From contig OZ271854.1 in assembly GCA_965601925.1 (NCBI GenBank), positions 2,208,001 to 2,272,000 of the forward strand: a DNA stretch of 64,000 bases. The letters run 5' to 3'. This DNA is from Alkalispirochaeta sp. (GTDB lineage Bacteria; Spirochaetota; Spirochaetia; DSM-27196; Alkalispirochaetaceae). Within the stretch, counting starts at the first letter, position 1, and each line of letters starts with the position of its first letter. The notes beneath the pieces were generated by a model. The model was not told where the DNA came from, did not search any database, and saw only the letters and a program-made list of their open reading frames with translations. Positions 1 through 64,000 of the stretch are shown here, in pieces. A program made the position numbers and the translations under genes.

Positions 1-112
1 GCGCATGTTCGGGCGCAGGATGCCGGGCGCGGAGACGAAGCCGGCCGGAGGTGTGTCAGGCGGCGGGTTGGGATCTCTCCTCTCTACCGCTCGCGGGCTG
101 CGAAACGGTCCT

Positions 113-2389
113 ATGGCGCGACACCTCATTCTGCTTCTTACCGTCGGTGTCGTCGCCGTCTCAGTGCCGATCCTCGTTCTGTACTGGCGCTCCGAGCGCG
201 CCGTACGGGAGAGTATTCACCTTCGATCCGTGGAGTCGCTCGCCCAGGTGCGACACTTCTTTCGCTCCCAGCACACCGATACCATCTCTCTCCTACTTTC
301 CCTCTCACGGGATCGCACGGTGGAACGACTGATGTACTCCGACGATCCGCCGCTCCTGGACGTCTATTTTGCCTTGGAACGACTGGACGACGCCGTCGCC
401 GTGTCCGAGGTGATTAACGCCCTCGTCGTCGTCAACGTCGAGGCGGAGATACAGTACTCCACCGTAGACGGACCGGGGACGGGGAGTGAGTTTCTCGATG
501 CCATTCAATCCGGCGCGCTCTTTGCCGGCGGCGACGGGGTGTGGCCGTTCTATCAGTACCTGCCGGTTACCTACCGCGACGCCGACCATCTTGCCGTTAT
601 CGCCCCGGGCGGGGCGTTGCGTTCCCACGGCGAACGAGGGCTGATCGTCGTGCTCATCGCCGCCGCTCAGTTGCGCGAGCTCATGACTGCCGGCAATCCG
701 ACTCTCGAGGACGGGCTTGTCGTCGTGAACCGGAATGGAGTGGTGCTCTCTCATCGCGACGGAAGTACGATGGGATCACCGTTCGCGCCCTCCCTATGGA
801 TAGAGGAGATCCTCGGCGACGAGACCGGAGAGACGAGCTTCCTGGCCGAGACAGCGGACGGACGCGTGCTCGTCTCGGCGGTGCGCGAGCCGACGGCGGA
901 CTGGATGTTCTTCAACGTGCTCTACGAGGGGCGAGCCTTCGAGCGGCTGTCTGCGTTGCGCAATTTCGTGTTGACGCTCATCGCGATCGCTGTGGCGTCT
1001 CTCGTGTTCGTCCTCCTGTTTACCTCCCTACGTCTGTATGCGCCCGTTCGGCGCGCCGTCGCCTTTGCCGAGGAGGTCCGGAGCCAGCTCGCGGCGACCG
1101 ACGAACGGGCGACTCAGATAGGAGAAGGCGTTCAAACCGAGCTTCTCTTCGACCGCACCGTGGAACGGCTCCACCGGTTGAACCGCCAACTGGCTCTCCA
1201 CAAACATCACCATATCGAGGAGGTTCTCCGGGGAGTGCTCGAGGGGCGGTTGCACTATGACGCGTTTGCCGACGTCTCCGAGGAACTGAGCTTGGTGCGT
1301 GGTTCGCCGCTGATGGTGGTGACGGCCGTGCGCATCGACAACATGAACGGCGCGCTGCGCGATCAACCCGCCTTGTCGCCGGCGCTTCTGCGCGACGAGT
1401 TGGTGGCCGCCGCCTGCGAGGAGTTGGGCGCCCGGGTCCATGTGATCGACATGGGCGGCGATCGAATAGCGGCCATTGTAGAGCTTGTGCGATGGGACGG
1501 ACCCACCATTCGAGACCACGTGACCGCACGGTTCGCACCGCTGCGCGAGCGGTTCGCACGTCGCAGGGGACTCACGGTAACCATCGGCGTCGCCGACCCC
1601 ATTATGGATTTCGCCTCCCTGCCGATCGCCTACACCGAGGCGCGGATCGCGACGGACTACCGTTTCGCCTTCGGGAGCGGGCGGACGCTCTTCTATTCCG
1701 AGTTGGAGGAGCGAAGCCTGGCACCGTATCACTTTCCTCAGGAAGAGGCGGAGGCGGCGGTGGAATCGTTGAGGCGCGGCGATGCAGGTGCCGCATTGTC
1801 ACGTGTTCAAGCTATCCTGGAGCGGACGCAGAGCAACTCCTACGAGAACTACGCGTTTTCCGTACAGTTGTTGATCCATCTCCTGTTTCGATGCTTCCGC
1901 GATTCCGGACTGTTCCTGCAATCCGAGCTCTCATTTTTTCGCCGTTTGCGGGAGGATCTGGCGTGGGCCGAGACGGTCGACGAGGTGGCAAACGAGTTGG
2001 AGCGTTGGTTTCAACGGTACGTGCGACGCGGCAAGCCCGATCACGCGCGCCGACGTACCGATCTCGTCGAACGTTCACTTGCGCTCATCGCCGACTCCTT
2101 TACCGATCCCAATCTCAGTTCCGATTCCGTAGCGGCGACCCTGGAGGTCTCCACGAACCACGTTCGGCAGGTGGTGAAGTCTCTTACCGGATTCTCGATC
2201 GCTGAGCATATCAACAAGCACCGCCTCGACTATTGCAGGGAACACCTTCTCGACGGCGATCGAACCGTCAAAGAGATCGCGAGCGACGCGGGATTCGTCA
2301 GTTACAACAGCTTTTTCTCCACCTTTCGAAGGTATTACGGGATGACACCCGGTACCTTTCGCCGGACCCACGGTACGCAGCGCCGGTGA
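113..2389 (+). CDS. Membrane-anchored AraC-family regulator (2 TM segments, extracytoplasmic Cache-like domain, C-terminal AraC HTH)
   Basis: Hydrophobic segments HLILLLTVGVVAVSVPILVLYW and FVLTLIAIAVASLVFVLLF; C-terminal 'VKEIASDAGFVSYNSFFSTFRRYYGMTPGTFR' AraC signature. Start uncertain (ATG 5, 20 or 113). Confidence 0.85.
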   Translation: MARHLILLLTVGVVAVSVPILVLYWRSERAVRESIHLRSVESLAQVRHFFRSQHTDTISLLLSLSRDRTVERLMYSDDPPLLDVYFALERLDDAVAVSEVINALVVVNVEAEIQYSTVDGPGTGSEFLDAIQSGALFAGGDGVWPFYQYLPVTYRDADHLAVIAPGGALRSHGERGLIVVLIAAAQLRELMTAGNPTLEDGLVVVNRNGVVLSHRDGSTMGSPFAPSLWIEEILGDETGETSFLAETADGRVLVSAVREPTADWMFFNVLYEGRAFERLSALRNFVLTLIAIAVASLVFVLLFTSLRLYAPVRRAVAFAEEVRSQLAATDERATQIGEGVQTELLFDRTVERLHRLNRQLALHKHHHIEEVLRGVLEGRLHYDAFADVSEELSLVRGSPLMVVTAVRIDNMNGALRDQPALSPALLRDELVAAACEELGARVHVIDMGGDRIAAIVELVRWDGPTIRDHVTARFAPLRERFARRRGLTVTIGVADPIMDFASLPIAYTEARIATDYRFAFGSGRTLFYSELEERSLAPYHFPQEEAEAAVESLRRGDAGAALSRVQAILERTQSNSYENYAFSVQLLIHLLFRCFRDSGLFLQSELSFFRRLREDLAWAETVDEVANELERWFQRYVRRGKPDHARRRTDLVERSLALIADSFTDPNLSSDSVAATLEVSTNHVRQVVKSLTGFSIAEHINKHRLDYCREHLLDGDRTVKEIASDAGFVSYNSFFSTFRRYYGMTPGTFRRTHGTQRR

Positions 2390-2538
2390 GCCGCGCGTTT
2401 CTATCGCCGTTTCCGTGAGTGCGAAGAGAAAAAACGAGCCGATATCCGCGCTTTCCCGAGTCCTCGAAGAATATCTGAGTGGCGTCTCGACTCGGTGGGT
2501 GGTTCCATGGATGCAAGACGTTCACAAGGAGGAAACGC

Positions 2539-3843
2539 ATGACGTTACGACGGTGTATCACGATTCTAACGCTTTTCACGGTGGCGGCAGGCTTACTGGC
2601 GGCGGGAGGGCAAGACGAGGCGGCCTCCACCGAAGATGGGCCCGTTACCATCACGTATTATCTCTGGGACGATCCCACGTACCTGAGTATCGTCGAGGCC
2701 TACAACGCGAGTCAGGACGAGATCTTCGTGCAGGCCGAGATAATCCCCGCCGACGACTACACGACCAAGATGGCGACGCTTTTGGCCGCCGGAGGCGACG
2801 TCGACGCGTATATGCTGAAACAAATTAACAATCTCTTCCCTCAGGTCGCCAACGGATTCGTGGAACCGTTGGATGACTACGCTGCGCGCTTCGGTTACGA
2901 CTTCGGCACGATCGCATCGTATGTGGATCAGGTAAGCGTCGACGGAGTGGTCCACGCAATCCCCTTTCGCGGCGCATCGTACTTCACCTACTTCAATCGC
3001 GCCATCTTCGAGGAGGAGGGGATTCCCACTCCCGACGTCTACGTCGAGAACGGTGACTGGACGTGGGAGCGCTTTGCCGAGATCGCCGAGCGACTCTCCG
3101 ATCCCGACCGCAACCGCTACGGCGGACTGATTTACACATGGGGTCATCAACTCGTCATCCCAGCCTGGCAGTCCGGAATCGATTTCATTACTCCCGACGG
3201 CACGGTCGATGTCAACGAGTCGGTGCCGTACAGCTTCGCGATGCGTCGTCGTTTGGAGGAGTCCGGGGCGATATGGCCGCTCATCGAGTTGAAGGTGACG
3301 CGTACCCACTACAGCCGGGCGTTCTTCTCCGGTGAGGCCGCGATGCTTACAATCGGTGAATGGTTTCCCGGCATGATGCTTTCGGCGCGAGACGACGGCA
3401 TGTTGGAGGGATTCACATGGGACGATTGGGGAATCACACGTCTACCGCAGTACGGAGACAGCTACCGTACCTACGGAACCGCGACGACCAACGTGATCCA
3501 TTCCCGCGCGAGCCAGGAGCGTAAGGACGCGGCGTTTCAGTTCATCGCTTGGATGGGCGGACCGGAGGGAGCCCGGGTCGTCGCCGAAGCGGGCTTTTTA
3601 CCGCCGGTCATCGACGACGATGTGCGGGAGATCCTCGCACGTAACTTGCCCGACGAATCGTCGCTGGCATACTTCACCGAGAGCGTTCCGATCCACGCGA
3701 CCTTTGCCAACCAGTACGGCTCGGAGGTGCGGAGCCTCATCGAAGAGAGCTTTGAGGTCTATCTTACCTCGGAGGTGAGCGCTGAGGAGATTACCGCCGA
3801 TCTTGTCCGGGAACTTCGAGAGATCGCCGACGCGCGCAACTGA
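2539..3843 (+). CDS. Carbohydrate ABC transporter solute-binding protein
   Basis: AGGAGG RBS before ATG 2539; signal peptide ending LLAAGGQDE; 'YFNRAIFEEEGIPTP...WTWERF' SBP_bac_1-like motif. Confidence 0.9.
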   Translation: MTLRRCITILTLFTVAAGLLAAGGQDEAASTEDGPVTITYYLWDDPTYLSIVEAYNASQDEIFVQAEIIPADDYTTKMATLLAAGGDVDAYMLKQINNLFPQVANGFVEPLDDYAARFGYDFGTIASYVDQVSVDGVVHAIPFRGASYFTYFNRAIFEEEGIPTPDVYVENGDWTWERFAEIAERLSDPDRNRYGGLIYTWGHQLVIPAWQSGIDFITPDGTVDVNESVPYSFAMRRRLEESGAIWPLIELKVTRTHYSRAFFSGEAAMLTIGEWFPGMMLSARDDGMLEGFTWDDWGITRLPQYGDSYRTYGTATTNVIHSRASQERKDAAFQFIAWMGGPEGARVVAEAGFLPPVIDDDVREILARNLPDESSLAYFTESVPIHATFANQYGSEVRSLIEESFEVYLTSEVSAEEITADLVRELREIADARN

Positions 3844-3931
3844 TAGCGCGCGCGGTATCTATTCCGCATCGGCGCGCGGCCCCTTGTGTGCCGCCGGCCG
3901 ATGCGGGCCTGTGTGAGGGAGAGATACGACT

Positions 3932-4837
3932 ATGAGCCGACGACGAGCTCGTCTAACCCAATCGAGGTGGGATGTACCGATTTTTTTGTTTCCCAGCTTG
4001 ATCGGATTTTCCATTTTCATATTGGTACCGATCATCGCCTCGGTAGGACTTTCGTTTACCAATTATACCGGGGGACCGCGATTTCGTTTCATCGCCTTCG
4101 AGAACTACATCGATGCCCTCACCGACGATCGTTTTTGGAGCTCTCTCGGGATCACGGTGCGTTTCGTCGTGGGCGTCGTGACGTTGCAAGTCGGACTCGG
4201 CCTCACCTTTGCCCTCTTACTCAACCAACAGCTCCGCCTACGGACGTTTTTTCGCGGTGTAATCTTTGTTCCGACGATCCTCTCCTCAGTCGCGATCGGC
4301 CTCTCTTTTGCGCTCTTTCTCAACCCGCGACGCGGTCCGGTGAACGGGTTTCTGGAGTCGTTGGGCCTCGCCGCGCAGCCCTGGCTTGCGAGTCCCGACA
4401 CCGCGCTTGCGACCGTCGTGATGGTCACCGTATGGCAGTTTGTCGGGTACTACATGGTACTCTATCTCGGCGGGCTCTCGACGATCAGCCCGAGCCTCTA
4501 CGAGTCGGCGGAGATCGACGGCGCCAACACGATGCAAAAGCTCGTGCGCATCACCATCCCGATGCTGTCGCCTACTACCTTCTTCTGCGTAACGATCTCG
4601 ATTATCCGGGCGTTTAAGGTTTTCGACCAGATATTCGTCATGACCGGAGGACAGGAGGGCGGAGGACCCGCAGGCTCCACGATGGTGCTCGGATTTCGTA
4701 TCTACCGTAACGCATTCGTCAACTTTCGCATGGGATACGCCTCCGCGGAGGCGGTGTTACTCCTTGCGATCGTCCTGGTCGTGACGATTCTTCAATATCG
4801 CGGACAGAGGAAGTGGGTGAATTATGATCTCTCTTAG
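3932..4837 (+). CDS. Carbohydrate ABC transporter permease
   Basis: EAA motif 'LYESAEIDGAN'; multiple TM helices. Confidence 0.92.
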   Translation: MSRRRARLTQSRWDVPIFLFPSLIGFSIFILVPIIASVGLSFTNYTGGPRFRFIAFENYIDALTDDRFWSSLGITVRFVVGVVTLQVGLGLTFALLLNQQLRLRTFFRGVIFVPTILSSVAIGLSFALFLNPRRGPVNGFLESLGLAAQPWLASPDTALATVVMVTVWQFVGYYMVLYLGGLSTISPSLYESAEIDGANTMQKLVRITIPMLSPTTFFCVTISIIRAFKVFDQIFVMTGGQEGGGPAGSTMVLGFRIYRNAFVNFRMGYASAEAVLLLAIVLVVTILQYRGQRKWVNYDLS

Positions 4838-5684
4838 CAGCTCAGCCGGTTCGGTGGGACGTGCCGATATCGGTCGCCTCGTCCGGCGGGCGACGGTCTA
4901 TTTCGTGTTGGCCGTGGCCGCGTTGCTCGTCCTGCTTCCCCTGGCGCTGATCGTTTCCAACGCCTTCAAGACCGAGAACGAGATTTTCGCCTACCCCGTA
5001 TCGTGGATACCTCGGAGTCCGACGCTCGATAACTTTCTCGCGCTGCGCGCCGACTTTCCGCGCTACATCTTCAACTCGTTCAGGGTAACCATCATTATCG
5101 TAGCGGTCCAGTTGGTTACCGCCACGACGGGGGCGTACGCGTTTGCCAAGTTGCAGTGGCGTCTGCGGGAGGTGCTCTTTATCGTCTACATCGCTTCGAT
5201 GATGGTGCCGGTGCAGACATTTATCATTCCGCAGTTCATCATTGTACGAAATCTTGGTCTGTACGATTCCCACGCCGCGTTGGTCTTCGTTTCGGCGTTT
5301 ACCGCGATCGGAACGTTTATGACCAAGCAGTTTTTTATGTCGATTCCCGATTCGCTGCTCGAGTCGGCGCGAATCGACGGGGCCGGGAGCGTGCGCATAT
5401 TTCTCGAGATCGTCCTACCTTTATCCAAGCCCGTGATCGCCGTCGTGGGCGTGCTCTCGTTTCGCTGGTTTTGGAACGAGTTTTTCAACGCTCTGATCTA
5501 TATCACGAGCGAAGAGCTCAAGACGCTGCCGCTCGGGCTCTCGGATTTCGTAAGTGAGTACGCCGTCTTTTACGGACCGCAGATGGCCGCCTCTCTCGTG
5601 TCGATTATTCCCGTTCTCATCGTCTTCTTCGCCGGGCAGCGCTACTTCGTCGAGGGCGTCGCCACGACCGGTATCAAGGGGTAG
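4824..5684 (+). CDS. Carbohydrate ABC transporter permease
   Basis: EAA motif 'LLESARIDGAG'; C-terminal 'QRYFVEGVATTGIKG'. Confidence 0.92.
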   Translation: MISLSSSAGSVGRADIGRLVRRATVYFVLAVAALLVLLPLALIVSNAFKTENEIFAYPVSWIPRSPTLDNFLALRADFPRYIFNSFRVTIIIVAVQLVTATTGAYAFAKLQWRLREVLFIVYIASMMVPVQTFIIPQFIIVRNLGLYDSHAALVFVSAFTAIGTFMTKQFFMSIPDSLLESARIDGAGSVRIFLEIVLPLSKPVIAVVGVLSFRWFWNEFFNALIYITSEELKTLPLGLSDFVSEYAVFYGPQMAASLVSIIPVLIVFFAGQRYFVEGVATTGIKG

Positions 5685-5729
5685 TCGCCCCATAAGCAAC
5701 ATGACCGACATCAACAGTAAGGAGCAAGC

Positions 5730-7523
5730 ATGAACCTCTATCCTACCCAATCGGAAACGCGTACGATCCAACGTCTAGACGGCGTATGGCGATTCGTTGC
5801 AGACCTCTCCCACCGCGGGCTTGAGGAGGAGTGGGCGGCACACACGCTGAGCGACGCGGTACCGATGCCCGTACCGGCGAGTTACAACGATATCATCCCC
5901 GACGCACGCATCCGCGATCATGTCGGGTGGGTGTGGTACGAGCGCACCGTTACCGTAGCCGGCGGGCGCGACGATCGCGCCTATCGGTTGCACTTCGAAG
6001 CGGTGACCCACCGCGCCAAAGTATGGCTCGACGGGGAGTACTTAGGTGAGAACCGCGGCGGATATCTCCCCTTTTCCTTCGACGTATCGGAGCGCATCCG
6101 TCGGGGAGCTTCCCATCGTCTCACCGTGGCGGTCTCGAATGTGCTGGACTGGACGACGGTGCCGGCGGGGGACGTACTTGCACCGAAGGACTCCGATCAG
6201 TACCCGGTGGGCTACGCTAAGCAGAAGATCTACCATGACTTTTTTAATTACGCGGGTATTCATCGGAGCGTCTTCCTCGTTGAGACGCCCCGAAGCTACA
6301 TCGACGACTGTACCGTGGAACCGTCGGTCGACGGTACTGCCGGCACGGTCGCCTATACCGTCGAGGTACGCTCGAGTGACGACGCCGGCGGTGTTGAGGG
6401 ACTCTCGGTAGCCGCGCGCCTGATTGACGGCGACGATACGATCGTTGCGGAATCCGCCGGCGAGCGGGGGGCCCTCGTCCTCGACACATGCCGACTGTGG
6501 AGCCCCGACGATCCGTATTTGTATCGCGTGCAGTTCCGCCTGACTCGAGGCAACGAGTTGGTTGACGTGTGCGAGGTACGCACCGGGTTCCGAACGGTCA
6601 CGGTCGAAGCCGACGGCATATATCTCAACGGAAAGAAGATCTACCTTAAAGGATTCGGCCGCCACGAGGATGCACCGGTGCGCGGCAAGGGATACGACGC
6701 GGTCACTCTGGTCAACGATGTTCACTGGATGCAGTGGATCGGCGCCAACTCCTTTCGAACCTCCCACTACCCGTATGGGCAGGAGGTCATGGACATGGCC
6801 GACGAGTTGGGCTTTCTCGTGATCGACGAGGTGCCGATGGTGGGGCCGCGGGACAAGACCGCGCCGGTGTTTGTCGAGGGTCGCGTGGGGCCGGATCTCA
6901 CCGCCGCGCACAAGGACGCGCTGAAGCGTCTGGTAGGTCGCGATCGCCACCACCCCTCGGTCATCATGTGGAGCGTCGCCAACGAGCCCGCGTGTTGGGA
7001 GCCGGGCGCGCGCGAGTATTTCACCGACATTATCAACTACACCCGCTCCCTCGACTCATCGCGACCGATCACCGTCTGCCTGGTCGGCACGGTCGACACT
7101 AGTACCATCTACGACCTTCTCGATGTGATTTCGATCAATCGTTACTTCTCGTGGTACACCGATCCCGGCTCATTGGAGGTGATCGGGCCGCAGCTCTCCT
7201 CCGAGATGAAACGGCTCCACGACCGAACCGGCAAGCCGGTACTCGTAACGGAATATGGGGCCGATGCGGTCGCCGGGATTCACGCGGAGCCGCCGGTAAT
7301 GTTCTCCGAGGAGTATCAGGTACGTATGCTCGAAGCCTTTCACGACGTACACGATTCGCTTTCTTTTTGCGCCGGGGAACACGTATGGAACTTTGCCGAC
7401 TTTCAGACCGACCAAGAGTTCCGCCGCGTCGACGGCAACAAAAAAGGCGTCTTTACGCGCGATCGTCGTCCCAAGATGGCGGCTCACGCTTTGCGAAAAC
7501 GCTGGCGAGAGGATCTTCGGTAA
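5730..7523 (+). CDS. uidA: Beta-glucuronidase (GH2)
   Basis: 'DFFNYAGIHR', 'NSFRTSHYPY', acid/base 'WSVANEP', nucleophile 'VTEYG', GUS-specific NxKG motif 'GNKKG'; AAGGAG RBS. Confidence 0.92.
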   Translation: MNLYPTQSETRTIQRLDGVWRFVADLSHRGLEEEWAAHTLSDAVPMPVPASYNDIIPDARIRDHVGWVWYERTVTVAGGRDDRAYRLHFEAVTHRAKVWLDGEYLGENRGGYLPFSFDVSERIRRGASHRLTVAVSNVLDWTTVPAGDVLAPKDSDQYPVGYAKQKIYHDFFNYAGIHRSVFLVETPRSYIDDCTVEPSVDGTAGTVAYTVEVRSSDDAGGVEGLSVAARLIDGDDTIVAESAGERGALVLDTCRLWSPDDPYLYRVQFRLTRGNELVDVCEVRTGFRTVTVEADGIYLNGKKIYLKGFGRHEDAPVRGKGYDAVTLVNDVHWMQWIGANSFRTSHYPYGQEVMDMADELGFLVIDEVPMVGPRDKTAPVFVEGRVGPDLTAAHKDALKRLVGRDRHHPSVIMWSVANEPACWEPGAREYFTDIINYTRSLDSSRPITVCLVGTVDTSTIYDLLDVISINRYFSWYTDPGSLEVIGPQLSSEMKRLHDRTGKPVLVTEYGADAVAGIHAEPPVMFSEEYQVRMLEAFHDVHDSLSFCAGEHVWNFADFQTDQEFRRVDGNKKGVFTRDRRPKMAAHALRKRWREDLR

Positions 7524-7526
7524 CCG

Positions 7527-7592
7527 AGGTGCGGCGATCGGCGCGTCCGATTCAAGGATGCCTCCGCGGAGTGACGCGTGAGTGCCGCACCT
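7527..7592. terminator. Nested GC-rich hairpin between convergent genes
   Basis: AGGTGCGGC (7527-7535) pairs with GCCGCACCT (7584-7592); inner CGCGTC/GACGCG; no U-tract. Confidence 0.35.
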
Positions 7593-7650
7593 TCGCGTGT
7601 CGATCGAGTGCGGCCAAGGGCCCCGTATCCGTTCAGGCTCGCCGCGGCCT

Positions 7651-8142
7651 CTACTCGACGGCCCGGCGCCACACGATCGAATTGTCGGTCTCGAAGTCGA
7701 ACGCGAATCCGAAGCGCTCGTGGAGGGCGATCGATGCGTCGTTCGACCTCAGTGTTCGACTCACTATCCAACGGATATCGGTCTTCCGGCACTCGGCCAG
7801 CATATCCCTCATCAGGGCGCTCGCGAGTCCCTTTCTCCGAGCGCGGCGTTCGACCGTGATATCAAGGAGATGAACGGTTACCGTGCGGACGGCGTCCCGC
7901 GGCCACCGAGTGTAGCGCAGGAATCCGATGTTCGCCCCGCGGTCGTCCCGGAGCAGCTTCAGCGTGTCCGTTGTCGGGTTGTAAGAATCGGCCATCAATC
8001 GGACCAACTCCGCGTCGGTCTTTTCTCCCCACTCGCCGGGCCACTCGTCTCGAATAGGATCGATGATCTCTTGGAAATCGAACGCGCCCCTCACCGTAAC
8101 GATTTCAATGTCGGACCGCATAGTGTTGTCCTTGTTCGGCAT
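7651..8142 (-). CDS. GNAT family N-acetyltransferase
   Basis: 'ITVERRARRKGLASALM' acetyl-CoA motif A; 'NDASIALHERFGF'. Confidence 0.85.
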   Translation of the reverse strand: MPNKDNTMRSDIEIVTVRGAFDFQEIIDPIRDEWPGEWGEKTDAELVRLMADSYNPTTDTLKLLRDDRGANIGFLRYTRWPRDAVRTVTVHLLDITVERRARRKGLASALMRDMLAECRKTDIRWIVSRTLRSNDASIALHERFGFAFDFETDNSIVWRRAVE

Positions 8143-8204
8143 CCTTTACATAGGTTCACGCATAATAGTCGATTTTGTGCTTTGGTGCTGAACGGTGGAC
8201 CCAA

Positions 8205-8708
8205 TCAGTCCGCTCGGGAGTAGAGCGTTACACCCACACGGCGTATGTACTCGATGAGCTCGGCGTTCGTCACGTGGTGCAGGAGCGCGATGTCGACCAT
8301 GTGTGGCAACAGGAGGTCGTCGATCGCCGTCTCAATCCGCAGAAGATCCAATGTGTCCAGCGCTTCCCCCACGATCATCATGTCGATGTCCGAGCCTGTA
8401 TCGTGTGTGCCTTTGGCGCGCGAACCGTAGAGCACCACCCGTTCGACGCCACGATATGCGGTGAATACGGAGCGCAGTTTCTCTATCGTCGCCGGTGAGA
8501 GGCCCCCGAGGCCGCGTGGTGCGACGGTGTGCGACTCGTCCTCACCGTGGCGCGCAAGCTCGTGAGTAAACTCAAACGACTTGATCAGGCCCTGGCGTTC
8601 CAAGTCCGAGAGTGGTCGCTCCGTCTGCACGGCGACGGCGGCCCGCAACTGCCCCAGTGCCTTGGCATAACTCGCAAAGCGTTGCTTCCACCGGATATCC
8701 GCCTCCAT
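8205..8708 (-). CDS. In-frame fusion of truncated HI0074-like HEPN (N-terminal part) and minimal nucleotidyltransferase (MNT)
   Basis: N-terminal 'DIRWKQRF..Y.KAL.QL...LSDLERQGLIKSFEFTHELA' is HI0074-like; C-terminal 'VLYGSRAKGTHDTGSDIDM...DDLLLPHMVD' carries the MNT GS..DxD motif. Confidence 0.8.
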   Translation of the reverse strand: MEADIRWKQRFASYAKALGQLRAAVAVQTERPLSDLERQGLIKSFEFTHELARHGEDESHTVAPRGLGGLSPATIEKLRSVFTAYRGVERVVLYGSRAKGTHDTGSDIDMMIVGEALDTLDLLRIETAIDDLLLPHMVDIALLHHVTNAELIEYIRRVGVTLYSRAD

Positions 8709-8954
8709 CGATGTCATGGTATCCCTGGCGGAACGGGGCGACAACGTGCGGCGTGTTTGTATTGTGCTCGGAGTGTCGATCGTGTGTCGGTATGGGGGGA
8801 ACGACCCCGTGTGTTCGCGCGCGCGTCCGGCGTATCCGGCTCCTCGCGCCGGCGCATTGCCGGTGCGTCGGGCTCCGTCTCCGGGTGTAGCCGACGTCTC
8901 GTGCGAAACGCGAGCGACTCACCGGTTGACTGAGGCGAAGAATGCCCAGACAAT

Positions 8955-11000
8955 TTGATCATGGAACGACCGGTTGGGGGCGATGGGACCGTCAAGCAGA
9001 GTCGATTTACGTTACTCTTCCGCCCCGCGGAGGAGGAGGCCTACCGATCTTCGCTCTATCGCCGCGATATGAACCTCACGCGTATCGCGCTGATTGCGGC
9101 GGTCATATTTTGGTCGATCTATGCGACGGTCGATGTGTGGTTGTTTCCGGATCAATCCGGAACGCTTTTACGGGTACGTTTCTTCATATTCCCTCCGCTT
9201 GCGACGATCGTACTCGTACTCACGTTCTTCGACTTCTTCCGAACGATACGCCAGCTCGTTCTCGCCGGTGCGATCGTCGTCGCCGGAGTGTCGATCGTTG
9301 CGTTTCTGGTTATCGCTCCGCCACCCTACGATTCCAGCTATCTTCCGGGCGTCGTTGTGGTCTTTCTCTTCGGATACGCCTTCAGTCGCGTGCAGTTCGT
9401 TACCGCGTCGATCGCGGGCCTCATTATCGTCGCGTCGTATGTCGCCGCCGCCGTCACGGTGGAACACGTTCGATCAATAGATCTTCTGACGAACACCATG
9501 ATTCTCACGACGGCCAATGCGGTCGGCATGTTGGCCTGCTACACCATAGAGAGCAGCCTGAGAGCCGAGTACCTGTATCGTAGCGCTCTCGAGGCGGACG
9601 CCGATCGCGCCCTGGAGGTAAATGCGCGGCTCGAGGAGTTGGTAACCCGCCGTACTGCAGAGTTGGAGGAGATGAACAACGCCTTACGCGCGGAGAACGA
9701 GGAGCGTCGGCGCGTGGAGGATCAGCTCCAATACCTGGCAACGCACGACGTACTGAGCGGTCTGTCCAATCGGCGCTTCTTCGAGAAGCAGTTGGAGCAG
9801 GCCGTCGAGCGCGCCCACGAGACGCACGGCGAGTTTGCCGTCCTGCTTATCGATCTGGACCGGTTCAAAACCGTGAACGACCGACATGGACATCGTTGCG
9901 GCGATGAGGTACTGCAACGTGTCGGCCGTCGTATTCAACGGGCGGTCCGCATCCTCGACACGGTTTCGCGTATCGGCGGCGACGAGTTCACCGTTTTGTT
10001 ACCGCGCCCGGCGACGGACGCCAACATTCGGATGGTCGTTACGCGAATTCTGGAGGCGATCGCAGCGCCCATCAAGTTGGATGTGCTTCGTTTCGAGATT
10101 ACGGCGAGTATCGGCATAGCGCTCTTTTCTCGCGATGCATTGGACGCGGTCGGACTTATGCGGTGCGCCGACAGCGCTATGTATCAGGCCAAGGTAGCCG
10201 GGGGAAACGGCGTCCGGTTTTTCTCCTCGGAGTTCGATGTGCGTATAAAACGACGCGCCGCCATCGAACGTCGTATTCTGCCCGCACTCCACGCGAATGA
10301 GTTCGCGCTCTTCTATCAACCGAAGGTCGAGCTTTCTTCCAACGCGATCCACGGATTCGAAGCGCTGATTCGTTGGGAATGCGACGACGAGACCGTTGCA
10401 CCGGACGAGTTCATTCCGATCGCCGAGGAGTCGGGCACCATTATCGCGATCGGCGAATGGGTGCTCTCCACGGCGTGTTCTTTCGCCACCGCACGCCGAA
10501 CGGCGATCAATGTGAACGTCTCGGCGCGCCAGTTCGCCGCCGGCGGTCTGGTTGCGCGGATCGTCGCCAATTTGAGCGCCGCCGCCCTTTCACCCAAAAA
10601 ACTGTGTGTAGAGATCACCGAGAGTACACTCATGGAAGACCTCGCCGACGCCCGCGAGACGCTTCTCGCCCTGCGCGAGACGGGAGTCTCCATTGCGATC
10701 GACGACTTCGGCACCGGATACTCCTCGCTCTCCTACCTCAGCCGCCTGCCGATCGACGAGCTCAAGATCGATCGATCCTTTATCGCCAGTATCGGATCGT
10801 CCACCCAGGACGAAGCGATCGTGAAGACCGTTATCAACTTGGCGCATAGTATCGGCGCACAGGCGGTTGCCGAAGGTGTCGAGACTCACGAGCAACTCGC
10901 GTTTTTGGCGGCCGAGGATTGCGACGCCGTGCAGGGATACCTCGTGGCGCGCCCGATGCGTATCGAGGAGGCGGTTGCGTTTCAGTGGCCCGCGTCGTAA
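8955..11000 (+). CDS. Membrane-bound diguanylate cyclase/phosphodiesterase (multi-TM, GGDEF, EAL)
   Basis: Intact GGDEF, 'GFEALIRW' and 'DDFGTGYSS'; about 6 N-terminal TM helices and a coiled coil. Confidence 0.92.
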   Translation: MIMERPVGGDGTVKQSRFTLLFRPAEEEAYRSSLYRRDMNLTRIALIAAVIFWSIYATVDVWLFPDQSGTLLRVRFFIFPPLATIVLVLTFFDFFRTIRQLVLAGAIVVAGVSIVAFLVIAPPPYDSSYLPGVVVVFLFGYAFSRVQFVTASIAGLIIVASYVAAAVTVEHVRSIDLLTNTMILTTANAVGMLACYTIESSLRAEYLYRSALEADADRALEVNARLEELVTRRTAELEEMNNALRAENEERRRVEDQLQYLATHDVLSGLSNRRFFEKQLEQAVERAHETHGEFAVLLIDLDRFKTVNDRHGHRCGDEVLQRVGRRIQRAVRILDTVSRIGGDEFTVLLPRPATDANIRMVVTRILEAIAAPIKLDVLRFEITASIGIALFSRDALDAVGLMRCADSAMYQAKVAGGNGVRFFSSEFDVRIKRRAAIERRILPALHANEFALFYQPKVELSSNAIHGFEALIRWECDDETVAPDEFIPIAEESGTIIAIGEWVLSTACSFATARRTAINVNVSARQFAAGGLVARIVANLSAAALSPKKLCVEITESTLMEDLADARETLLALRETGVSIAIDDFGTGYSSLSYLSRLPIDELKIDRSFIASIGSSTQDEAIVKTVINLAHSIGAQAVAEGVETHEQLAFLAAEDCDAVQGYLVARPMRIEEAVAFQWPAS

Positions 11001-11119
11001 CGCGCTCGGCGCATAAGTCGGCCGGGTAAAAAGGGGGCGCGAGGGCGTTTGCCGCTCCGTCGTCGCTACCCGCAGATACGACGTGCTGCGAGTTCGATGC
11101 CGGTGCACGGAATACACCT

Positions 11120-11515
11120 TCATGCACCGCTCGAGTGCGGCGGTTTCATGGTCGAAAACGCGCTCAGGTCGCCCAGAGGCACATATCCTGAGACGAGGGC
11201 GTCGAGGTCGAGGGAGCCGGCCGGCTCCGAGAAATAGACGGGTTTACCGGCTCCTTTAGCGTAGCCGATTTCTACCGTCACAAGGGTCCCGACATACCCG
11301 TCCGGATCGATGACGTACAGCGCCTCGGACTCACGAATAGCGCGAAAATGATCGTCCTCGAACGTGCGCATCATGTTCAACGTTATCGGACGGTGGGAGG
11401 GTAGCGGCTCAAGATTGGGAAACTTCGCCTCAATACCGATTCTCTCGCATTCGGCGATCGCGCGCTTTACAAGATGCACAAATCGTAGGCTGCAACTGAT
11501 GGTAATCGTTCGCAT
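11120..11515 (-). CDS. Small protein, nucleoside 2-deoxyribosyltransferase-like fold
   Basis: GAGGAG RBS before ATG 11515; 'HFRAIRESEALYVIDPDGYVGTLVTVEIGYAKGAGKPVY' resembles the GT..E.GYA...GKPV motif. Confidence 0.6.
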   Translation of the reverse strand: MRTITISCSLRFVHLVKRAIAECERIGIEAKFPNLEPLPSHRPITLNMMRTFEDDHFRAIRESEALYVIDPDGYVGTLVTVEIGYAKGAGKPVYFSEPAGSLDLDALVSGYVPLGDLSAFSTMKPPHSSGA

Positions 11516-12055
11516 CACGTCTCCTCGGTGGTATGGAGCGAGTCTCGGTGCCGCCGCTCCGCACAATGAGCATGCACCTCCGCTTACCGCGTGTAGGTAT
11601 CGTTGCAGCCACGATAGGGGACCCATTCGACACCGACGAAGGATACCGGAACCGCAGCTGCCATCGTCACGACCGCAACGACGAAGAAAGGCCGGCGACC
11701 AAGACGACCTGCGCGATGCTATTCTGTGCGATGGGATACATCAAGGCCGGTATCAGCCGCTTGCACCGCCCCGGTACGAAGGCGACAAAGAGTGTCGACG
11801 GCGTGATGTGCGCCTTTTCCATCCGGGCGTGCGTATGCGTATGGGTCGGATGCCCCTTGGCCGGGCGGGATGTCGGGCGATGCGGGCTCAAGACCGGTTT
11901 CACGCACTGCGATATAGTCGCCGACACCACACATTTTGTGAAAAGCAGTTCACGTATTGCGGCTTCTTTGCGGGCAAACTCCGTCTTTATGAACGACGGA
12001 CCCTGTAATTATTTTTAATAAAAAGACTTATCCTGAGTTTGTTGTTGTGTCTCCT

Positions 12056-12071
12056 TGGCGCGTATTTTGCT
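12056..12071 (+). promoter_or_regulatory. Sigma-54 (-24/-12) promoter
   Basis: TGGCGCGTATTTTGCT: GG-N10-GC with TTGCT, just upstream of RBS GGAGGA and ATG 12095. Confidence 0.75.
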
Positions 12072-12094
12072 TCCTGACGATCGGAGGATGAAAA

Positions 12095-13253
12095 ATGAAA
12101 AAAGCCGTCAGTTGGAGACTATCTTTACCCGCCATTGTTCTTATTGTGTTGCTCGGATGTGACAACCCGACAAGCAGTGACGGAACGAGCAACGACCAGC
12201 CTAACAATGATCGGCCCACGGACAGTGTGGTAAATGTCGATCAGGACTACGGGTTTCAGGTCGATCCCGACGATATCCAAGATCTGAGAGTGTTGGATCG
12301 TGTACCGGAGAATAATTCGACGTCAATAGCACCGAGCTCTCCGGTGATCGTGTATTTCGACGACATCGTCGATCCTGATTCAATCAGTTCACAAACGTTT
12401 TCCATCTCTGTCAGCGAACCTGCCGGAACATCCGGCGACGCAGTCGCGTTGCGTACACAAGCGAGCGTCGCAGCCTCGAATACCGGTACAGACGTGTTTG
12501 GAACCATAACCGTGACCAAGTCTGCCGACGGAAATGCCGCTATCATTATATTCACGCCGTTTGACGGATTCCCTACAAATAGCGAGATCACGATAACGAT
12601 TTCGGGCGATGCGCTACTCGACGACGGCGGCAACAGTATCGGCACGGCGTAGGTGTTCACATTTGTGACCGGAGATTCCGTCACGACTGATGCAGGCGCG
12701 TTAACCTTTGAATCGGGCGCCGACGGGCTAATGTTCGAGGGTAATACCGGCATTGTTACAACACCAGTCTGGGGAGTCCAATCGTTGGAGGGCAGCGCCG
12801 CTGCGGTATTGACAACCGGTAACGTCGTCGAGTCCGGGATTACCGGTTCCGCCCCGGTTCAATCAGTACTCCACGTTGACAACCGGAGTAATAGACGTGC
12901 CACCCGGCGCAACCACTCTTCGAGCCGACTACTATTTCATCTCCGATGAATTTCTGGATTTTTTAGGAAGTGAGTTTGACGACAATGCGACATTGACCGT
13001 TGCCGGTTCTTCCGGAGCGGAGTCAGTTGTACTGGCAAGCGTGAACCAGTTTGTAGAGGGCGAGTTGACGCCCCTGGAGTCGTTCCCCGACGATTCCGAC
13101 GGAGATGGTGACTTTTATCGTAGTGATTTACAAACAGCTTCGATAGAAATTCGTGACCTTGGGTCTCAGATTACCGTCGCGATAACGATTACGGATGTCG
13201 AAGACGAGCTTTTTACCAGCCTTCTCCTATTCGACAACGTACGATTTGAGTAA
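12095..13253 (+). pseudogene. Disrupted lipoprotein with Ig-like (Big_5/SbsA-like) domain and acidic C-terminal domain
   Basis: Lipobox LLGC; 'VPENNSTSIAPSSPVIVYFDDIVDPDSI'; in-frame TAG at 12650-12652 with coding continuing; frame shifts by +1 near 12855-12875 into '...NQYSTLTTGVID...DYYFISDEFLDFLGSEFDD...LLFDNVRFE'. Confidence 0.75.
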
Positions 13254-13275
13254 TCGGCACATCCTGTTGTTGCTA

Positions 13276-13305
13276 CCGGCCGGAACTTCTTCGCGTTCCG
13301 GCCGG
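13276..13305 (+). terminator. GC-rich hairpin after the lipoprotein pseudogene
   Basis: CCGGCCGGAAC-loop-GTTCCGGCCGG perfect 11-bp stem; no U-tract. Confidence 0.4.
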
Positions 13306-13645
13306 CTGCACGGTGCGACGACCCACGTGTGACCGGCAGTCTTGCCGGAGCCTGCTCGCGTGCATATAACCGCGTCCCGGATGATAGAGTCATATCCCAC
13401 GTGTGTTATGGACCGATTGCGCTTCTTGCCGTCCGGTTGAAGGACTCTCTCTTGCATAAAGCGGACCGCGATCTATGACTTCGATTGCTTTGTCTTCGAT
13501 ACGAAAGCATTCGCTGTTCACGAATCGTGTGGCGGGCGCTTCTCATCGCTACATGCAATGTTAATTGGTAAGATTTGTATTTCGCTTCGTTGCGCCAAAG
13601 CTTTCTCTAACAGAGACTTACTTGCCTACAAAAACCGCCGAGACT

Positions 13646-13661
13646 TGGCACGAATAATGCA
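13646..13661 (+). promoter_or_regulatory. Sigma-54 (-24/-12) promoter
   Basis: TGGCACGAATAATGCA: GG-N10-GC, upstream of AAGGAGG RBS and ATG 13692. Confidence 0.75.
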
Positions 13662-13691
13662 ATGCGTTCTGTGTGCTGAAGGAGGGCATGC

Positions 13692-15086
13692 ATGAAGAAC
13701 AAAAAAATGACGTTCCAAGCTGTCAGTGTCGGGATGTTATGGATACTGTTGCTGTCATGTGGCGGCGGTTCGTCAAATGGGGGAGGATCAGCGGAGACGG
13801 TCGTTGCGTTCGGCGGTACGGTTATCGCGTTTGACGGTACGCCGATAGCCGAGGCGGATGTCACGGTCGAAGGGGAAACGGCCCAAACCGATTCCTCCGG
13901 CGCATTTTCTTTCGATATCGCGTACGCGCAAGTCCCGAATCGGATTACATATGAGATATCCAAAGAAGGGTACTTCGACTTTGTCGGCGGCGTGCGGCCG
14001 AGTCCCAACGGTGAGGCTACCGTTACCGTCGCACTCAACCAACGGACGCTCATGGGTACGGTGAACGGCTCGACGGGAGGGACGGTGAGTTCCAGCAGTA
14101 TGAGCATCGAGGTCGGATCCAACGCATTCGTCGACGACTCCGGCAATACGGTCTCCGGTGATGTAAATGTGTTCGCCAACGACATCTCCCCGGACGACGA
14201 GAATTTTTCAGCGGCAATGCCGGGGGGAGATTTTCAGGCGACCGATACGAACGGGGCAGATGGCAGTCTCACCTCGTTCGGAGCGCTGAACCTGGAGTTG
14301 GAGGATGCCGGCGGTAACAACGTGGACCTTCAGGACTCCGTCCAGATAACGCTTGCCATTCCGGCGAGTTTGCGGTCCGACGCGCCGGATACGATCGACG
14401 TGTGGATTCTTATAGCCACCGGTAGATGGGAGGTCGGCGGAACCGCCACGCGTGTCGGGGACAACTACGTGTTCACCATTCAGTCCGAGGGGGCGATCAA
14501 CTGCGACTTGTTCGGCCGCAACGCAATCGTTGAGGGTACCGTGTACGATTTCGGGACACCCGTTCCGAATATACCGGTTGAAATCGGCCAACTTACCACC
14601 TCGACCGACTCCTTGGGCGAGTACTCCGCACTGGTACCGAGCAACGTAGACCTCACGTTCGACGCCGGCACTTACGGGTCGGTCGACAAGCAGGCGGGAG
14701 AGCTTAGTACCACATCGGTAAACATCGTAGATATCGGTTCTTCGAGTGTGCCGACACTGGGCGAGGGTTCGTACACGTTTCTCGGAACCGCCTACAGCGG
14801 GTTTGCCGTCTTCTCATTGGGAGTGTGGGGCATAACCGATGCGTCGGGATCTGCCGTCCTAAGCATTTCCGGCGTTCCCGATAGCGGAAGCAGAACGGTG
14901 GCTGAGGGCGTATTTGTCGGACTATCCTTCCAGTTCGGGTCGGTTCTCTACTATGCGGCTTCCGGATCGGTAACGCGCAGCGGAAACAACCTCAGTTTTT
15001 CATTTGTGATGGCCGACGCCACGAACAATGCCGAAGTCGGCACCCTTTCCGGACAAATGGCAGCCACCGACGTCGGCGCTTTCTGA
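13692..15086 (+). CDS. Surface lipoprotein with carboxypeptidase-regulatory-like beta-sandwich domains
   Basis: Lipobox LLLSC followed by a Gly/Ser linker; 'GTVIAFDGTPIAEADVTV...TDSSGAFSF' repeated as 'GTVYDFGTPVPNIPV...TDSLGEYS'; 'MPGGDF...LTSFGALNLEL'. Confidence 0.75.
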   Translation: MKNKKMTFQAVSVGMLWILLLSCGGGSSNGGGSAETVVAFGGTVIAFDGTPIAEADVTVEGETAQTDSSGAFSFDIAYAQVPNRITYEISKEGYFDFVGGVRPSPNGEATVTVALNQRTLMGTVNGSTGGTVSSSSMSIEVGSNAFVDDSGNTVSGDVNVFANDISPDDENFSAAMPGGDFQATDTNGADGSLTSFGALNLELEDAGGNNVDLQDSVQITLAIPASLRSDAPDTIDVWILIATGRWEVGGTATRVGDNYVFTIQSEGAINCDLFGRNAIVEGTVYDFGTPVPNIPVEIGQLTTSTDSLGEYSALVPSNVDLTFDAGTYGSVDKQAGELSTTSVNIVDIGSSSVPTLGEGSYTFLGTAYSGFAVFSLGVWGITDASGSAVLSISGVPDSGSRTVAEGVFVGLSFQFGSVLYYAASGSVTRSGNNLSFSFVMADATNNAEVGTLSGQMAATDVGAF

Positions 15087-15211
15087 GATGTACACGCTAT
15101 CGCACCGATCCGACTACAATGGCTCGGTGCGGACCGGCCGCGGTGACGCCTACGATCAATACGCGGGTGCGCGCATTCGAACGACCGTTCGGCAAAGCGC
15201 GAACGGCGGCG

Positions 15212-18200
15212 TCATGCGTCTTGTGATCGCGGTCTGTCCGCGATGGGCACGAGGATCTCCACGACCGTTGTGTAGATATCGGTACGACCGAAACGGAGGA
15301 TGCCGTGATGCTGTTCGACGATCGTTCGTACGATGGATAGGCCGAGTCCCGTTCCGCCCTCGGAAACGCGGGTAGAGGAAAACGGATTACCCGTCACGCC
15401 GTCGGCGTCGAGTATCGCACGAACGGGCATGCCGCGTCCTTGGTCGCATACTGCGAAAGAGACGTAGTCTTTCCCGTCCAAGGAAATACGTAGGGCGACT
15501 TTGGCCGATCGGTCGCCGAGTGCCTCGCACGCGTTTTTTATCAGATTGATGAGCGCCTGCTCGAGACGACCGGGGATCGCTTGAACAGGTGGGAGCGTCT
15601 CCGCGGCCTCATAGATGATACCGTCGGTGTGTTGATTCACCAGCAGACGGGTGAAACCGACGACTCGCTTCCCAATTTCGGCGGGCGATAGTCGTTCCCA
15701 CAGGTCGGTTCGGCCGCCGGCGGCGTACTCCCGTACCTGCGTCAGGATATCTCCGATACGCCGACTGGCATCGAGAAGGCTACCGAGTGCGCGGTCGACC
15801 CTGTCGGGATGCTCCGTGCTCTCGGCGGTGCCTATCTTGCTAAGCAGCAAACGTAGCGTCTCCCCGTTGAGTCGGAGGATGTGGTTGGCGTTTCCGATCT
15901 CGTGGGCCACGATAGACGAGAGCAGCCCCAGTGAGGACATGCGATCGGCGACGACGAGCTCTCGTTCGCGCGCCCTGAGCGTGGTTACATCGCGAAAACC
16001 GAGAGCCGCCGTCGGCGCAGGTGATCCGGCAACGGGATTCACCGAGACCATCAAAACGTGATTGTGCCATTCCAACTCTGCCTCGCGAGTAGCGGATGTG
16101 GCGATGGCGGAACTGATAAACGGCGCCAGTTCTCGCGCGAGGTCGCCACGCAGCTCGACTCGGTCATCGGAGTGGATGAGCAAAAATGGGGTGGCCACCG
16201 CGTTGTGAAAGAGTACGTCGAGGGAGTCGGTAACAAGTAGGATCGCGTCCCTCGTTGCGTCGAAAAGGATTTGAGTGTAGTGCCGTGTCCGTTCAAGCTC
16301 CCGCCGCGAAGGGTGTGGGGTCGACGATTCTCCGACGCCTTTTGACTCCCGTTTCGTCCGTTGTGCCGATGTCTGCGCCGGAAACGCGTTATATCGATCG
16401 AAACGCTCATACAGTCGTCGTAGTCGATCGGATACTCGTCGTGCCGCCGGTTTCGCACCCCACCTCTCGTACAGGCTGTGAGCCTCGTGAAGCGCCGCGA
16501 TCGCTTCGACCGATTGAGGGTTGTCGTGTAAGAGAAAATCGGCGTGGTACTCGGCGGTGATTGCGCCCTCATTGGAAAATCCGTCTTCTATCGCCGCGTG
16601 TCGTGCCTTGCGATAGAGGCGTCCCGCTCGTCTCTTATGACCGCGCCTACGGGCCCGCTCCGCTTCGAGGATATAAACCCGGTGAGGTCCCGAGGTATGC
16701 GGCCCGTAGCGCCGCGTCATCTTCACGGCTCGATCGAGCTCGTCATCATTTCCAACTTTTGCGACTACCAGACCGTAGTAGAACCAGAGTACCGTGTGTG
16801 CATACAAAGTAACACTGTGTATCTGGTCGATAGCGGCGTCCTGAAACATCCGATAGGCAAGTTCCGGGCGCTCGGCGTATACCGCTATCATCGTCTTCAG
16901 CATCTGCAAACCTGCTAAACCGAGATGATCTTCGCTCCGTTTAAGACCTTCAAAAAGGTCCGATTCCGAGGCGAGCGTAGTCTCGTCCTCCGCTCGTCCG
17001 AGTAAGCACTCGGCAGCTTGTCGATACTTTATCATGGAGGAGTTTAGCCGCACCAAACCGAGCTCATTCAGGCGGCGACCGTGCCTCGCCATAGCTGATA
17101 TTGTCTGCTCAAGTCTCCGACCACAAAAAAGCATATTTTGTAAATTTATGTTTCCACATGGTGTGGCCCACTGATAATAACCTTTGCGCATACCGTCCTC
17201 ATAAAGCTCGTCGAGTTCCGACATCGAGCGAGCGATATCGACCGTCCAGTGGGACCCACATGCGGCAGTTGCGGTACGTGTATCGTAGTACGCGATATCG
17301 TCGCCGTGGAGTCGCATGAACCACCTCGCCAGATCCAGGCCTATCTGCGCCACCTTCTGGCGTCGTTTTAGTGGTCCACCTTCAGCGGAGACCAACATGG
17401 ACCAGTACAAAAAACCGAAACTGCTGTAGGGGCTGGGCCCGTTGAAAAGAGCTTCCTTCAGGGTAATCCACGCTAAAACCGGTAGACGCTCCGGATCGAC
17501 GGTAATCAAGGAAAAAAGAAGGCCCGCGCACGTCACGGCGATAAGATCGGCGCGGGGGTTCGTCGGTCCGGCGGCGCGCACTATACTCCGATAGAGTCTT
17601 GTCGGTCGAGTTCGAGCAAGAAACGTATAGGCTTGCTTGATGTGTTTGTCGCGGACATCGTAGTCCTCGAAGTCGTCGCTCTCGACCGCTCCGAGATCGG
17701 CCAATACTCGCCAGCCGATCCTCGCGGCGCCGCGGATCCATGTTTTCGCGTAGGCACGGGAGATCCACAAAGAACGCGCGCGACTGACGTCTTCGATCGC
17801 TCCATGCGCTCGAATGAAGCGAAAATGTCGGCTCATCGCGTGACCGTCGTCGGCCGTAAAGGCGGCTTGGTGAGCGAGAAGGTGGAGGTCGAGTAGCGTA
17901 TCGCGGTCGGATGGGATATCGACATTCAGGCGCAACGCTTCCTCGTAAAAAAAGAGCGCTTCGCGCGGCACCAAAAGCGCCAGCGCCCGATCCGCCGCGG
18001 AGCGGAGTATGAGCAGCGTCTCCTCGGTCGTTACCAATCTTCTCAGCTCGGAGGCGATTCGTTCCTCTGTCTCATCGTCACCGGCGGCCACTCCGCCCGT
18101 TAGCATCCGCGCCAGGACGAACGCCGCTCGGTCGTCGCCGTTACGGACGCGATCCCTCAGTAGATTTGCCGTCGCGGCGATGCGCTCCGGTGAACCGGCC

Positions 18201-19564
18201 GCCCGCCTCCGTACCGCCGCCTCGATTGAGTCGTGACGAAAGACGATCGTGCCGGTTACCTCGTCGCGTTGAATGACCTCAGCGCGTTCCGCCTCGCGTA
18301 GGAGCGTTTCTCCCGAGTATTGCCCATACGCCGGCAGTTGAGCGACGAGCGACAGCGGGACCGGAGGGAGCAGGAGCGCCAGATACTCCAACATCGTCCG
18401 CGCCTCCGGCGACAACTCATCGATCTTGTGGTCTACGGGGTTTTCGGCTCGACGCGGTCCAGGTCGCGACCCATGCCCGAGATGAGCGAGTTGGCGCGCA
18501 GCCCGAGCGGTATCGACGATCGCCATGGGATTCCCGGGAGCCCGAGCGGCGACCCACGCCGCAAGACGTCGCTCCTCGCTACCGTGCCGGCCCGGGATAA
18601 GAAGCGATCGTAGGAGATCCTCGCTCTCTTCCGATGTCAGAGGCGCGACGGTGAGCTCTTCTAGTCGTAGACTCGAGGGAAGTTTTGATGACGCCGCAGG
18701 ACGGCCCAGAAAGACGACCAGTAATCTGTCCGGGTCATTTGCTACGATTCGCAAGACCGCCGCGCTTTGCTCGTCAAGCCATTGAAGGTCGTCAACGGCA
18801 AGTACGGTAGCTCCTTCCGCGGACCTCTCGGCCAGTCGACGTAGTAGGGCGGCGAGGGCGGCGGGAATGTCGATGCGGTGTTCCGCGGGGGCGCCCGTCG
18901 CCCACTCGTCGTCGATCAGTTCCTGGGAAAGAATCAAACGTAATACCCCGCGCCCTCCCTGGTGTCGTCCCGGAGAGGCCATGATCTCAGCCAAGACCTT
19001 CGACGCCGGAAGATCCTCCGCAGCGGACCGGGCGCGGAGCATTTGAACGAGAAGCGCCGAGTAGGTTAGATACGGTGAGCTACCGCTTTGGGGGCTCTTA
19101 TCGTACACCCAAATATCGCCGTCGCGTCGTTCGACCGCTTCCACCGATCGCCAGAGGTAGGTCTTACCGATCCCCGAGTCACCCGTCACCACTACCGCGT
19201 GTCCAGCCCCATTTCGGGCGGCGGTCACCAAAGCGACCAACCGCTCGAATAGTACCCTTCGGCTCGGTGGGATGCCGACTTGCGAGACGAGGAGACGCAC
19301 GTCGCGCTCCAAGTCAGCCGTAGTAGCGTAGCCGTCGCCGGTCGCAGTGACCGCCCGTGATATGATGCGATTGAGAATGCGCAACTGCACCGGGTCGATG
19401 TCGTCACGATCGACGACCCATCCGACCGTAGCTCCCTCTTGTGCGCCGGTGCTCACGATCGAGTATCCTACACGGCCGAGAGTACGGACACTCGTCGTCG
19501 AATCGGCGCGATCGATTCGACGTAACCACTCGGCCAGTGCGTCGGATAGTAGGAAGTAGTTCAT
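15212..19564 (-). CDS. STAND/AAA-ATPase sensor histidine kinase (AAA_16, helical region, PAS-like, HisKA, HATPase)
   Basis: Walker A GDSGIGKT; Walker B 'LAVDDLQWLD'; 'GNPMAI'; 'FRHDSI'; H-box 'VAHEIGN'; N-box 'LINLIKNACEA'; G boxes 'DQGRGM' and 'GTGLGLSI'. Confidence 0.88.
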   Translation of the reverse strand: MNYFLLSDALAEWLRRIDRADSTTSVRTLGRVGYSIVSTGAQEGATVGWVVDRDDIDPVQLRILNRIISRAVTATGDGYATTADLERDVRLLVSQVGIPPSRRVLFERLVALVTAARNGAGHAVVVTGDSGIGKTYLWRSVEAVERRDGDIWVYDKSPQSGSSPYLTYSALLVQMLRARSAAEDLPASKVLAEIMASPGRHQGGRGVLRLILSQELIDDEWATGAPAEHRIDIPAALAALLRRLAERSAEGATVLAVDDLQWLDEQSAAVLRIVANDPDRLLVVFLGRPAASSKLPSSLRLEELTVAPLTSEESEDLLRSLLIPGRHGSEERRLAAWVAARAPGNPMAIVDTARAARQLAHLGHGSRPGPRRAENPVDHKIDELSPEARTMLEYLALLLPPVPLSLVAQLPAYGQYSGETLLREAERAEVIQRDEVTGTIVFRHDSIEAAVRRRAAGSPERIAATANLLRDRVRNGDDRAAFVLARMLTGGVAAGDDETEERIASELRRLVTTEETLLILRSAADRALALLVPREALFFYEEALRLNVDIPSDRDTLLDLHLLAHQAAFTADDGHAMSRHFRFIRAHGAIEDVSRARSLWISRAYAKTWIRGAARIGWRVLADLGAVESDDFEDYDVRDKHIKQAYTFLARTRPTRLYRSIVRAAGPTNPRADLIAVTCAGLLFSLITVDPERLPVLAWITLKEALFNGPSPYSSFGFLYWSMLVSAEGGPLKRRQKVAQIGLDLARWFMRLHGDDIAYYDTRTATAACGSHWTVDIARSMSELDELYEDGMRKGYYQWATPCGNINLQNMLFCGRRLEQTISAMARHGRRLNELGLVRLNSSMIKYRQAAECLLGRAEDETTLASESDLFEGLKRSEDHLGLAGLQMLKTMIAVYAERPELAYRMFQDAAIDQIHSVTLYAHTVLWFYYGLVVAKVGNDDELDRAVKMTRRYGPHTSGPHRVYILEAERARRRGHKRRAGRLYRKARHAAIEDGFSNEGAITAEYHADFLLHDNPQSVEAIAALHEAHSLYERWGAKPAARRVSDRLRRLYERFDRYNAFPAQTSAQRTKRESKGVGESSTPHPSRRELERTRHYTQILFDATRDAILLVTDSLDVLFHNAVATPFLLIHSDDRVELRGDLARELAPFISSAIATSATREAELEWHNHVLMVSVNPVAGSPAPTAALGFRDVTTLRARERELVVADRMSSLGLLSSIVAHEIGNANHILRLNGETLRLLLSKIGTAESTEHPDRVDRALGSLLDASRRIGDILTQVREYAAGGRTDLWERLSPAEIGKRVVGFTRLLVNQHTDGIIYEAAETLPPVQAIPGRLEQALINLIKNACEALGDRSAKVALRISLDGKDYVSFAVCDQGRGMPVRAILDADGVTGNPFSSTRVSEGGTGLGLSIVRTIVEQHHGILRFGRTDIYTTVVEILVPIADRPRSQDA

Positions 19565-19667
19565 CGCCGGAGTCCTGTAAGGAATAACCGTAAGTGTTGC
19601 TTCTCAGTACATTAGTTCACAATGGCATTTTATGATACCATATCCAGTCACTATCAAAGGGGGGTAC

Positions 19668-20468
19668 ATGCATCGAGAAGCTTCGACCGTGATAGTCGTG
19701 CCCGGAGGACCCGGACTCCCTTATTCTTTCTACAAGGAGTTAGTCTCCGATATATCCGCGTTTTCTCGGCCCGTCACATACGCCCGACACGGACTGTTCC
19801 CGCATAACGATGGCGATTTTCCGCGATCGTTCGGTGAGGCGGCGGACGAGCTTGCCGACGCAGTGACGGAGGTCGGGGGTCGAGCCGTCTTTCTCGGCCA
19901 TTCGTTCGGTGCCGCCGTCGCATTAGAGGCGCTCTGTCGCGGCGTGGAGGTTGCCGGAGCCGTCCTGATAAGCGGCTTCTTCTCCGGACAAATGGTCCGT
20001 CGCGGCGTCCTTGCACGCATCGAAGCATTTCCTCATGAGTTCCACGAACGCTACAACGGTAGAGACGGCAGAGACCCGGAGACGATAGCCGAACTTCTCG
20101 CCACGCACTGGTTCCCCCGACATTTCTGTCGTGCTGAGTGGCCCGATTCATTTTCGGAAGGGCTCGAAACCTTAAATAGATCTTATCTCGAACACTTTCT
20201 GGGTGCGAATATTTTTGATCTTTCCGGAGTTGCGATGACGTGGGATCGTTCGGTCGATCTCGGACGAATCGATGTTCCTACGCTTCTCGTAACGGGACGG
20301 AACGACTACTTTCGACAGGAGGATGTCGAAGCGATGCACCACGCTATCCGCGGTAGCACGTTGTGGATCAGCGAGCCGTCGAGTCATTCGCCGTGGATCG
20401 AAGACCGAGAACCGACTATCGACGTAATTCGCTCTTTCGTGGAACGTCTCACACCGGATGGCCGTTGA
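19668..20468 (+). CDS. Alpha/beta hydrolase, proline iminopeptidase-like
   Basis: 'PGGPG', nucleophile 'GHSFG', 'GRND', 'SSHSPW'; GGGGG RBS. Confidence 0.85.
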   Translation: MHREASTVIVVPGGPGLPYSFYKELVSDISAFSRPVTYARHGLFPHNDGDFPRSFGEAADELADAVTEVGGRAVFLGHSFGAAVALEALCRGVEVAGAVLISGFFSGQMVRRGVLARIEAFPHEFHERYNGRDGRDPETIAELLATHWFPRHFCRAEWPDSFSEGLETLNRSYLEHFLGANIFDLSGVAMTWDRSVDLGRIDVPTLLVTGRNDYFRQEDVEAMHHAIRGSTLWISEPSSHSPWIEDREPTIDVIRSFVERLTPDGR

Positions 20469-21922
20469 TGATACGAACTCGGAGCGCATCCGAACCCATT
20501 CTCCTCGTCGACGATGAGCAAGAGGTCCTGGCGGCTCAACGGGAGCTACTCGAGATAGAGGGATTTGCCAACCTATCCGAGGCATCCTCCGCGTCGAGGG
20601 CGCGGGAGGTAATGAAAAAAGCGGATATCTCCTTGGTAGTCCTGGATTTGAAGTTGCCGAAGGAGTCGGGGTTGGAGCTTTTGGCGTGGATGAGAGAACG
20701 CTACCCGGATACGGAGGTTCTCGTGGTCACCGGTTCCTCGGATATCTCGGTCGCGGTCGAATGCATGCGCACCGGGGCGTATGATTTTTTGGTGAAGGGG
20801 AGCGATACCGCACGCCTTCCCGCCGCGGTTCGCAACGCCCTTGACCACCGTCTCACCACGTTGGAAAACGCTAGACTGCGACGCGCATTGTTACTCGGAA
20901 CGCTGAGCCGTCCCGAGAGCTTCGCCGATTTTGTGACTGACAACTCGACGATTCGTCACATTTTTGTCTACTTGGAGGCGGTGGCGGAAACATCCGATCC
21001 AATTTTGATCACCGGCGAGACCGGGGTCGGCAAAGAGGTGGTTGCGCGCGCGGTTCATCGTGCCAGCGGCCGTACCCGGCCGTTCGTTGCGGTCAATCTG
21101 GGAGGATTGGACGATCAGTCGATCAGCGACACGCTCTTCGGTCATAGTCGTGGCGCGTTCACCGGCGCGGTCGAGCGTCGCGACGGACTGATCCGCAGAG
21201 CCGCCGACGGGACGCTCTTTCTGGATGAGTTTGCCGAGATATCGCCTGAGTCGCAGGTGAAGTTACTGCGCCTCATCGACACGGGTGAGTTCATGCCTTT
21301 GGGAAGCGACAAGGTGTACACGTCACAAGCGCGTTTGATATTCGCCACCAACCGCAAGATAGAAAGTGAAACGGAGGCGGGTCGATTTCGACGCGATCTC
21401 TTTTTTCGGATTTCCAACCACTGGGTCGAGATACCGCCTCTGCGAAGTCGCGTCGGCGATATCCGCCCCCTTTTGGACCACCTTGCGGGCCGCCACGCCG
21501 AGCGGCTCGGACGCGCGCCGTTGCCCGTCACCGACGACGTCGTCGAGCGGATAACGGCTCTTCCGCTGACCGGGAACGTTCGCGAACTGGAGCGAATCGT
21601 CGTCGGCTCGTTGATACGGGGTGAGTGGCATCTCGACGGTACGCCCGCGCCGGTGGGGCGACGCGGCGTCGGCGATGCCGCCGAGAGTCCGGTCACCGTC
21701 GATACGTCGGACGACGGGGGGGACGCCGATGAGGTGATCTTCGGCGCAACGCTTCCGACTCCCGACATCCTCGTCGAGGCGCTCCTGCGCGAGGCGGTCC
21801 GTCGCCATCCGGGGAACCGCGCTGCGGCCGCCGCGGCCGTCGGCCTATCGCCCCAAGCCTTTGCCAACCGGTGGCGGCGTATGGCGGGTAAACTCAGTCA
21901 TGAGACCGGCCGGATACCGTGA
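20468..21922 (+). CDS. Sigma-54-dependent response regulator (NtrC family)
   Basis: Receiver 'LLVDDE...VLDLKLP'; 'GETGVGKE'; intact GAFTGA; 'LFLDE'; 'GNVRELE'; Fis-like HTH. TGATG overlap with the upstream hydrolase. Confidence 0.93.
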   Translation: MIRTRSASEPILLVDDEQEVLAAQRELLEIEGFANLSEASSASRAREVMKKADISLVVLDLKLPKESGLELLAWMRERYPDTEVLVVTGSSDISVAVECMRTGAYDFLVKGSDTARLPAAVRNALDHRLTTLENARLRRALLLGTLSRPESFADFVTDNSTIRHIFVYLEAVAETSDPILITGETGVGKEVVARAVHRASGRTRPFVAVNLGGLDDQSISDTLFGHSRGAFTGAVERRDGLIRRAADGTLFLDEFAEISPESQVKLLRLIDTGEFMPLGSDKVYTSQARLIFATNRKIESETEAGRFRRDLFFRISNHWVEIPPLRSRVGDIRPLLDHLAGRHAERLGRAPLPVTDDVVERITALPLTGNVRELERIVVGSLIRGEWHLDGTPAPVGRRGVGDAAESPVTVDTSDDGGDADEVIFGATLPTPDILVEALLREAVRRHPGNRAAAAAAVGLSPQAFANRWRRMAGKLSHETGRIP

Positions 21923-22003
21923 GCAGCGCTATGCGGCGCAGGGCCGTATAAGAATCGCAGGTATGTTGCTCCAGATGTAGATCTACGATCCCACCGCCGT
22001 CTG

Positions 22004-23539
22004 CTATTCTTGTCCAGTCGTGTCAACGAATCCTTGATTCTTGTAGTTTCCGCCGAACATCGGCCACGGCGAGCGTTCGTCCGGACCGGCGACATCGCTG
22101 TACATAGCGATAACATAGGTGAAGTAGCCGAAGTACAGTGTGCCCCTCGGTCCAATTACAATCGGACTCCTTATTTGCGCCGTTCCATTGTCGTTGTTCA
22201 ATACCAATCCCATCTCCTCCAGGGACTCATTGAGGTGTACGCTTGTCCATTTATGTGTGCCGTTTGCGTTCACGGCTTCGATGGTCTGCGCGCGCGAGAA
22301 AAAAATCGTACCATCATTTGCGACGGCACCGGAGCGACCCATCGCTCCACCGTCCCCCAGTACATACGTCCATAGCACGAATCCGTCATCCGGCGAGATA
22401 GCGTGTGCATCACCACGAACGTGGACGGTGTAGATGGTGCCGTCGCCCGCTATCACCGGCGCTACTCCTACGCCTGCTTTTCGCCAAAGCTCCGTTTCGT
22501 TCGGCAAATCGTATGCTCTCAGAATGTTGCTTCCGAACGACCCGGCGTACAGTACGCCCGTGTTTGTCACCGCGGGATGAGGAACTATGCTCATATTCAG
22601 TTTGTCCGAGTAATCTAACTGTAAGGCGCCCGCTAACCACTTGAACTCCGATCCACCGGAAATGATCACGTCGAACGTCGTACCAAACTCACCGATTATC
22701 GGTGAGGAGATGAAACTCTCGGTAATAGATCGAACCAACGTCCCGTCCGGCCGTACCAATCGCAATGCGTTGTCGTCGTTGAAAACGATTGCGTTGTTCG
22801 GTCCCGAGATTGCGGGGGAGTACTCACCCGGGCTAAGAGTATCAAGGTTCCACCGAAAACTTCCGTCGGAGTTCATCACCAAGAGCCCCCCGCCCTCGAT
22901 TCCTCGAGCGCGAAGTTCAATGGTGAATACAACGTACCCATCATCAGAAACAGAAGCGCCGACGGGACCGGGAGTACCGGTGTCGGTTAACTCATACGAC
23001 CATTTCGTTTCGCCGCTTGGGAAAAGTGCCTCTATTCTCCCGGGGCGTCCCGTGTACAGGATACCGTTATCGTCGAGCGCCGGCCTCTCAACAGTATCCG
23101 TGAGCGTTGTGTCGTATATCCATTTTATCTCTCCGACTCTGCCGGTCGTTGCAGAGACCGTAACCGGATCCGAAGTGATCCCGGCTGAAGATACCGAGGC
23201 AAGCTCTATTGACAACGTGGTCCCTTCCGACAGCTCGCGAATTTCAAGGTATTCTGCTGTCGGGTCCGCCACCGCCGATCCGGCGGCGCCTCCGGTCCAT
23301 CGTATCTCGACGGAATCGACAGCGTCATCGTCCGGAGCCTTCCAATAAATTCCGAGGTAGTCTATACCTCGATCTACGTGAACGTCGTCCACCTTCCGAG
23401 GTACTGTGCCGTTTCCTGGTGTTAGTTCGCCGCCTCCTGAAATTGCACACGTTGTCAACATAGGTATGACTATTGAAGAAACTACGAACATGAATGCTTG
23501 TCTCGGGATGATTGCCTGAACTATTTTGTTTTTCCGCAT
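22004..23539 (-). CDS. Lipoprotein with FN3-like domain and PQQ-like beta-propeller repeats
   Basis: Probable lipobox MLTTC; repeated 'PALDDNGILY', 'PVIAGDGTIY', 'GTHKW'; C-terminal 'SPWPMFGGNYKNQG'. Confidence 0.75.
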   Translation of the reverse strand: MRKNKIVQAIIPRQAFMFVVSSIVIPMLTTCAISGGGELTPGNGTVPRKVDDVHVDRGIDYLGIYWKAPDDDAVDSVEIRWTGGAAGSAVADPTAEYLEIRELSEGTTLSIELASVSSAGITSDPVTVSATTGRVGEIKWIYDTTLTDTVERPALDDNGILYTGRPGRIEALFPSGETKWSYELTDTGTPGPVGASVSDDGYVVFTIELRARGIEGGGLLVMNSDGSFRWNLDTLSPGEYSPAISGPNNAIVFNDDNALRLVRPDGTLVRSITESFISSPIIGEFGTTFDVIISGGSEFKWLAGALQLDYSDKLNMSIVPHPAVTNTGVLYAGSFGSNILRAYDLPNETELWRKAGVGVAPVIAGDGTIYTVHVRGDAHAISPDDGFVLWTYVLGDGGAMGRSGAVANDGTIFFSRAQTIEAVNANGTHKWTSVHLNESLEEMGLVLNNDNGTAQIRSPIVIGPRGTLYFGYFTYVIAMYSDVAGPDERSPWPMFGGNYKNQGFVDTTGQE

Positions 23540-23595
23540 TTAGTTGCTCATCCTTTCATAATGGTCTTTGAACGTGGAACTACTCGACAGCACCA

Positions 23596-23611
23596 AGTAA
23601 TTTTTATGCCA
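23596..23611 (-). promoter_or_regulatory. Degenerate sigma-54-like promoter
   Basis: Minus strand TGGCATAAAAATTACT: good -24 box, -12 GC replaced by AC; about 57 bp before ATG 23539. Confidence 0.4.
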
Positions 23612-23648
23612 GGAATAGCTTTCGTTGAAATTTCGCTTTCCAAACTCG

Positions 23649-23671
23649 TAAGTCTTTATGAACAAGACTTA
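23649..23671. promoter_or_regulatory. Palindromic TAAGTCTT-N7-AAGACTTA site
   Basis: Perfect 8-bp inverted repeat; the AGACTTA half-site also occurs at 12024-12030 and 13614-13620. Confidence 0.55.
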
Positions 23672-23834
23672 TACGGAGCTCGTTGCTAATATCGCGGCGA
23701 CTCTTGCAAAACCGGCCGGAGGAGCAACGACACGAATCGTGAATGACCGCGTATCGGTTTGTGCATGCTTCGTGAAGTGCGATCGTGAGGAAAGTGACTA
23801 GGCAGAGTTATTTCGGACTCGCAGGATGACGAAT

Positions 23835-24130
23835 CGAACCGCGTCGTGATCCTGGCCTTTCCCCGAACGGCACGGGTGATGTCCAAATCGCGCATCAGGC
23901 GTTCCACCGTACATCGGGCCACCTGAATATCGTCCCGTTCGAGTTCCCTAAAACGCTTCCGTTTATCGGTGGTCACCCCTGCGCGTTGGCTACCGTCCCG
24001 TTCGGCCCGGCGCACCCGGTCGTGGGAGCGTTTTCTGGGTGCAGCCGATCTTCACGGCCACCGACTCGATCATCGCCCATTGCGATTCGTAGTGGTTCTG
24101 TTGTTCCGACACGAGCCGAACGATCTCGCG
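23835..24130 (-). mobile_element. Internally deleted IS3-family (IS51/IS629-like) remnant
   Basis: Minus-strand translation 'EIVRLVSEQQNHYESQWAMIESVAVKIGCTQKTL' then 'RRAERDG...TTDKRKRFRELER' (OrfA-like), joined directly to 'DIQVARCTVERLMRDL..RAVRGKARITT' (OrfB-like); frameshifted, no DDE domain. Confidence 0.8.
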
Positions 24131-24511
24131 GTAGGAATAGTCACTCGCTTTCGCGCTGGATCAACCATCCGAGAACACGCGACCTGCAGTAATGCGCGTA
24201 ACCGTACGAAAAGTGTTGGTGGCCGCGTCGACGCATCGCGTGTTGCAGGCGGCTTGTAAGGCGTTACGCACGTCTCTCATAGGCTTCTCGTAAGAATCAT
24301 TGATTCGATCTCCCTCAGAGGAGGCGACACAAAAGGTTTAGTCCGCGACACGGTTCGTGTAGATCCGCAACGGGACACTGGTGCCTTAGAGAAGCATATG
24401 CGGAGCACAAAACGGTGACATTCGGCTTTTGTGTTTCTAAGTCATTCTGTGAAATAGGGCTGCGCGAAAGACCCGCCTCTTGCTCAGCCCGAGCGACGCT
24501 CGTGTGCGGTA

Positions 24512-24527
24512 TGGCACGATTATTGAT
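24512..24527 (+). promoter_or_regulatory. Sigma-54-like promoter (-12 GA variant)
   Basis: TGGCACGATTATTGAT: perfect TGGCACG, N10 spacing, TTGA; just before AGGAGG RBS and ATG 24549. Confidence 0.6.
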
Positions 24528-24548
24528 AGGTGAGGGCAGGAGGCACAT

Positions 24549-25553
24549 ATGAAACGAACCATGGTGCGTATAACGTTCTTCCTCATTGCTGCGCTTTTCA
24601 GTCTGTTACTGTACGGCTGTAGCAATCTTTTCGGCGGTGACGATAACGGTCAAGGAGGCGACGGCGATACGCCCAACGACACGGTGGTCGTCGACAGTCC
24701 CGATGATCTCATGAACGCCCTCGATATACCGGGTGCAACTGCGCAGACGGGTGACATTCCCGCTCCGCCGGGATCTCCCGGCACGACGCTCGCACTCGAC
24801 ACGGAGGAGATCGTCGTGACCGCAAACTCCGAGCATCGACTTCGATACTCCGTCTCGGATGGCGTAGATGATCCGGTGGCAATGTACATTCAGTTCGAAG
24901 GAGTTGATGGCCACTTCGTCGTCGACCTCACCGAGACATCGGCTTCTCAGGCCATCGCGAAGGTTATCGAGACGCAAGTCGTCGGCCCCGTATCGACGTT
25001 GCCGCCTGGAATAACAGGGGTGAGGCCGATTCGCGGTCTACCGGGATTACAACCTAGCGGGGTCTATGAAAGCACTCCTTTGGAAGTCAGTACCACCGTT
25101 CAAACGTACTCTGCTCCTCTCCAAGCCGGAGTTCCCGACTTCAGCTTTATAACCGACCCCAATCGATGGAGCAATCCCGTGACGGTTACGACACGTGTGG
25201 TAAACGTCGGATCCGGCGAGTTCCAAGTTAGCTTGACGTGGAACACGACGGCAGACTTAGATCTGTGGCTAAACCAGCCCGATGAAAGCAGAATCTGGTA
25301 TCAGGCGCCTACATCTGAGGCGTCCGGCGGTCAGCTCGATGTTGACGATACCGACGGATACGGCCCTGAAAACATCTTCTTCGACGGCCGGCCGGGCCTT
25401 ACCGGTCCTTATACCATCGTCGTATCCCATTTCAGTGGACAGTCACCGACAAACTACACTGTGACGGTCACCATAGACGGGTCGACGGAAACCCATTCCG
25501 GAGCGATTACGATGTTTGATCGAGTACTGATCGATACGGTAACGATCGAGTAG
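24549..25553 (+). CDS. Lipoprotein with C-terminal YfaP/DUF2135-like domain
   Basis: Lipobox LLYGC; 'VSLTWNTTADLDLW...GQLDVDDTDGYGPENI'. Confidence 0.8.
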   Translation: MKRTMVRITFFLIAALFSLLLYGCSNLFGGDDNGQGGDGDTPNDTVVVDSPDDLMNALDIPGATAQTGDIPAPPGSPGTTLALDTEEIVVTANSEHRLRYSVSDGVDDPVAMYIQFEGVDGHFVVDLTETSASQAIAKVIETQVVGPVSTLPPGITGVRPIRGLPGLQPSGVYESTPLEVSTTVQTYSAPLQAGVPDFSFITDPNRWSNPVTVTTRVVNVGSGEFQVSLTWNTTADLDLWLNQPDESRIWYQAPTSEASGGQLDVDDTDGYGPENIFFDGRPGLTGPYTIVVSHFSGQSPTNYTVTVTIDGSTETHSGAITMFDRVLIDTVTIE

Positions 25554-25645
25554 ATACGATTGGCATACGGCCATGATCGTATGTTCCTCGGCGTGAGTGA
25601 GTCGCGGTGCCGTTTCCACGTTGGCGCAGGGACCGCCCGGCTCGC

Positions 25646-26974
25646 TCATCCTCGCTGCGGTACGACGAGCCGCCCCCGCGTCTCGTCGGTGACGGGGCGG
25701 CCGCGCAAAAGCACCCGACGAATCGTCCCACGCAGCGCTTGCCCGACGTAGGGACTGAGCTTGTGTTTGTCTCGGAGTTCCCCGTCGGTAAGCGGCGCCG
25801 GCGCGGTGTCCTCGACGATCACGAAGTCGGCGTCGTTCCCTACCTCGATCGAGCCTTTGCCGGGAAGCCGAAAGCGGTACGCCGGCATCTCGGCGAGCGT
25901 CTGCGCGATCCGCGGGAGCGGCACGTCCAAGGTCATGAGGGTGCGGAGGGTCGTCTGTACGCCGGCGATGCCGCCCCAGACGTCGAAGAAGTCATCGCGA
26001 TCCTTGAGATCCGCCGACGAGGGGGAGTGGTCGGACCCGACGGTATCGATCCGCCCGGCGATCAGTTCCTGTAGGAGCGCCCGGCGCGTCGCATCGTCCC
26101 TCAAGGGCGGCGCGCATTTTGCTCGCGGACCGATCGATTCCATGTCGCGATCGGTGAAGAAGAGATAGTGGGGGCACGTCTCGCACGATGCGTCCACTCC
26201 GTGTTGTGATGCGGCGCGGCGAACAAGCTCCACCCCTCGCCGGTTGGAGACGTGGACGATATGGACGCTGCACCCCGTCTCCTCGGCGTAGAGCAGCGCG
26301 CGACCGATCGCCTCCAACTCGGCGATCACGGGACGACTCTCGAGAAACGCGCGTACATCACGACGCCCCTCGCCGCGTAGCGTTGCGGTAAGGGTCGCGG
26401 TCATGGAGGCGCTTTCGGCGTGGAGGAGCACCGGCAGTCCGACTCCGGCGGCGATCTCCATGCCGCGGTAGAGCGTCACGTCGTCGGCATGGGTGAAGTC
26501 GTCGATACCGCTGGGGCACATGAACGCCTTAAATCCCGCAACGCCGCGATCGGCAAGCTCCTCCATATGCGGGAGGCTCTCGGGTGTGAGGCCGCCGTAG
26601 AGGGCGAAGTCGGTACGCGATCGAGCGTCGCACACGGCGCGTTTGGCGTCAAAGGCCGGGCCGTCCAGCGTCGGAGGCGATGAGTTGAGCGGCATATCGA
26701 TGAAGCAGACGCCCCCTCCGGCGGCAAGGGCGGCGGAGCCGGTGGCGACTCCCTCCCAGTGTGCACGCCCCGGATCGTTGAAGTGCACGTGCGAATCGAT
26801 CACGCCGGGAAAGACGAGCAAACCACGCGCATCGATTTCTTCGGGAGGGTTCGGTCCCGACGCTATTTCCGGCGCGAGCTCGACGATGCGTCCCCCGGCA
26901 ACGCCGATGTCCGTGCGTTCGATACCACTTCCGCGAACGACGTGCCCTCCGCGAACGAGTAGATCGTAGTTCAC
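25646..26974 (-). CDS. allB: Allantoinase
   Basis: 'DSHVHFNDPG', 'DMPLNS', 'GFKAFM', 'HAE', 'HVS', 'KCAPPLR', 'GSDHSP'; GTG start right after uraH. Confidence 0.9.
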   Translation of the reverse strand: MNYDLLVRGGHVVRGSGIERTDIGVAGGRIVELAPEIASGPNPPEEIDARGLLVFPGVIDSHVHFNDPGRAHWEGVATGSAALAAGGGVCFIDMPLNSSPPTLDGPAFDAKRAVCDARSRTDFALYGGLTPESLPHMEELADRGVAGFKAFMCPSGIDDFTHADDVTLYRGMEIAAGVGLPVLLHAESASMTATLTATLRGEGRRDVRAFLESRPVIAELEAIGRALLYAEETGCSVHIVHVSNRRGVELVRRAASQHGVDASCETCPHYLFFTDRDMESIGPRAKCAPPLRDDATRRALLQELIAGRIDTVGSDHSPSSADLKDRDDFFDVWGGIAGVQTTLRTLMTLDVPLPRIAQTLAEMPAYRFRLPGKGSIEVGNDADFVIVEDTAPAPLTDGELRDKHKLSPYVGQALRGTIRRVLLRGRPVTDETRGRLVVPQRG

Positions 26975-26976
26975 GC

Positions 26977-27351
26977 TCAGCTTCCTCGATAGGTGCTGTA
27001 CGACCAGGGCGTCACCAAAAGCGGCACGTGATATCCCACCTCCGTGTCGGCAATGCGGAACTCGATAACGACGCGCTCCAAGAACACGCCCGCATCGGGG
27101 TGGCGACGAGCGCGATAATAGTCGCCCACCGCAAAGACGAGGCGCCATGCGCCGGCGCGTACCGCGTTACCGGCAAGCAGAGGGGTATCGGTGCGACCGT
27201 CGGTGTTTGTGGTCGCCCGTGCAACGAGCGTATCGCCGCCGGACTCGTCCCGACTCGATGATGCTCCGAGGTACCACGCCTCGATCGCGACGCCCTCCGC
27301 AGGGTGTCCCAATGCGGTATCCAGGACGTGAGTACTCAGTCTCCCGCTCAC
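26977..27351 (-). CDS. uraH: 5-hydroxyisourate hydrolase
   Basis: 'LSTHVLDTALGHPA', 'TNTDGR', C-terminal 'YHVPLLVTPWSYSTYRGS'; GTGA overlap with the uricase stop. Confidence 0.95.
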   Translation of the reverse strand: MSGRLSTHVLDTALGHPAEGVAIEAWYLGASSSRDESGGDTLVARATTNTDGRTDTPLLAGNAVRAGAWRLVFAVGDYYRARRHPDAGVFLERVVIEFRIADTEVGYHVPLLVTPWSYSTYRGS

Positions 27352-28226
27352 CGACTCGCCTCGCGGGACACGGTACCGGTGATAATGCCGAAGGGTGAAT
27401 CGGTGCCGAAGTAGATCTCGTCCGGATTCTCCAGCCCGAGCGGCGATAGGTCGAATCGGATGTGGTGCTGATTGGGCATGGTAAACGTGATGCCGTCTAT
27501 CTCGGGAACCGCCTCGAGCACGCTCTCGCCCATGCGATAGAGCGTCGCCTGAACGCTCTTGCTCTCGTGGGTTGCAAAGATGGTGGCGACCGAATCGTAG
27601 ACGCGAGACCATATCGCGTTCCAGTCGGGACTCTTCGTGTCGACGGTTTCCACCGGGGTGTGCTCGGCCGCGATGTTCCACTCCGCCTCGACGGTAGTGG
27701 CGAAGATACGCTCGTCGGTCTCCGCCAACGTCGTATACTCGTCGCGGTAGAAGCCGGAGAAGCCGGATCCGGAGCTCTTGAAGACCTCCAACCCCGAGAT
27801 TCCTCCCCGCACCGAGAGGGCCTCGGCGTCGCGGCGTACCGTCGCGGTACGCTTTCCGTGCGCTTTTACAAAGGAGTGAGCGTGAGGCCGACCGTCCACC
27901 ACGATCCGCTCCCACCGCTCCATAACGATCGACGCTTCGACCCCGAAAACTTGAGGGAAGCGGGTGAAAAATCGATCGCAGAGGGCGATTCCGAACCGTT
28001 CCGGTGCGTCGAAATCGGTCAGGTGCGCGACGGCGTATACGGTGTTTTTCATCGTGTCCGTGGGGACGCAGGCCGAGTTGTCTCCATCCGTGTAGATCGC
28101 CGCGAAATCACCACGGAGGGTGATTTCCACCGTGTACTCGTGTACGGAGTGTGAGCTGTCGGTCCGAATAACCTTGGTGAGTCGCACCCGTTGTTTGCCG
28201 TACGAGTTATCGGTCAGATGAGCCAT
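27348..28226 (-). CDS. pucL: Factor-independent urate oxidase (uricase)
   Basis: 'YGKQRV', 'PTDTMKNTV', 'FSGFYRDEYTTL...RIFAT', 'SVQATLY', 'MPNQH'. Confidence 0.93.
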   Translation of the reverse strand: MAHLTDNSYGKQRVRLTKVIRTDSSHSVHEYTVEITLRGDFAAIYTDGDNSACVPTDTMKNTVYAVAHLTDFDAPERFGIALCDRFFTRFPQVFGVEASIVMERWERIVVDGRPHAHSFVKAHGKRTATVRRDAEALSVRGGISGLEVFKSSGSGFSGFYRDEYTTLAETDERIFATTVEAEWNIAAEHTPVETVDTKSPDWNAIWSRVYDSVATIFATHESKSVQATLYRMGESVLEAVPEIDGITFTMPNQHHIRFDLSPLGLENPDEIYFGTDSPFGIITGTVSREASR

Positions 28227-28764
28227 GTTCGTCCTCCTTGATGGCATCGGTCATTCTGAGCCACGCGATTTGGCCTATTTCGCCCAGTGCGGTGCCGATT
28301 TCGGTCGCGCGATCATTATTGAGCCGTATCGGAAAAGCGTTCAGAATCGCCTCTTTTCGGTTTTTGCGGGCACAGATTACGAAGGGAAAGCCGAACCGCT
28401 CGCGATACGCCGCGTTGTAGCGTTCAAACGCCGCTATCTCGTCGTCTTCGAGGGCGTCGAGGCCCGCCGCCGCCTGTTCGGAGGTAGACTCGCGACCGAG
28501 CCTCCCCTCCTGTGCGAGGCTCCCCACGAGGTCCGGGTGTGCATTAATGAGTGCGAGCCTCCGGTCGGTCGGTGCGTGCTCAACCACCTCCAGGCACGCG
28601 GCGTGAAACGCTCGCAGGGATGCGAAGGGTCGATGTGCGAGAGCGGCCTCAACGATCCACGGCGAATGTTCGAAGAAACCGCCGCAGAGACGGAGCGCTT
28701 CGGACATATCCATTGCGTTGAGCTCTTCCATCGTGATCGAAGTCGGATACGGGGTGGCGTTCAT
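28207..28764 (-). CDS. uraD: OHCU decarboxylase
   Basis: 'FEHSPW', 'LINAHPDL', 'STSEQAAAGL', 'NAAYRERFGFPFVICAR'. Confidence 0.93.
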   Translation of the reverse strand: MNATPYPTSITMEELNAMDMSEALRLCGGFFEHSPWIVEAALAHRPFASLRAFHAACLEVVEHAPTDRRLALINAHPDLVGSLAQEGRLGRESTSEQAAAGLDALEDDEIAAFERYNAAYRERFGFPFVICARKNRKEAILNAFPIRLNNDRATEIGTALGEIGQIAWLRMTDAIKEDEHGSSDR

Positions 28765-28831
28765 CGGCGACGCTCCTCACCTACCGTCGCGATGTCGAGT
28801 TCGCCTGCGTGCGCGCGATGGGTGGTACCCT

Positions 28832-30163
28832 TCATCGAGGTTCTCCTCCGCCGGGCGTATCGGACGGAGCGACACCCTCCGGGTGGGCTGCGATCGTGCG
28901 GGCTAATACACGTGCGGCCAAGGCGATGTCCTCGGGCCGACTGAACTCCGCCGGGTTGTGGCTGATGCCGTCCCGGCTGGCGACGAATACCATCGCGGTA
29001 GGCAGGTGCGGCGCCAGTATCGCCGCGTCGTGGAGCGCCCCGCTCGCCACCGTCGGCATCTCCTCCCCGATTTCCACGGCGCTCGTGCGCAGCGCGTTAC
29101 AGATGTGCTCATCCAGAGGAGCGGGCGCGATCCTCTCGCTTCGTGAGATCGATATCGCGAGACGTCGTTTCTCGGCGGCTAAATGGACGAAACGGCGAAT
29201 TTCGGTCTCGCCGCGCTCCAACATCGACTCCTCGCGGGCGCGGAAGTCGATGGTAAGTCGCACTTCGCCGGCGATCACGTTGACCGCGTTGGGAGCCGCG
29301 GTGATGGACCCCACCGTGAGTACCGTAAAGGGCAGCTCCCGCGCAAAACGGCGTCCCATATCTTCCAGTATGGCGATGATCTCCGCCGCACCCGCCAAAG
29401 CGTCTCGCCGGCCCTCCATCCCAGTGGAACCCGCGTGATTCGCTTGGCCGGTAAGGGCGAGATCGAACTGCCTTCTCCCGTTGATCCGATTGACCGCCGC
29501 GATGGAACGCTCGGTGTCCCACAGGTGTAGCCCCTGCTCGGCGTGAATCTCTACAAAGCCGACGTACCGCGAGGCGTCGAAGCGTTGCGTCCACCCGGTC
29601 CCGGCTTCAATCGGCGGCGTGGGTTGAAGGAGGTGCTCTTGTACACCGTGATCGACTCCGGCCTCCAAATAGGTCGAGCCGTGGCGATTCTTAACCGTCG
29701 AGAGCGTCTCTACCCCGATCGCACCGGTCCACGCGCGGCTTCCGAGCATCCCAAGGCCGAAGGTGGTCCCCTCTTCCTCGGCGAATATGACGATCTCCAG
29801 GGGCAACGCCGGATTCGAACGCACGATCTCCAGCGGGACCACAATGCCCATCACACCGTCGTATTTGCCGCCTGAAGGGACCGAATCGATGTGCGACCCC
29901 GAGAGCCAGACGGGACGATCCCATCCGACATCCTTGTGGCGGATGTGTACGTTTCCCGCCGCATCCACGACGTGTTCCGCCCCTGCGGAGGCGGCCCGAG
30001 AGATGACGTAGTCGCGCGCCTCGCGCCACGAAGAAGAAAATGTCGGCCGGCTGTGTCCGACATCGGGCGGACTCTCGGAGAAGCGGGCGATCGCCTCGAT
30101 ATCGGCGTGGATTCGCTCCGCACTCGGTGCGTCGCCCCCGAGGGTTCCCGTGTGGTCGGTCAT
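28832..30163 (-). CDS. allC: Allantoate amidohydrolase-like Zn hydrolase (M20)
   Basis: 'GSHIDSVPSGGKYDG', 'AEEEG', 'EIHAEQG', 'ANHAGST', 'SGALHDA', 'GISHNPAE'; operon context; ATGA overlap with the upstream gene. Confidence 0.82.
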   Translation of the reverse strand: MTDHTGTLGGDAPSAERIHADIEAIARFSESPPDVGHSRPTFSSSWREARDYVISRAASAGAEHVVDAAGNVHIRHKDVGWDRPVWLSGSHIDSVPSGGKYDGVMGIVVPLEIVRSNPALPLEIVIFAEEEGTTFGLGMLGSRAWTGAIGVETLSTVKNRHGSTYLEAGVDHGVQEHLLQPTPPIEAGTGWTQRFDASRYVGFVEIHAEQGLHLWDTERSIAAVNRINGRRQFDLALTGQANHAGSTGMEGRRDALAGAAEIIAILEDMGRRFARELPFTVLTVGSITAAPNAVNVIAGEVRLTIDFRAREESMLERGETEIRRFVHLAAEKRRLAISISRSERIAPAPLDEHICNALRTSAVEIGEEMPTVASGALHDAAILAPHLPTAMVFVASRDGISHNPAEFSRPEDIALAARVLARTIAAHPEGVAPSDTPGGGEPR

Positions 30164-31143
30164 ACGCCGAACTGGTCGCGCCATTCGGCGCCGGTCTGTT
30201 CCATCGTGCTCTCGGCCGCGGAACGCCGCAGGCGGTGAAGTTGGGGCATGCCCAACTGCCACTCCTGCATCCAATCTCGGGCAAAGATGCCTCGTTCGGT
30301 TTCGCGAAAGATCTCGCGCACGGCGTCGTCGTTAATGACGCGAGGACCCCGGGTCCGGACCGCGAACTCGCAGGTACGGCTGGAGCGTGTAGTGAGGTAG
30401 CTTTCGATACCGTGCTCGTCCATGACGTCGATGACGCTTCGCAGAGAACGGATCGACTTGGCGTAGGCGAAACTCGGCGCGTACCCGTTGTCCACCATCG
30501 TTTGAAAGCACAGCCGCATGAGGTGTATGACCCCACCGTAGAGAATCTGCTCCTCGAAGTTGTCGCCCTCGGTCTCGTGCTGAAAGGTGAGGTTTACCAC
30601 ACCTGCGCGCGTCGAGCCGACCGCCTTGGAAAGTGCGAGGGCGATCTCGAGTGCGTCGCCGGTCGCGTCGTGGTCGACGCTGACGCAGCCGTAGATACCC
30701 TCGCCCTTGAGATACTTCTCTCGCACGAACGCTCCCGGGGCGTTCGGGACGAACAGCACCGTGTTCACGTCCTCGGGCGGTACGATTGCGCCGTACAGCA
30801 CATTGAAGCCGTGACAGAAGCACAATGTCTGACCCGCCCGTAGATTGGCCTTGATATGATCGCGATAGACCGCCGGTTGGGCGGGGTCGGCGAGTTCGAT
30901 TAACACGATGTCCGCCTTACGAACGGCATTAGCGTAGTCGAAGACTTCGAACCCGTCGGCCTCGGCCGCGTCTCGTGACGCACTCTCGCCCGCCGGTCTC
31001 GTTCCTACCACGACCGTGCATCCCGAGTCGCGGGCGTTGGTAGCCTGAGCCTTTCCCTGAATACCGTAGCCCAGGACCGCCAACACTTTGCCGTCGAGTA
31101 TCGAAAGGTCCACGTCCTCGTCGCGATAAATTTTCTCGTCCAT
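30160..31143 (-). CDS. Divergent ketol-acid reductoisomerase (IlvC) homologue, probably a different activity
   Basis: Full-length class I KARI likeness ('GYGIQG', 'FCHGFNV', 'RAGV..LTFQHETEGDNFEEQ..YGG', 'GPRVI'), but PKGPG is PNAPG and AYFECLHE is AYAKSIRS. Confidence 0.85.
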   Translation of the reverse strand: MDEKIYRDEDVDLSILDGKVLAVLGYGIQGKAQATNARDSGCTVVVGTRPAGESASRDAAEADGFEVFDYANAVRKADIVLIELADPAQPAVYRDHIKANLRAGQTLCFCHGFNVLYGAIVPPEDVNTVLFVPNAPGAFVREKYLKGEGIYGCVSVDHDATGDALEIALALSKAVGSTRAGVVNLTFQHETEGDNFEEQILYGGVIHLMRLCFQTMVDNGYAPSFAYAKSIRSLRSVIDVMDEHGIESYLTTRSSRTCEFAVRTRGPRVINDDAVREIFRETERGIFARDWMQEWQLGMPQLHRLRRSAAESTMEQTGAEWRDQFGV

Positions 31144-31155
31144 CGGTGCCTCCTG

Positions 31156-31968
31156 TTACTCCCCCAACGCGATTTCGCGGTTGACGTTTTTGTAGTAGAT
31201 ATAGCGTGTGGCGGTAGGGCCGGTTGCGTAGTAGCTCTGGGGGCAAAATGGTCCCATCCATATGAAGTCGCTCGCCTCCACCTCCATCCATGCATCGTCC
31301 AAGTAGTAGAGTCCCTTCCCCCCAAGAACGTATAGGCCGTGCTCCATCACGTGCGTTTCGGTCACCGGTAGGCTGTGGCCGGTCTGAAAGGTGAAGATGT
31401 TCATCGCCATGTCAAAGGCGAGCTCGTCGGGGATGAGGGTTTGGAGTAGCGCCCCCTCATCGCCCATGTAGACCTCGCCGGCCACATCGCGCTCGTTCGC
31501 AATGACGGGAGCAAACTCGTCGATACCCGGCGCCGTCTCGTACCGTTTTCGTAAGAGGAGGAGTGTGGCGTCGTCGGTCGCTTCAACCCGATATCCGTAC
31601 GACGGCGGGATCAGGGCGTAGCCGCCGGGGGCTACGGTATGGGGACCGAGGGCGGTGTGGTGTGACGACGCATCGCCGGTGAAGCCCACTACGCCGCGAC
31701 CGCCTGAAAGGGTAAGACGCGCGCTGCCGCTCAAAAGAAAGATAAAGTGCTCGATCTCGCCGTCGCTCGGATGCTCTCCCACCGCTCCCGCATCGAGCTC
31801 CAGTCGATATTCGACGAACTGGGCCCCCAGAGCCGGTGCTGCCAAGATGTGTACCCGCGCCTCGGGCCACTCCGGAAGTCTGGAGTACGGAACACCTTCC
31901 AAGGGGATCAATGCGTAGCGCGCCTTTACGCGCGTTCGACTCGTCAAAAGCTCGGTCTGTTTTCTCAC
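31156..31968 (-). CDS. allE: (S)-ureidoglycine aminohydrolase (bicupin)
   Basis: 'FDMAMNIFTF..G.SLPVTETHVMEHGLYVLGGKGLYYL', 'FIWMGPFCPQ', 'YIYYKNVNR'. Confidence 0.92.
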   Translation of the reverse strand: MRKQTELLTSRTRVKARYALIPLEGVPYSRLPEWPEARVHILAAPALGAQFVEYRLELDAGAVGEHPSDGEIEHFIFLLSGSARLTLSGGRGVVGFTGDASSHHTALGPHTVAPGGYALIPPSYGYRVEATDDATLLLLRKRYETAPGIDEFAPVIANERDVAGEVYMGDEGALLQTLIPDELAFDMAMNIFTFQTGHSLPVTETHVMEHGLYVLGGKGLYYLDDAWMEVEASDFIWMGPFCPQSYYATGPTATRYIYYKNVNREIALGE

Positions 31969-32017
31969 TTGTATAGCATCCTTTCGAGCATGATTTCTGA
32001 GAAGGTGACGGCATCCT

Positions 32018-34915
32018 CTAATCGTCGCCCATGGCGCGCCAACACTCTTCGGCGGTTATCGGGAGGCGCATGATTCGTACTCCTACAGCGTCCCGCACCG
32101 CATTGGCGATCGCTGCGGGGGTCGCGGTAGTGGTCAACTCGCCTAACGCCTTTGCGCCCAAGGGGCCCGCATCGTCCGCTTCTTCAAAAAATACCGTTTC
32201 CAGGCGGCCGACGTCTGCAATTGAAGGGACGCGATAGTCTCGAAATGCCGGGTTGGTCACCCGTCCCGACTCGTCGAGGACAAGATGTTCACTCAACGCG
32301 TAGCCGATCGACTGTACCGTCGCGCCCTCCGCCTGCCCCCGGCAGACTCGCGGATTCAGAAGCGTTCCGCAGTCAATCGCCTGTACGATGTCGAGCACCT
32401 CTACGCGACCCGTCGCCTCTTCGACGCGAACGCGCGCGCCTACCGCGGCAAAGCTCATCGATACGCGGTCGTGAGCAAAGCGGTCGACGGTGACGCTCAG
32501 CTCCTCTTTGAACCGTCGCGCCCCCTCCACCAACTCCCCCGGGGTTAGAAGCGGCGTCGCATCCCGCGACCCCGAGGAGTCGATGACGCCCTGCATCGAC
32601 AGCATCAGTGCGTCCGATGAGGTGCCCACCAACCGCGCCGCGACTGCGAGGATGCGCGACCGGAGGCGCGTTGCGGCGATGTATACCGCTTTGCCGGCGA
32701 TATAGGCGGTCGCCGACGCGTACGCTCCCGAGTCCTCCGGGGCGTTGTGCGTGTCGCCGCTGGAGATATCGATCGTGCTGTACGGCAAACCGAGAACGTC
32801 GGCGGCGATTTGAGCGAGGGTGGTATCGGACGCCGTACCGATATCCGCCGTCGCGGTGGAAAGCGATACTCCGCCGGCGGTGTAGGCAATCGTCGCTCCC
32901 GAGATATGGATATTGGCGAGGCCGCTTCCGATGGTGGAGATTGCGAGACCCGAACCGCATCGCCAACCGTGGGATCTTTCTGCGTTTCGGGATCGGTCGG
33001 TATCGATCTCTGCGAGGCGGCCGGCGACGTGGTCAATGCATCGATCGAGAGCGTAAGAACCGATTTTGTGGTCGCGATCCTCTTGTTCTTCGAGGTGAAG
33101 CGGCGCGTCGGCACCTACCGCATTGCGACGGCGAAACTCCGCCGGATCGATAGCGAGGCGCCGTGCGAGCTCGTCCATGAGGGACTCCACTGCATATGCT
33201 GTTTGCGCCGCGCCGTAGCCGCGAAAAGCGCCGGCCGGCACCGTGTTGGTGTAGACCGCCCGACCGCGGGTGTGCTTGTTGGGACACACATAGAGGGCGA
33301 GCGCCTCGAAAGCGGCACACTCCAGCACATCGTAGGAGTGGTTTCCGTACGCACCCCCGTTCGCAATAAAGTCAAGGGAAAGCGCGGTAAGGCGTCCGTC
33401 GCGCGTCGCGCCGCCGCGGACGGTGATATGCATGGGGTGGCGCGTGTTGGTGGATGTAAACTCCTCGTGACGGTCGAACTCCCAGTGCACGGGACGCGCG
33501 AGGCGCAGCGCCGCAAAAGCCGCGATATCCTCGCACAGCACCTCTTGTTTGTTGCCGAAGCCGCCGCCTACCAACGGCTTGAAGAGGCGAATGCTCTCCT
33601 CCGGCCGATCCAATACGCGCGCGACGGTGCGCCGCGCGAGATGGGGAACTTGCGTGCTCGATCGTATGACGAGGGTGCCGTCGGCCTCGGCCCATGCGGT
33701 GGCCGCGTGCGGCTCCATGTGTGTATGTTGCTGCCGCGGCGTCCGCACGGTGAGCTCGACCACCTCAGCGGCTTCCTCATAGCCACGCTCTATCGAGCCC
33801 ACGCGGTGGTCGATCTCACCGATAAGGTTGCGGGTGCGGTCGGCTATCCGAAAGGACTCCTCCTCGGGATGAATCACCGGCGCGCCCTCCTCGAGAGCTT
33901 CGAGAGGATCAAAGACCGCCGGCAGCGCCTCGTAGTCGATCTCCACCAGCCGAGCGGCGCGACGCGCGATCATCGCGGACTCGGCCACCACAATCGCCGC
34001 TCGTTGCCCGACAAAGCGCATCGTATCGTCCAGGAGATAGGTGTCAAAGGCGTCGCGCGGCTCGGCGGGGTGGCACGCGGTCGTATAGGGGATACGGGGA
34101 ACGTGCTCGTGCCAAAACACGTCGAGTACTCCCGGGAGGGCGCGCGCCGCCTCCGCTCGCACGGCCGTGATGCGCGCGTGGGCGTAAGGCGAGCGCACGG
34201 CGCTGATGTACGCAGGCTCACCGGGCGTCGTCGAGAGAAAGTCGCCGGTGAAAGAGGGGGTTCCCGTCACTATGTCCCGACCGTGGCGATTGGGAAGAGA
34301 CATCCCAACACTGCCGGACGTCGCGTCCGACGCTCTCGTGACTCCGATTGCCGGCCGCGGCGTACCGGTTTCGACATCGACTACCTCTTCCACCCCGGCG
34401 AGCCCCGCCCGTTGATGCGTTACAATTGCATCGGCGCTGCGTTGTATCGACTGCCAGCCGGTGCAACGGCAGATGTTACCTTTGGTGCGCCACGCAATAT
34501 CGCGGTGTTCGCCGGCGTGCGGCGAAGCGAGGGTCATAATCATCCCGGCGGTGCAGTACCCGCACTGAAATCCCTCCTCGGCGAGGAACGCCGCCTGGAC
34601 GGGGTGTAGCGACGGTGGAGGCGTCGCATCGTTTCCGTGGTGCTCCGCGTGTCTCCCGTCGGCCGCGTTTCCCCGAGCGGCCCCCGCCAACCCTTCGATA
34701 GTGGTGATGCGACGGTCGCCGGCGCGCCATGCCGGAAGAATACACGATTGAACCGCCGCCCCGTCGAGCCACACGGTGCAGCACCCGCAGTCTCCCGCCT
34801 CGCAGCCGCGTTTCGGCCCCACGACGCCGGCGTCGCGTAGGGCGGTCAGAAGACTCGTTCCCGGTTCGTGGTCGAGGGTGCGTTCCGCGCCGTTGATCTG
34901 AAGGCGTGTCGTCAT
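32018..34915 (-). CDS. Xanthine dehydrogenase-family molybdopterin subunit fused to 2Fe-2S domain
   Basis: 'GCEAGDCGCC', 'QCGYC', 'NICRC'; 'GGGFGNK', 'AFRGYG', catalytic 'KALGE'. Confidence 0.9.
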   Translation of the reverse strand: MTTRLQINGAERTLDHEPGTSLLTALRDAGVVGPKRGCEAGDCGCCTVWLDGAAVQSCILPAWRAGDRRITTIEGLAGAARGNAADGRHAEHHGNDATPPPSLHPVQAAFLAEEGFQCGYCTAGMIMTLASPHAGEHRDIAWRTKGNICRCTGWQSIQRSADAIVTHQRAGLAGVEEVVDVETGTPRPAIGVTRASDATSGSVGMSLPNRHGRDIVTGTPSFTGDFLSTTPGEPAYISAVRSPYAHARITAVRAEAARALPGVLDVFWHEHVPRIPYTTACHPAEPRDAFDTYLLDDTMRFVGQRAAIVVAESAMIARRAARLVEIDYEALPAVFDPLEALEEGAPVIHPEEESFRIADRTRNLIGEIDHRVGSIERGYEEAAEVVELTVRTPRQQHTHMEPHAATAWAEADGTLVIRSSTQVPHLARRTVARVLDRPEESIRLFKPLVGGGFGNKQEVLCEDIAAFAALRLARPVHWEFDRHEEFTSTNTRHPMHITVRGGATRDGRLTALSLDFIANGGAYGNHSYDVLECAAFEALALYVCPNKHTRGRAVYTNTVPAGAFRGYGAAQTAYAVESLMDELARRLAIDPAEFRRRNAVGADAPLHLEEQEDRDHKIGSYALDRCIDHVAGRLAEIDTDRSRNAERSHGWRCGSGLAISTIGSGLANIHISGATIAYTAGGVSLSTATADIGTASDTTLAQIAADVLGLPYSTIDISSGDTHNAPEDSGAYASATAYIAGKAVYIAATRLRSRILAVAARLVGTSSDALMLSMQGVIDSSGSRDATPLLTPGELVEGARRFKEELSVTVDRFAHDRVSMSFAAVGARVRVEEATGRVEVLDIVQAIDCGTLLNPRVCRGQAEGATVQSIGYALSEHLVLDESGRVTNPAFRDYRVPSIADVGRLETVFFEEADDAGPLGAKALGELTTTATPAAIANAVRDAVGVRIMRLPITAEECWRAMGDD

Positions 34916-35760
34916 CGTTTTCTCTCATCAAGGAGTCGATTCCAGGCTCGGACGGCCGCTACACGGACCATATGGTGCCGGTAGACGGCGCTCCCGTGGC
35001 CGTCGTCTAAAAGGGGATGGGCGGCACACACCGCATCGGCGGCCTGCCGTATTTCTTTGACGTCGCTCTCCGCCGCTAAAGAGCGACACACCGGGTATTC
35101 TATCGCCGCCGACACGACGATGCGCGGTGTATGCGTCCCGGCGGCGTTACGCCGGGCGTTCCCGCTCTTGCGGACGATAGCCATGGCCGTGGCGTGGCTC
35201 GTCGGGGTGTAGCTCATCTTTTCCAGAGCGTATCGATCCGCGAGAGCCTCCGCCGGTATGCGGATCGCCCGTAAGTACTCTCCGGGTTGCAGGATCGTCT
35301 TGCGAACGCCGACTTGAAAGGTTCCGGCGGGGACGATCCGTGTCGTCCCGCCCGGCCTCACCAACTCGTAGGTTGCACCGAGAATGCAACATACCGGTGC
35401 CATCATCGACTTCGCGTAGGCCAAACAGATGTTTCCGCCCACGGTAGCGACTTCCCACGTCTTGAAGCTCGAAGAGAGGGTATCGATGGCGCGCTCGAAG
35501 AGCGGCCCTGCACCTCCCAAGAGGTCCACGCGCTTCAAAAGCTCGCGGTACGTGCACGTCGCTGCGATCCGTATCCCCGTCTCGCTGCTCGAAAGCGGTT
35601 CCGCCTCGATCGCCGATAGGTCGATGAGGCGCGTTACACCGGGTTGTCTCTCCGAGAAGAGCCACGTCCCACCGGCAACGTAGGCGTCGCCCGCGCTCCA
35701 AGGGGGAATCTCAGTCTCGCTATCGGGCCTGACTATTGTCTGCACATCGATAAGATCCAC
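34912..35760 (-). CDS. Xanthine dehydrogenase-family FAD-binding subunit
   Basis: 'AGGTWL', 'ATVGGNIC'; ATGA overlap with the Mo subunit. Confidence 0.88.
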   Translation of the reverse strand: MDLIDVQTIVRPDSETEIPPWSAGDAYVAGGTWLFSERQPGVTRLIDLSAIEAEPLSSSETGIRIAATCTYRELLKRVDLLGGAGPLFERAIDTLSSSFKTWEVATVGGNICLAYAKSMMAPVCCILGATYELVRPGGTTRIVPAGTFQVGVRKTILQPGEYLRAIRIPAEALADRYALEKMSYTPTSHATAMAIVRKSGNARRNAAGTHTPRIVVSAAIEYPVCRSLAAESDVKEIRQAADAVCAAHPLLDDGHGSAVYRHHMVRVAAVRAWNRLLDERKR

Positions 35761-35790
35761 GGAACATCCTTCACCGTATATTTTTTACCT

Positions 35791-37164
35791 TCAGCCATTG
35801 ATCAGACGCACCGCGGCGCGGTTGTGTCGCGCCGTAAGCGCCGCGACGTCGACGTCTACCAGGGTGCCGCCGGCCACCCTTTGGACTCCGTTGATAACCG
35901 AGAACGAGGCTGCAGGAGCGTTGCAGAAGACGAGTGCGGCGACCGGGTCGTGAACCGCGCCGCCGGCGAAGGGGAGGGAGTCGAGGCGGAATCCCACGAG
36001 ATCGGCCGCCGCTCCGGCTTCCAACCGTCCGATGTCTTCGCGCCCCAACACCGACGCGCCGCCCCGTGTGGCGAACCACAACGCCCGGCGCGCCGTTACA
36101 TCCATCTCGCCGCCGAGCCGTTGCAGGAGCATCGCTTGGCGTACCTCGGCGATCATGTTCGATCCGTCGTTTGAGGCCGACCCGTCCACGCCGATGCCGA
36201 CGCGCATCCCCGCATTATGCATCGCCGTTACCGGCGCGATTCCCGATCCAAGTCGCATGTTGGAGCTGGGACAGTACGCCATTCCGCAGCGGCACGTTCC
36301 CATCCTATCGATCTCTTTCGGATGGGGGTGGACCATATGGGCGAACCAGACGTCCTCTCCCATCCACTCGACTTGCTCGGCAAACTCAACCGGCGTTGCA
36401 CCGACAGTTTGCCGGCAATACTCCTCCTCATCGCGCGTCTCCGCCAAATGAGTGTGAAGGTGGACGCCGTAGCTCCGGGCGAGGCGAGCGCTCTCTTTCA
36501 TGAGGGTCGAGGAGACCGAAAAGGGCGAGCACGGCGCAACGACGATCCGCGTCATGGCGTACTCCTCCGAATCGTGATACGCCTCGATCACCCGTCGCGT
36601 GTCGCGGAGAACAGCCTCTTCTTCCTCGACGACGCTATCGGGAGGCAGTCCACCCGCCGACTCGCCGACCGACATCGCACCTCGAGAACAGTGGAAGCGC
36701 AATCCCATCTCCTCGACGGCTTCGATCTCATCGTCGACGCGCGTTCCGGCGGGCCAGAGGTACGTGTGATCCGCGGCGCACGTACACCCCGAAAGCATGA
36801 GCTCGGCGGCGGCAATCTGTGAGGCGGTGTACAACGCTTCGCGGTCCATGCGCGCCCATACGGGGTAGTGCGTCACCAGCCAGTCGAACAGACGTGCGTC
36901 TTGCCCCGCCGGGATGTTCCGCGTGAGGGTCTGAAAAAAGTGGTGGTGCGTATTGACGAGCCCGGGAATAACCACGTGGCCGCGAGCATCTATCTCGCGG
37001 TCGGCCGTAATCCGGCGGCGAGTCATGAGCGTCTCGATTTCTGCGTGGGGACCGATTGCGAGTATTCGATTGCCATCAATCAGTACCGATCCGTTGTTAA
37101 TCTCGCGGCAATCGTCGTCGAATGTGGCCAGGACATCGGCCTGCCGCACCACGGTGTATTTCAT
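35791..37164 (-). CDS. 8-oxoguanine deaminase-like amidohydrolase
   Basis: 'NTHHHFFQTLTR', 'APCSPFS', 'HTHLAET', 'WFAH', 'GVDGSASND'; ATG 37164 has no SD sequence. Confidence 0.8.
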   Translation of the reverse strand: MKYTVVRQADVLATFDDDCREINNGSVLIDGNRILAIGPHAEIETLMTRRRITADREIDARGHVVIPGLVNTHHHFFQTLTRNIPAGQDARLFDWLVTHYPVWARMDREALYTASQIAAAELMLSGCTCAADHTYLWPAGTRVDDEIEAVEEMGLRFHCSRGAMSVGESAGGLPPDSVVEEEEAVLRDTRRVIEAYHDSEEYAMTRIVVAPCSPFSVSSTLMKESARLARSYGVHLHTHLAETRDEEEYCRQTVGATPVEFAEQVEWMGEDVWFAHMVHPHPKEIDRMGTCRCGMAYCPSSNMRLGSGIAPVTAMHNAGMRVGIGVDGSASNDGSNMIAEVRQAMLLQRLGGEMDVTARRALWFATRGGASVLGREDIGRLEAGAAADLVGFRLDSLPFAGGAVHDPVAALVFCNAPAASFSVINGVQRVAGGTLVDVDVAALTARHNRAAVRLING

Positions 37165-37333
37165 GGGAAAGAAAAATACATCGATGTGGGTGGTTTTTGC
37201 AAATACCACAGTATGGTAGCAATGACGAGGCTCCGAAAGAGGTATCCTCGACGGCAAGGGTGCTTCGATCATCGTGTTTGCCGTCGTCTTTGTTACCATC
37301 AAAGCGGTGTGTTGTTTGCTACGGTGGTACCGA

Positions 37334-37615
37334 ATGATGTTTTTATATCGTATTACTAGAGTTATGGTGGTGTGTCTCTTTTGTGTCGTAGGCGTATCGC
37401 TTTCCTCCTGCGTAACCGCGACGGAGCTCGCCCGGGCGTCGATAGACGATCGCGCGGATCTGCCGCCCTCCGAGAAGGAGCGTCTGGTCCGAGAGGCGGA
37501 ACGGCGGTTCTGGCTCGGCCTCTTGTTCGCCGGCGAAGAGCTTGACCGGCCGGTACCCCACGACGTCACCGCCGATCCGCGCTACATAGAAGCGATCGAC
37601 GCTGCCGGCCGGTAG
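37334..37615 (+). CDS. Small hypothetical lipoprotein
   Basis: Hydrophobic N-terminus with SLSSC lipobox-like motif; no recognisable domain. Confidence 0.45.
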   Translation: MMFLYRITRVMVVCLFCVVGVSLSSCVTATELARASIDDRADLPPSEKERLVREAERRFWLGLLFAGEELDRPVPHDVTADPRYIEAIDAAGR

Positions 37616-37700
37616 AGCCGCTTCGGCCCCGACACGGTTCGGAAACCTACGGACCATCATTGCACGCCGCCTCTGTCCCGGACGGTGCCTCTTTTTTTCT

Positions 37701-37731
37701 TTGACTCTCCCCTAAGGGGAGGGATGAGACT
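37701..37731 (+). promoter_or_regulatory. MerR/BmrR-type promoter (19-bp spacer with dyad)
   Basis: -35 TTGACT, 19-nt spacer containing perfect dyad CTCCCCT-A-AGGGGAG (37707-37721), -10 GAGACT; MerR-GyrI gene in the same operon. Confidence 0.8.
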
Positions 37732-37761
37732 CTCCTTACACGACGTGCGAGGAGGTTGATC

Positions 37762-38841
37762 ATGAACGACGTTGTTCGAGCCGCGACGCTTGCGGTGTTG
37801 TGCGCGGGGTTTTGGGCGTGCGGGGGAACCTATCGACCCGGCGACGTTGAAGATGCGGTCGGCGGCGCGCAACCGCCTCCGGCCGGCCCGCCCGTGGCCG
37901 AACGTGGTCGCTGGGCGATGAGCGACGGAGTGGAGCTCTACTACCAAACGCGCGGTCTCGGACGCAACGTGCTCGTGATTCACGGCGGCCCCGGCTATCC
38001 GTCGGCCGGTACGTGGCCCGCAGCCGACGCTCTCGGCGATCGATACCGCTTCGTCTATTATCATCAGCGCGGAAGCGGGCTGTCCGACCGACCCGTAGAC
38101 CGATTCGAGTCGCGGCGCTGGACGGAGAATCGAGATCTTCTTACCTCCGCCCTCGGTGTCGGGAGACAGCTTGCCGATATAGAGACGGTGCGTCGGATTC
38201 TCGGGGATGAGGCGCTCTTGATTGTCGGCCACTCCTACGGCGCCTTTTTGGCCGCGTTATACGCCGCTGAGTTTCTGAATCGCGTCGAGCGGCTCATACT
38301 GATTGCTCCGGCGCAGGTGCTCTTCATGCCCGTGGACGGCGGTGGTCTCTTCGGCGAAATCGAAGCGCGTCTTCCCGAGGACCGCCTTGCGGCGTACCGA
38401 GAGTGGATGGAGGAACTGTTCGATTACCGGAGCATATGGAGCAGAAGCGAGGCGGAGCTCGTCGCGTTGAGCAACGGAATCATGCCCTTCTTTGAGACGG
38501 CGCTCCGATCCTACCTCGCCGAAGTCGCCGAGGATCGGCCGGTGTGGGGTTGGAGCGCCACAAATGCGGCCGAGCTCACCGGAGGTTGGATCCAACACGG
38601 AATCTACCTCTCCCTCGGCCGCCGCTACGATATGCGTCCCTTTTTGAGTCGTATCACCGCGGAGACGACGATCTTTGTCGGCGACACCGATTTCTCGGGA
38701 GGTCCTGCGGCCATCGGCGACTACCTCGACGCCATACCGGGGGCGCGCATGACGGTGCTCCGAAATGCGGGACACTTTCCCCAGGGCGACGCCGGACGAT
38801 TTGCCGATTATCTGCAACGCGCCTTGGACGGCACGTTATAA
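37762..38841 (+). CDS. Lipoprotein alpha/beta hydrolase (proline iminopeptidase-like)
   Basis: GGAGG RBS; lipobox-like FWAC; 'HGGPG', 'QRGSG', 'GHSYG', 'AGHFP'. Confidence 0.85.
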   Translation: MNDVVRAATLAVLCAGFWACGGTYRPGDVEDAVGGAQPPPAGPPVAERGRWAMSDGVELYYQTRGLGRNVLVIHGGPGYPSAGTWPAADALGDRYRFVYYHQRGSGLSDRPVDRFESRRWTENRDLLTSALGVGRQLADIETVRRILGDEALLIVGHSYGAFLAALYAAEFLNRVERLILIAPAQVLFMPVDGGGLFGEIEARLPEDRLAAYREWMEELFDYRSIWSRSEAELVALSNGIMPFFETALRSYLAEVAEDRPVWGWSATNAAELTGGWIQHGIYLSLGRRYDMRPFLSRITAETTIFVGDTDFSGGPAAIGDYLDAIPGARMTVLRNAGHFPQGDAGRFADYLQRALDGTL

Positions 38842-38848
38842 TCGGCGT

Positions 38849-39760
38849 ATGGATCGTACGGAATATTCGATCGGCGAGTTCTCCGTCATCGCGCGCCTGA
38901 CCGTCAAGGCGATACGGTTCTATCACGAAAAAGGCATTCTTGTGCCCGCCAGAGTGGATGAGGCGACCGGTTATCGTTATTACGACGCCGCGTCGGTCGA
39001 GCGGGCGCGTATCGTCACCACGTTGCGAAGGTTGGAGTTTTCGGTCGAGGAGATCGCAAACATCGTGCGTGAGTGCCGGGAGGACGAGGACGCCGCAGTA
39101 TTTCTGCGTAGGAAGACCGAGGATATTCATCGCAAAATTCAGCATTTGCGAACGTTGGAACGCGATCTCACACAGATCCTCGCCTTCGTGGATGCACAGC
39201 ATGTAGGAGAGAAAATCATGAACATAGAGGAAAGGACGATACCGGCAATCAGTGCGGTTACCATACGCTACACCGGGAGATACGACCAGATCGGGCCGCG
39301 CATCGGGCTCCTGTTTCGGCTCTGCGGGAGGTGGGTGGCGGGGCGCGCCTTCGGTCTGTACTGGAATCTGGAGTATCGCGAAGGGGACGCCGACATCGAG
39401 GCGTGTCTTGCGTTGAAGGTAGGGAGCGAAGAGAACGCGACGCGATCGATGGAACGTTTTCTGAAAAAAAGCCTGGACGAGGCGGTCGAAGGCGGGTACA
39501 GCGGCGTTGCGCCGAGCGGCGACCGTCTCGCGGTTCGTACCATTCCCGCCGTCGACGTATTGGCGGCGGAACACATCGGCGGTTACGATACCCTCGGTGG
39601 GAGTTACCGCGAGATTCTCGATGAGCTCGCCGCTCGCGGGCTCACCCGCGCCCTACCGTCCCGGGAGGTCTACATCAAGGGACCGGGCATGATTTTCCGG
39701 GGCAATCCCGCGCGCTATCGTACCGAGATCCAGATGCCGATTTCGCGCGTCGGGGAGTAG
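38849..39760 (+). CDS. MerR-family regulator with GyrI-like effector domain (BmrR-like)
   Basis: 'YSIGEFS...KAIRFYHEKGIL.PARVDEATGYRYY'; C-terminal 'HIGGYDTL..SY...REVYIKGPG'. Confidence 0.92.
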   Translation: MDRTEYSIGEFSVIARLTVKAIRFYHEKGILVPARVDEATGYRYYDAASVERARIVTTLRRLEFSVEEIANIVRECREDEDAAVFLRRKTEDIHRKIQHLRTLERDLTQILAFVDAQHVGEKIMNIEERTIPAISAVTIRYTGRYDQIGPRIGLLFRLCGRWVAGRAFGLYWNLEYREGDADIEACLALKVGSEENATRSMERFLKKSLDEAVEGGYSGVAPSGDRLAVRTIPAVDVLAAEHIGGYDTLGGSYREILDELAARGLTRALPSREVYIKGPGMIFRGNPARYRTEIQMPISRVGE

Positions 39761-39952
39761 GAGCCGGGACGCGGGTCGTGATCTCACCGACGAGCGGGGG
39801 CCGATTCCACCGGAGTGAAGCGGCGCGTTTTCAGGGAGGCGCGTCCATAACCGAGCGCGTACGGCGCGGTCGATCGAGAGTGTTTGTGTGCCGAGCTCCG
39901 TAGAGGCGTCCTTCACTCGCCCATCGTCGCCAATCCCCGCTCCCGCAACGCC

Positions 39953-40486
39953 TCATTGGGCGGCGGAGAGAGCGATCAGCTTGCTTATCGTGTTGAGATT
40001 TCGAGTCGTTGTCGCGACTTTGAGCTTGCGTTCGAAGTAGTTGTTGTTGAACTTGGAGGCGCTGTGCTTGGTCGCGTAGAGCGTGTATATCGTATCGCGT
40101 ACGACTCGAACCCGGTCCGGTGAAAAGTCGGTAGACAGAAACCCTTCCAGTAGCTCTTTGTGTGGGTCGGCCGCCAACAACGAGAAGTACAGTCTCGGCC
40201 CGTCGAAGTTCGTGAACGGACACCGATTTAAAACGGTTGCGAGCTCTTGCGCCGTTCTGCCCAAGACGGCGATATCTCCGCCGAAGTCCCTGCGGATGAC
40301 GTCATGTACGAGCTTCTGGATTTCTCCGCGCGTACGATCTGACTTGGCTATTATGTTGCCGCTTTGAATGTACGTTTGTACCTCTGCCAACCCCGCCTCG
40401 GTGAGTGCTTCGCGAAGCGGCGCCATCGGTACTTTGTTTTTGCCGGTGGGAGTGATGCCTCGGAGAAATATGACAAACGTGTTCAT
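39953..40486 (-). CDS. DUF1697 family protein
   Basis: 'FLRGI...NKVPMAPLR...VQTYIQSGNI', 'TTRNLNT'. Confidence 0.85.
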   Translation of the reverse strand: MNTFVIFLRGITPTGKNKVPMAPLREALTEAGLAEVQTYIQSGNIIAKSDRTRGEIQKLVHDVIRRDFGGDIAVLGRTAQELATVLNRCPFTNFDGPRLYFSLLAADPHKELLEGFLSTDFSPDRVRVVRDTIYTLYATKHSASKFNNNYFERKLKVATTTRNLNTISKLIALSAAQ

Positions 40487-40652
40487 GCGGTCGTCTCCCA
40501 CGCCTCTACTCCTCGTGTGATCTCCTCTGGGTTAGTATAGCACCGGGCGTACCGCATCGATAATGTGCGTCGTTGTCGGCAACGCTCTTCATATTGCCTA
40601 TCCGGGAAGTTACTGCGCACAATGTCCAATACGTACCGCGCAGGAGGCCTCC

Positions 40653-41240
40653 ATGCACGTATTTGTCCTCTTTGATCACCCCCACGAAAAGAGTTACTGC
40701 CACGCCCTCTTGGATGCGGCGATCGAGGGGCTCGGCGAGGCTGGCCACACGTATGATGTCGTGGATCTAAACCGGGACGATTTCGATCCGGTGATGCGCG
40801 TAGAGGACCTCAAGCACTACGGCGAAGGGCGCTCCTCGGATCCCAAGGTGGCCGACTACCAACGACGAATCGATGCGGCCGATCACCTGGTGATGATATT
40901 TCCGGTGTGGTGGGAGGTCATGCCGGCGCTCTCGAAGGGCTTTCTGGATAAGGTGCTCGTCCCCGGCTGGTCCTTCGAGGAGACCTCCGGCATCGTTCCC
41001 CGCGGGCTTCTCTCCCGCCTGTCAGCAACGGTAGTGACGACGATGGGATTCCCCACCTGGTATTATCGCCTCTTTTTCGGGAACGCCCTGAAGGGGGCGC
41101 TCCTCCAAGGAACGTTCGGTTTTGTCGGTATTCCGCGGCGTCGACGCACGTGGATCAACGTCGGTAACGTGGGACGTGTATCCGATACGACGCGAGCCCG
41201 CAAACTCGGGGTGGTACGGCGTCATTTTGCGCGCTTATGA
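40653..41240 (+). CDS. Flavodoxin-fold NAD(P)H-dependent (quinone) oxidoreductase
   Basis: 'HPHEKSYC', 'FPVWWEVMPALSKGFLDKV'; AGGAGG RBS. Confidence 0.9.
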   Translation: MHVFVLFDHPHEKSYCHALLDAAIEGLGEAGHTYDVVDLNRDDFDPVMRVEDLKHYGEGRSSDPKVADYQRRIDAADHLVMIFPVWWEVMPALSKGFLDKVLVPGWSFEETSGIVPRGLLSRLSATVVTTMGFPTWYYRLFFGNALKGALLQGTFGFVGIPRRRRTWINVGNVGRVSDTTRARKLGVVRRHFARL

Positions 41241-41363
41241 GGTGGCCGCGAGACCTACGAGTTCGGGAGCGTTGCGTTCGGACTCGCGATGATCTCGTGC
41301 CGTCCTGCGGTATACGGGACGAGCTCGGAGCGGTTCATGCATGATGTCGTACCTGATGTGTTC

Positions 41364-42251
41364 TTATCTCTTGCTCCAACCGACGTTCTCGGGATCGGTA
41401 TCGCCGCCAAGTTCGAGATAGACGGACTCCACGTTGTTCCGATGGGGTTCTTGGTTTAGGGTGGGCTGTCGATACGCGATATCTCGGCATGCAGTTACCG
41501 TTTCCTCTAACGACCGTCCGTTCTCAACCGCCCGAGTAATGCGCGCTCGAAGAATGGATAGGTAATCGGCATCTTCGCGAAAACGCTTTTCTATTTCATT
41601 GGACTCCGATGTTGCGTGGCCGTGGCCGGGGATGATTACTCGGACATCAAGAGTTGAGAGATAGTTAAGTGTCTGCTCATAGGCGTGTAGACTATCGCTG
41701 ACAAACGGGATTTCGACGTCGCTCAGAATATCGGACGCCCAAAGCGTCCCGCTGTCGGGCTCATACACGGCGAGTTGATCTCGTGCATGACCGGGCACAT
41801 GAAGAAACTGCAGAGACAGATCACCAATCCGCACCTCCATCCTATCCTGAAACGTCATATCGGGGAGAGGGATTTCAAATTTCATGCGCCTATGGACGTT
41901 CTCGTCTCTGCACCATTGCTCGATGTCTTCTACAATTTCCCGACTGTGATCCCGAATGCAGGAGACGTAGTTCGCATGGGCTATCGTTTTGATACCGGGA
42001 AACTGCTCCGGACCCAATAGATGATCCCAGTGGCTATGAGTCAGCGCGATTAACTGGGGCGTTATGCTGTGTGCCGCCAAAAAGCGCGCGATATCGAGGA
42101 TTTCGTGGGGAAAGACGGCGGGATCGACTAACAGAGCGTCGCCCCGACTGACAAACATGCCGCTGTTTGTGAGGTACAACTCACTCTGCCGGACCCAGAG
42201 ACTGGGTGTGATTTGTCGAATGAAATTAGACACCGGACGACTGACTACCAC
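41364..42251 (-). CDS. MBL-fold metallo-hydrolase
   Basis: 'THSHWDH', 'PGH', 'ASD', 'IPGHG'. Confidence 0.88.
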   Translation of the reverse strand: MVVSRPVSNFIRQITPSLWVRQSELYLTNSGMFVSRGDALLVDPAVFPHEILDIARFLAAHSITPQLIALTHSHWDHLLGPEQFPGIKTIAHANYVSCIRDHSREIVEDIEQWCRDENVHRRMKFEIPLPDMTFQDRMEVRIGDLSLQFLHVPGHARDQLAVYEPDSGTLWASDILSDVEIPFVSDSLHAYEQTLNYLSTLDVRVIIPGHGHATSESNEIEKRFREDADYLSILRARITRAVENGRSLEETVTACRDIAYRQPTLNQEPHRNNVESVYLELGGDTDPENVGWSKR

Positions 42252-42401
42252 CCGTCGGTCGTAGCACGCCGGAGCGACGTCCCGATCCGGGACGCTTCTC
42301 CGCGGTCATTCCGGAAAGAAGCGTAACGTTCAAAGCGACCCGTAGCTCCACGGTGATGGTGCGCCGAATGATCATTGATACGCTCCTTCTCCGATATCTC
42401 C

Positions 42402-43787
42402 TTAGGCCAAACGTCCCGCCACTCGTACGGTCCACTGCGCGAGCTCGCGAATACTCATCTCCTTCATGGTTCGCACGTAGGTGTAGAGGGTGTCGCCGAT
42501 CGGGTCGGTCCAGCGTCCGTCGATGGCACCGGCGCCTTTGGCCACGGCTAAGGCGGTCATGATCTGCGCCGCGTTACAGTCGACGTCCTGACCCTCCATG
42601 GCGATGATATTGAGCGTCTCGTCAAAGTCGCCCTCGCCGAACCAGAGCGCCACCACTTCGGCGCACGCGTTGGGATATGCGTGCACCCAGTTGTAGCGCC
42701 GGTAGCGCTCTTCGCACCGCTTCCACGCCACGGCCCATTCCTTTGAGCGCTTGCAACTGTCCAGGGCAAACGAGACGACCGAGGCGTACTCGCTCTTCGG
42801 CGGCATTGCGGAAACCGTCTCTTCCACGAGTCGCCGCATGTCGTTCTCGACAAAGGCACGAGATACCAACACAGCGTTAAACACCTCGCCGATGATGCCG
42901 TTGTTCTCGTGGGAGATCGTGCCGTCCATCCACGCGAGCCGCGCAGCCTCGCCGGCGTTACCCGGGGCGACGAGTCCGCACACCGCGCCGCGCATCTGGG
43001 CGCCGATCCACTCGGAGAAGGGGTTGTTCCGCAGCGCGCTCTGTGGAGGGAGGACACCCTCCTCGAGATTGCGTAACGCGACCATCTCCGCGGACCAACC
43101 AAAGGGAATGAGCGACACCCACTGCAACGCGATATCCCGAGCGGTAAGATCGGCTCCCCGTTCGTCGGCGGCTTTGAGAAAGGCGAGCTCGAAGGTGATA
43201 TCGTCGTTGAAGGTCGACGGTTTTACGAGGTATCCGCGAATATCTCCGTACGCCTCCCGCAGTTTCTCCGCGGTGTATCCCTCGATACTCGTGCCTAACG
43301 CACCTCCAACGATCTGAGCGACCCACCCGGCGTGGACTCGCTCGAGATACGCATCCGAATCCTCGTGGTATCCTTCGTCCTCCGGTAACGACGAGGCCGC
43401 CTCGAAGCTCTTCCAATCGTCGTAGCGGTCGAACTGCCAGTACGGCGAGGCGCGGTCGATCTCGGCCGAGGCCAGCCGTCCGAGGTGTCGCACGTGGGCC
43501 TCTATGAGGCGCGGCGTGTCGCCGACATCCAGTGCCCGGAGCGCCTCGTCTACGGTTTTCTCCCAGTCGGGGACGCGCATGCCGCGGTTTTCCAGCGCCT
43601 GCACCGCCGCCACCATGAGGCGCTCCGGCGCGCCGGAACCGGGGACGCGACTGAACCACTGCATGCGAATCAGGCTCTCCTGTTGGTGTTCCAACGCCTC
43701 AATGGCGTTCCACGTTTGGTCCTCTTCCTCGCGGAGTACCGGTTGCGCCTCCGCCATGAGCGCACGCTCTCGTTCCCACGCGGTCAT
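42402..43787 (-). CDS. ADP-ribosylglycohydrolase family protein
   Basis: 'GGALGTSIEG', 'NDDITFE', 'EWIGAQMRG', 'GQDVDCNAA'. Confidence 0.85.
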   Translation of the reverse strand: MTAWERERALMAEAQPVLREEEDQTWNAIEALEHQQESLIRMQWFSRVPGSGAPERLMVAAVQALENRGMRVPDWEKTVDEALRALDVGDTPRLIEAHVRHLGRLASAEIDRASPYWQFDRYDDWKSFEAASSLPEDEGYHEDSDAYLERVHAGWVAQIVGGALGTSIEGYTAEKLREAYGDIRGYLVKPSTFNDDITFELAFLKAADERGADLTARDIALQWVSLIPFGWSAEMVALRNLEEGVLPPQSALRNNPFSEWIGAQMRGAVCGLVAPGNAGEAARLAWMDGTISHENNGIIGEVFNAVLVSRAFVENDMRRLVEETVSAMPPKSEYASVVSFALDSCKRSKEWAVAWKRCEERYRRYNWVHAYPNACAEVVALWFGEGDFDETLNIIAMEGQDVDCNAAQIMTALAVAKGAGAIDGRWTDPIGDTLYTYVRTMKEMSIRELAQWTVRVAGRLA

Positions 43788-44722
43788 GCTCTACCGTCCA
43801 TTTCGCGTATCGAGTCGAGGATAATCGCCTTAAAGCGATTCACATCGAGTTCAAATGCTACGTCTGCGTTCGGTTCCTCGCCGGTCACACCGTAGACATC
43901 CACTACCGTTCGACCGCGCGTAAACACCCCGCGCGTCTCTACCTCTACGCGGAGGCGGCGGGTCGTCAGGATATCGGGCTCGACCGAGGCCATGACCGCC
44001 AACGCATCGTGGAGCGGCGCTCCGGCGACACCGAAATTTTCATCATAGGCGGCGGCAAAGAACCGCAAGAGCGGGGCTACAATGCGCGAGACGCGCCCGC
44101 CTCGGTCTTCGATGGCGTCGATCTCCTCTACGGTAAACAGTGCGCGGTTGGTGACGTCCAGCCCGACCATTGTGATGGGGCGGCCGCAGCCGAAGACGAT
44201 TTCAGCCGCCTCAGGGTCGACGTAGATGTTGAACTCCGCAGCAGGAGTGACGTTGGAGTCGTAGACCGCGCCGCCCATCAAGACGATGCGTTCGATCTTC
44301 TCGGCGACGGCGGGGTTTTTCCGCAACAGAAGCGCTATGTTGGTCAGCGGTCCCGTCGGAACCACCGTCACCGGCTCCTCGGCGGCCATGAGCGTGTGTT
44401 CCAGAAATTCGACGGCGTGCTCCTCGCGAGGCACGATCGTCGACTCGGGAAGATCGGCACCGTCCAGTCCCGATACACCGTGAATATTGGGCGCCGTCTC
44501 GAGCTCGCGCGTCAAAGGATAATCGCATCCCCGAGCGAGCGGCGTGTCCGTTTCGCGCATTAGCGTGAGCACCTTGCCGGCGTTGGCGAACGTCCGCTCC
44601 CCCGTTTGGTTGCCCGCCACGGTGGTTACACCGAGGAGCTCGATATCGGGATGCGATGAGGCCACCATCATGGCCATCATGTCGTCGTGACCGGGATCGC
44701 AGTCGAGTAGTATGCGTTTCAT
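43784..44722 (-). CDS. Inosine/uridine-preferring nucleoside hydrolase
   Basis: 'DCDPGHDD', 'GPLTN', 'AEFNIYVDPEAA', 'LHDAL'. Confidence 0.93.
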   Translation of the reverse strand: MKRILLDCDPGHDDMMAMMVASSHPDIELLGVTTVAGNQTGERTFANAGKVLTLMRETDTPLARGCDYPLTRELETAPNIHGVSGLDGADLPESTIVPREEHAVEFLEHTLMAAEEPVTVVPTGPLTNIALLLRKNPAVAEKIERIVLMGGAVYDSNVTPAAEFNIYVDPEAAEIVFGCGRPITMVGLDVTNRALFTVEEIDAIEDRGGRVSRIVAPLLRFFAAAYDENFGVAGAPLHDALAVMASVEPDILTTRRLRVEVETRGVFTRGRTVVDVYGVTGEEPNADVAFELDVNRFKAIILDSIREMDGRA

Positions 44723-45741
44723 CGTAACTCCTCTTTTCGTTCGCCGTCGGATGAGGATCGGCGGCGTCGAACGGCCGCTGCTATGCCGCCCGCCGTCCCG
44801 CCTCGCCGGCCCGGACGCGTTCCGGTGGGATGGGGCCTTCGTCGGCGCGTGTGCCGTGCCGCGTAGACGGTCAGGGCGATGACCGTCGCTACGTACGGAA
44901 TCGTCTGTATCAGTTCCGACGGCACCTCCAGAGAGCTAATGTATATGGCTGCGGCATTGACGAAGCCGAAGAGGAGCGAGCCCATTGCCGTGCCGAGCGG
45001 CAGATTGCCGCCCATAGTTGCCGCCGCCACGGCGATGAATCCGCGTCCTGCGGTCATGTCTCGGGAGAACCACGAGACGTAACCCATGGATAGGTACAAT
45101 CCGCCCAACGCTCCGAAGACGCCGGACAGAAGCAGGGCGTACATTTTCGTCCGGCCGACGGGTATGCCGACCGATTCGGCGGCGTCGGGATTCTGGCCCA
45201 CCGCACGGATACGGAGTCCCAGCGGCGTACGATAGAGGACGACTCCGTACACGATCGCCGCCGCCACGGCACCGTAGGTGAGTATGTTGTGCCCGCTTAC
45301 CATAGGGCCCAGAATCGGAATCCGAGACAGTACCGGGATCTGCAATGTCGGAAACACGAGACTCGCCAGGCGGCTCGTACTGCGCTCTCCGGCAATGACG
45401 ATAAGGAGAAAGATCGACAAGCCGCTCGCCAGGAGGTTCAATGCCACCGCGGCGAGAATGATGTCCGCCTTCAGGTTGAGATGAAAATACGCCAACAGCG
45501 CGGCAAAGAGTACGCCCGCGGCGAGTCCGCCGAGAAGCGCCAACAGGAGGCTCTGCGTATAGACGCTCACCAACACGCCGGCGAAGGCGGAAATCAACAT
45601 GGTGCCTTCCTGTCCGATATTGATCGTGCCGCTCTTGGCCGTAATCGCGACGCCAAGGGCGGGGTACACTAACGGCGTCGTCACGCGAATCACGGCATAG
45701 CCGAACTCGGGAGACAGTAGGCTCTCGAGGAGGGGATTCAT
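44719..45741 (-). CDS. Nucleoside ABC transporter permease
   Basis: 'NIGQEG', 'GLRIRAVGQNP.AA.S.GI', 'GRGFIAVAA'. Confidence 0.9.
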   Translation of the reverse strand: MNPLLESLLSPEFGYAVIRVTTPLVYPALGVAITAKSGTINIGQEGTMLISAFAGVLVSVYTQSLLLALLGGLAAGVLFAALLAYFHLNLKADIILAAVALNLLASGLSIFLLIVIAGERSTSRLASLVFPTLQIPVLSRIPILGPMVSGHNILTYGAVAAAIVYGVVLYRTPLGLRIRAVGQNPDAAESVGIPVGRTKMYALLLSGVFGALGGLYLSMGYVSWFSRDMTAGRGFIAVAAATMGGNLPLGTAMGSLLFGFVNAAAIYISSLEVPSELIQTIPYVATVIALTVYAARHTRRRRPHPTGTRPGRRGGTAGGIAAAVRRRRSSSDGERKEELR

Positions 45742-46805
45742 CGTTCCGTCTCCCGCGCCGTCTCAGCTGCGGTAACGACGAGATTTCGACGCCACCGATC
45801 CAGAAAAGCCTGCGCCGTAATAAGCAGAATGATGATCGATTGAATAACCGGAACGATCTCGCCCGGAACGTCGGACATGAGCTTTAGCTGCTGTCCTCCG
45901 ACTCTGAGATAGGCCAAAAAGAGCGACGCCGGAACGATAAGGAACGGGTGGTTGCGACCGATAATGGCGACGATTACACCGTCCCATCCGTATCCGGGAC
46001 TAATTTGCCAGTTGAACCGTCGGTGGATACCCATGACTTCGGTCATACCGCCTACTCCGGCGATGAGACCGGTAAGCACGTGCGCCAATATGACGATCCG
46101 CGTCGTATTGATGCCGCCGAAACGTGCGAATCGGCGGTTATACCCGGTCATGCGAATCTCATAACCGGTCGTCGTATGGAAGAGGAGATAGTAGACCGCC
46201 ACCGCCGCCAGGAGAGACATGACGATCCCCCAATGAATACGCGTTCCATCCACAAATCGTGCGAGCCAAGCGCTCTCGGGTAGGGTCAGGGATACCATGT
46301 ATCCGGCGTTCAGATCTCTGAAGTGGTGATTGATGAGATACAAACCGCCGAAGTACGCCACGTAGTTAAGCATCAGCGAACTCACCACCTCGCTGGCGTT
46401 GTAGCGCGCTTTGAGAATGCCCGGCACAACACCCCACACCGCACCGACCGCTGCGGAAAGAAGCAGAATGACGGGGACGTGAAGAAAGGCGGGCATATCG
46501 GTAGAGACGGCAAAGGCGGTGCCCACCGCTGCGGTGAGATACATCGCGCCCTCGGCTCCGATATAAAACTGCTTGGCGCGAAACGCGACCGCGATCGCGA
46601 GTCCGGCAAAGATGATCGGGGATGCAGTTTCCAGTATCGTCGCAACGGTGCGTCGACTGCGAAAGGGCCCGAGGAAAAACGACTCGAGCGCAACGACGCG
46701 GTCCGCGCTTATCAATACGACGAAGAGCACACACAATGCAATCCCCGCCGCAACGGCGATCGACGTGCGAATCAATGTGAAGTTGCGAAGCACGAAACGT
46801 TGCAC
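45738..46805 (-). CDS. Nucleoside ABC transporter permease
   Basis: 'IGAEG', 'EVVSSLMLNY', 'GYGWDGVIVAIIGRNHP'. Confidence 0.9.
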   Translation of the reverse strand: MQRFVLRNFTLIRTSIAVAAGIALCVLFVVLISADRVVALESFFLGPFRSRRTVATILETASPIIFAGLAIAVAFRAKQFYIGAEGAMYLTAAVGTAFAVSTDMPAFLHVPVILLLSAAVGAVWGVVPGILKARYNASEVVSSLMLNYVAYFGGLYLINHHFRDLNAGYMVSLTLPESAWLARFVDGTRIHWGIVMSLLAAVAVYYLLFHTTTGYEIRMTGYNRRFARFGGINTTRIVILAHVLTGLIAGVGGMTEVMGIHRRFNWQISPGYGWDGVIVAIIGRNHPFLIVPASLFLAYLRVGGQQLKLMSDVPGEIVPVIQSIIILLITAQAFLDRWRRNLVVTAAETARETER

Positions 46806-46808
46806 CGA

Positions 46809-48335
46809 CTACCGCTCCTGTCGCATCACGCCGAGCATGTACGGTCCCAAATCGGTCGCCTCCATCCCCGCGGTATCGTCAAAGCGCGCTACGATCTCAC
46901 CGTTGTACATTACCAGGATTCGCGACGAGAGTTTAATAACCTCGTCCAGGTCCGCGGAGACTACAAAGACCGCTCGACCGCGATCCCGCGTGGTTACCAA
47001 GAGTCGATGGAGCTCTTCCCACGAACCCACATCGACGCCGCGGGTCGGCTGGCTGGCTACGACCACGTGCGGCTCCGCCGAGAGCTCGCGCGCGACGACG
47101 CACTTTTGAATATTGCCCCCCGAGAGCGCGCGCATTTCCTGTTCCACGCCGGCGGCTCGAATATCGAAGTCGCGCATCAAGGTGCGGCTGAACGCCGCGA
47201 TCTCCTTCCAGCGCAGATGTCCACCGCGAGAGAACGGCGCCGTATCGTAGCGGTCGACGATGAAGTTTTCACGAAGCGACCCCTCCACCGCGACGCCGTC
47301 TTCCATGCGGTCTTCCGGGATGTGGGCGACGCCCCGTCTGCGGATCTCACGGGGGGATAGACCGGCGATATCCTCGCCGCGAATCAGGATGCGGCCCGCC
47401 TGTGGCGCAATGAGCCCGGCAATCGAACGAACGATCTCGGTTTGTCCGTTTCCCTCGACACCGGCGACGCCGACGATCTCCCCGGCGTGTACCTCGAACG
47501 ACACATCGCGCAGAACGTCGACTCCTTCGTCGTCGGTGTAGCGCACATGCTCTACCTGCAACAGCGGCGGCCCGACCTCCGTCGACGGGGCGACGCGATC
47601 GAACTCGATCGTGCGGCCGACCATGAGCGTGGCGATATCCTCGCGCGAGAGATCCTTCGTCTTGCGCGTGTCCACGACGGTGGCGTCCCGCATGATCGTC
47701 ACGGTGTCGGCGACCCGAGCTATTTCATCGAGTTTGTGAGAGATAAAGAGAATCGTCTTCCCCTCGGCGGTCAGTGCTGCGAAAGTTTCAAAGAGGCGTT
47801 CCGACTCTTGCGGTGTGAGTACGGCGGTCGGCTCGTCGAGAATCAGCAGCTCCGCCTCCCGAAAGAGCGCCTTGAGGATCTCCACGCGCTGCCTGGTACC
47901 GACCGGTAGGTCGCGGATTTTGCGTTCCACCGGTACATCCAGCCGATACCGCGCCGCCGTCTCGCGGGCGATCCCGACGATCCGCTTTGTGTCGAGAAAG
48001 AGCGCCCCGCGCCGCGGTTCGATACCGAGAATAAGATTTTCCGCAACGGTCAAATCGGGGGCGAGCATGAGGTGTTGGTGCACCATGCCGACGCCGCGCT
48101 CAATCGCCTCGTGAGGGGAGTGGGGTGCGAACGGTTCGCCTTTGAAGACGATTTCGCCGTGCTGCGCATCGACCATACCGAATAGGATCTTCATGAGCGT
48201 GGTCTTACCCGCACCGTTCTCGCCGACGACGGCGTGAACGGTGCGGGGCGCTACGTCGAAAGAGATATCACGATTCGCTACCGTGCCGTTGGGATATATC
48301 TTGGTGATGTTGCGAACGCGTAGTATCGGTTCCAT
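46809..48335 (-). CDS. Nucleoside ABC transporter ATP-binding protein (two ABC domains)
   Basis: 'GENGAGKT', 'LDEPT', 'LSGGNIQK', 'QPTRGVD'. Confidence 0.93.
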   Translation of the reverse strand: MEPILRVRNITKIYPNGTVANRDISFDVAPRTVHAVVGENGAGKTTLMKILFGMVDAQHGEIVFKGEPFAPHSPHEAIERGVGMVHQHLMLAPDLTVAENLILGIEPRRGALFLDTKRIVGIARETAARYRLDVPVERKIRDLPVGTRQRVEILKALFREAELLILDEPTAVLTPQESERLFETFAALTAEGKTILFISHKLDEIARVADTVTIMRDATVVDTRKTKDLSREDIATLMVGRTIEFDRVAPSTEVGPPLLQVEHVRYTDDEGVDVLRDVSFEVHAGEIVGVAGVEGNGQTEIVRSIAGLIAPQAGRILIRGEDIAGLSPREIRRRGVAHIPEDRMEDGVAVEGSLRENFIVDRYDTAPFSRGGHLRWKEIAAFSRTLMRDFDIRAAGVEQEMRALSGGNIQKCVVARELSAEPHVVVASQPTRGVDVGSWEELHRLLVTTRDRGRAVFVVSADLDEVIKLSSRILVMYNGEIVARFDDTAGMEATDLGPYMLGVMRQER

Positions 48336-48422
48336 CGGTGCTCTTCCGCGCCGGGCGCACGAGTAGCCGGCGCGGGACGCATCTCCGCGCTGTATCGTAC
48401 GGTCGAAGCCGTCGACTCGGCG

Positions 48423-49481
48423 TCAGTTTCCCAACGCGCTCTCGACGCGAATTGCACCGCTTTCGATTCGACCGGCCAACTCGGTTATACGCGTCGCAAT
48501 CTCCGACGGAACGAGCCTGGTGAAGTTTTCGTTTTCCGCAAGGCCTACACCGCCTTCGCTGAGACCCAGTACCTCGGCCTCTCCGTACGGCAGCTCGCCG
48601 GACAGATGAAGACGGATAGCGCGATAAATCGAGTTATCGACATTTTTCATCATCGACGTCACGATCGCGCGCGCTTGCGCCTCGTCGGTCTCCCGTAACA
48701 GCTCGTACTGATCGGAGTCGACGCCGATCGCGTAGCGGCCCCGCTCCTCAGCCGCCTCGATCACGCCCAAGCTGCTTTCGGATGCTACACCGAAGACGAA
48801 GTCGGCGCCCTGTTCGATCTGTGCAAGAGCCAGTTCCTTGCCGCGCGCCGGATCGTTGAAACTACCGACGTAGGTCGCAAGGACGCGAACTTCGGGATCG
48901 ATCTCGCGCGCTCCCTGTTCAAACCCCACGCGGAAGTCGTTGATAACCGGAATATCCTGTCCGCCGATAAAGCCGACTACCTTCTCGTCGTTGACGCCCT
49001 CTATGCCGGTCTCTTGAGTAAGAAGCGCCGCCAAGGCCCCGGCGAGAAAGGACCCTTCGTTTTGGCTGTACAGGATCGAGTACACGTTGTCGAGTCCGCC
49101 GCGGGAGAAATCGACCGCAGTGTCGTAGGTGATGAACATTTTATCCGGATGGTCGGGCGCGATGTCCCCGACATACTCCGCAAGTTGCCACGTTCCGGCG
49201 ATGACGATATCCCAATCGCCCTCGGCAAGCTGTGTAATGTCCGGTTGCCAGTTGGCGGGGTCCCAGCCGCCCTCGACGGTTCGTCCGACAATCCCGAACT
49301 CCTCGATTGCCCGTTCCATGCCGCGATGGGCGGAGTCGAAAAACGACTGGTCGCCGAGGGTGCCGTTGAGATAGAGCACCACACGAAGTTGATCGCCGTC
49401 CCGCTCTTCCGCCTCCCCGCCGGCAAACAGAGAACCGGTCGCCGTCGCTGCAATGACCAATGCAATGATGAAACGCTTCAT
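48423..49481 (-). CDS. BMP-family nucleoside-binding protein
   Basis: 'LGDQSF', 'EGSFLAG', 'GSFNDPARGKE', 'AIGVDSDQ'; AGGAGG RBS. Confidence 0.92.
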   Translation of the reverse strand: MKRFIIALVIAATATGSLFAGGEAEERDGDQLRVVLYLNGTLGDQSFFDSAHRGMERAIEEFGIVGRTVEGGWDPANWQPDITQLAEGDWDIVIAGTWQLAEYVGDIAPDHPDKMFITYDTAVDFSRGGLDNVYSILYSQNEGSFLAGALAALLTQETGIEGVNDEKVVGFIGGQDIPVINDFRVGFEQGAREIDPEVRVLATYVGSFNDPARGKELALAQIEQGADFVFGVASESSLGVIEAAEERGRYAIGVDSDQYELLRETDEAQARAIVTSMMKNVDNSIYRAIRLHLSGELPYGEAEVLGLSEGGVGLAENENFTRLVPSEIATRITELAGRIESGAIRVESALGN

Positions 49482-49561
49482 GTGTCTCCTCCTTTACGAC
49501 TCGTCGTATCGACAAAAGTGTATATTTTTCACAAACACCGTACCGCCACCGCTGCACCAGG

Positions 49562-50563
49562 TCAAGGAGTGGTAGTGGATACTCCCGCCGGCGGATTTAC
49601 CAGATGGCAGGCCACGCGACGCCCGTCGGGGTGCGTTTTCAACCGTGGTGTGAGGCGGCGGCACACCTCCATCGCGTAGGGGCAACGCGTATGAAAGCGA
49701 CATCCCGGCGGCGGATCGGCCGCCGAGGGTAGCTCGCCTCCCAAGACGATGCGCCGCGTCTTCTCACGGGGATGGGCGCGCGGTACCGCCGACAGGAGCG
49801 CCTGCGAGTAGGGGTGCAACGGGCCGGAAAAAAAGGTCTCCGGCGGCGCCTCCTCGACGATCTTGCCGAGATACATGACTCCCACCGTATCGGCTACCAG
49901 ACGCACCACGGCCAGATCGTGGGATATGAAGAGGTACGTGAGCCCGTACTCGGTCTGCAGCTCCGAGAGAAGGTTGAGAATCTGCGCCTGTATACTCACG
50001 TCCAGGGCGCTCACCGGCTCGTCGGCGACGACGAATGAGGGCCGGACGGCAAGGGCGCGGGCGATGACGATGCGTTGCCGCTGCCCGCCGGAAAACTCGT
50101 GGGGAAAGCGACGCGCTTGGCTCTCGGCGATTCCGCATCGCTTGAGGAGTGAGCGCGCTTCGCGACGCGCCTCGCGTCCACGGGCGAGGCCGTGGACGAC
50201 GAGCGGCTCGGCTACGACGTCTTCGACGCGCATGCGCGGGTTGAGCGCGCTGTAGGGGTCTTGAAAGACGATCTGCATTTGCCCGCGCAGGCGCCGGATC
50301 GCCGCGCCCCGGTCTTTCAGCACCTCCACGCCGTCGAAGCGCACCGACCCCGCCGTCGGCTCAACCAAGCGCAGAATCGACCGTCCCGTCGTGGACTTGC
50401 CGCACCCCGACTCCCCCACGAGGGCGTACGTCTCACCGGGGGCTACGCGGAAGCTGACACCGTCGACCGCACGAACGGTGCGTCTCTTGCGACCGATGGA
50501 AAGGCCCGGAGAGGAGAAGTGAGTCGCGAGGTCGCGTACATCAACGAGGGGCTTCTCCGTCAC
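49562..50563 (-). CDS. Oligopeptide-type ABC ATPase (OppF-like)
   Basis: 'GESGCGKST', 'FSGGQRQR', 'GCRFHTRCP'. Confidence 0.92.
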
Positions 50564-51687
50564 GACGATCCTTCCGGCGCGGAGGTTCGGCGTTCCCGTT
50601 GCTCCGACGTGTCGTGGAGCCAGCAGTATACTTCGTGGGCCGCTTCGAGACGGAACCGCCGAGGACGACGCTCACCGCACACCTCCATAGCGTGGGGGCA
50701 ACGGGGATGGAACGGACACCCCGACGGCTTGACGAACGGATTGGGCGCCTCGCCGGGAATGGGACGAAGGGCTGTGCGCCCCTGCCGAAGAGTCGGACGC
50801 GCTTCCAACAGTGAGCGTGAGTAGGGGTGGGCCGGCGCATCGAAGAGCACCTCAACCGTGGTCCGTTCGACCAACTGGCCCGCGTACATGACCGAGACGT
50901 CGTGGGCGACCTCGGCAATCACTCCCAGATCGTGTGATATGAACAACACCGCCACTCCGAGGTTCTCTTGAAGGGTGCGGATCAACTCGATTATTTGCGC
51001 CTGGATCGTCACATCGAGGGCGGTCGTCGGTTCGTCGGCGATTAAGAGTTGCGGATTGCACGCCAGCGCCATGGCGATCATCACGCGCTGCCGCATGCCG
51101 CCGCTCAAACTGGCCGGATATTGGGCGACCAGTTGCCGGGGGCGGGCGATACCGACCATATCGAGGAGCTCCACGGCGCGTTCCACCGCCTGGGCGCGCC
51201 GGAGGCGTTGGTGCAGTCGCACGCCCTCGGCTATCTGATCTCCCACGGTGTACAACGGATCGAGAGATGTCATCGGCTCCTGAAAGATCATGGCGATTTC
51301 GCCGCCGCGAATGCGCCGACGTTCGCGCTCGGCGAGGGTGAGTACGTCTTTACCGTCGAACCAGATCTCGCCGTCGTCGATGCGCGCGCCGTCGGAAAGT
51401 AGTCCGATAATGCTTAAGGCCAATTGCGTCTTGCCGCTGCCGGACTCTCCCACGATCCCCATCGACTTACCCCGTTCAAGGTCGAAGGAGACGTCGTCGA
51501 CGGCCGGGACTACGCCGCGCGGAGTATCGAACACGGTACGGAGATTTCTCACGCTGAGGAGCGTTCCCGATCGACGGTCGGGGTGCGATGGCGTCGCCGC
51601 CTCGGACCGGCCGCTGTGAGATCGAGGCGCATTGCGGTCCGTTCCTCCCTCTTTGCCGCCTCGCGCGCCGTATCGTACTCCTCGCAT
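50560..51687 (-). CDS. Oligopeptide-type ABC ATPase (OppD-like)
   Basis: 'GESGSGKT', 'LSGGMRQR', 'GCPFHPRCP'; start uncertain. Confidence 0.9.
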
Positions 51688-51693
51688 CGCGCG

Positions 51694-52605
51694 TCAGATC
51701 CTCACCTTGGGATCGAAGAAGTCGCGCAAAAAGTCGCCTACGAGGTTGATCGACAGAACGATCACCATAAGGAGCACGCCGGGGAAGACGACGATCCACC
51801 ACGCCGCAAAGAAGGTCTCCTGCGCCTCGCTCAGGATGCCGCCCAACGTCGGTGTCGGGAGCGGAATTCCTAAACCGAGAAAGCTGAGCGCCGCCTCGGC
51901 GATGATCATCTGTCCCGCCGACAAGGTGATGCTCACCAGAACGATTCCGACGATCTGCGGCGCAATGTGGAGCGCCAGTATGCGCGCGTGCGAGCATCCC
52001 ACCGCTCGCGCCGCCTCGACGTAGTTGGACTCGCGCGTCCTCAGCACCTCGGCGCGCACCAACTTGGCAAAGGTGACCCATCCGGTCAGCCCGAGAACGA
52101 GCGCAACATTGACGAGTCCCGGACCGATCGCCGCGACCACCGCGATGGCGAGAACGACGAAGGGAAGGGAGAGCAGCGCGTCGACGATACGCATGATGAC
52201 CGCGTCGGTGACTCCGCCGAAGTAGCCGGCAAGGAGTCCCAACACGACCCCAATGGAGGAAGCGACCGCAACCGCGATCATCGCTACGGTGAGTGAGACG
52301 CGGGTCGCCATCAGCAATCGCGCTCCCAGATCGCGACCCAGAGAGTCGGTGCCGAGGTACGACGGATACGCCGCCTCGACGCCGAAGGTCACCGCCGGTA
52401 CCCGGGACGGGGGCTTGAGGGCGTTCATCAACTGCTGCTCCAGCGGATCGATGGGATACAGCGGCGCCGCCGACGCCGAGATCACGACGACGAGTACCAA
52501 CACGTGCGCCGCCATCGCCGCCGGGCGACGACGGACCGCGACCAGATAATCGCGAATACCGAGGCGAGTCTCACTCGGCGTGGTCGGTATCGCACCTACG
52601 CCCAC
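51694..52605 (-). CDS. Oligopeptide-type ABC permease (OppC-like)
   Basis: 'LGTDSLGRD', 'YVEAARAVG', 'EAALSFLGLG'; start inferred at GTG 52605. Confidence 0.88.
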   Translation of the reverse strand: MGVGAIPTTPSETRLGIRDYLVAVRRRPAAMAAHVLVLVVVISASAAPLYPIDPLEQQLMNALKPPSRVPAVTFGVEAAYPSYLGTDSLGRDLGARLLMATRVSLTVAMIAVAVASSIGVVLGLLAGYFGGVTDAVIMRIVDALLSLPFVVLAIAVVAAIGPGLVNVALVLGLTGWVTFAKLVRAEVLRTRESNYVEAARAVGCSHARILALHIAPQIVGIVLVSITLSAGQMIIAEAALSFLGLGIPLPTPTLGGILSEAQETFFAAWWIVVFPGVLLMVIVLSINLVGDFLRDFFDPKVRI

Positions 52606-53516
52606 ACGCGCACCCTCGAGTCGATGAGGCCGTAAACGAGATCGAGTACGACGTTGAAGAGAATGATGAAGAGGGCGACGAAGAAGGTCGCCGTGATGAC
52701 GACCGGATAGTCTCTGCCGAACGCGGCTTGCGCCAATAACTGGCCGATACCGGGCCACCCGAATATCGATTCCACCACCACCGATCCGCCGATCACAAAA
52801 CGCATCTGAAGCGACAGTTGCGTCACGACCGGTATCGCCGCGCTGCGCAACACGTGCTTGAAGATCACATTCCCCTCTCCCAGCCCCTTGGAACGGACGA
52901 CCGTCACAAAGGGCTGTGACAGCACCTCTATGGTACTCGTCCGCGTCACTCGCGTAACGCCGGCCACAAGGAAGAGTGCAATCGATAGGGTGGGCAACAC
53001 CAGATGGGCCGCCGTCCCGTACCCCGACGGGGGAAGAACGGGCACCATCACCGCAAAGACGAAGATCAAGATGAGGGCGATCCAAAACACGGGGGTCGAC
53101 TGGCCAACCATGCTGACGAGGATCGCCGCGGTGTCGAGTGCCTTCCCGCGCTTGATCGCCGCCGCCACGCCCAGGGGTATACCGATGAGTGCCGCCGTCG
53201 CCAAAGCGCTAAAAGAGAGCAGGAGCGTCGCCGGGAGGCGCTCGAGTACGACATCCAGCGCCGGTCGGCGTCGTTGTATCGACTCGCCGAAGTCGAGGCG
53301 TGCAATCCGACCCATGAAGCTGAGGTAACGCAGCGCCACGGGACGATCGAGCCCGAAGGAGCGGCGCATCGCCTCTGCTTGTTCTTCCGAGGCGGTGGGA
53401 GGGAGCATCATCCTAATCGGGTCGCCCGACAGATTCAGCACGATGAATACGACCGAAACGACGACGACGATCGCGATCGCCCCTTGTCCCACGCGGGTGA
53501 GCACGAAGCTAACCAT
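52596..53516 (-). CDS. Oligopeptide-type ABC permease (OppB-like)
   Basis: 'GLDRP', 'RSKGL', 'VESIFGWPGIG', 'RDYPV'. Confidence 0.9.
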   Translation of the reverse strand: MVSFVLTRVGQGAIAIVVVVSVVFIVLNLSGDPIRMMLPPTASEEQAEAMRRSFGLDRPVALRYLSFMGRIARLDFGESIQRRRPALDVVLERLPATLLLSFSALATAALIGIPLGVAAAIKRGKALDTAAILVSMVGQSTPVFWIALILIFVFAVMVPVLPPSGYGTAAHLVLPTLSIALFLVAGVTRVTRTSTIEVLSQPFVTVVRSKGLGEGNVIFKHVLRSAAIPVVTQLSLQMRFVIGGSVVVESIFGWPGIGQLLAQAAFGRDYPVVITATFFVALFIILFNVVLDLVYGLIDSRVRVWA

Positions 53517-55320
53517 CCGTCGATGCCGCCACACACGGGACGATGCGTTCCGCCTCGGTATCAAACAGGCCTCGATCGGAGATGCGATAGTAGGGGGCGA
53601 CCTCCATTCCCAGCCAAAAGAGGAAAAAGATGGGTTGTCGCCACGCCACGCCGTTACCGCGGAGGTACGCTTCGATTTCGCGGATGCGCCCGACGGTCTC
53701 GTCCACCGGTAAGCTCGACATCAATCCGGCCACCGGGAGCGCCAACTCCACGACGACCTCTCCGTCGCGAACCACGACTATACCGCCCTGGAGCGACATG
53801 ACGCGGTTGGCGGCGACGCACAGATCGTCTTTGGTTCTGCCGAGAGCGACGATACCGTGGTGGTCGTGGGCGAGGCTGACCGCCACCGCACCTTCTCGGA
53901 GCCCGTAGTTTCGCAGAAAAGCGCGTCCCACCAGCTCGTCGTAGCGCCGGTTGGCGCACACGACAAAGAAAAGATTTTCCTCCGAACCGTGAAAGGTGAT
54001 CTCCCCCTCTCGTACCGGCACCTCGACGTCGACGAGGGAGGTAAAACGCGTCGTCTCGTCCAGCTCCATCGCCCGGATCGTTACGCTGCGTTCCGCGAAG
54101 CCCTCCGGGAGATAGGTAAGATCGGCCGTGGTAATCGGCGACCGAGTACACGTTGTGAGAATCGCATCCGAATATGACGTTACGGCCGTCGATTCGACCG
54201 ATCCGGCGGAGAATTGCGCCCCGGACGAATAGACCGCCTCGAGGGAGAGAGATTCCAGGGAGTCGAAGACTAAGATATCGGCGAACGCCCCGGGGCGCAG
54301 CGCACCGACGAGCTCGCCCAGACGGTAGTGGTCGGCGACGTTGTAGCTCACCATACGCAATGCGTCGACCGTCGCAACGCCGCGATCGACCGCGGTGCGT
54401 ACTTTGTGGAGCATATAGGTGTCGACGGTCATGTCGCTCACCATGATATCGTCGGTTACCAGACCGATTCTATCGGGCGGCAAGTGTTCTCGTGCGACTA
54501 CCTCGACGAGGGTCTCTACCTCGCGGGCGAGCGTTCCGTTGCGCAGCATGACGAACAACCCTTTGCGAACCTTTTCGGCGACTTCGTCTTGCCGGCGCGG
54601 TTCGTGGTCCGAGCTCACCCCCACGGCGAGGCACGCGTCCAACTCGTCGCCGCGAATAAAAAAGAGATGACCCTCGGGGGTGCGTCTATCGACCGTCGCG
54701 TGGGTGAAGAGGGCGAAGTCGCTCGCCCGTCCGTCTCGTAGCGACTCGACGATCTTGCGGCCGTTGACCTCCGAAAGTCCGACGGTCCGCGCCTCGCCCA
54801 AGAGCTCGAGGGCTTCCACGGGTTCCAACGTGCTGAGGGTCCGTTGTATTTCCGGAAGAAAGGGGAGCCGAATCGGCGTCATGTAGAACGCCTTGACGGG
54901 CGTGGACTCCAGGGCGGCGAGCATCTCTCGGATTCCCGATACTCCCGCAATGGCCCCCACCTCGTGAAAATCGGTCACGACGCTGGTGGCCCCGCAGCGC
55001 AGGGCCGCCTCGGCGAAATGGGGCGGATCAACGAGTGAGCTTTCGGCGTGAATGTGGCCCTCGACAAAGCCCGGCGTGAGGACCTTGCCCGTCACGTCGA
55101 CGACGGTGGAATCGTGGGGACACGGTGCGGACGTGATTTTCGCGATGTAGCGGCCGCTGATCCAGATATCGCCGCGTACGACCTCTCTCGTAAAGACGTT
55201 GAGGTAACTGCCGCCGCCGAGAATCGTATCCGGCGGATCGATGCCGAGCGCTACGCGGCCGAGGTTGCGGCGCTCGGCGTTACTCGGGAAGAGAGAAAGA
55301 CCGCCCGCGGTGCGCAACAC
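53509..55320 (-). CDS. ade: Adenine deaminase (binuclear Ade type)
   Basis: 'GHIHAESS', 'DFHE', 'EGH', 'SDHE', 'VTDD', 'AHDHH', 'LPVAGLMS'; start inferred at GTG 55320. Confidence 0.8.
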   Translation of the reverse strand: MLRTAGGLSLFPSNAERRNLGRVALGIDPPDTILGGGSYLNVFTREVVRGDIWISGRYIAKITSAPCPHDSTVVDVTGKVLTPGFVEGHIHAESSLVDPPHFAEAALRCGATSVVTDFHEVGAIAGVSGIREMLAALESTPVKAFYMTPIRLPFLPEIQRTLSTLEPVEALELLGEARTVGLSEVNGRKIVESLRDGRASDFALFTHATVDRRTPEGHLFFIRGDELDACLAVGVSSDHEPRRQDEVAEKVRKGLFVMLRNGTLAREVETLVEVVAREHLPPDRIGLVTDDIMVSDMTVDTYMLHKVRTAVDRGVATVDALRMVSYNVADHYRLGELVGALRPGAFADILVFDSLESLSLEAVYSSGAQFSAGSVESTAVTSYSDAILTTCTRSPITTADLTYLPEGFAERSVTIRAMELDETTRFTSLVDVEVPVREGEITFHGSEENLFFVVCANRRYDELVGRAFLRNYGLREGAVAVSLAHDHHGIVALGRTKDDLCVAANRVMSLQGGIVVVRDGEVVVELALPVAGLMSSLPVDETVGRIREIEAYLRGNGVAWRQPIFFLFWLGMEVAPYYRISDRGLFDTEAERIVPCVAASTDG

Positions 55321-55331
55321 GACGGGCCGCC

Positions 55332-56867
55332 TTACCGGAGCTCGGCGTCGTACATGAGTAGAAACTCGTCCGATCGCGGCTCCCAATCGAGGCGTCGACT
55401 CATACCGAAGAGCACCGGCTGCTTGTAGAGAAAGATCGCCGGCGCCGCCTCATGAATCAGCGGTACCGCCTCGTGGTAGAGCTCCAGACGCACGCCTTGA
55501 TCGGTCGTGGAGCGCGCCTCTTCCAGGAGGCGATCGATCTCGGGATCTTCGATCGTACGCAACAGGCTGCCGCTGCGAGTCACGAAGTCGAAGATAAACG
55601 ACGGATCGAACACCGGATTTCCCCACCCGACCAAGTACATCGGAGAGGTTTGCTTGGAGAAGAGCGCCGAGTTGAACGCACCGAACTCGAGGGTGTTTAC
55701 CTCGACGGTGACGCCCACCGCGCCGAGATACCCCTGAATCGCCTGCACCACGTTAGCGTCATTGATATAGCGCCCGTTGGCGGTATCGATGCGGATTGTG
55801 AACCCGTCGGCGTATCCGGCCTGGCGTAGGAGCGTGCGTGCGCGGTCCGGATCGTAGGGATACGGTTGTACGCTCTCGGTATAGCCGAAATCCTGCGCGG
55901 TAAGCAGTGTCGTCGTCGCCTCCGCCGAACCGAACAATAGACTCCCTATGATCGCATCCTTGTCGACCGCATAGTTTAGAGCCTGACGTACGCGCACGTC
56001 CGTGAGGGGCGACTCTTGCACCGTGTCCAGGCCGACGAAGATGACCCGCGTTCCCACCGCCGACTCGAATCGCGTGTTGCGGTTGGCGTTGACTTGATTA
56101 CGCGCCGTGATCGGCGGATCCACGATGAGATCGGCGTCGCCGCTCAAAAGGGTCGCCACCCTGCTCGTCGCGGAGTTGACGAAGCGAAACTCGACCGCCT
56201 CGACCTCGGCCGGTGCGCGCCAGTAGGTTTCATTGCGTTCGAGGACGATGCGGTTGCCGCGGTCCCAGCGCACGAAGCGGTACGGGCCTGTGCCGACCGG
56301 CCGGTCGGTGAAAGAGCGCGCGCCAACCTCTTCGCGATACCCCGGCGGTACGATCTGCAGCTCGGTGAAGTAGTGCTCTGCGAGGGCGAACTCCTCGTTC
56401 GCCACGATTCGCACCGTGAGATCATCGATCACCTGGACCTCTTCTACCCAGTCGAGGTCCGCCGCGCGCGTCGAGTTGGTCTCTGGGTCCAAGATCGCTT
56501 GAATCGTATAGCGCACCGCCTCTGCGGTGAGCGGCTCTCCGTTGTGAAAGCGGACTCCCCGCCGGAGATGAAAGATCCACGCCGCCTCGCCATCGCGCTC
56601 GAACCGCTCGGCGAGGGCGGGAGCATTGCGTCCGTCGCGGGTCTTTTGGAGGAGAGAGTCGAAGAGGTTGATCGTCACGTTGTACGTCGGGCCCTCGCGG
56701 TGGACGACCGGGTCGAGTCCCGGGGGTTCTGCGGCTTGCACTATGACAAGGGGATCTTCCGCGCTTCCCGCGTTCTGCGCCGCCACGTTCGCGTTGGTGA
56801 AGATAAGAATAACAGAAACGGTAAGAAGCAGGACGAGTCGGCGCGCGGTGGGCGATGCTGTATGCAT
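55332..56867 (-). CDS. Family-5 (peptide/nickel-type) ABC solute-binding protein
   Basis: 'LRRGVRFHNGEPLTAEAV', 'PVGTGPY', 'VRQALNYAVD', 'YDPDRAR.LL'; signal peptide. Confidence 0.92.
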   Translation of the reverse strand: MHTASPTARRLVLLLTVSVILIFTNANVAAQNAGSAEDPLVIVQAAEPPGLDPVVHREGPTYNVTINLFDSLLQKTRDGRNAPALAERFERDGEAAWIFHLRRGVRFHNGEPLTAEAVRYTIQAILDPETNSTRAADLDWVEEVQVIDDLTVRIVANEEFALAEHYFTELQIVPPGYREEVGARSFTDRPVGTGPYRFVRWDRGNRIVLERNETYWRAPAEVEAVEFRFVNSATSRVATLLSGDADLIVDPPITARNQVNANRNTRFESAVGTRVIFVGLDTVQESPLTDVRVRQALNYAVDKDAIIGSLLFGSAEATTTLLTAQDFGYTESVQPYPYDPDRARTLLRQAGYADGFTIRIDTANGRYINDANVVQAIQGYLGAVGVTVEVNTLEFGAFNSALFSKQTSPMYLVGWGNPVFDPSFIFDFVTRSGSLLRTIEDPEIDRLLEEARSTTDQGVRLELYHEAVPLIHEAAPAIFLYKQPVLFGMSRRLDWEPRSDEFLLMYDAELR

Positions 56868-56910
56868 TGTCTTCCCCTTTTTTGTATAAATATTCACTAT
56901 AACGCTTGGC

Positions 56911-56940
56911 AACATACTGATAGACTCAACACTCTGTCAA
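56911..56940 (-). promoter_or_regulatory. Sigma-70-like promoter of the Opp/ade operon with overlapping inverted repeat
   Basis: Minus strand TTGACA-N18-TATGTT; inverted repeat TGATAGA-N8-TCTGTCA (56918-56939). Confidence 0.5.
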
Positions 56941-56959
56941 TGCAAAGGAGTATCATACC

Positions 56960-57676
56960 ATGGGTGTTCACATTTCAGCGGAGCGCGGCGCGATCGCGTC
57001 GCGTGTTTTGCTCCCCGGAGATCCGTTGCGCGCCAAGCATATCGCTGAGACCTTCTTCTCCGACGCGGTCTGTTATAATACCGTGCGTGGGATGCTCGGT
57101 TTTACCGGCACGTACAGAGGGGAGCGCGTCTCCGTGCAAAGTACCGGTATGGGTATCCCTTCCATCTCCATTTACGCTCACGAGCTCATGGCGGAGTACG
57201 GCGTTCGGACCCTTGTTCGTGTGGGGACGTGCGGAGCCCTGAGGAAAGACATGAATTTGCGCGACGTGGTCATCGCGATGAGCGCGTGCACCGACTCGGC
57301 GACGAACAGATTGCGATTCGGAGGGTGTGACTACGCCGCAACCGCCGACGCGGCGCTCTTCGTCTCCGCCGTCGAGGCGGCGCGACGGCGCGGAATCGCA
57401 GTACACTGCGGCCCGGTGCTCACTTCCGATACCTTCTATTCACAGGATACCGACGGTCGTCGCCTCTGGCGCGAGTACGGAGTTCTCGCCGTCGAGATGG
57501 AGACCAACGCGCTGTATACCCTCGCCGCGGGCTTCGGGTGTCGCGCACTCTCGATACTCACCGTGAGCGACAGCGTCGTCACCAAAGAGCAAACCACCAG
57601 CGCAGAGCGCGAGACAAGCTTTGACGCTATGGTAGAGCTCGCCCTGGAGACGATGCCGGCGGAGGACGGCGAATAG
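56960..57676 (+). CDS. deoD: Purine nucleoside phosphorylase DeoD-type
   Basis: 'LPGDPLRAK', 'GMGIPS', 'RVGTCG', 'VEME', 'TVSD'; AAGGAG RBS. Confidence 0.95.
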
Positions 57677-57841
57677 TCGGTCTCACGGTTCCGCCGTCGT
57701 CTCCATAAACTCGCCGCCGGAGAGGTTAACCGGTTCCGAAACGCGTGTTCTCGGTCCATCCTTCCGTTTCACTGCGAGCATTGCCGGTTAGGAGCTGGGT
57801 GCCGTGTGCAGAGAGAACTCTATGACCGCTTTGCGAAATCG

Positions 57842-58654
57842 TCACCGCGATCCGCGTAACGTCGCCATTACCGCTTCCCAGTCGAGGTCCAACGGCTCCG
57901 TGACGATCGGATGGTCGCGGGCGAAGTCTTTGGCACTTTGGATACGCTCGTCTATGGCCGGATGCGTATCGAGGTAGGACAACACTCCTTCGAGCTCCGG
58001 TCCGCTCCGCTCTTTAAGGGCGAGCAACGCGTCGGCCAAGGCGTGCGGGTCGACGCGAGCGGCGAGGAGCGCCTCTAAGGCGAATGCGTCGGCGCGCTCC
58101 TCCAGGGCGCGAGAGAACGAACGCGTAACGACGTCTCCCACGACGCGCTCCAAGACGCCGCCGGCTTCCGGCCCTCCTACCAGCGCCAAGAGGGCGCGAA
58201 TGCCGATCTCGCGGATGAGATGGTTCATGGCGTCGTCCTCCACCACGTGGCCCAACTCGTGGGCCAAAACGGCCATGACCTGTTCCGGCGTCTCCAGCAC
58301 GCGAAAGAGCTCGTCGTAGAGTACGATCAGATCGCCGGGGAAGGCAAAGGCGTTCGCCGTAAATGACTCGACGACCAAGACCGTCGTCTCGTTCGGCACG
58401 GGAATACCCGCCGAAGAGAAGCGTTGGAGCATCGTCTCGATTGCCGCTTCCGCTCCCACCAAAGTCTGATCCTCGAACGCGGTGAGCACGTGCTCTCGTA
58501 TCGCCTCCTCGGCGCGGCGACGCAGTTCTGACTCCTCGCGCTGTTCGCGGCGCTCTTCGACTACGCGTACCATACCCCACGCCGCGGCGAAGATCGCCGC
58601 GCCCACCAGAAGCAGGACCGAGAGGTCGCGAATCCACGGGAATGCGCGCGTCAC
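57842..58654 (-). CDS. M48-family metallopeptidase
   Basis: 'NAFAFPG', 'AHELGH', 'E.RAD', 'THP...ERI'; N-terminal TM helix. Confidence 0.88.
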   Translation of the reverse strand: MTRAFPWIRDLSVLLLVGAAIFAAAWGMVRVVEERREQREESELRRRAEEAIREHVLTAFEDQTLVGAEAAIETMLQRFSSAGIPVPNETTVLVVESFTANAFAFPGDLIVLYDELFRVLETPEQVMAVLAHELGHVVEDDAMNHLIREIGIRALLALVGGPEAGGVLERVVGDVVTRSFSRALEERADAFALEALLAARVDPHALADALLALKERSGPELEGVLSYLDTHPAIDERIQSAKDFARDHPIVTEPLDLDWEAVMATLRGSR

Positions 58655-59142
58655 AGTCCCTCCGGCGGCGCGTTCGTACCTGCGGGTTTCGGCGTCGTTC
58701 GACGTATGTAGTGCTTCACGAAGGCGACGCGACCGAAGACCGGCATGTAGTAAAAGAGTCCCTTACGCGCCCTGACCATAGCGACAATGGAAAAGGAGAT
58801 GTACACGATGTTTGCGAGGCCCATCGCCGCCAAGAGCACAAAGAATGGAGTCGGAAATACGAGGTCGGTCACTACGATGCGAACGAGCCATATCACGACC
58901 GCCAAGTTGAATAGCGTGACCGGTATCTGCGAAAGGAGCGACTGGAGGGCGTGAAAGCCGACGAAGTCCGACGTCTTGCGATTGAGAAAGTAGTAGATGA
59001 GCGCCGCCACCAAGTTGAGTACCGGCAGCGGCAACCCGACGCCGAGAGCCGCGAACATCATCAGGTAGGCGCCCATTGCGTCGTCTTTCTCCTTGCGAGT
59101 CAACTCGTCCGGTTGCGGTAACACGATCTGAGATGTGTTCAT
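58651..59142 (-). CDS. DUF4870-like membrane protein
   Basis: Three TM helices; 'FVGFHALQSL', 'ARKG.FYYMP'. Confidence 0.75.
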   Translation of the reverse strand: MNTSQIVLPQPDELTRKEKDDAMGAYLMMFAALGVGLPLPVLNLVAALIYYFLNRKTSDFVGFHALQSLLSQIPVTLFNLAVVIWLVRIVVTDLVFPTPFFVLLAAMGLANIVYISFSIVAMVRARKGLFYYMPVFGRVAFVKHYIRRTTPKPAGTNAPPEGL

Positions 59143-59156
59143 GGATTCAGTATAGC

Positions 59157-59182
59157 AAAAGGGGCGCCCGGAAGGACGCCCC
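59157..59182 (-). terminator. Intrinsic terminator after the DUF4389-like gene
   Basis: Minus strand GGGGCGTCC-TTCC-GGGCGCCCC-TTTT. Confidence 0.65.
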
Positions 59183-59199
59183 GTATCGCCTCGGAGCGA

Positions 59200-59784
59200 C
59201 TACTCCGCCGCCGAGAATGACGGATACTCGTCGGTATAGTAGCCCATGTAGAGGTTTACGCGCAGCGACCAGCGCATCGTGCCGACCATAAACGTATGCC
59301 ACGACACGGGGTACTTGCCGGTGAACAGGACCACCCACCATGCAAGTGCGCTGAGAATCCCACCCCAGATTTGGCGAAAGAAGAGCACGAAGGCGTGCGG
59401 AATCAATACGTAGAACGGACCGAACAACGCTCGTACGATCACGAGTCCTCGATTGACACTCTCCGGATTCTCGAACTCGACCCGCGCATTATCGGCGCGC
59501 GCTTTGATTCCGAACTGGGGGTATCCGTCAACGAGGTTGGTGATGCTCGCGTTGAGCCGAGCACCCCAGTTGATGAGGCCGAGCTGAAAGTCGAATATGT
59601 TCTGCGGGATCTTCCCAGTGAAAAGAACCACCCAAAACTTGACGAAGGTAAGAACGGCGTCCCAAAAGCTGACGAACAGCAAGACGAGCGCGTGCGGTAA
59701 GACGATGTAAAATGCGCCCAGGAACGTCCTCAGCAGCAGCTCACCCCGTGAGTAACCTTCCTGGTGTTCAATAATGAGTTTCAT
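59200..59784 (-). CDS. DUF4389-like membrane protein (two internal repeats)
   Basis: Duplicated 'LPHA.VL.F...WVVLFTGK.P...W..R.N.......D.YP.F'. Confidence 0.8.
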   Translation of the reverse strand: MKLIIEHQEGYSRGELLLRTFLGAFYIVLPHALVLLFVSFWDAVLTFVKFWVVLFTGKIPQNIFDFQLGLINWGARLNASITNLVDGYPQFGIKARADNARVEFENPESVNRGLVIVRALFGPFYVLIPHAFVLFFRQIWGGILSALAWWVVLFTGKYPVSWHTFMVGTMRWSLRVNLYMGYYTDEYPSFSAAE

Positions 59785-59957
59785 AAGCCCCCTAACTCCG
59801 AAAATGGTTTGTTTGACCCGTCTCAACGACCGGTCTCACTTTGAATATAGTTCATCATTTTCATGAGTACCAACCTCATCAATTGGTATGGAGGAAAAAG
59901 TACTCGCTTGACCCGCGACGGAATGCGTCGGCGTCCGCATTACGTGTATTAGAATCG

Positions 59958-60989
59958 TCACGCGCGTTCTCGGTGCTCGCGGCGGTACCATTCCGCGGTA
60001 CGACGCAGACCCTCTGCGAGAGAAATCGAAGGATCGTACCCGAGCTCGCGCCTGGCCTTCGTTATATCGAGGGTTTGATGGTAGCGAAGCAACCCGACCG
60101 CATAGCGCGTAAGCAGCGGCTCGCCCGTAATCCACCGCATACGATGCACCGATTCGAGAGTCACCGTGGCGGCAACACCGATGCCGTAAGGCACGTGTAT
60201 GATGCGATGAGGCTCGCCGATATCGCGAAGAAGGTTCGATACCGCCTCCTGCAGGCAGCCCGGCTCGCCGTTGGTGACGTTGTACACCGGCGAGCGTGTG
60301 CGAATCGGGTTTCTTAGCGCGCCGGCAATGACCTCGCACACATTATCGATATAGGTGAGGTCGGCCAGTATGCAGTCGCGTCGAAAAAAGGGCACACCAC
60401 CCAGTTTTCGTGAAACTCGTACCAAGCGGGGCAGGAGTGTCGTGTCGCCGGGCCCGAACATCGCTCGCGGCCGGAGGATACATCCGTGGCCGGACTCCCT
60501 GAGGCGCGAAAGAACCAGATCTTCCGCCATGCCCTTCGTAGCGGCGTAGGGATCGACGATGGTGCCCGCGGCCCACGACGCCGTCGGTGGCACTTCGCCC
60601 ACATTCAGCTGATCTCGAAATTGGAAGCTCACGCTCGGTGTGCTGATGTGAATGAAGACGGGGCGCCCGTTCGATCCGCTCCGTTTACCGAAGAGATGAT
60701 CCAGAAGGTTGCGCGTGGTTGTGTAGTTGGCTCGATAGTGGCTATCCCAGCTACCCCATGAGCTGGAGAGCGCCGCGGTATGGACCACGCCCTCGATGTC
60801 CGACGGCACGGCGTCCCAACCCGACTCCTGCGCCAGATCGAGGGGTACAAAGGGAATGCCGTGCGCTTCCAGCGACCGACCGACGGCACGATTGCGTCCC
60901 GTAGCTACCACGTCGAACTGCGAGTCCTTTAGAAATGTACAGAGGCGACCACCGAGAAAACCGGTAGCGCCGGTTATCAGAATCTTCAT
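59958..60989 (-). CDS. NAD-dependent epimerase/dehydratase (3-beta-HSD-like extended SDR)
   Basis: 'TGATGFLG', 'YAATK', 'LRPRAMFGPGD', 'KARRELGY.P'. Confidence 0.9.
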   Translation of the reverse strand: MKILITGATGFLGGRLCTFLKDSQFDVVATGRNRAVGRSLEAHGIPFVPLDLAQESGWDAVPSDIEGVVHTAALSSSWGSWDSHYRANYTTTRNLLDHLFGKRSGSNGRPVFIHISTPSVSFQFRDQLNVGEVPPTASWAAGTIVDPYAATKGMAEDLVLSRLRESGHGCILRPRAMFGPGDTTLLPRLVRVSRKLGGVPFFRRDCILADLTYIDNVCEVIAGALRNPIRTRSPVYNVTNGEPGCLQEAVSNLLRDIGEPHRIIHVPYGIGVAATVTLESVHRMRWITGEPLLTRYAVGLLRYHQTLDITKARRELGYDPSISLAEGLRRTAEWYRREHRERA

Positions 60990-61142
60990 GAAGTGTGTTA
61001 TTCCGGCATTATTGGACGTGTTTTATAATAATAGCAAAAGATGATGTAAATAGTAAGCTCATCCACGTTGTTTGATGAGTTACACCATGTCATTCATATT
61101 AGTTACACGACGTAATGTAGAAAGGAGTGTGGGTCGGCGGAT

Positions 61143-61200
61143 ATGAACGGCACACACCCGGTAGTCCTCGTAGCGGGAGCCTCGTCGGGTATGCGTGCAT
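61143..61200 (+). pseudogene. N-terminal remnant of a short-chain dehydrogenase
   Basis: AGAAAGGAG upstream; 'MNGTHPVVLVAGASSGM' resembles the SDR TGASSGIG motif, then similarity is lost. Confidence 0.45.
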
Positions 61201-61293
61201 CCGCACGACCGCATGCGGCGAGATCCGCGGCTGTGCGACGCCTACCGCACCGGCGGTATGCGCAAGCATCCCTGCGCATCTATATTGAGGGGT

Positions 61294-62133
61294 ATGTCAC
61301 ACGCAACGGGGAACCAACGCAACGTGCTTGCTCACTGTATCGGTCGGGAGCAACTCGGCGTCGTTGCCGCTTGGACGCAGGACGGTGCGCGTCTCGGCGT
61401 GGCGCGCGTGGAAGTGGGTGCGGACAACACGCTCCAACTGTTTGTAGAGGACTGTCTCGACTTGGAGGAGGGACGGGCCGTCACGATTCACTTGGACAAT
61501 CGCACGGGCGTTGAGGAGTACGACACCGATCTGAAAGTCTACCGCAGCAGCTACAAAGGGCGCATCTCTCGCGTGTCGTCGGGGCGTATAGCGGTAGAGC
61601 CCGAGCACTTCGAGCTCATCTACGGCGTCAAACCGGTTGCGGCGTGGTCGACCCCCGGCTACGAACATCCGCCACTACCGCGACTCGCCGATGCGATGCT
61701 CCCCGGCGATCCGGTTCCGCCGTTTGATGCGGCGCCGGAGGACGCATACAACAGCGTCGGCGTATTGGTCACCTCGGCTCCGGTGCGCCCCCACACGACT
61801 TTAATGGCCTTTCACGCTATGACCGAGGAGCGCATTTTCCTCGTGACGTGGCGTAGTTCGCTGAAGTATCGTCTGTTGCAGCGCGACGCCCGCTGTTGGT
61901 TTGCCATCGACAACCGTAACACGTTCACCTTCGAGAAGCATCCCAAGTTCAACTACACGATCATCGAGACGCACGCCCGCGTTGTCGCCGACGATCATCC
62001 GCGTCACGATGACGTCGTGCAACGGTTTCTGGAAAAGAACCCTTTCGAACAGGGGTTTTTCCTCCATCCGGAAGCGGTGCTCCTCTATCTTGAACCGGTG
62101 AAGGTCGTGCATCCAACGCTGCGCCCGGCGTAG
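61294..62133 (+). CDS. Pyridoxamine 5'-phosphate oxidase-like split-barrel protein
   Basis: GAGGGG RBS; C-terminal 'GVLVTS...PHTTLMAF...IFLVTWRSSLKYRLL.RD.R..F.ID'. Confidence 0.7.
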   Translation: MSHATGNQRNVLAHCIGREQLGVVAAWTQDGARLGVARVEVGADNTLQLFVEDCLDLEEGRAVTIHLDNRTGVEEYDTDLKVYRSSYKGRISRVSSGRIAVEPEHFELIYGVKPVAAWSTPGYEHPPLPRLADAMLPGDPVPPFDAAPEDAYNSVGVLVTSAPVRPHTTLMAFHAMTEERIFLVTWRSSLKYRLLQRDARCWFAIDNRNTFTFEKHPKFNYTIIETHARVVADDHPRHDDVVQRFLEKNPFEQGFFLHPEAVLLYLEPVKVVHPTLRPA

Positions 62134-62442
62134 CCGCCGACGCGACGACCACGGCCCACCGAACTTCTCGTCGATCAACAGCGATAGCGCCCCGTCGGAT
62201 ACTCCGGCGATCGAGTATTCGCGGTATTCCTCCGGCGAGACCGCGAGTTTCACGTATTGGCCGGGGCGGAACGACGGCTCGAGGTCGTTCGTGAGTTCGA
62301 TACGGGAGATGGAATCGCTAAGGCGCTTCGTCGAACGGAGTATCGCGTGGAAGCGTCCCCCATCGACACGCTGCGGGAAGGGGACGAGATGGGAACGCTG
62401 CGTCTCTCTCGAGCGCCGCTGCTTTTTGAGTTCTCGTTTCAT
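62130..62442 (-). pseudogene. Truncated ferredoxin-reductase-type FAD-binding domain fragment
   Basis: 'SFRPGQYVKLAV...YREYSIA' FNR motif; similarity ends after 'GGP' and no NAD-binding domain follows. Confidence 0.6.
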
Positions 62443-62555
62443 TTTGCGAAAAGAGGCGCCGGCGGACCACGCGGCGACGCAGATGCTCGATACCGTGCCT
62501 GCGAATCGTGACCGCTCCGGGGATACCGCTTGATGCGATTCGTTCAATATTATAT

Positions 62556-62571
62556 ATGAACATATGTTCAT
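62556..62571. promoter_or_regulatory. ArsR/SmtB operator
   Basis: Perfect palindrome ATGAACATATGTTCAT immediately upstream of the ArsR gene. Confidence 0.8.
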
Positions 62572-62595
62572 TTGTTCAGGTTTAGGAAGACCGCT

Positions 62596-62958
62596 ATGAG
62601 CGTGTCGACCGCGATCGAATGGTGTTGTACCGATGCCGCCACAGCGGACACGCTTCAGCGCCGGCTTCCCGACGAGCAAAGCATCCTCGGTACGGCCGAG
62701 CTATTCAAAGTGCTCGGCGATCCCACGCGTCTGCGTATCCTTCTCTTGCTGCAATGGGAGGCGCTGTGCGTTCGTGATCTTTCCACGCTGCTCGGAATGC
62801 ACCAAACTGCCGTATCTCACCAGCTCAAGGTATTGCGACACAATCGTCTCGTTACGCGTCGACGGGAGGGTAAAATGGTGATCTACTCCCTCGACGACGA
62901 TCGCATTGAAGCGTTGATACGAATCGGTTGCGAACACACCGAGGAGGGGCGGTCATGA
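62596..62958 (+). CDS. ArsR/SmtB metal-sensing repressor
   Basis: 'FKVLGDPTRLRIL...LCVRDL...AVSHQLKVLR...RREGK...YSLDD'; N-terminal CC. Confidence 0.92.
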   Translation: MSVSTAIEWCCTDAATADTLQRRLPDEQSILGTAELFKVLGDPTRLRILLLLQWEALCVRDLSTLLGMHQTAVSHQLKVLRHNRLVTRRREGKMVIYSLDDDRIEALIRIGCEHTEEGRS

Positions 62959-64000
62959 CGGCATTCATTGGGGAACTGGCACGGGAAATCGCGCATCTGT
63001 TTGTCGAGATGGCGCCGTACCTCCTCATCGGTCTGACGGTCGCAGGAGTGCTCAGCGTTTTCGTGCGGCAAGATTTCGTAGCGCACCACATTGGAACATC
63101 CGGCCCCCGTTCGATCGTCACCGCTGCAATGCTCGGTGTACCATTACCACTATGCTCGTGCGGCGTCGTTCCCACAGCTGCGTACCTCAAGCGGGCCGGT
63201 GCTTCCAAGCCCGCCGTGATGTCGTTTCTCATCTCGACCCCGCAGACCGGCGTCGACAGCATCATCGCGACGTACGGCATGCTGGGGCCGCTGTTTGCGA
63301 TCTTTCGTCCGATCGTAGCGCTCCTCACCGGCGTGGCGGGCGGTTTCCTCTCATTGCTCGACGAACGCCGAACCGGCGGAGCGCTGCGGTCCGCCCCCGT
63401 CGCAACGATCGACGATCGCGAGCGGCCGAGCACGACACGCGCCAAGCTCGGAGCGTTCCTGCGCTACGCGTATGTCGAGTCGGTAGACGGAATCGCGGCG
63501 TCGTTTCTCGTCGGGTTGCTCATCGCCGGGATCATCGGCCTGCTCATTCCCGACGACTTTTTCGCGGGCAGTATCATCGGATCGGGGTTGCCCGCGATGC
63601 TGCTCATGGTCTTGGTCGGCATTCCGATGTACGTCTGTTCCACCTCGAGTATTCCGATTGCCGTCGCCTTAGTTGCAAAAGGGTTGAGCCCCGGTGCGGC
63701 CTACGTCTTTCTCGTCGCGGGACCCGCCACCAACGCCGCCTCTCTCGCTGTACTTTCACGGATACTGGGGCGTCGGCAAACCATTTTGTATGTGGCGACT
63801 ATCATCGTAGGAAGTCTGCTCGTTGCGCCCGCCATGGACTCGATTTCCACTGCGGTCGGGTGGTCCCTTCCGGTTTCACTTTCGGATCACGGACACGCTG
63901 AGGCTCCATCCGTAACCGGCTTGTCGGCCGCGGTGGCGCTGGCGCTCATGGTCGCCGCCTCGCTCGTACGTCGATGGCGACGATCTCGGACGGGTGGGCC
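62955..64000 (+). CDS. DUF318/SO_0444-type metal efflux permease (partial, runs off window)
   Basis: ATGA overlap; 'LPLCSCGVVP', 'TPQTGVDS', 'PMYVCSTSSIP', 'GPATN'. Confidence 0.88.
   Translation, partial: MTAFIGELAREIAHLFVEMAPYLLIGLTVAGVLSVFVRQDFVAHHIGTSGPRSIVTAAMLGVPLPLCSCGVVPTAAYLKRAGASKPAVMSFLISTPQTGVDSIIATYGMLGPLFAIFRPIVALLTGVAGGFLSLLDERRTGGALRSAPVATIDDRERPSTTRAKLGAFLRYAYVESVDGIAASFLVGLLIAGIIGLLIPDDFFAGSIIGSGLPAMLLMVLVGIPMYVCSTSSIPIAVALVAKGLSPGAAYVFLVAGPATNAASLAVLSRILGRRQTILYVATIIVGSLLVAPAMDSISTAVGWSLPVSLSDHGHAEAPSVTGLSAAVALALMVAASLVRRWRRSRTGG

Follow-up and report, generated by a model that had tools for sequence, protein, structure and literature searches.

What does a member of the ketol-acid reductoisomerase (KARI; IlvC) family do inside an operon for purine degradation, and which reaction would its product catalyze there? 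The gene lies in a 64,000-nucleotide stretch of an Alkalispirochaeta genome (the window), where a preliminary description had placed a KARI-like gene of 327 aa between allE and a presumed allC, with an ATGA overlap at the latter. The open reading frame, its coordinates, and the overlap (positions 30160-30163, shared by the stop of the paralogue and the start of the M20 gene) were all confirmed. The operon reads as follows.

25646..26980, minus strand: allantoinase AllB, start approximate (TIGR03178 above cut-off)
26977..27354, minus strand: 5-hydroxyisourate hydrolase, start approximate (domain and profile matches)
27348..28247, minus strand: uricase, a factor-independent urate hydroxylase (domain and profile matches)
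28207..28764, minus strand: OHCU decarboxylase (domain and profile matches)
28832..30163, minus strand: AllC-like M20 amidohydrolase of the hydantoinase/carbamoylase family, 443 aa, carrying RxQ and SGALHD motifs, its ATG overlapping the paralogue stop (domains, profiles, alignment)
30160..31143, minus strand: KARI (IlvC)-family paralogue, 327 aa, with a remodeled active site and an NADP-type loop of Arg49, Ser54, and Ser56 (domain, profile, and PDB matches, alignment)
31149..31154, minus strand: AGGAGG, the paralogue’s ribosome-binding site, immediately after the stop codon of allE
31156..31968, minus strand: AllE-type cupin of the (S)-ureidoglycine aminohydrolase family (TIGR03214 261, cut-off 200; bifunctional allantoicase model 192, cut-off 350)
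32018..34915, minus strand: xanthine-dehydrogenase-family Fe-S/molybdopterin subunit (domain matches; under equivalog cut-offs)
34912..35760, minus strand: FAD subunit of a molybdo-enzyme (domain match)
35791..37164, minus strand: 8-oxoguanine-deaminase-family amidohydrolase, start approximate (PRK08203 above cut-off)

The names originally given to the neighbors hold for allE and the other purine genes, which match their families. The exception is “allC,” whose product belongs to the right family and position but scores under the AllC cut-offs and lacks two marks of allantoate specificity. No other ilv gene is nearby, as had been stated: an ilvB-like gene and ilvD map to about 3.93 Mb and the genome’s second KARI gene to 2.85 Mb, all outside the window.

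The AGGAGG element ends 5 nt ahead of the paralogue ATG, and a scan for promoters and terminators gave no signal exceeding that of shuffled sequence. Two Pfam domains, KARI_N and KARI_C, place the protein in the KARI/IlvC sequence family, and its top PDB matches are class I KARIs. It scores above the cut-off of the NCBIfam ilvC model TIGR00465 (280 versus 226) and below that of PRK05479 (326 versus 336). All of the motifs quoted in the preliminary description occur in the translation, namely GYGIQG (residues 25-30), HGF (111-113), PNAPG (133-137), ETEGDNFEEQ (190-199), AYAKSIRSLR (226-235), and RSSRTC (253-258). Identity to five homologues is 45-52% at third codon positions and 91-93% at second positions, which rules against a chance open reading frame and shows strong purifying selection. 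A monomer model reached a pLDDT of 70.8 and a pTM of 0.58 with a poor C-terminal half, and the pocket assignments given here rest on alignment.

That alignment covered 160 related loci, the best 80 of 187 from a genome scan and the best 80 of 244 from a metagenome scan, which are not independent because they are related and were chosen by identity. His111 is the equivalent of the active-site His of KARI; in the canonical enzyme, Glu226 (Staphylococcus aureus numbering throughout for the canonical residues) belongs to the second Mg site, and Lys130 is an active-site residue. Asp194 and Glu198 of the paralogue correspond to Asp190 and Glu194 of the S. aureus enzyme, which bind both Mg ions there, and Glu230 of that enzyme is a Mg(II) ligand (PMC13753588, available part). 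His111, Asp194, and Glu198, the metal ligands and His of a functional IlvC, are kept at all 160 loci. The equivalents of Lys130, Glu226, and Glu230 are not: Asn134, Lys229, and Ser233 replace them without exception in the same loci. Asn195, Glu197, Tyr202, Arg232, Arg235, and Arg256 are likewise found in 160/160, and Ser255 is retained in the subfamily.

The short ilvC genes of carrier genomes, by comparison, encode Lys at position 134, Gly at 197, Glu at 229, His at 232, and Glu at 233, with the Lys130, Glu226, and Glu230 equivalents intact in 11/11 (20 stretches were fetched, of which eight were unparsed and one held a long-type enzyme). Identity to the paralogue is 76-94% among its 120 best homologues and about 35-44% for short canonical KARI enzymes. 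From the replaced residues we infer that the isomerase step has been lost.

Both a search for a separate canonical ilvC and a tree against bona fide IlvC had been proposed as checks, and each came out against an ordinary IlvC. The genome of the window (96.7% complete) contains one other KARI, a plant-type long enzyme with intact motifs that matches the chloroplast structure 1QMG. Among 50 of the 79 GTDB carrier genomes, picked for longer contigs and spread, every one has a second KARI match (28-42% identity, a few split or partial). Two quick trees were built, with SH-aLRT as their only support measure; in one of them the paralogues group together at 100% SH-aLRT, and ilvC genes taken from the same genomes fall outside this clade. 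A functional IlvC would be the sole KARI of its genome or be linked to ilv genes; here there is a second KARI, and the neighbors are purine genes. The KARI-like gene is a repurposed paralogue and not the IlvC of its genome.

Its neighborhood is strongly conserved. Among loci with enough flank, allE lies upstream of the paralogue in 74/76 from GTDB and 60/62 from metagenomes, and an M20 gene lies downstream in 74/75 and 64/65, respectively. At least one of the two adjoins it at 158 of the 160 loci, which rules out a chance neighborhood. The paralogue has the linkage to allC and allE that is typical of AllD. Subunits of xanthine dehydrogenase, adenine deaminase, and a cluster for pyrimidine degradation are its frequent extra neighbors. 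At locus L084, a single short contig, the paralogue sits behind ygeW with no adjoining allE or M20 gene.

The gene is rare. Named carriers are metagenome-assembled genomes (MAGs) from three phyla, Spirochaetota, Planctomycetota, and Verrucomicrobiota, and one carrier has no phylum assigned. Samples of 400 Spirochaetota and of 300 genomes from the phylum of genome G012, draws that may have omitted known carriers, held no subfamily member besides the genome of the window. None was found on viral contigs, and the only matches on plasmids are at most 44% identical to the paralogue.

The sister sequence P0122, used as a query, recovered further proteins with the same active site and an acidic, NAD-type loop. 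Ser in the KARI loop, like Arg, marks NADP use. The signature is present in 89 of 96 aligned proteins; among these 89, position 56 is Asp in 44, the loop is of the Arg plus Ser/Thr form in 34, and 11 show other forms; the cofactor of KARIs is set by Arg versus an acidic residue in this loop (PMC13753588, portion available). Named members come from Aggregatilinea lenta (66% identical to the window paralogue), Anaerolineaceae, Wukongibacter baidiensis, Bathyarchaeota, and Ranarchaeia, and the NAD-type loop is seen in Anaerolineae, a clostridium, and archaea. A quick tree places the NADP-type clade to which the window paralogue belongs inside an NAD-type grade; this lineage gained its NADP-type loop from NAD-type ancestors.

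The substrate of the paralogue depends on what its partners make. We take the site of UAH Tyr423 to fall in the SGALHD motif of the M20 partner. That motif is present in 123 of 125 aligned partner sequences (the other two are gapped), where E. coli AllC has SGAGHD, and GRxQ is present in 125/125, where AllC has GQRR. The hallmarks of AAH enzymes are a QxR motif and, at the Tyr423 site, Gly (PMC13751858, accessible text); the partner has RxQ for QxR and Leu for Gly, and all aligned partners have Leu where a UAH would have Tyr. The supply of the assumed substrate is uncertain because these marks are missing. No separate UAH is evident, since the operon M20 is the sole family member in 28/51 genomes and strict specificity has been described for both AAH and UAH (PMC13751858, in the same part).

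The cupin scores as AllE/UGLYAH and not as a bifunctional allantoicase, and it lacks a His and an Arg that are present in a labeled bifunctional protein. Some doubt attaches to this assignment because its top match in the PDB is 1SQ4, not E. coli AllE. An AllE needs ureidoglycine, so the M20 partner most likely still cleaves allantoate; a second activity is possible.

Three fates of ureidoglycolate are known, through AllD, UAH, or a lyase (PMC3793230 and PMC3527362, available parts). The absence of AllA and AllD from the operon, already noted in the preliminary description, extends to all 160 loci, where neither gives a match. The genome of the window has no Ldh_2/AllD gene, and its two AllA-family matches are weak (43 and 34 bits) and distant. 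AllD is above cut-off in 0/51 carrier genomes (14 have weaker matches), some Ldh_2 protein occurs in 33/50, and AllA-family matches occur in 7/50, all at 27-51 bits. Genes for using the products of plain cleavage are also scarce: urease is found in 6/51 genomes, urea carboxylase in 2/51 (at most 10 candidates scored per genome), and malate synthase in 1/51, and the genome of the window has no glyoxylate carboligase above cut-off. Because the carrier genomes are MAGs, any single absence is weak evidence. The overall pattern says that carriers lack any known way to remove ureidoglycolate and that urea and glyoxylate are mostly unusable to them; rare urease and urea carboxylase disfavor a urea-releasing lyase or allantoicase route.

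Our leading reading, to which we give an even chance, is that the paralogue would be an NADP+-dependent (S)-ureidoglycolate dehydrogenase giving oxalurate and replacing AllD. The M20 enzyme and AllE would convert allantoate to (S)-ureidoglycolate. The paralogue would keep the hydride-transfer half of the KARI reaction, with His111, Asp194, Glu198, and one Mg2+; the lost ligands would be those of the metal site tied to isomerization. Lys229 from the partner subunit would stand in for the second Mg2+ site, and alkyl migration would thus be lost. The invariant polar residues Asn134, Asn195, Glu197, Tyr202, Arg232, Arg235, and Arg256 would make the contacts to the carboxylate and the ureido tail. 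NADPH would be gained by this oxidation, and free glyoxylate avoided. The fate of oxalurate would be excretion, use by AllFGH in the genomes that have it, or hydrolysis by the altered M20 enzyme, and this last step is the weakest of the scheme.

The product of KARI is an (R)-2,3-dihydroxy acid, and IpOHA is a KARI inhibitor of the oxamate type. With the priorities of N and COOH exchanged, (S)-ureidoglycolate should have the same geometry at C2 as the KARI product, and oxalurate, as an N-substituted oxamate, should resemble IpOHA. The preliminary description had offered two reactions, ureidoglycolate oxidation and glyoxylate reduction, and left them unranked; it mentioned neither the altered M20 partner nor the lack, in most carriers, of any known route for oxalurate. 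Its broader reading, a neofunctionalized paralogue tied to purine catabolism, is borne out by the homologues locked into allE/M20 clusters, the second KARI, and the lack of AllD above cut-off, and we rank oxidation above glyoxylate reduction.

Oxidation is favored by the E. coli layout allD-allC-allE, which like this operon combines one M20 enzyme, AllE, and a dehydrogenase, by the empty AllD/AllA slot, and by the poor use that carriers could make of cleavage products. AllFGH is the oxalurate enzyme of E. coli (PMC11326118, in its available part). AllG occurs in 12/19 spirochaete carriers, and the genome of the window has allFGH-like genes and a carbamate kinase, which are unlinked to the operon. 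Against oxidation, AllG is found in 0/31 non-spirochaete carriers tested (12/50 overall), and the window organism’s own allFGH genes lie 100 kb from the operon next to a uracil-permease-like gene and may serve other ureides. Among the neighbors, no additional gene that would handle oxalurate or glyoxylate was conserved, and no known oxalurate-using gene travels with the operon. An AtzH-like family at cut-off is absent in 50/50 carriers, and the gamma-glutamyltransferase family (HpxW) was not found in the genome of the window, which has six amidase-family genes. The NADP-type loop would also suit a reductase in aerobes, and E. coli AllD prefers NAD+ (PMC3527362, available part).

A fuller version of the oxidative reading is speculative and rather unlikely to be right in all its parts. 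In this undescribed end-route of purine catabolism, made up of the three genes and with two of the enzymes remodeled together, one M20 enzyme with RxQ and Leu would strip both carbamoyls, from allantoate and from oxalurate, AllE would deaminate, and a one-metal KARI would oxidize ureidoglycolate, which together would give oxamate, three ammonia, and NADPH with no urea or glyoxylate. In Anaerolineae, clostridia, and archaea, the NAD-type relatives would carry out this same oxidation upstream of transcarbamoylases, with ATP as the gain.

The best-surviving rival, which we consider doubtful on balance, is an NADPH-dependent glyoxylate reductase: an M20 enzyme with both AAH and UAH activity, or spontaneous decay of ureidoglycolate, would supply glyoxylate for reduction to glycolate, a route that would free all four nitrogens. 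It draws on Clostridium butyricum, where an AAH-type M20 gene, allE, a D-2-hydroxyacid dehydrogenase gene, and a Tyr-type M20 gene form one cluster, and the order allE, dehydrogenase, Tyr-type M20 points to glyoxylate reduction there. The Leu of the operon M20 (Gly in AAH, Tyr in UAH) and its RxQ, the near absence of malate synthase, and an NADP-type loop derived in a uricase-bearing lineage all fit as well. However, the dual activity runs contrary to the strict specificity described for these enzymes (PMC13751858, as available), and the alternative is that ureidoglycolate sheds urea on its own in cells that mostly have no urease. The genome of the window already has six D-2-hydroxyacid dehydrogenases, one of them 45% identical to the clostridial enzyme, and the large invariant polar set would seem to exceed the need of a two-carbon substrate.

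Quite unlikely, in our estimate, is action on another ureide or by other chemistry, such as oxidation of hydroxyglycine to oxamate after decarbamoylation, reduction of oxalurate from urate side reactions, or use of bound NAD(P) as an epimerase or lyase. The uncertain specificities upstream (the altered M20 motifs and the 1SQ4 match of the cupin) leave room for it, as does L084, where the gene is kept away from allE and M20, and KARI-fold enzymes have evolved unusual redox-coupled reactions (PMC13753588, accessible part). Yet a urea-releasing lyase would waste nitrogen in the 45/51 genomes that lack urease, the cupin scores as AllE without the His and Arg of the bifunctional protein, and L084 is one short contig. 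An ordinary reductoisomerase or inactive remnant in the operon by happenstance is very improbable: the protein passes the TIGR00465 cut-off and its homologues are named ketol-acid reductoisomerase in databases, but the three canonical residues are replaced at every locus and kept in every short ilvC, another KARI is always present, and the separate clade, purifying selection, and invariant signature speak against a pseudogene.

A KARI subfamily repurposed within purine catabolism is thus real, and its reaction is proposed. In purine clusters without AllA, AllD, or UAH, no known enzyme accounts for what becomes of ureidoglycolate, and the subfamily provides a concrete candidate that can be assayed by existing coupled assays; the same active site occurs in two cultured organisms, A. 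lenta and W. baidiensis. Because the paralogue passes the ilvC cut-off, it is misnamed in databases and metabolic models. If the proposal is true, the exchange of Glu for Lys turned a two-metal isomeroreductase into a simple oxidoreductase, a change relevant to the mechanism of KARI and to its engineering. A literature search, with most subscription journals outside its coverage and a mention in some gene-context table possible, found no description of a KARI together with ureidoglycolate, oxalurate, allantoin, or uric acid. A 2026 review of uric acid enzymes nowhere mentions KARI or reductoisomerase, and the available part of the UGTCase paper (PMC4016543) mentions neither reductoisomerase nor ilvC.

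Among known systems, class I IlvC (EC 1.1.1.86; PDB 5E4R, 7Q03, 8EP7, 4XDY, 5W3K) shares with the paralogue both domains, the length, the Rossmann motif, His111, Asp194/Glu198, and Ser255. The paralogue differs in having Asn134 for Lys and Lys229 and Ser233 for Glu, in the new residues Glu197, Tyr202, Arg232, Arg235, and Arg256, in its purine-operon setting, and in being accompanied by another KARI in every genome tested. E. coli AllD (EC 1.1.1.154; PMC3527362, available part) has the same predicted reaction and the same place next to allC and allE, whereas its Ldh_2 fold is unrelated to KARI, it prefers NAD+, and it works together with AllFGH and AllK, absent from most carriers. In profile searches the paralogue shows no Ldh_2 fold and no TIGR03175 match, which makes it at most an analogue of AllD and not a family member.

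The allantoin cluster of C. butyricum (NZ_AP019717, locus L278), uncharacterized as far as we have checked, has the same order of allE, oxidoreductase, and M20 amidohydrolase, but it holds two M20 genes, one Gly-type and one Tyr-type, and its oxidoreductase is a D-2-hydroxyacid dehydrogenase rather than a protein of KARI fold. ApnO and BurG are precedents for the repurposing of a KARI scaffold to a new redox-linked reaction, as we propose for the paralogue; KARI-fold enzymes of this kind run redox between 2-hydroxy and 2-oxo acids, and ApnO also reduces hydroxypyruvate and oxomalonate (PMC13753588, accessible part). In PDB comparisons with the paralogue, the BurG entries score far under canonical KARIs. 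Both enzymes retain the two-metal centre, and BurG retains the Glu230 equivalent (PMC13753588, same part), which the purine-operon paralogue has replaced with Ser233.

The AllC-like M20 protein encoded beside the KARI paralogue departs from allantoate amidohydrolase (AAH) at two diagnostic sites. In the window copy (28832-30163) and at 125 related loci, RxQ replaces the QxR motif of AAH, and the position that distinguishes AAH (Gly) from ureidoglycolate amidohydrolase (UAH; Tyr) is occupied by Leu. This partner is fused to OHCU decarboxylase in a single open reading frame at 29 of the 114 loci that have both genes.

Remodelling of the KARI active site extends beyond the proteins that carry the full signature, in which Asn134, Lys229 and Ser233 replace the canonical Lys, Glu and Glu. 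Five relatives (P0122, P0335, P0337, P0342 and P0346), one of them from Bathyarchaeia, branch below the full-signature clade and are only partly altered. They have gained Lys229 and carry the motif Glu-Ala/Thr-Pro-Gly, and three of the five retain Glu233. These proteins may constitute a further repurposed KARI group. The housekeeping KARI of the Alkalispirochaeta genome that holds the window (contig C1:2852142-2853620) is a long, plant-type enzyme near the chloroplast KARIs, and its gene is separate from the ilvB/ilvD cluster.

A second purine cluster, of the anaerobic type, lies at C1:1022479-1043744 and contains ygeW, together with ssnA-, ygfK- and xdh-like genes recognized by eye and from weak matches. 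The cell is predicted to have both uricase and reductive purine routes. Two allF/allG-like sets are also present (C1:2342835-2348114 and C1:5051224-7433, the latter spanning contig ends). One is accompanied by allH-like and uracil-permease-like genes, with a carbamate kinase gene about 14 kb away, and the other adjoins an ABC transporter and an amidase. A weak ureidoglycolate-lyase-family gene (C1:1428775-1430942) follows genes resembling, by eye, dihydroxyacetone kinase subunits and a sugar ABC transporter; it likely serves a different function.

Within the window, a nucleoside-type ABC transporter and nucleoside-hydrolase-like and ADP-ribosylglycohydrolase-like genes (42402-49481, named by eye) share the strand of the purine operon and lie upstream of it. 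Elsewhere (15212-21922, also by eye), lipoprotein-like genes surround a 1450-aa histidine-kinase-like gene with an ATPase domain and the divergently oriented genes for a hydrolase and a sigma-54 response regulator.

Other arrangements occur elsewhere. On one short contig (L084, 1-2576), the KARI paralogue sits immediately 3' of a ygeW carbamoyltransferase gene and is followed by OHCU decarboxylase; neither allE nor an M20 gene adjoins it. On a Sagittula stellata plasmid (L276, 2940-10969), a cupin labelled allE and a hydrolase of the M20 family are grouped with an ABC transporter, dihydropyrimidinase and a RidA protein, and not with urate genes. In an allantoin-type cluster of Clostridium butyricum (NZ_AP019717; L278, 4543-13156), two M20 amidohydrolases flank allE and a D-2-hydroxyacid dehydrogenase, and one of the two carries the Tyr motif of plant UAH. 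This cluster is a candidate bacterial UAH route.
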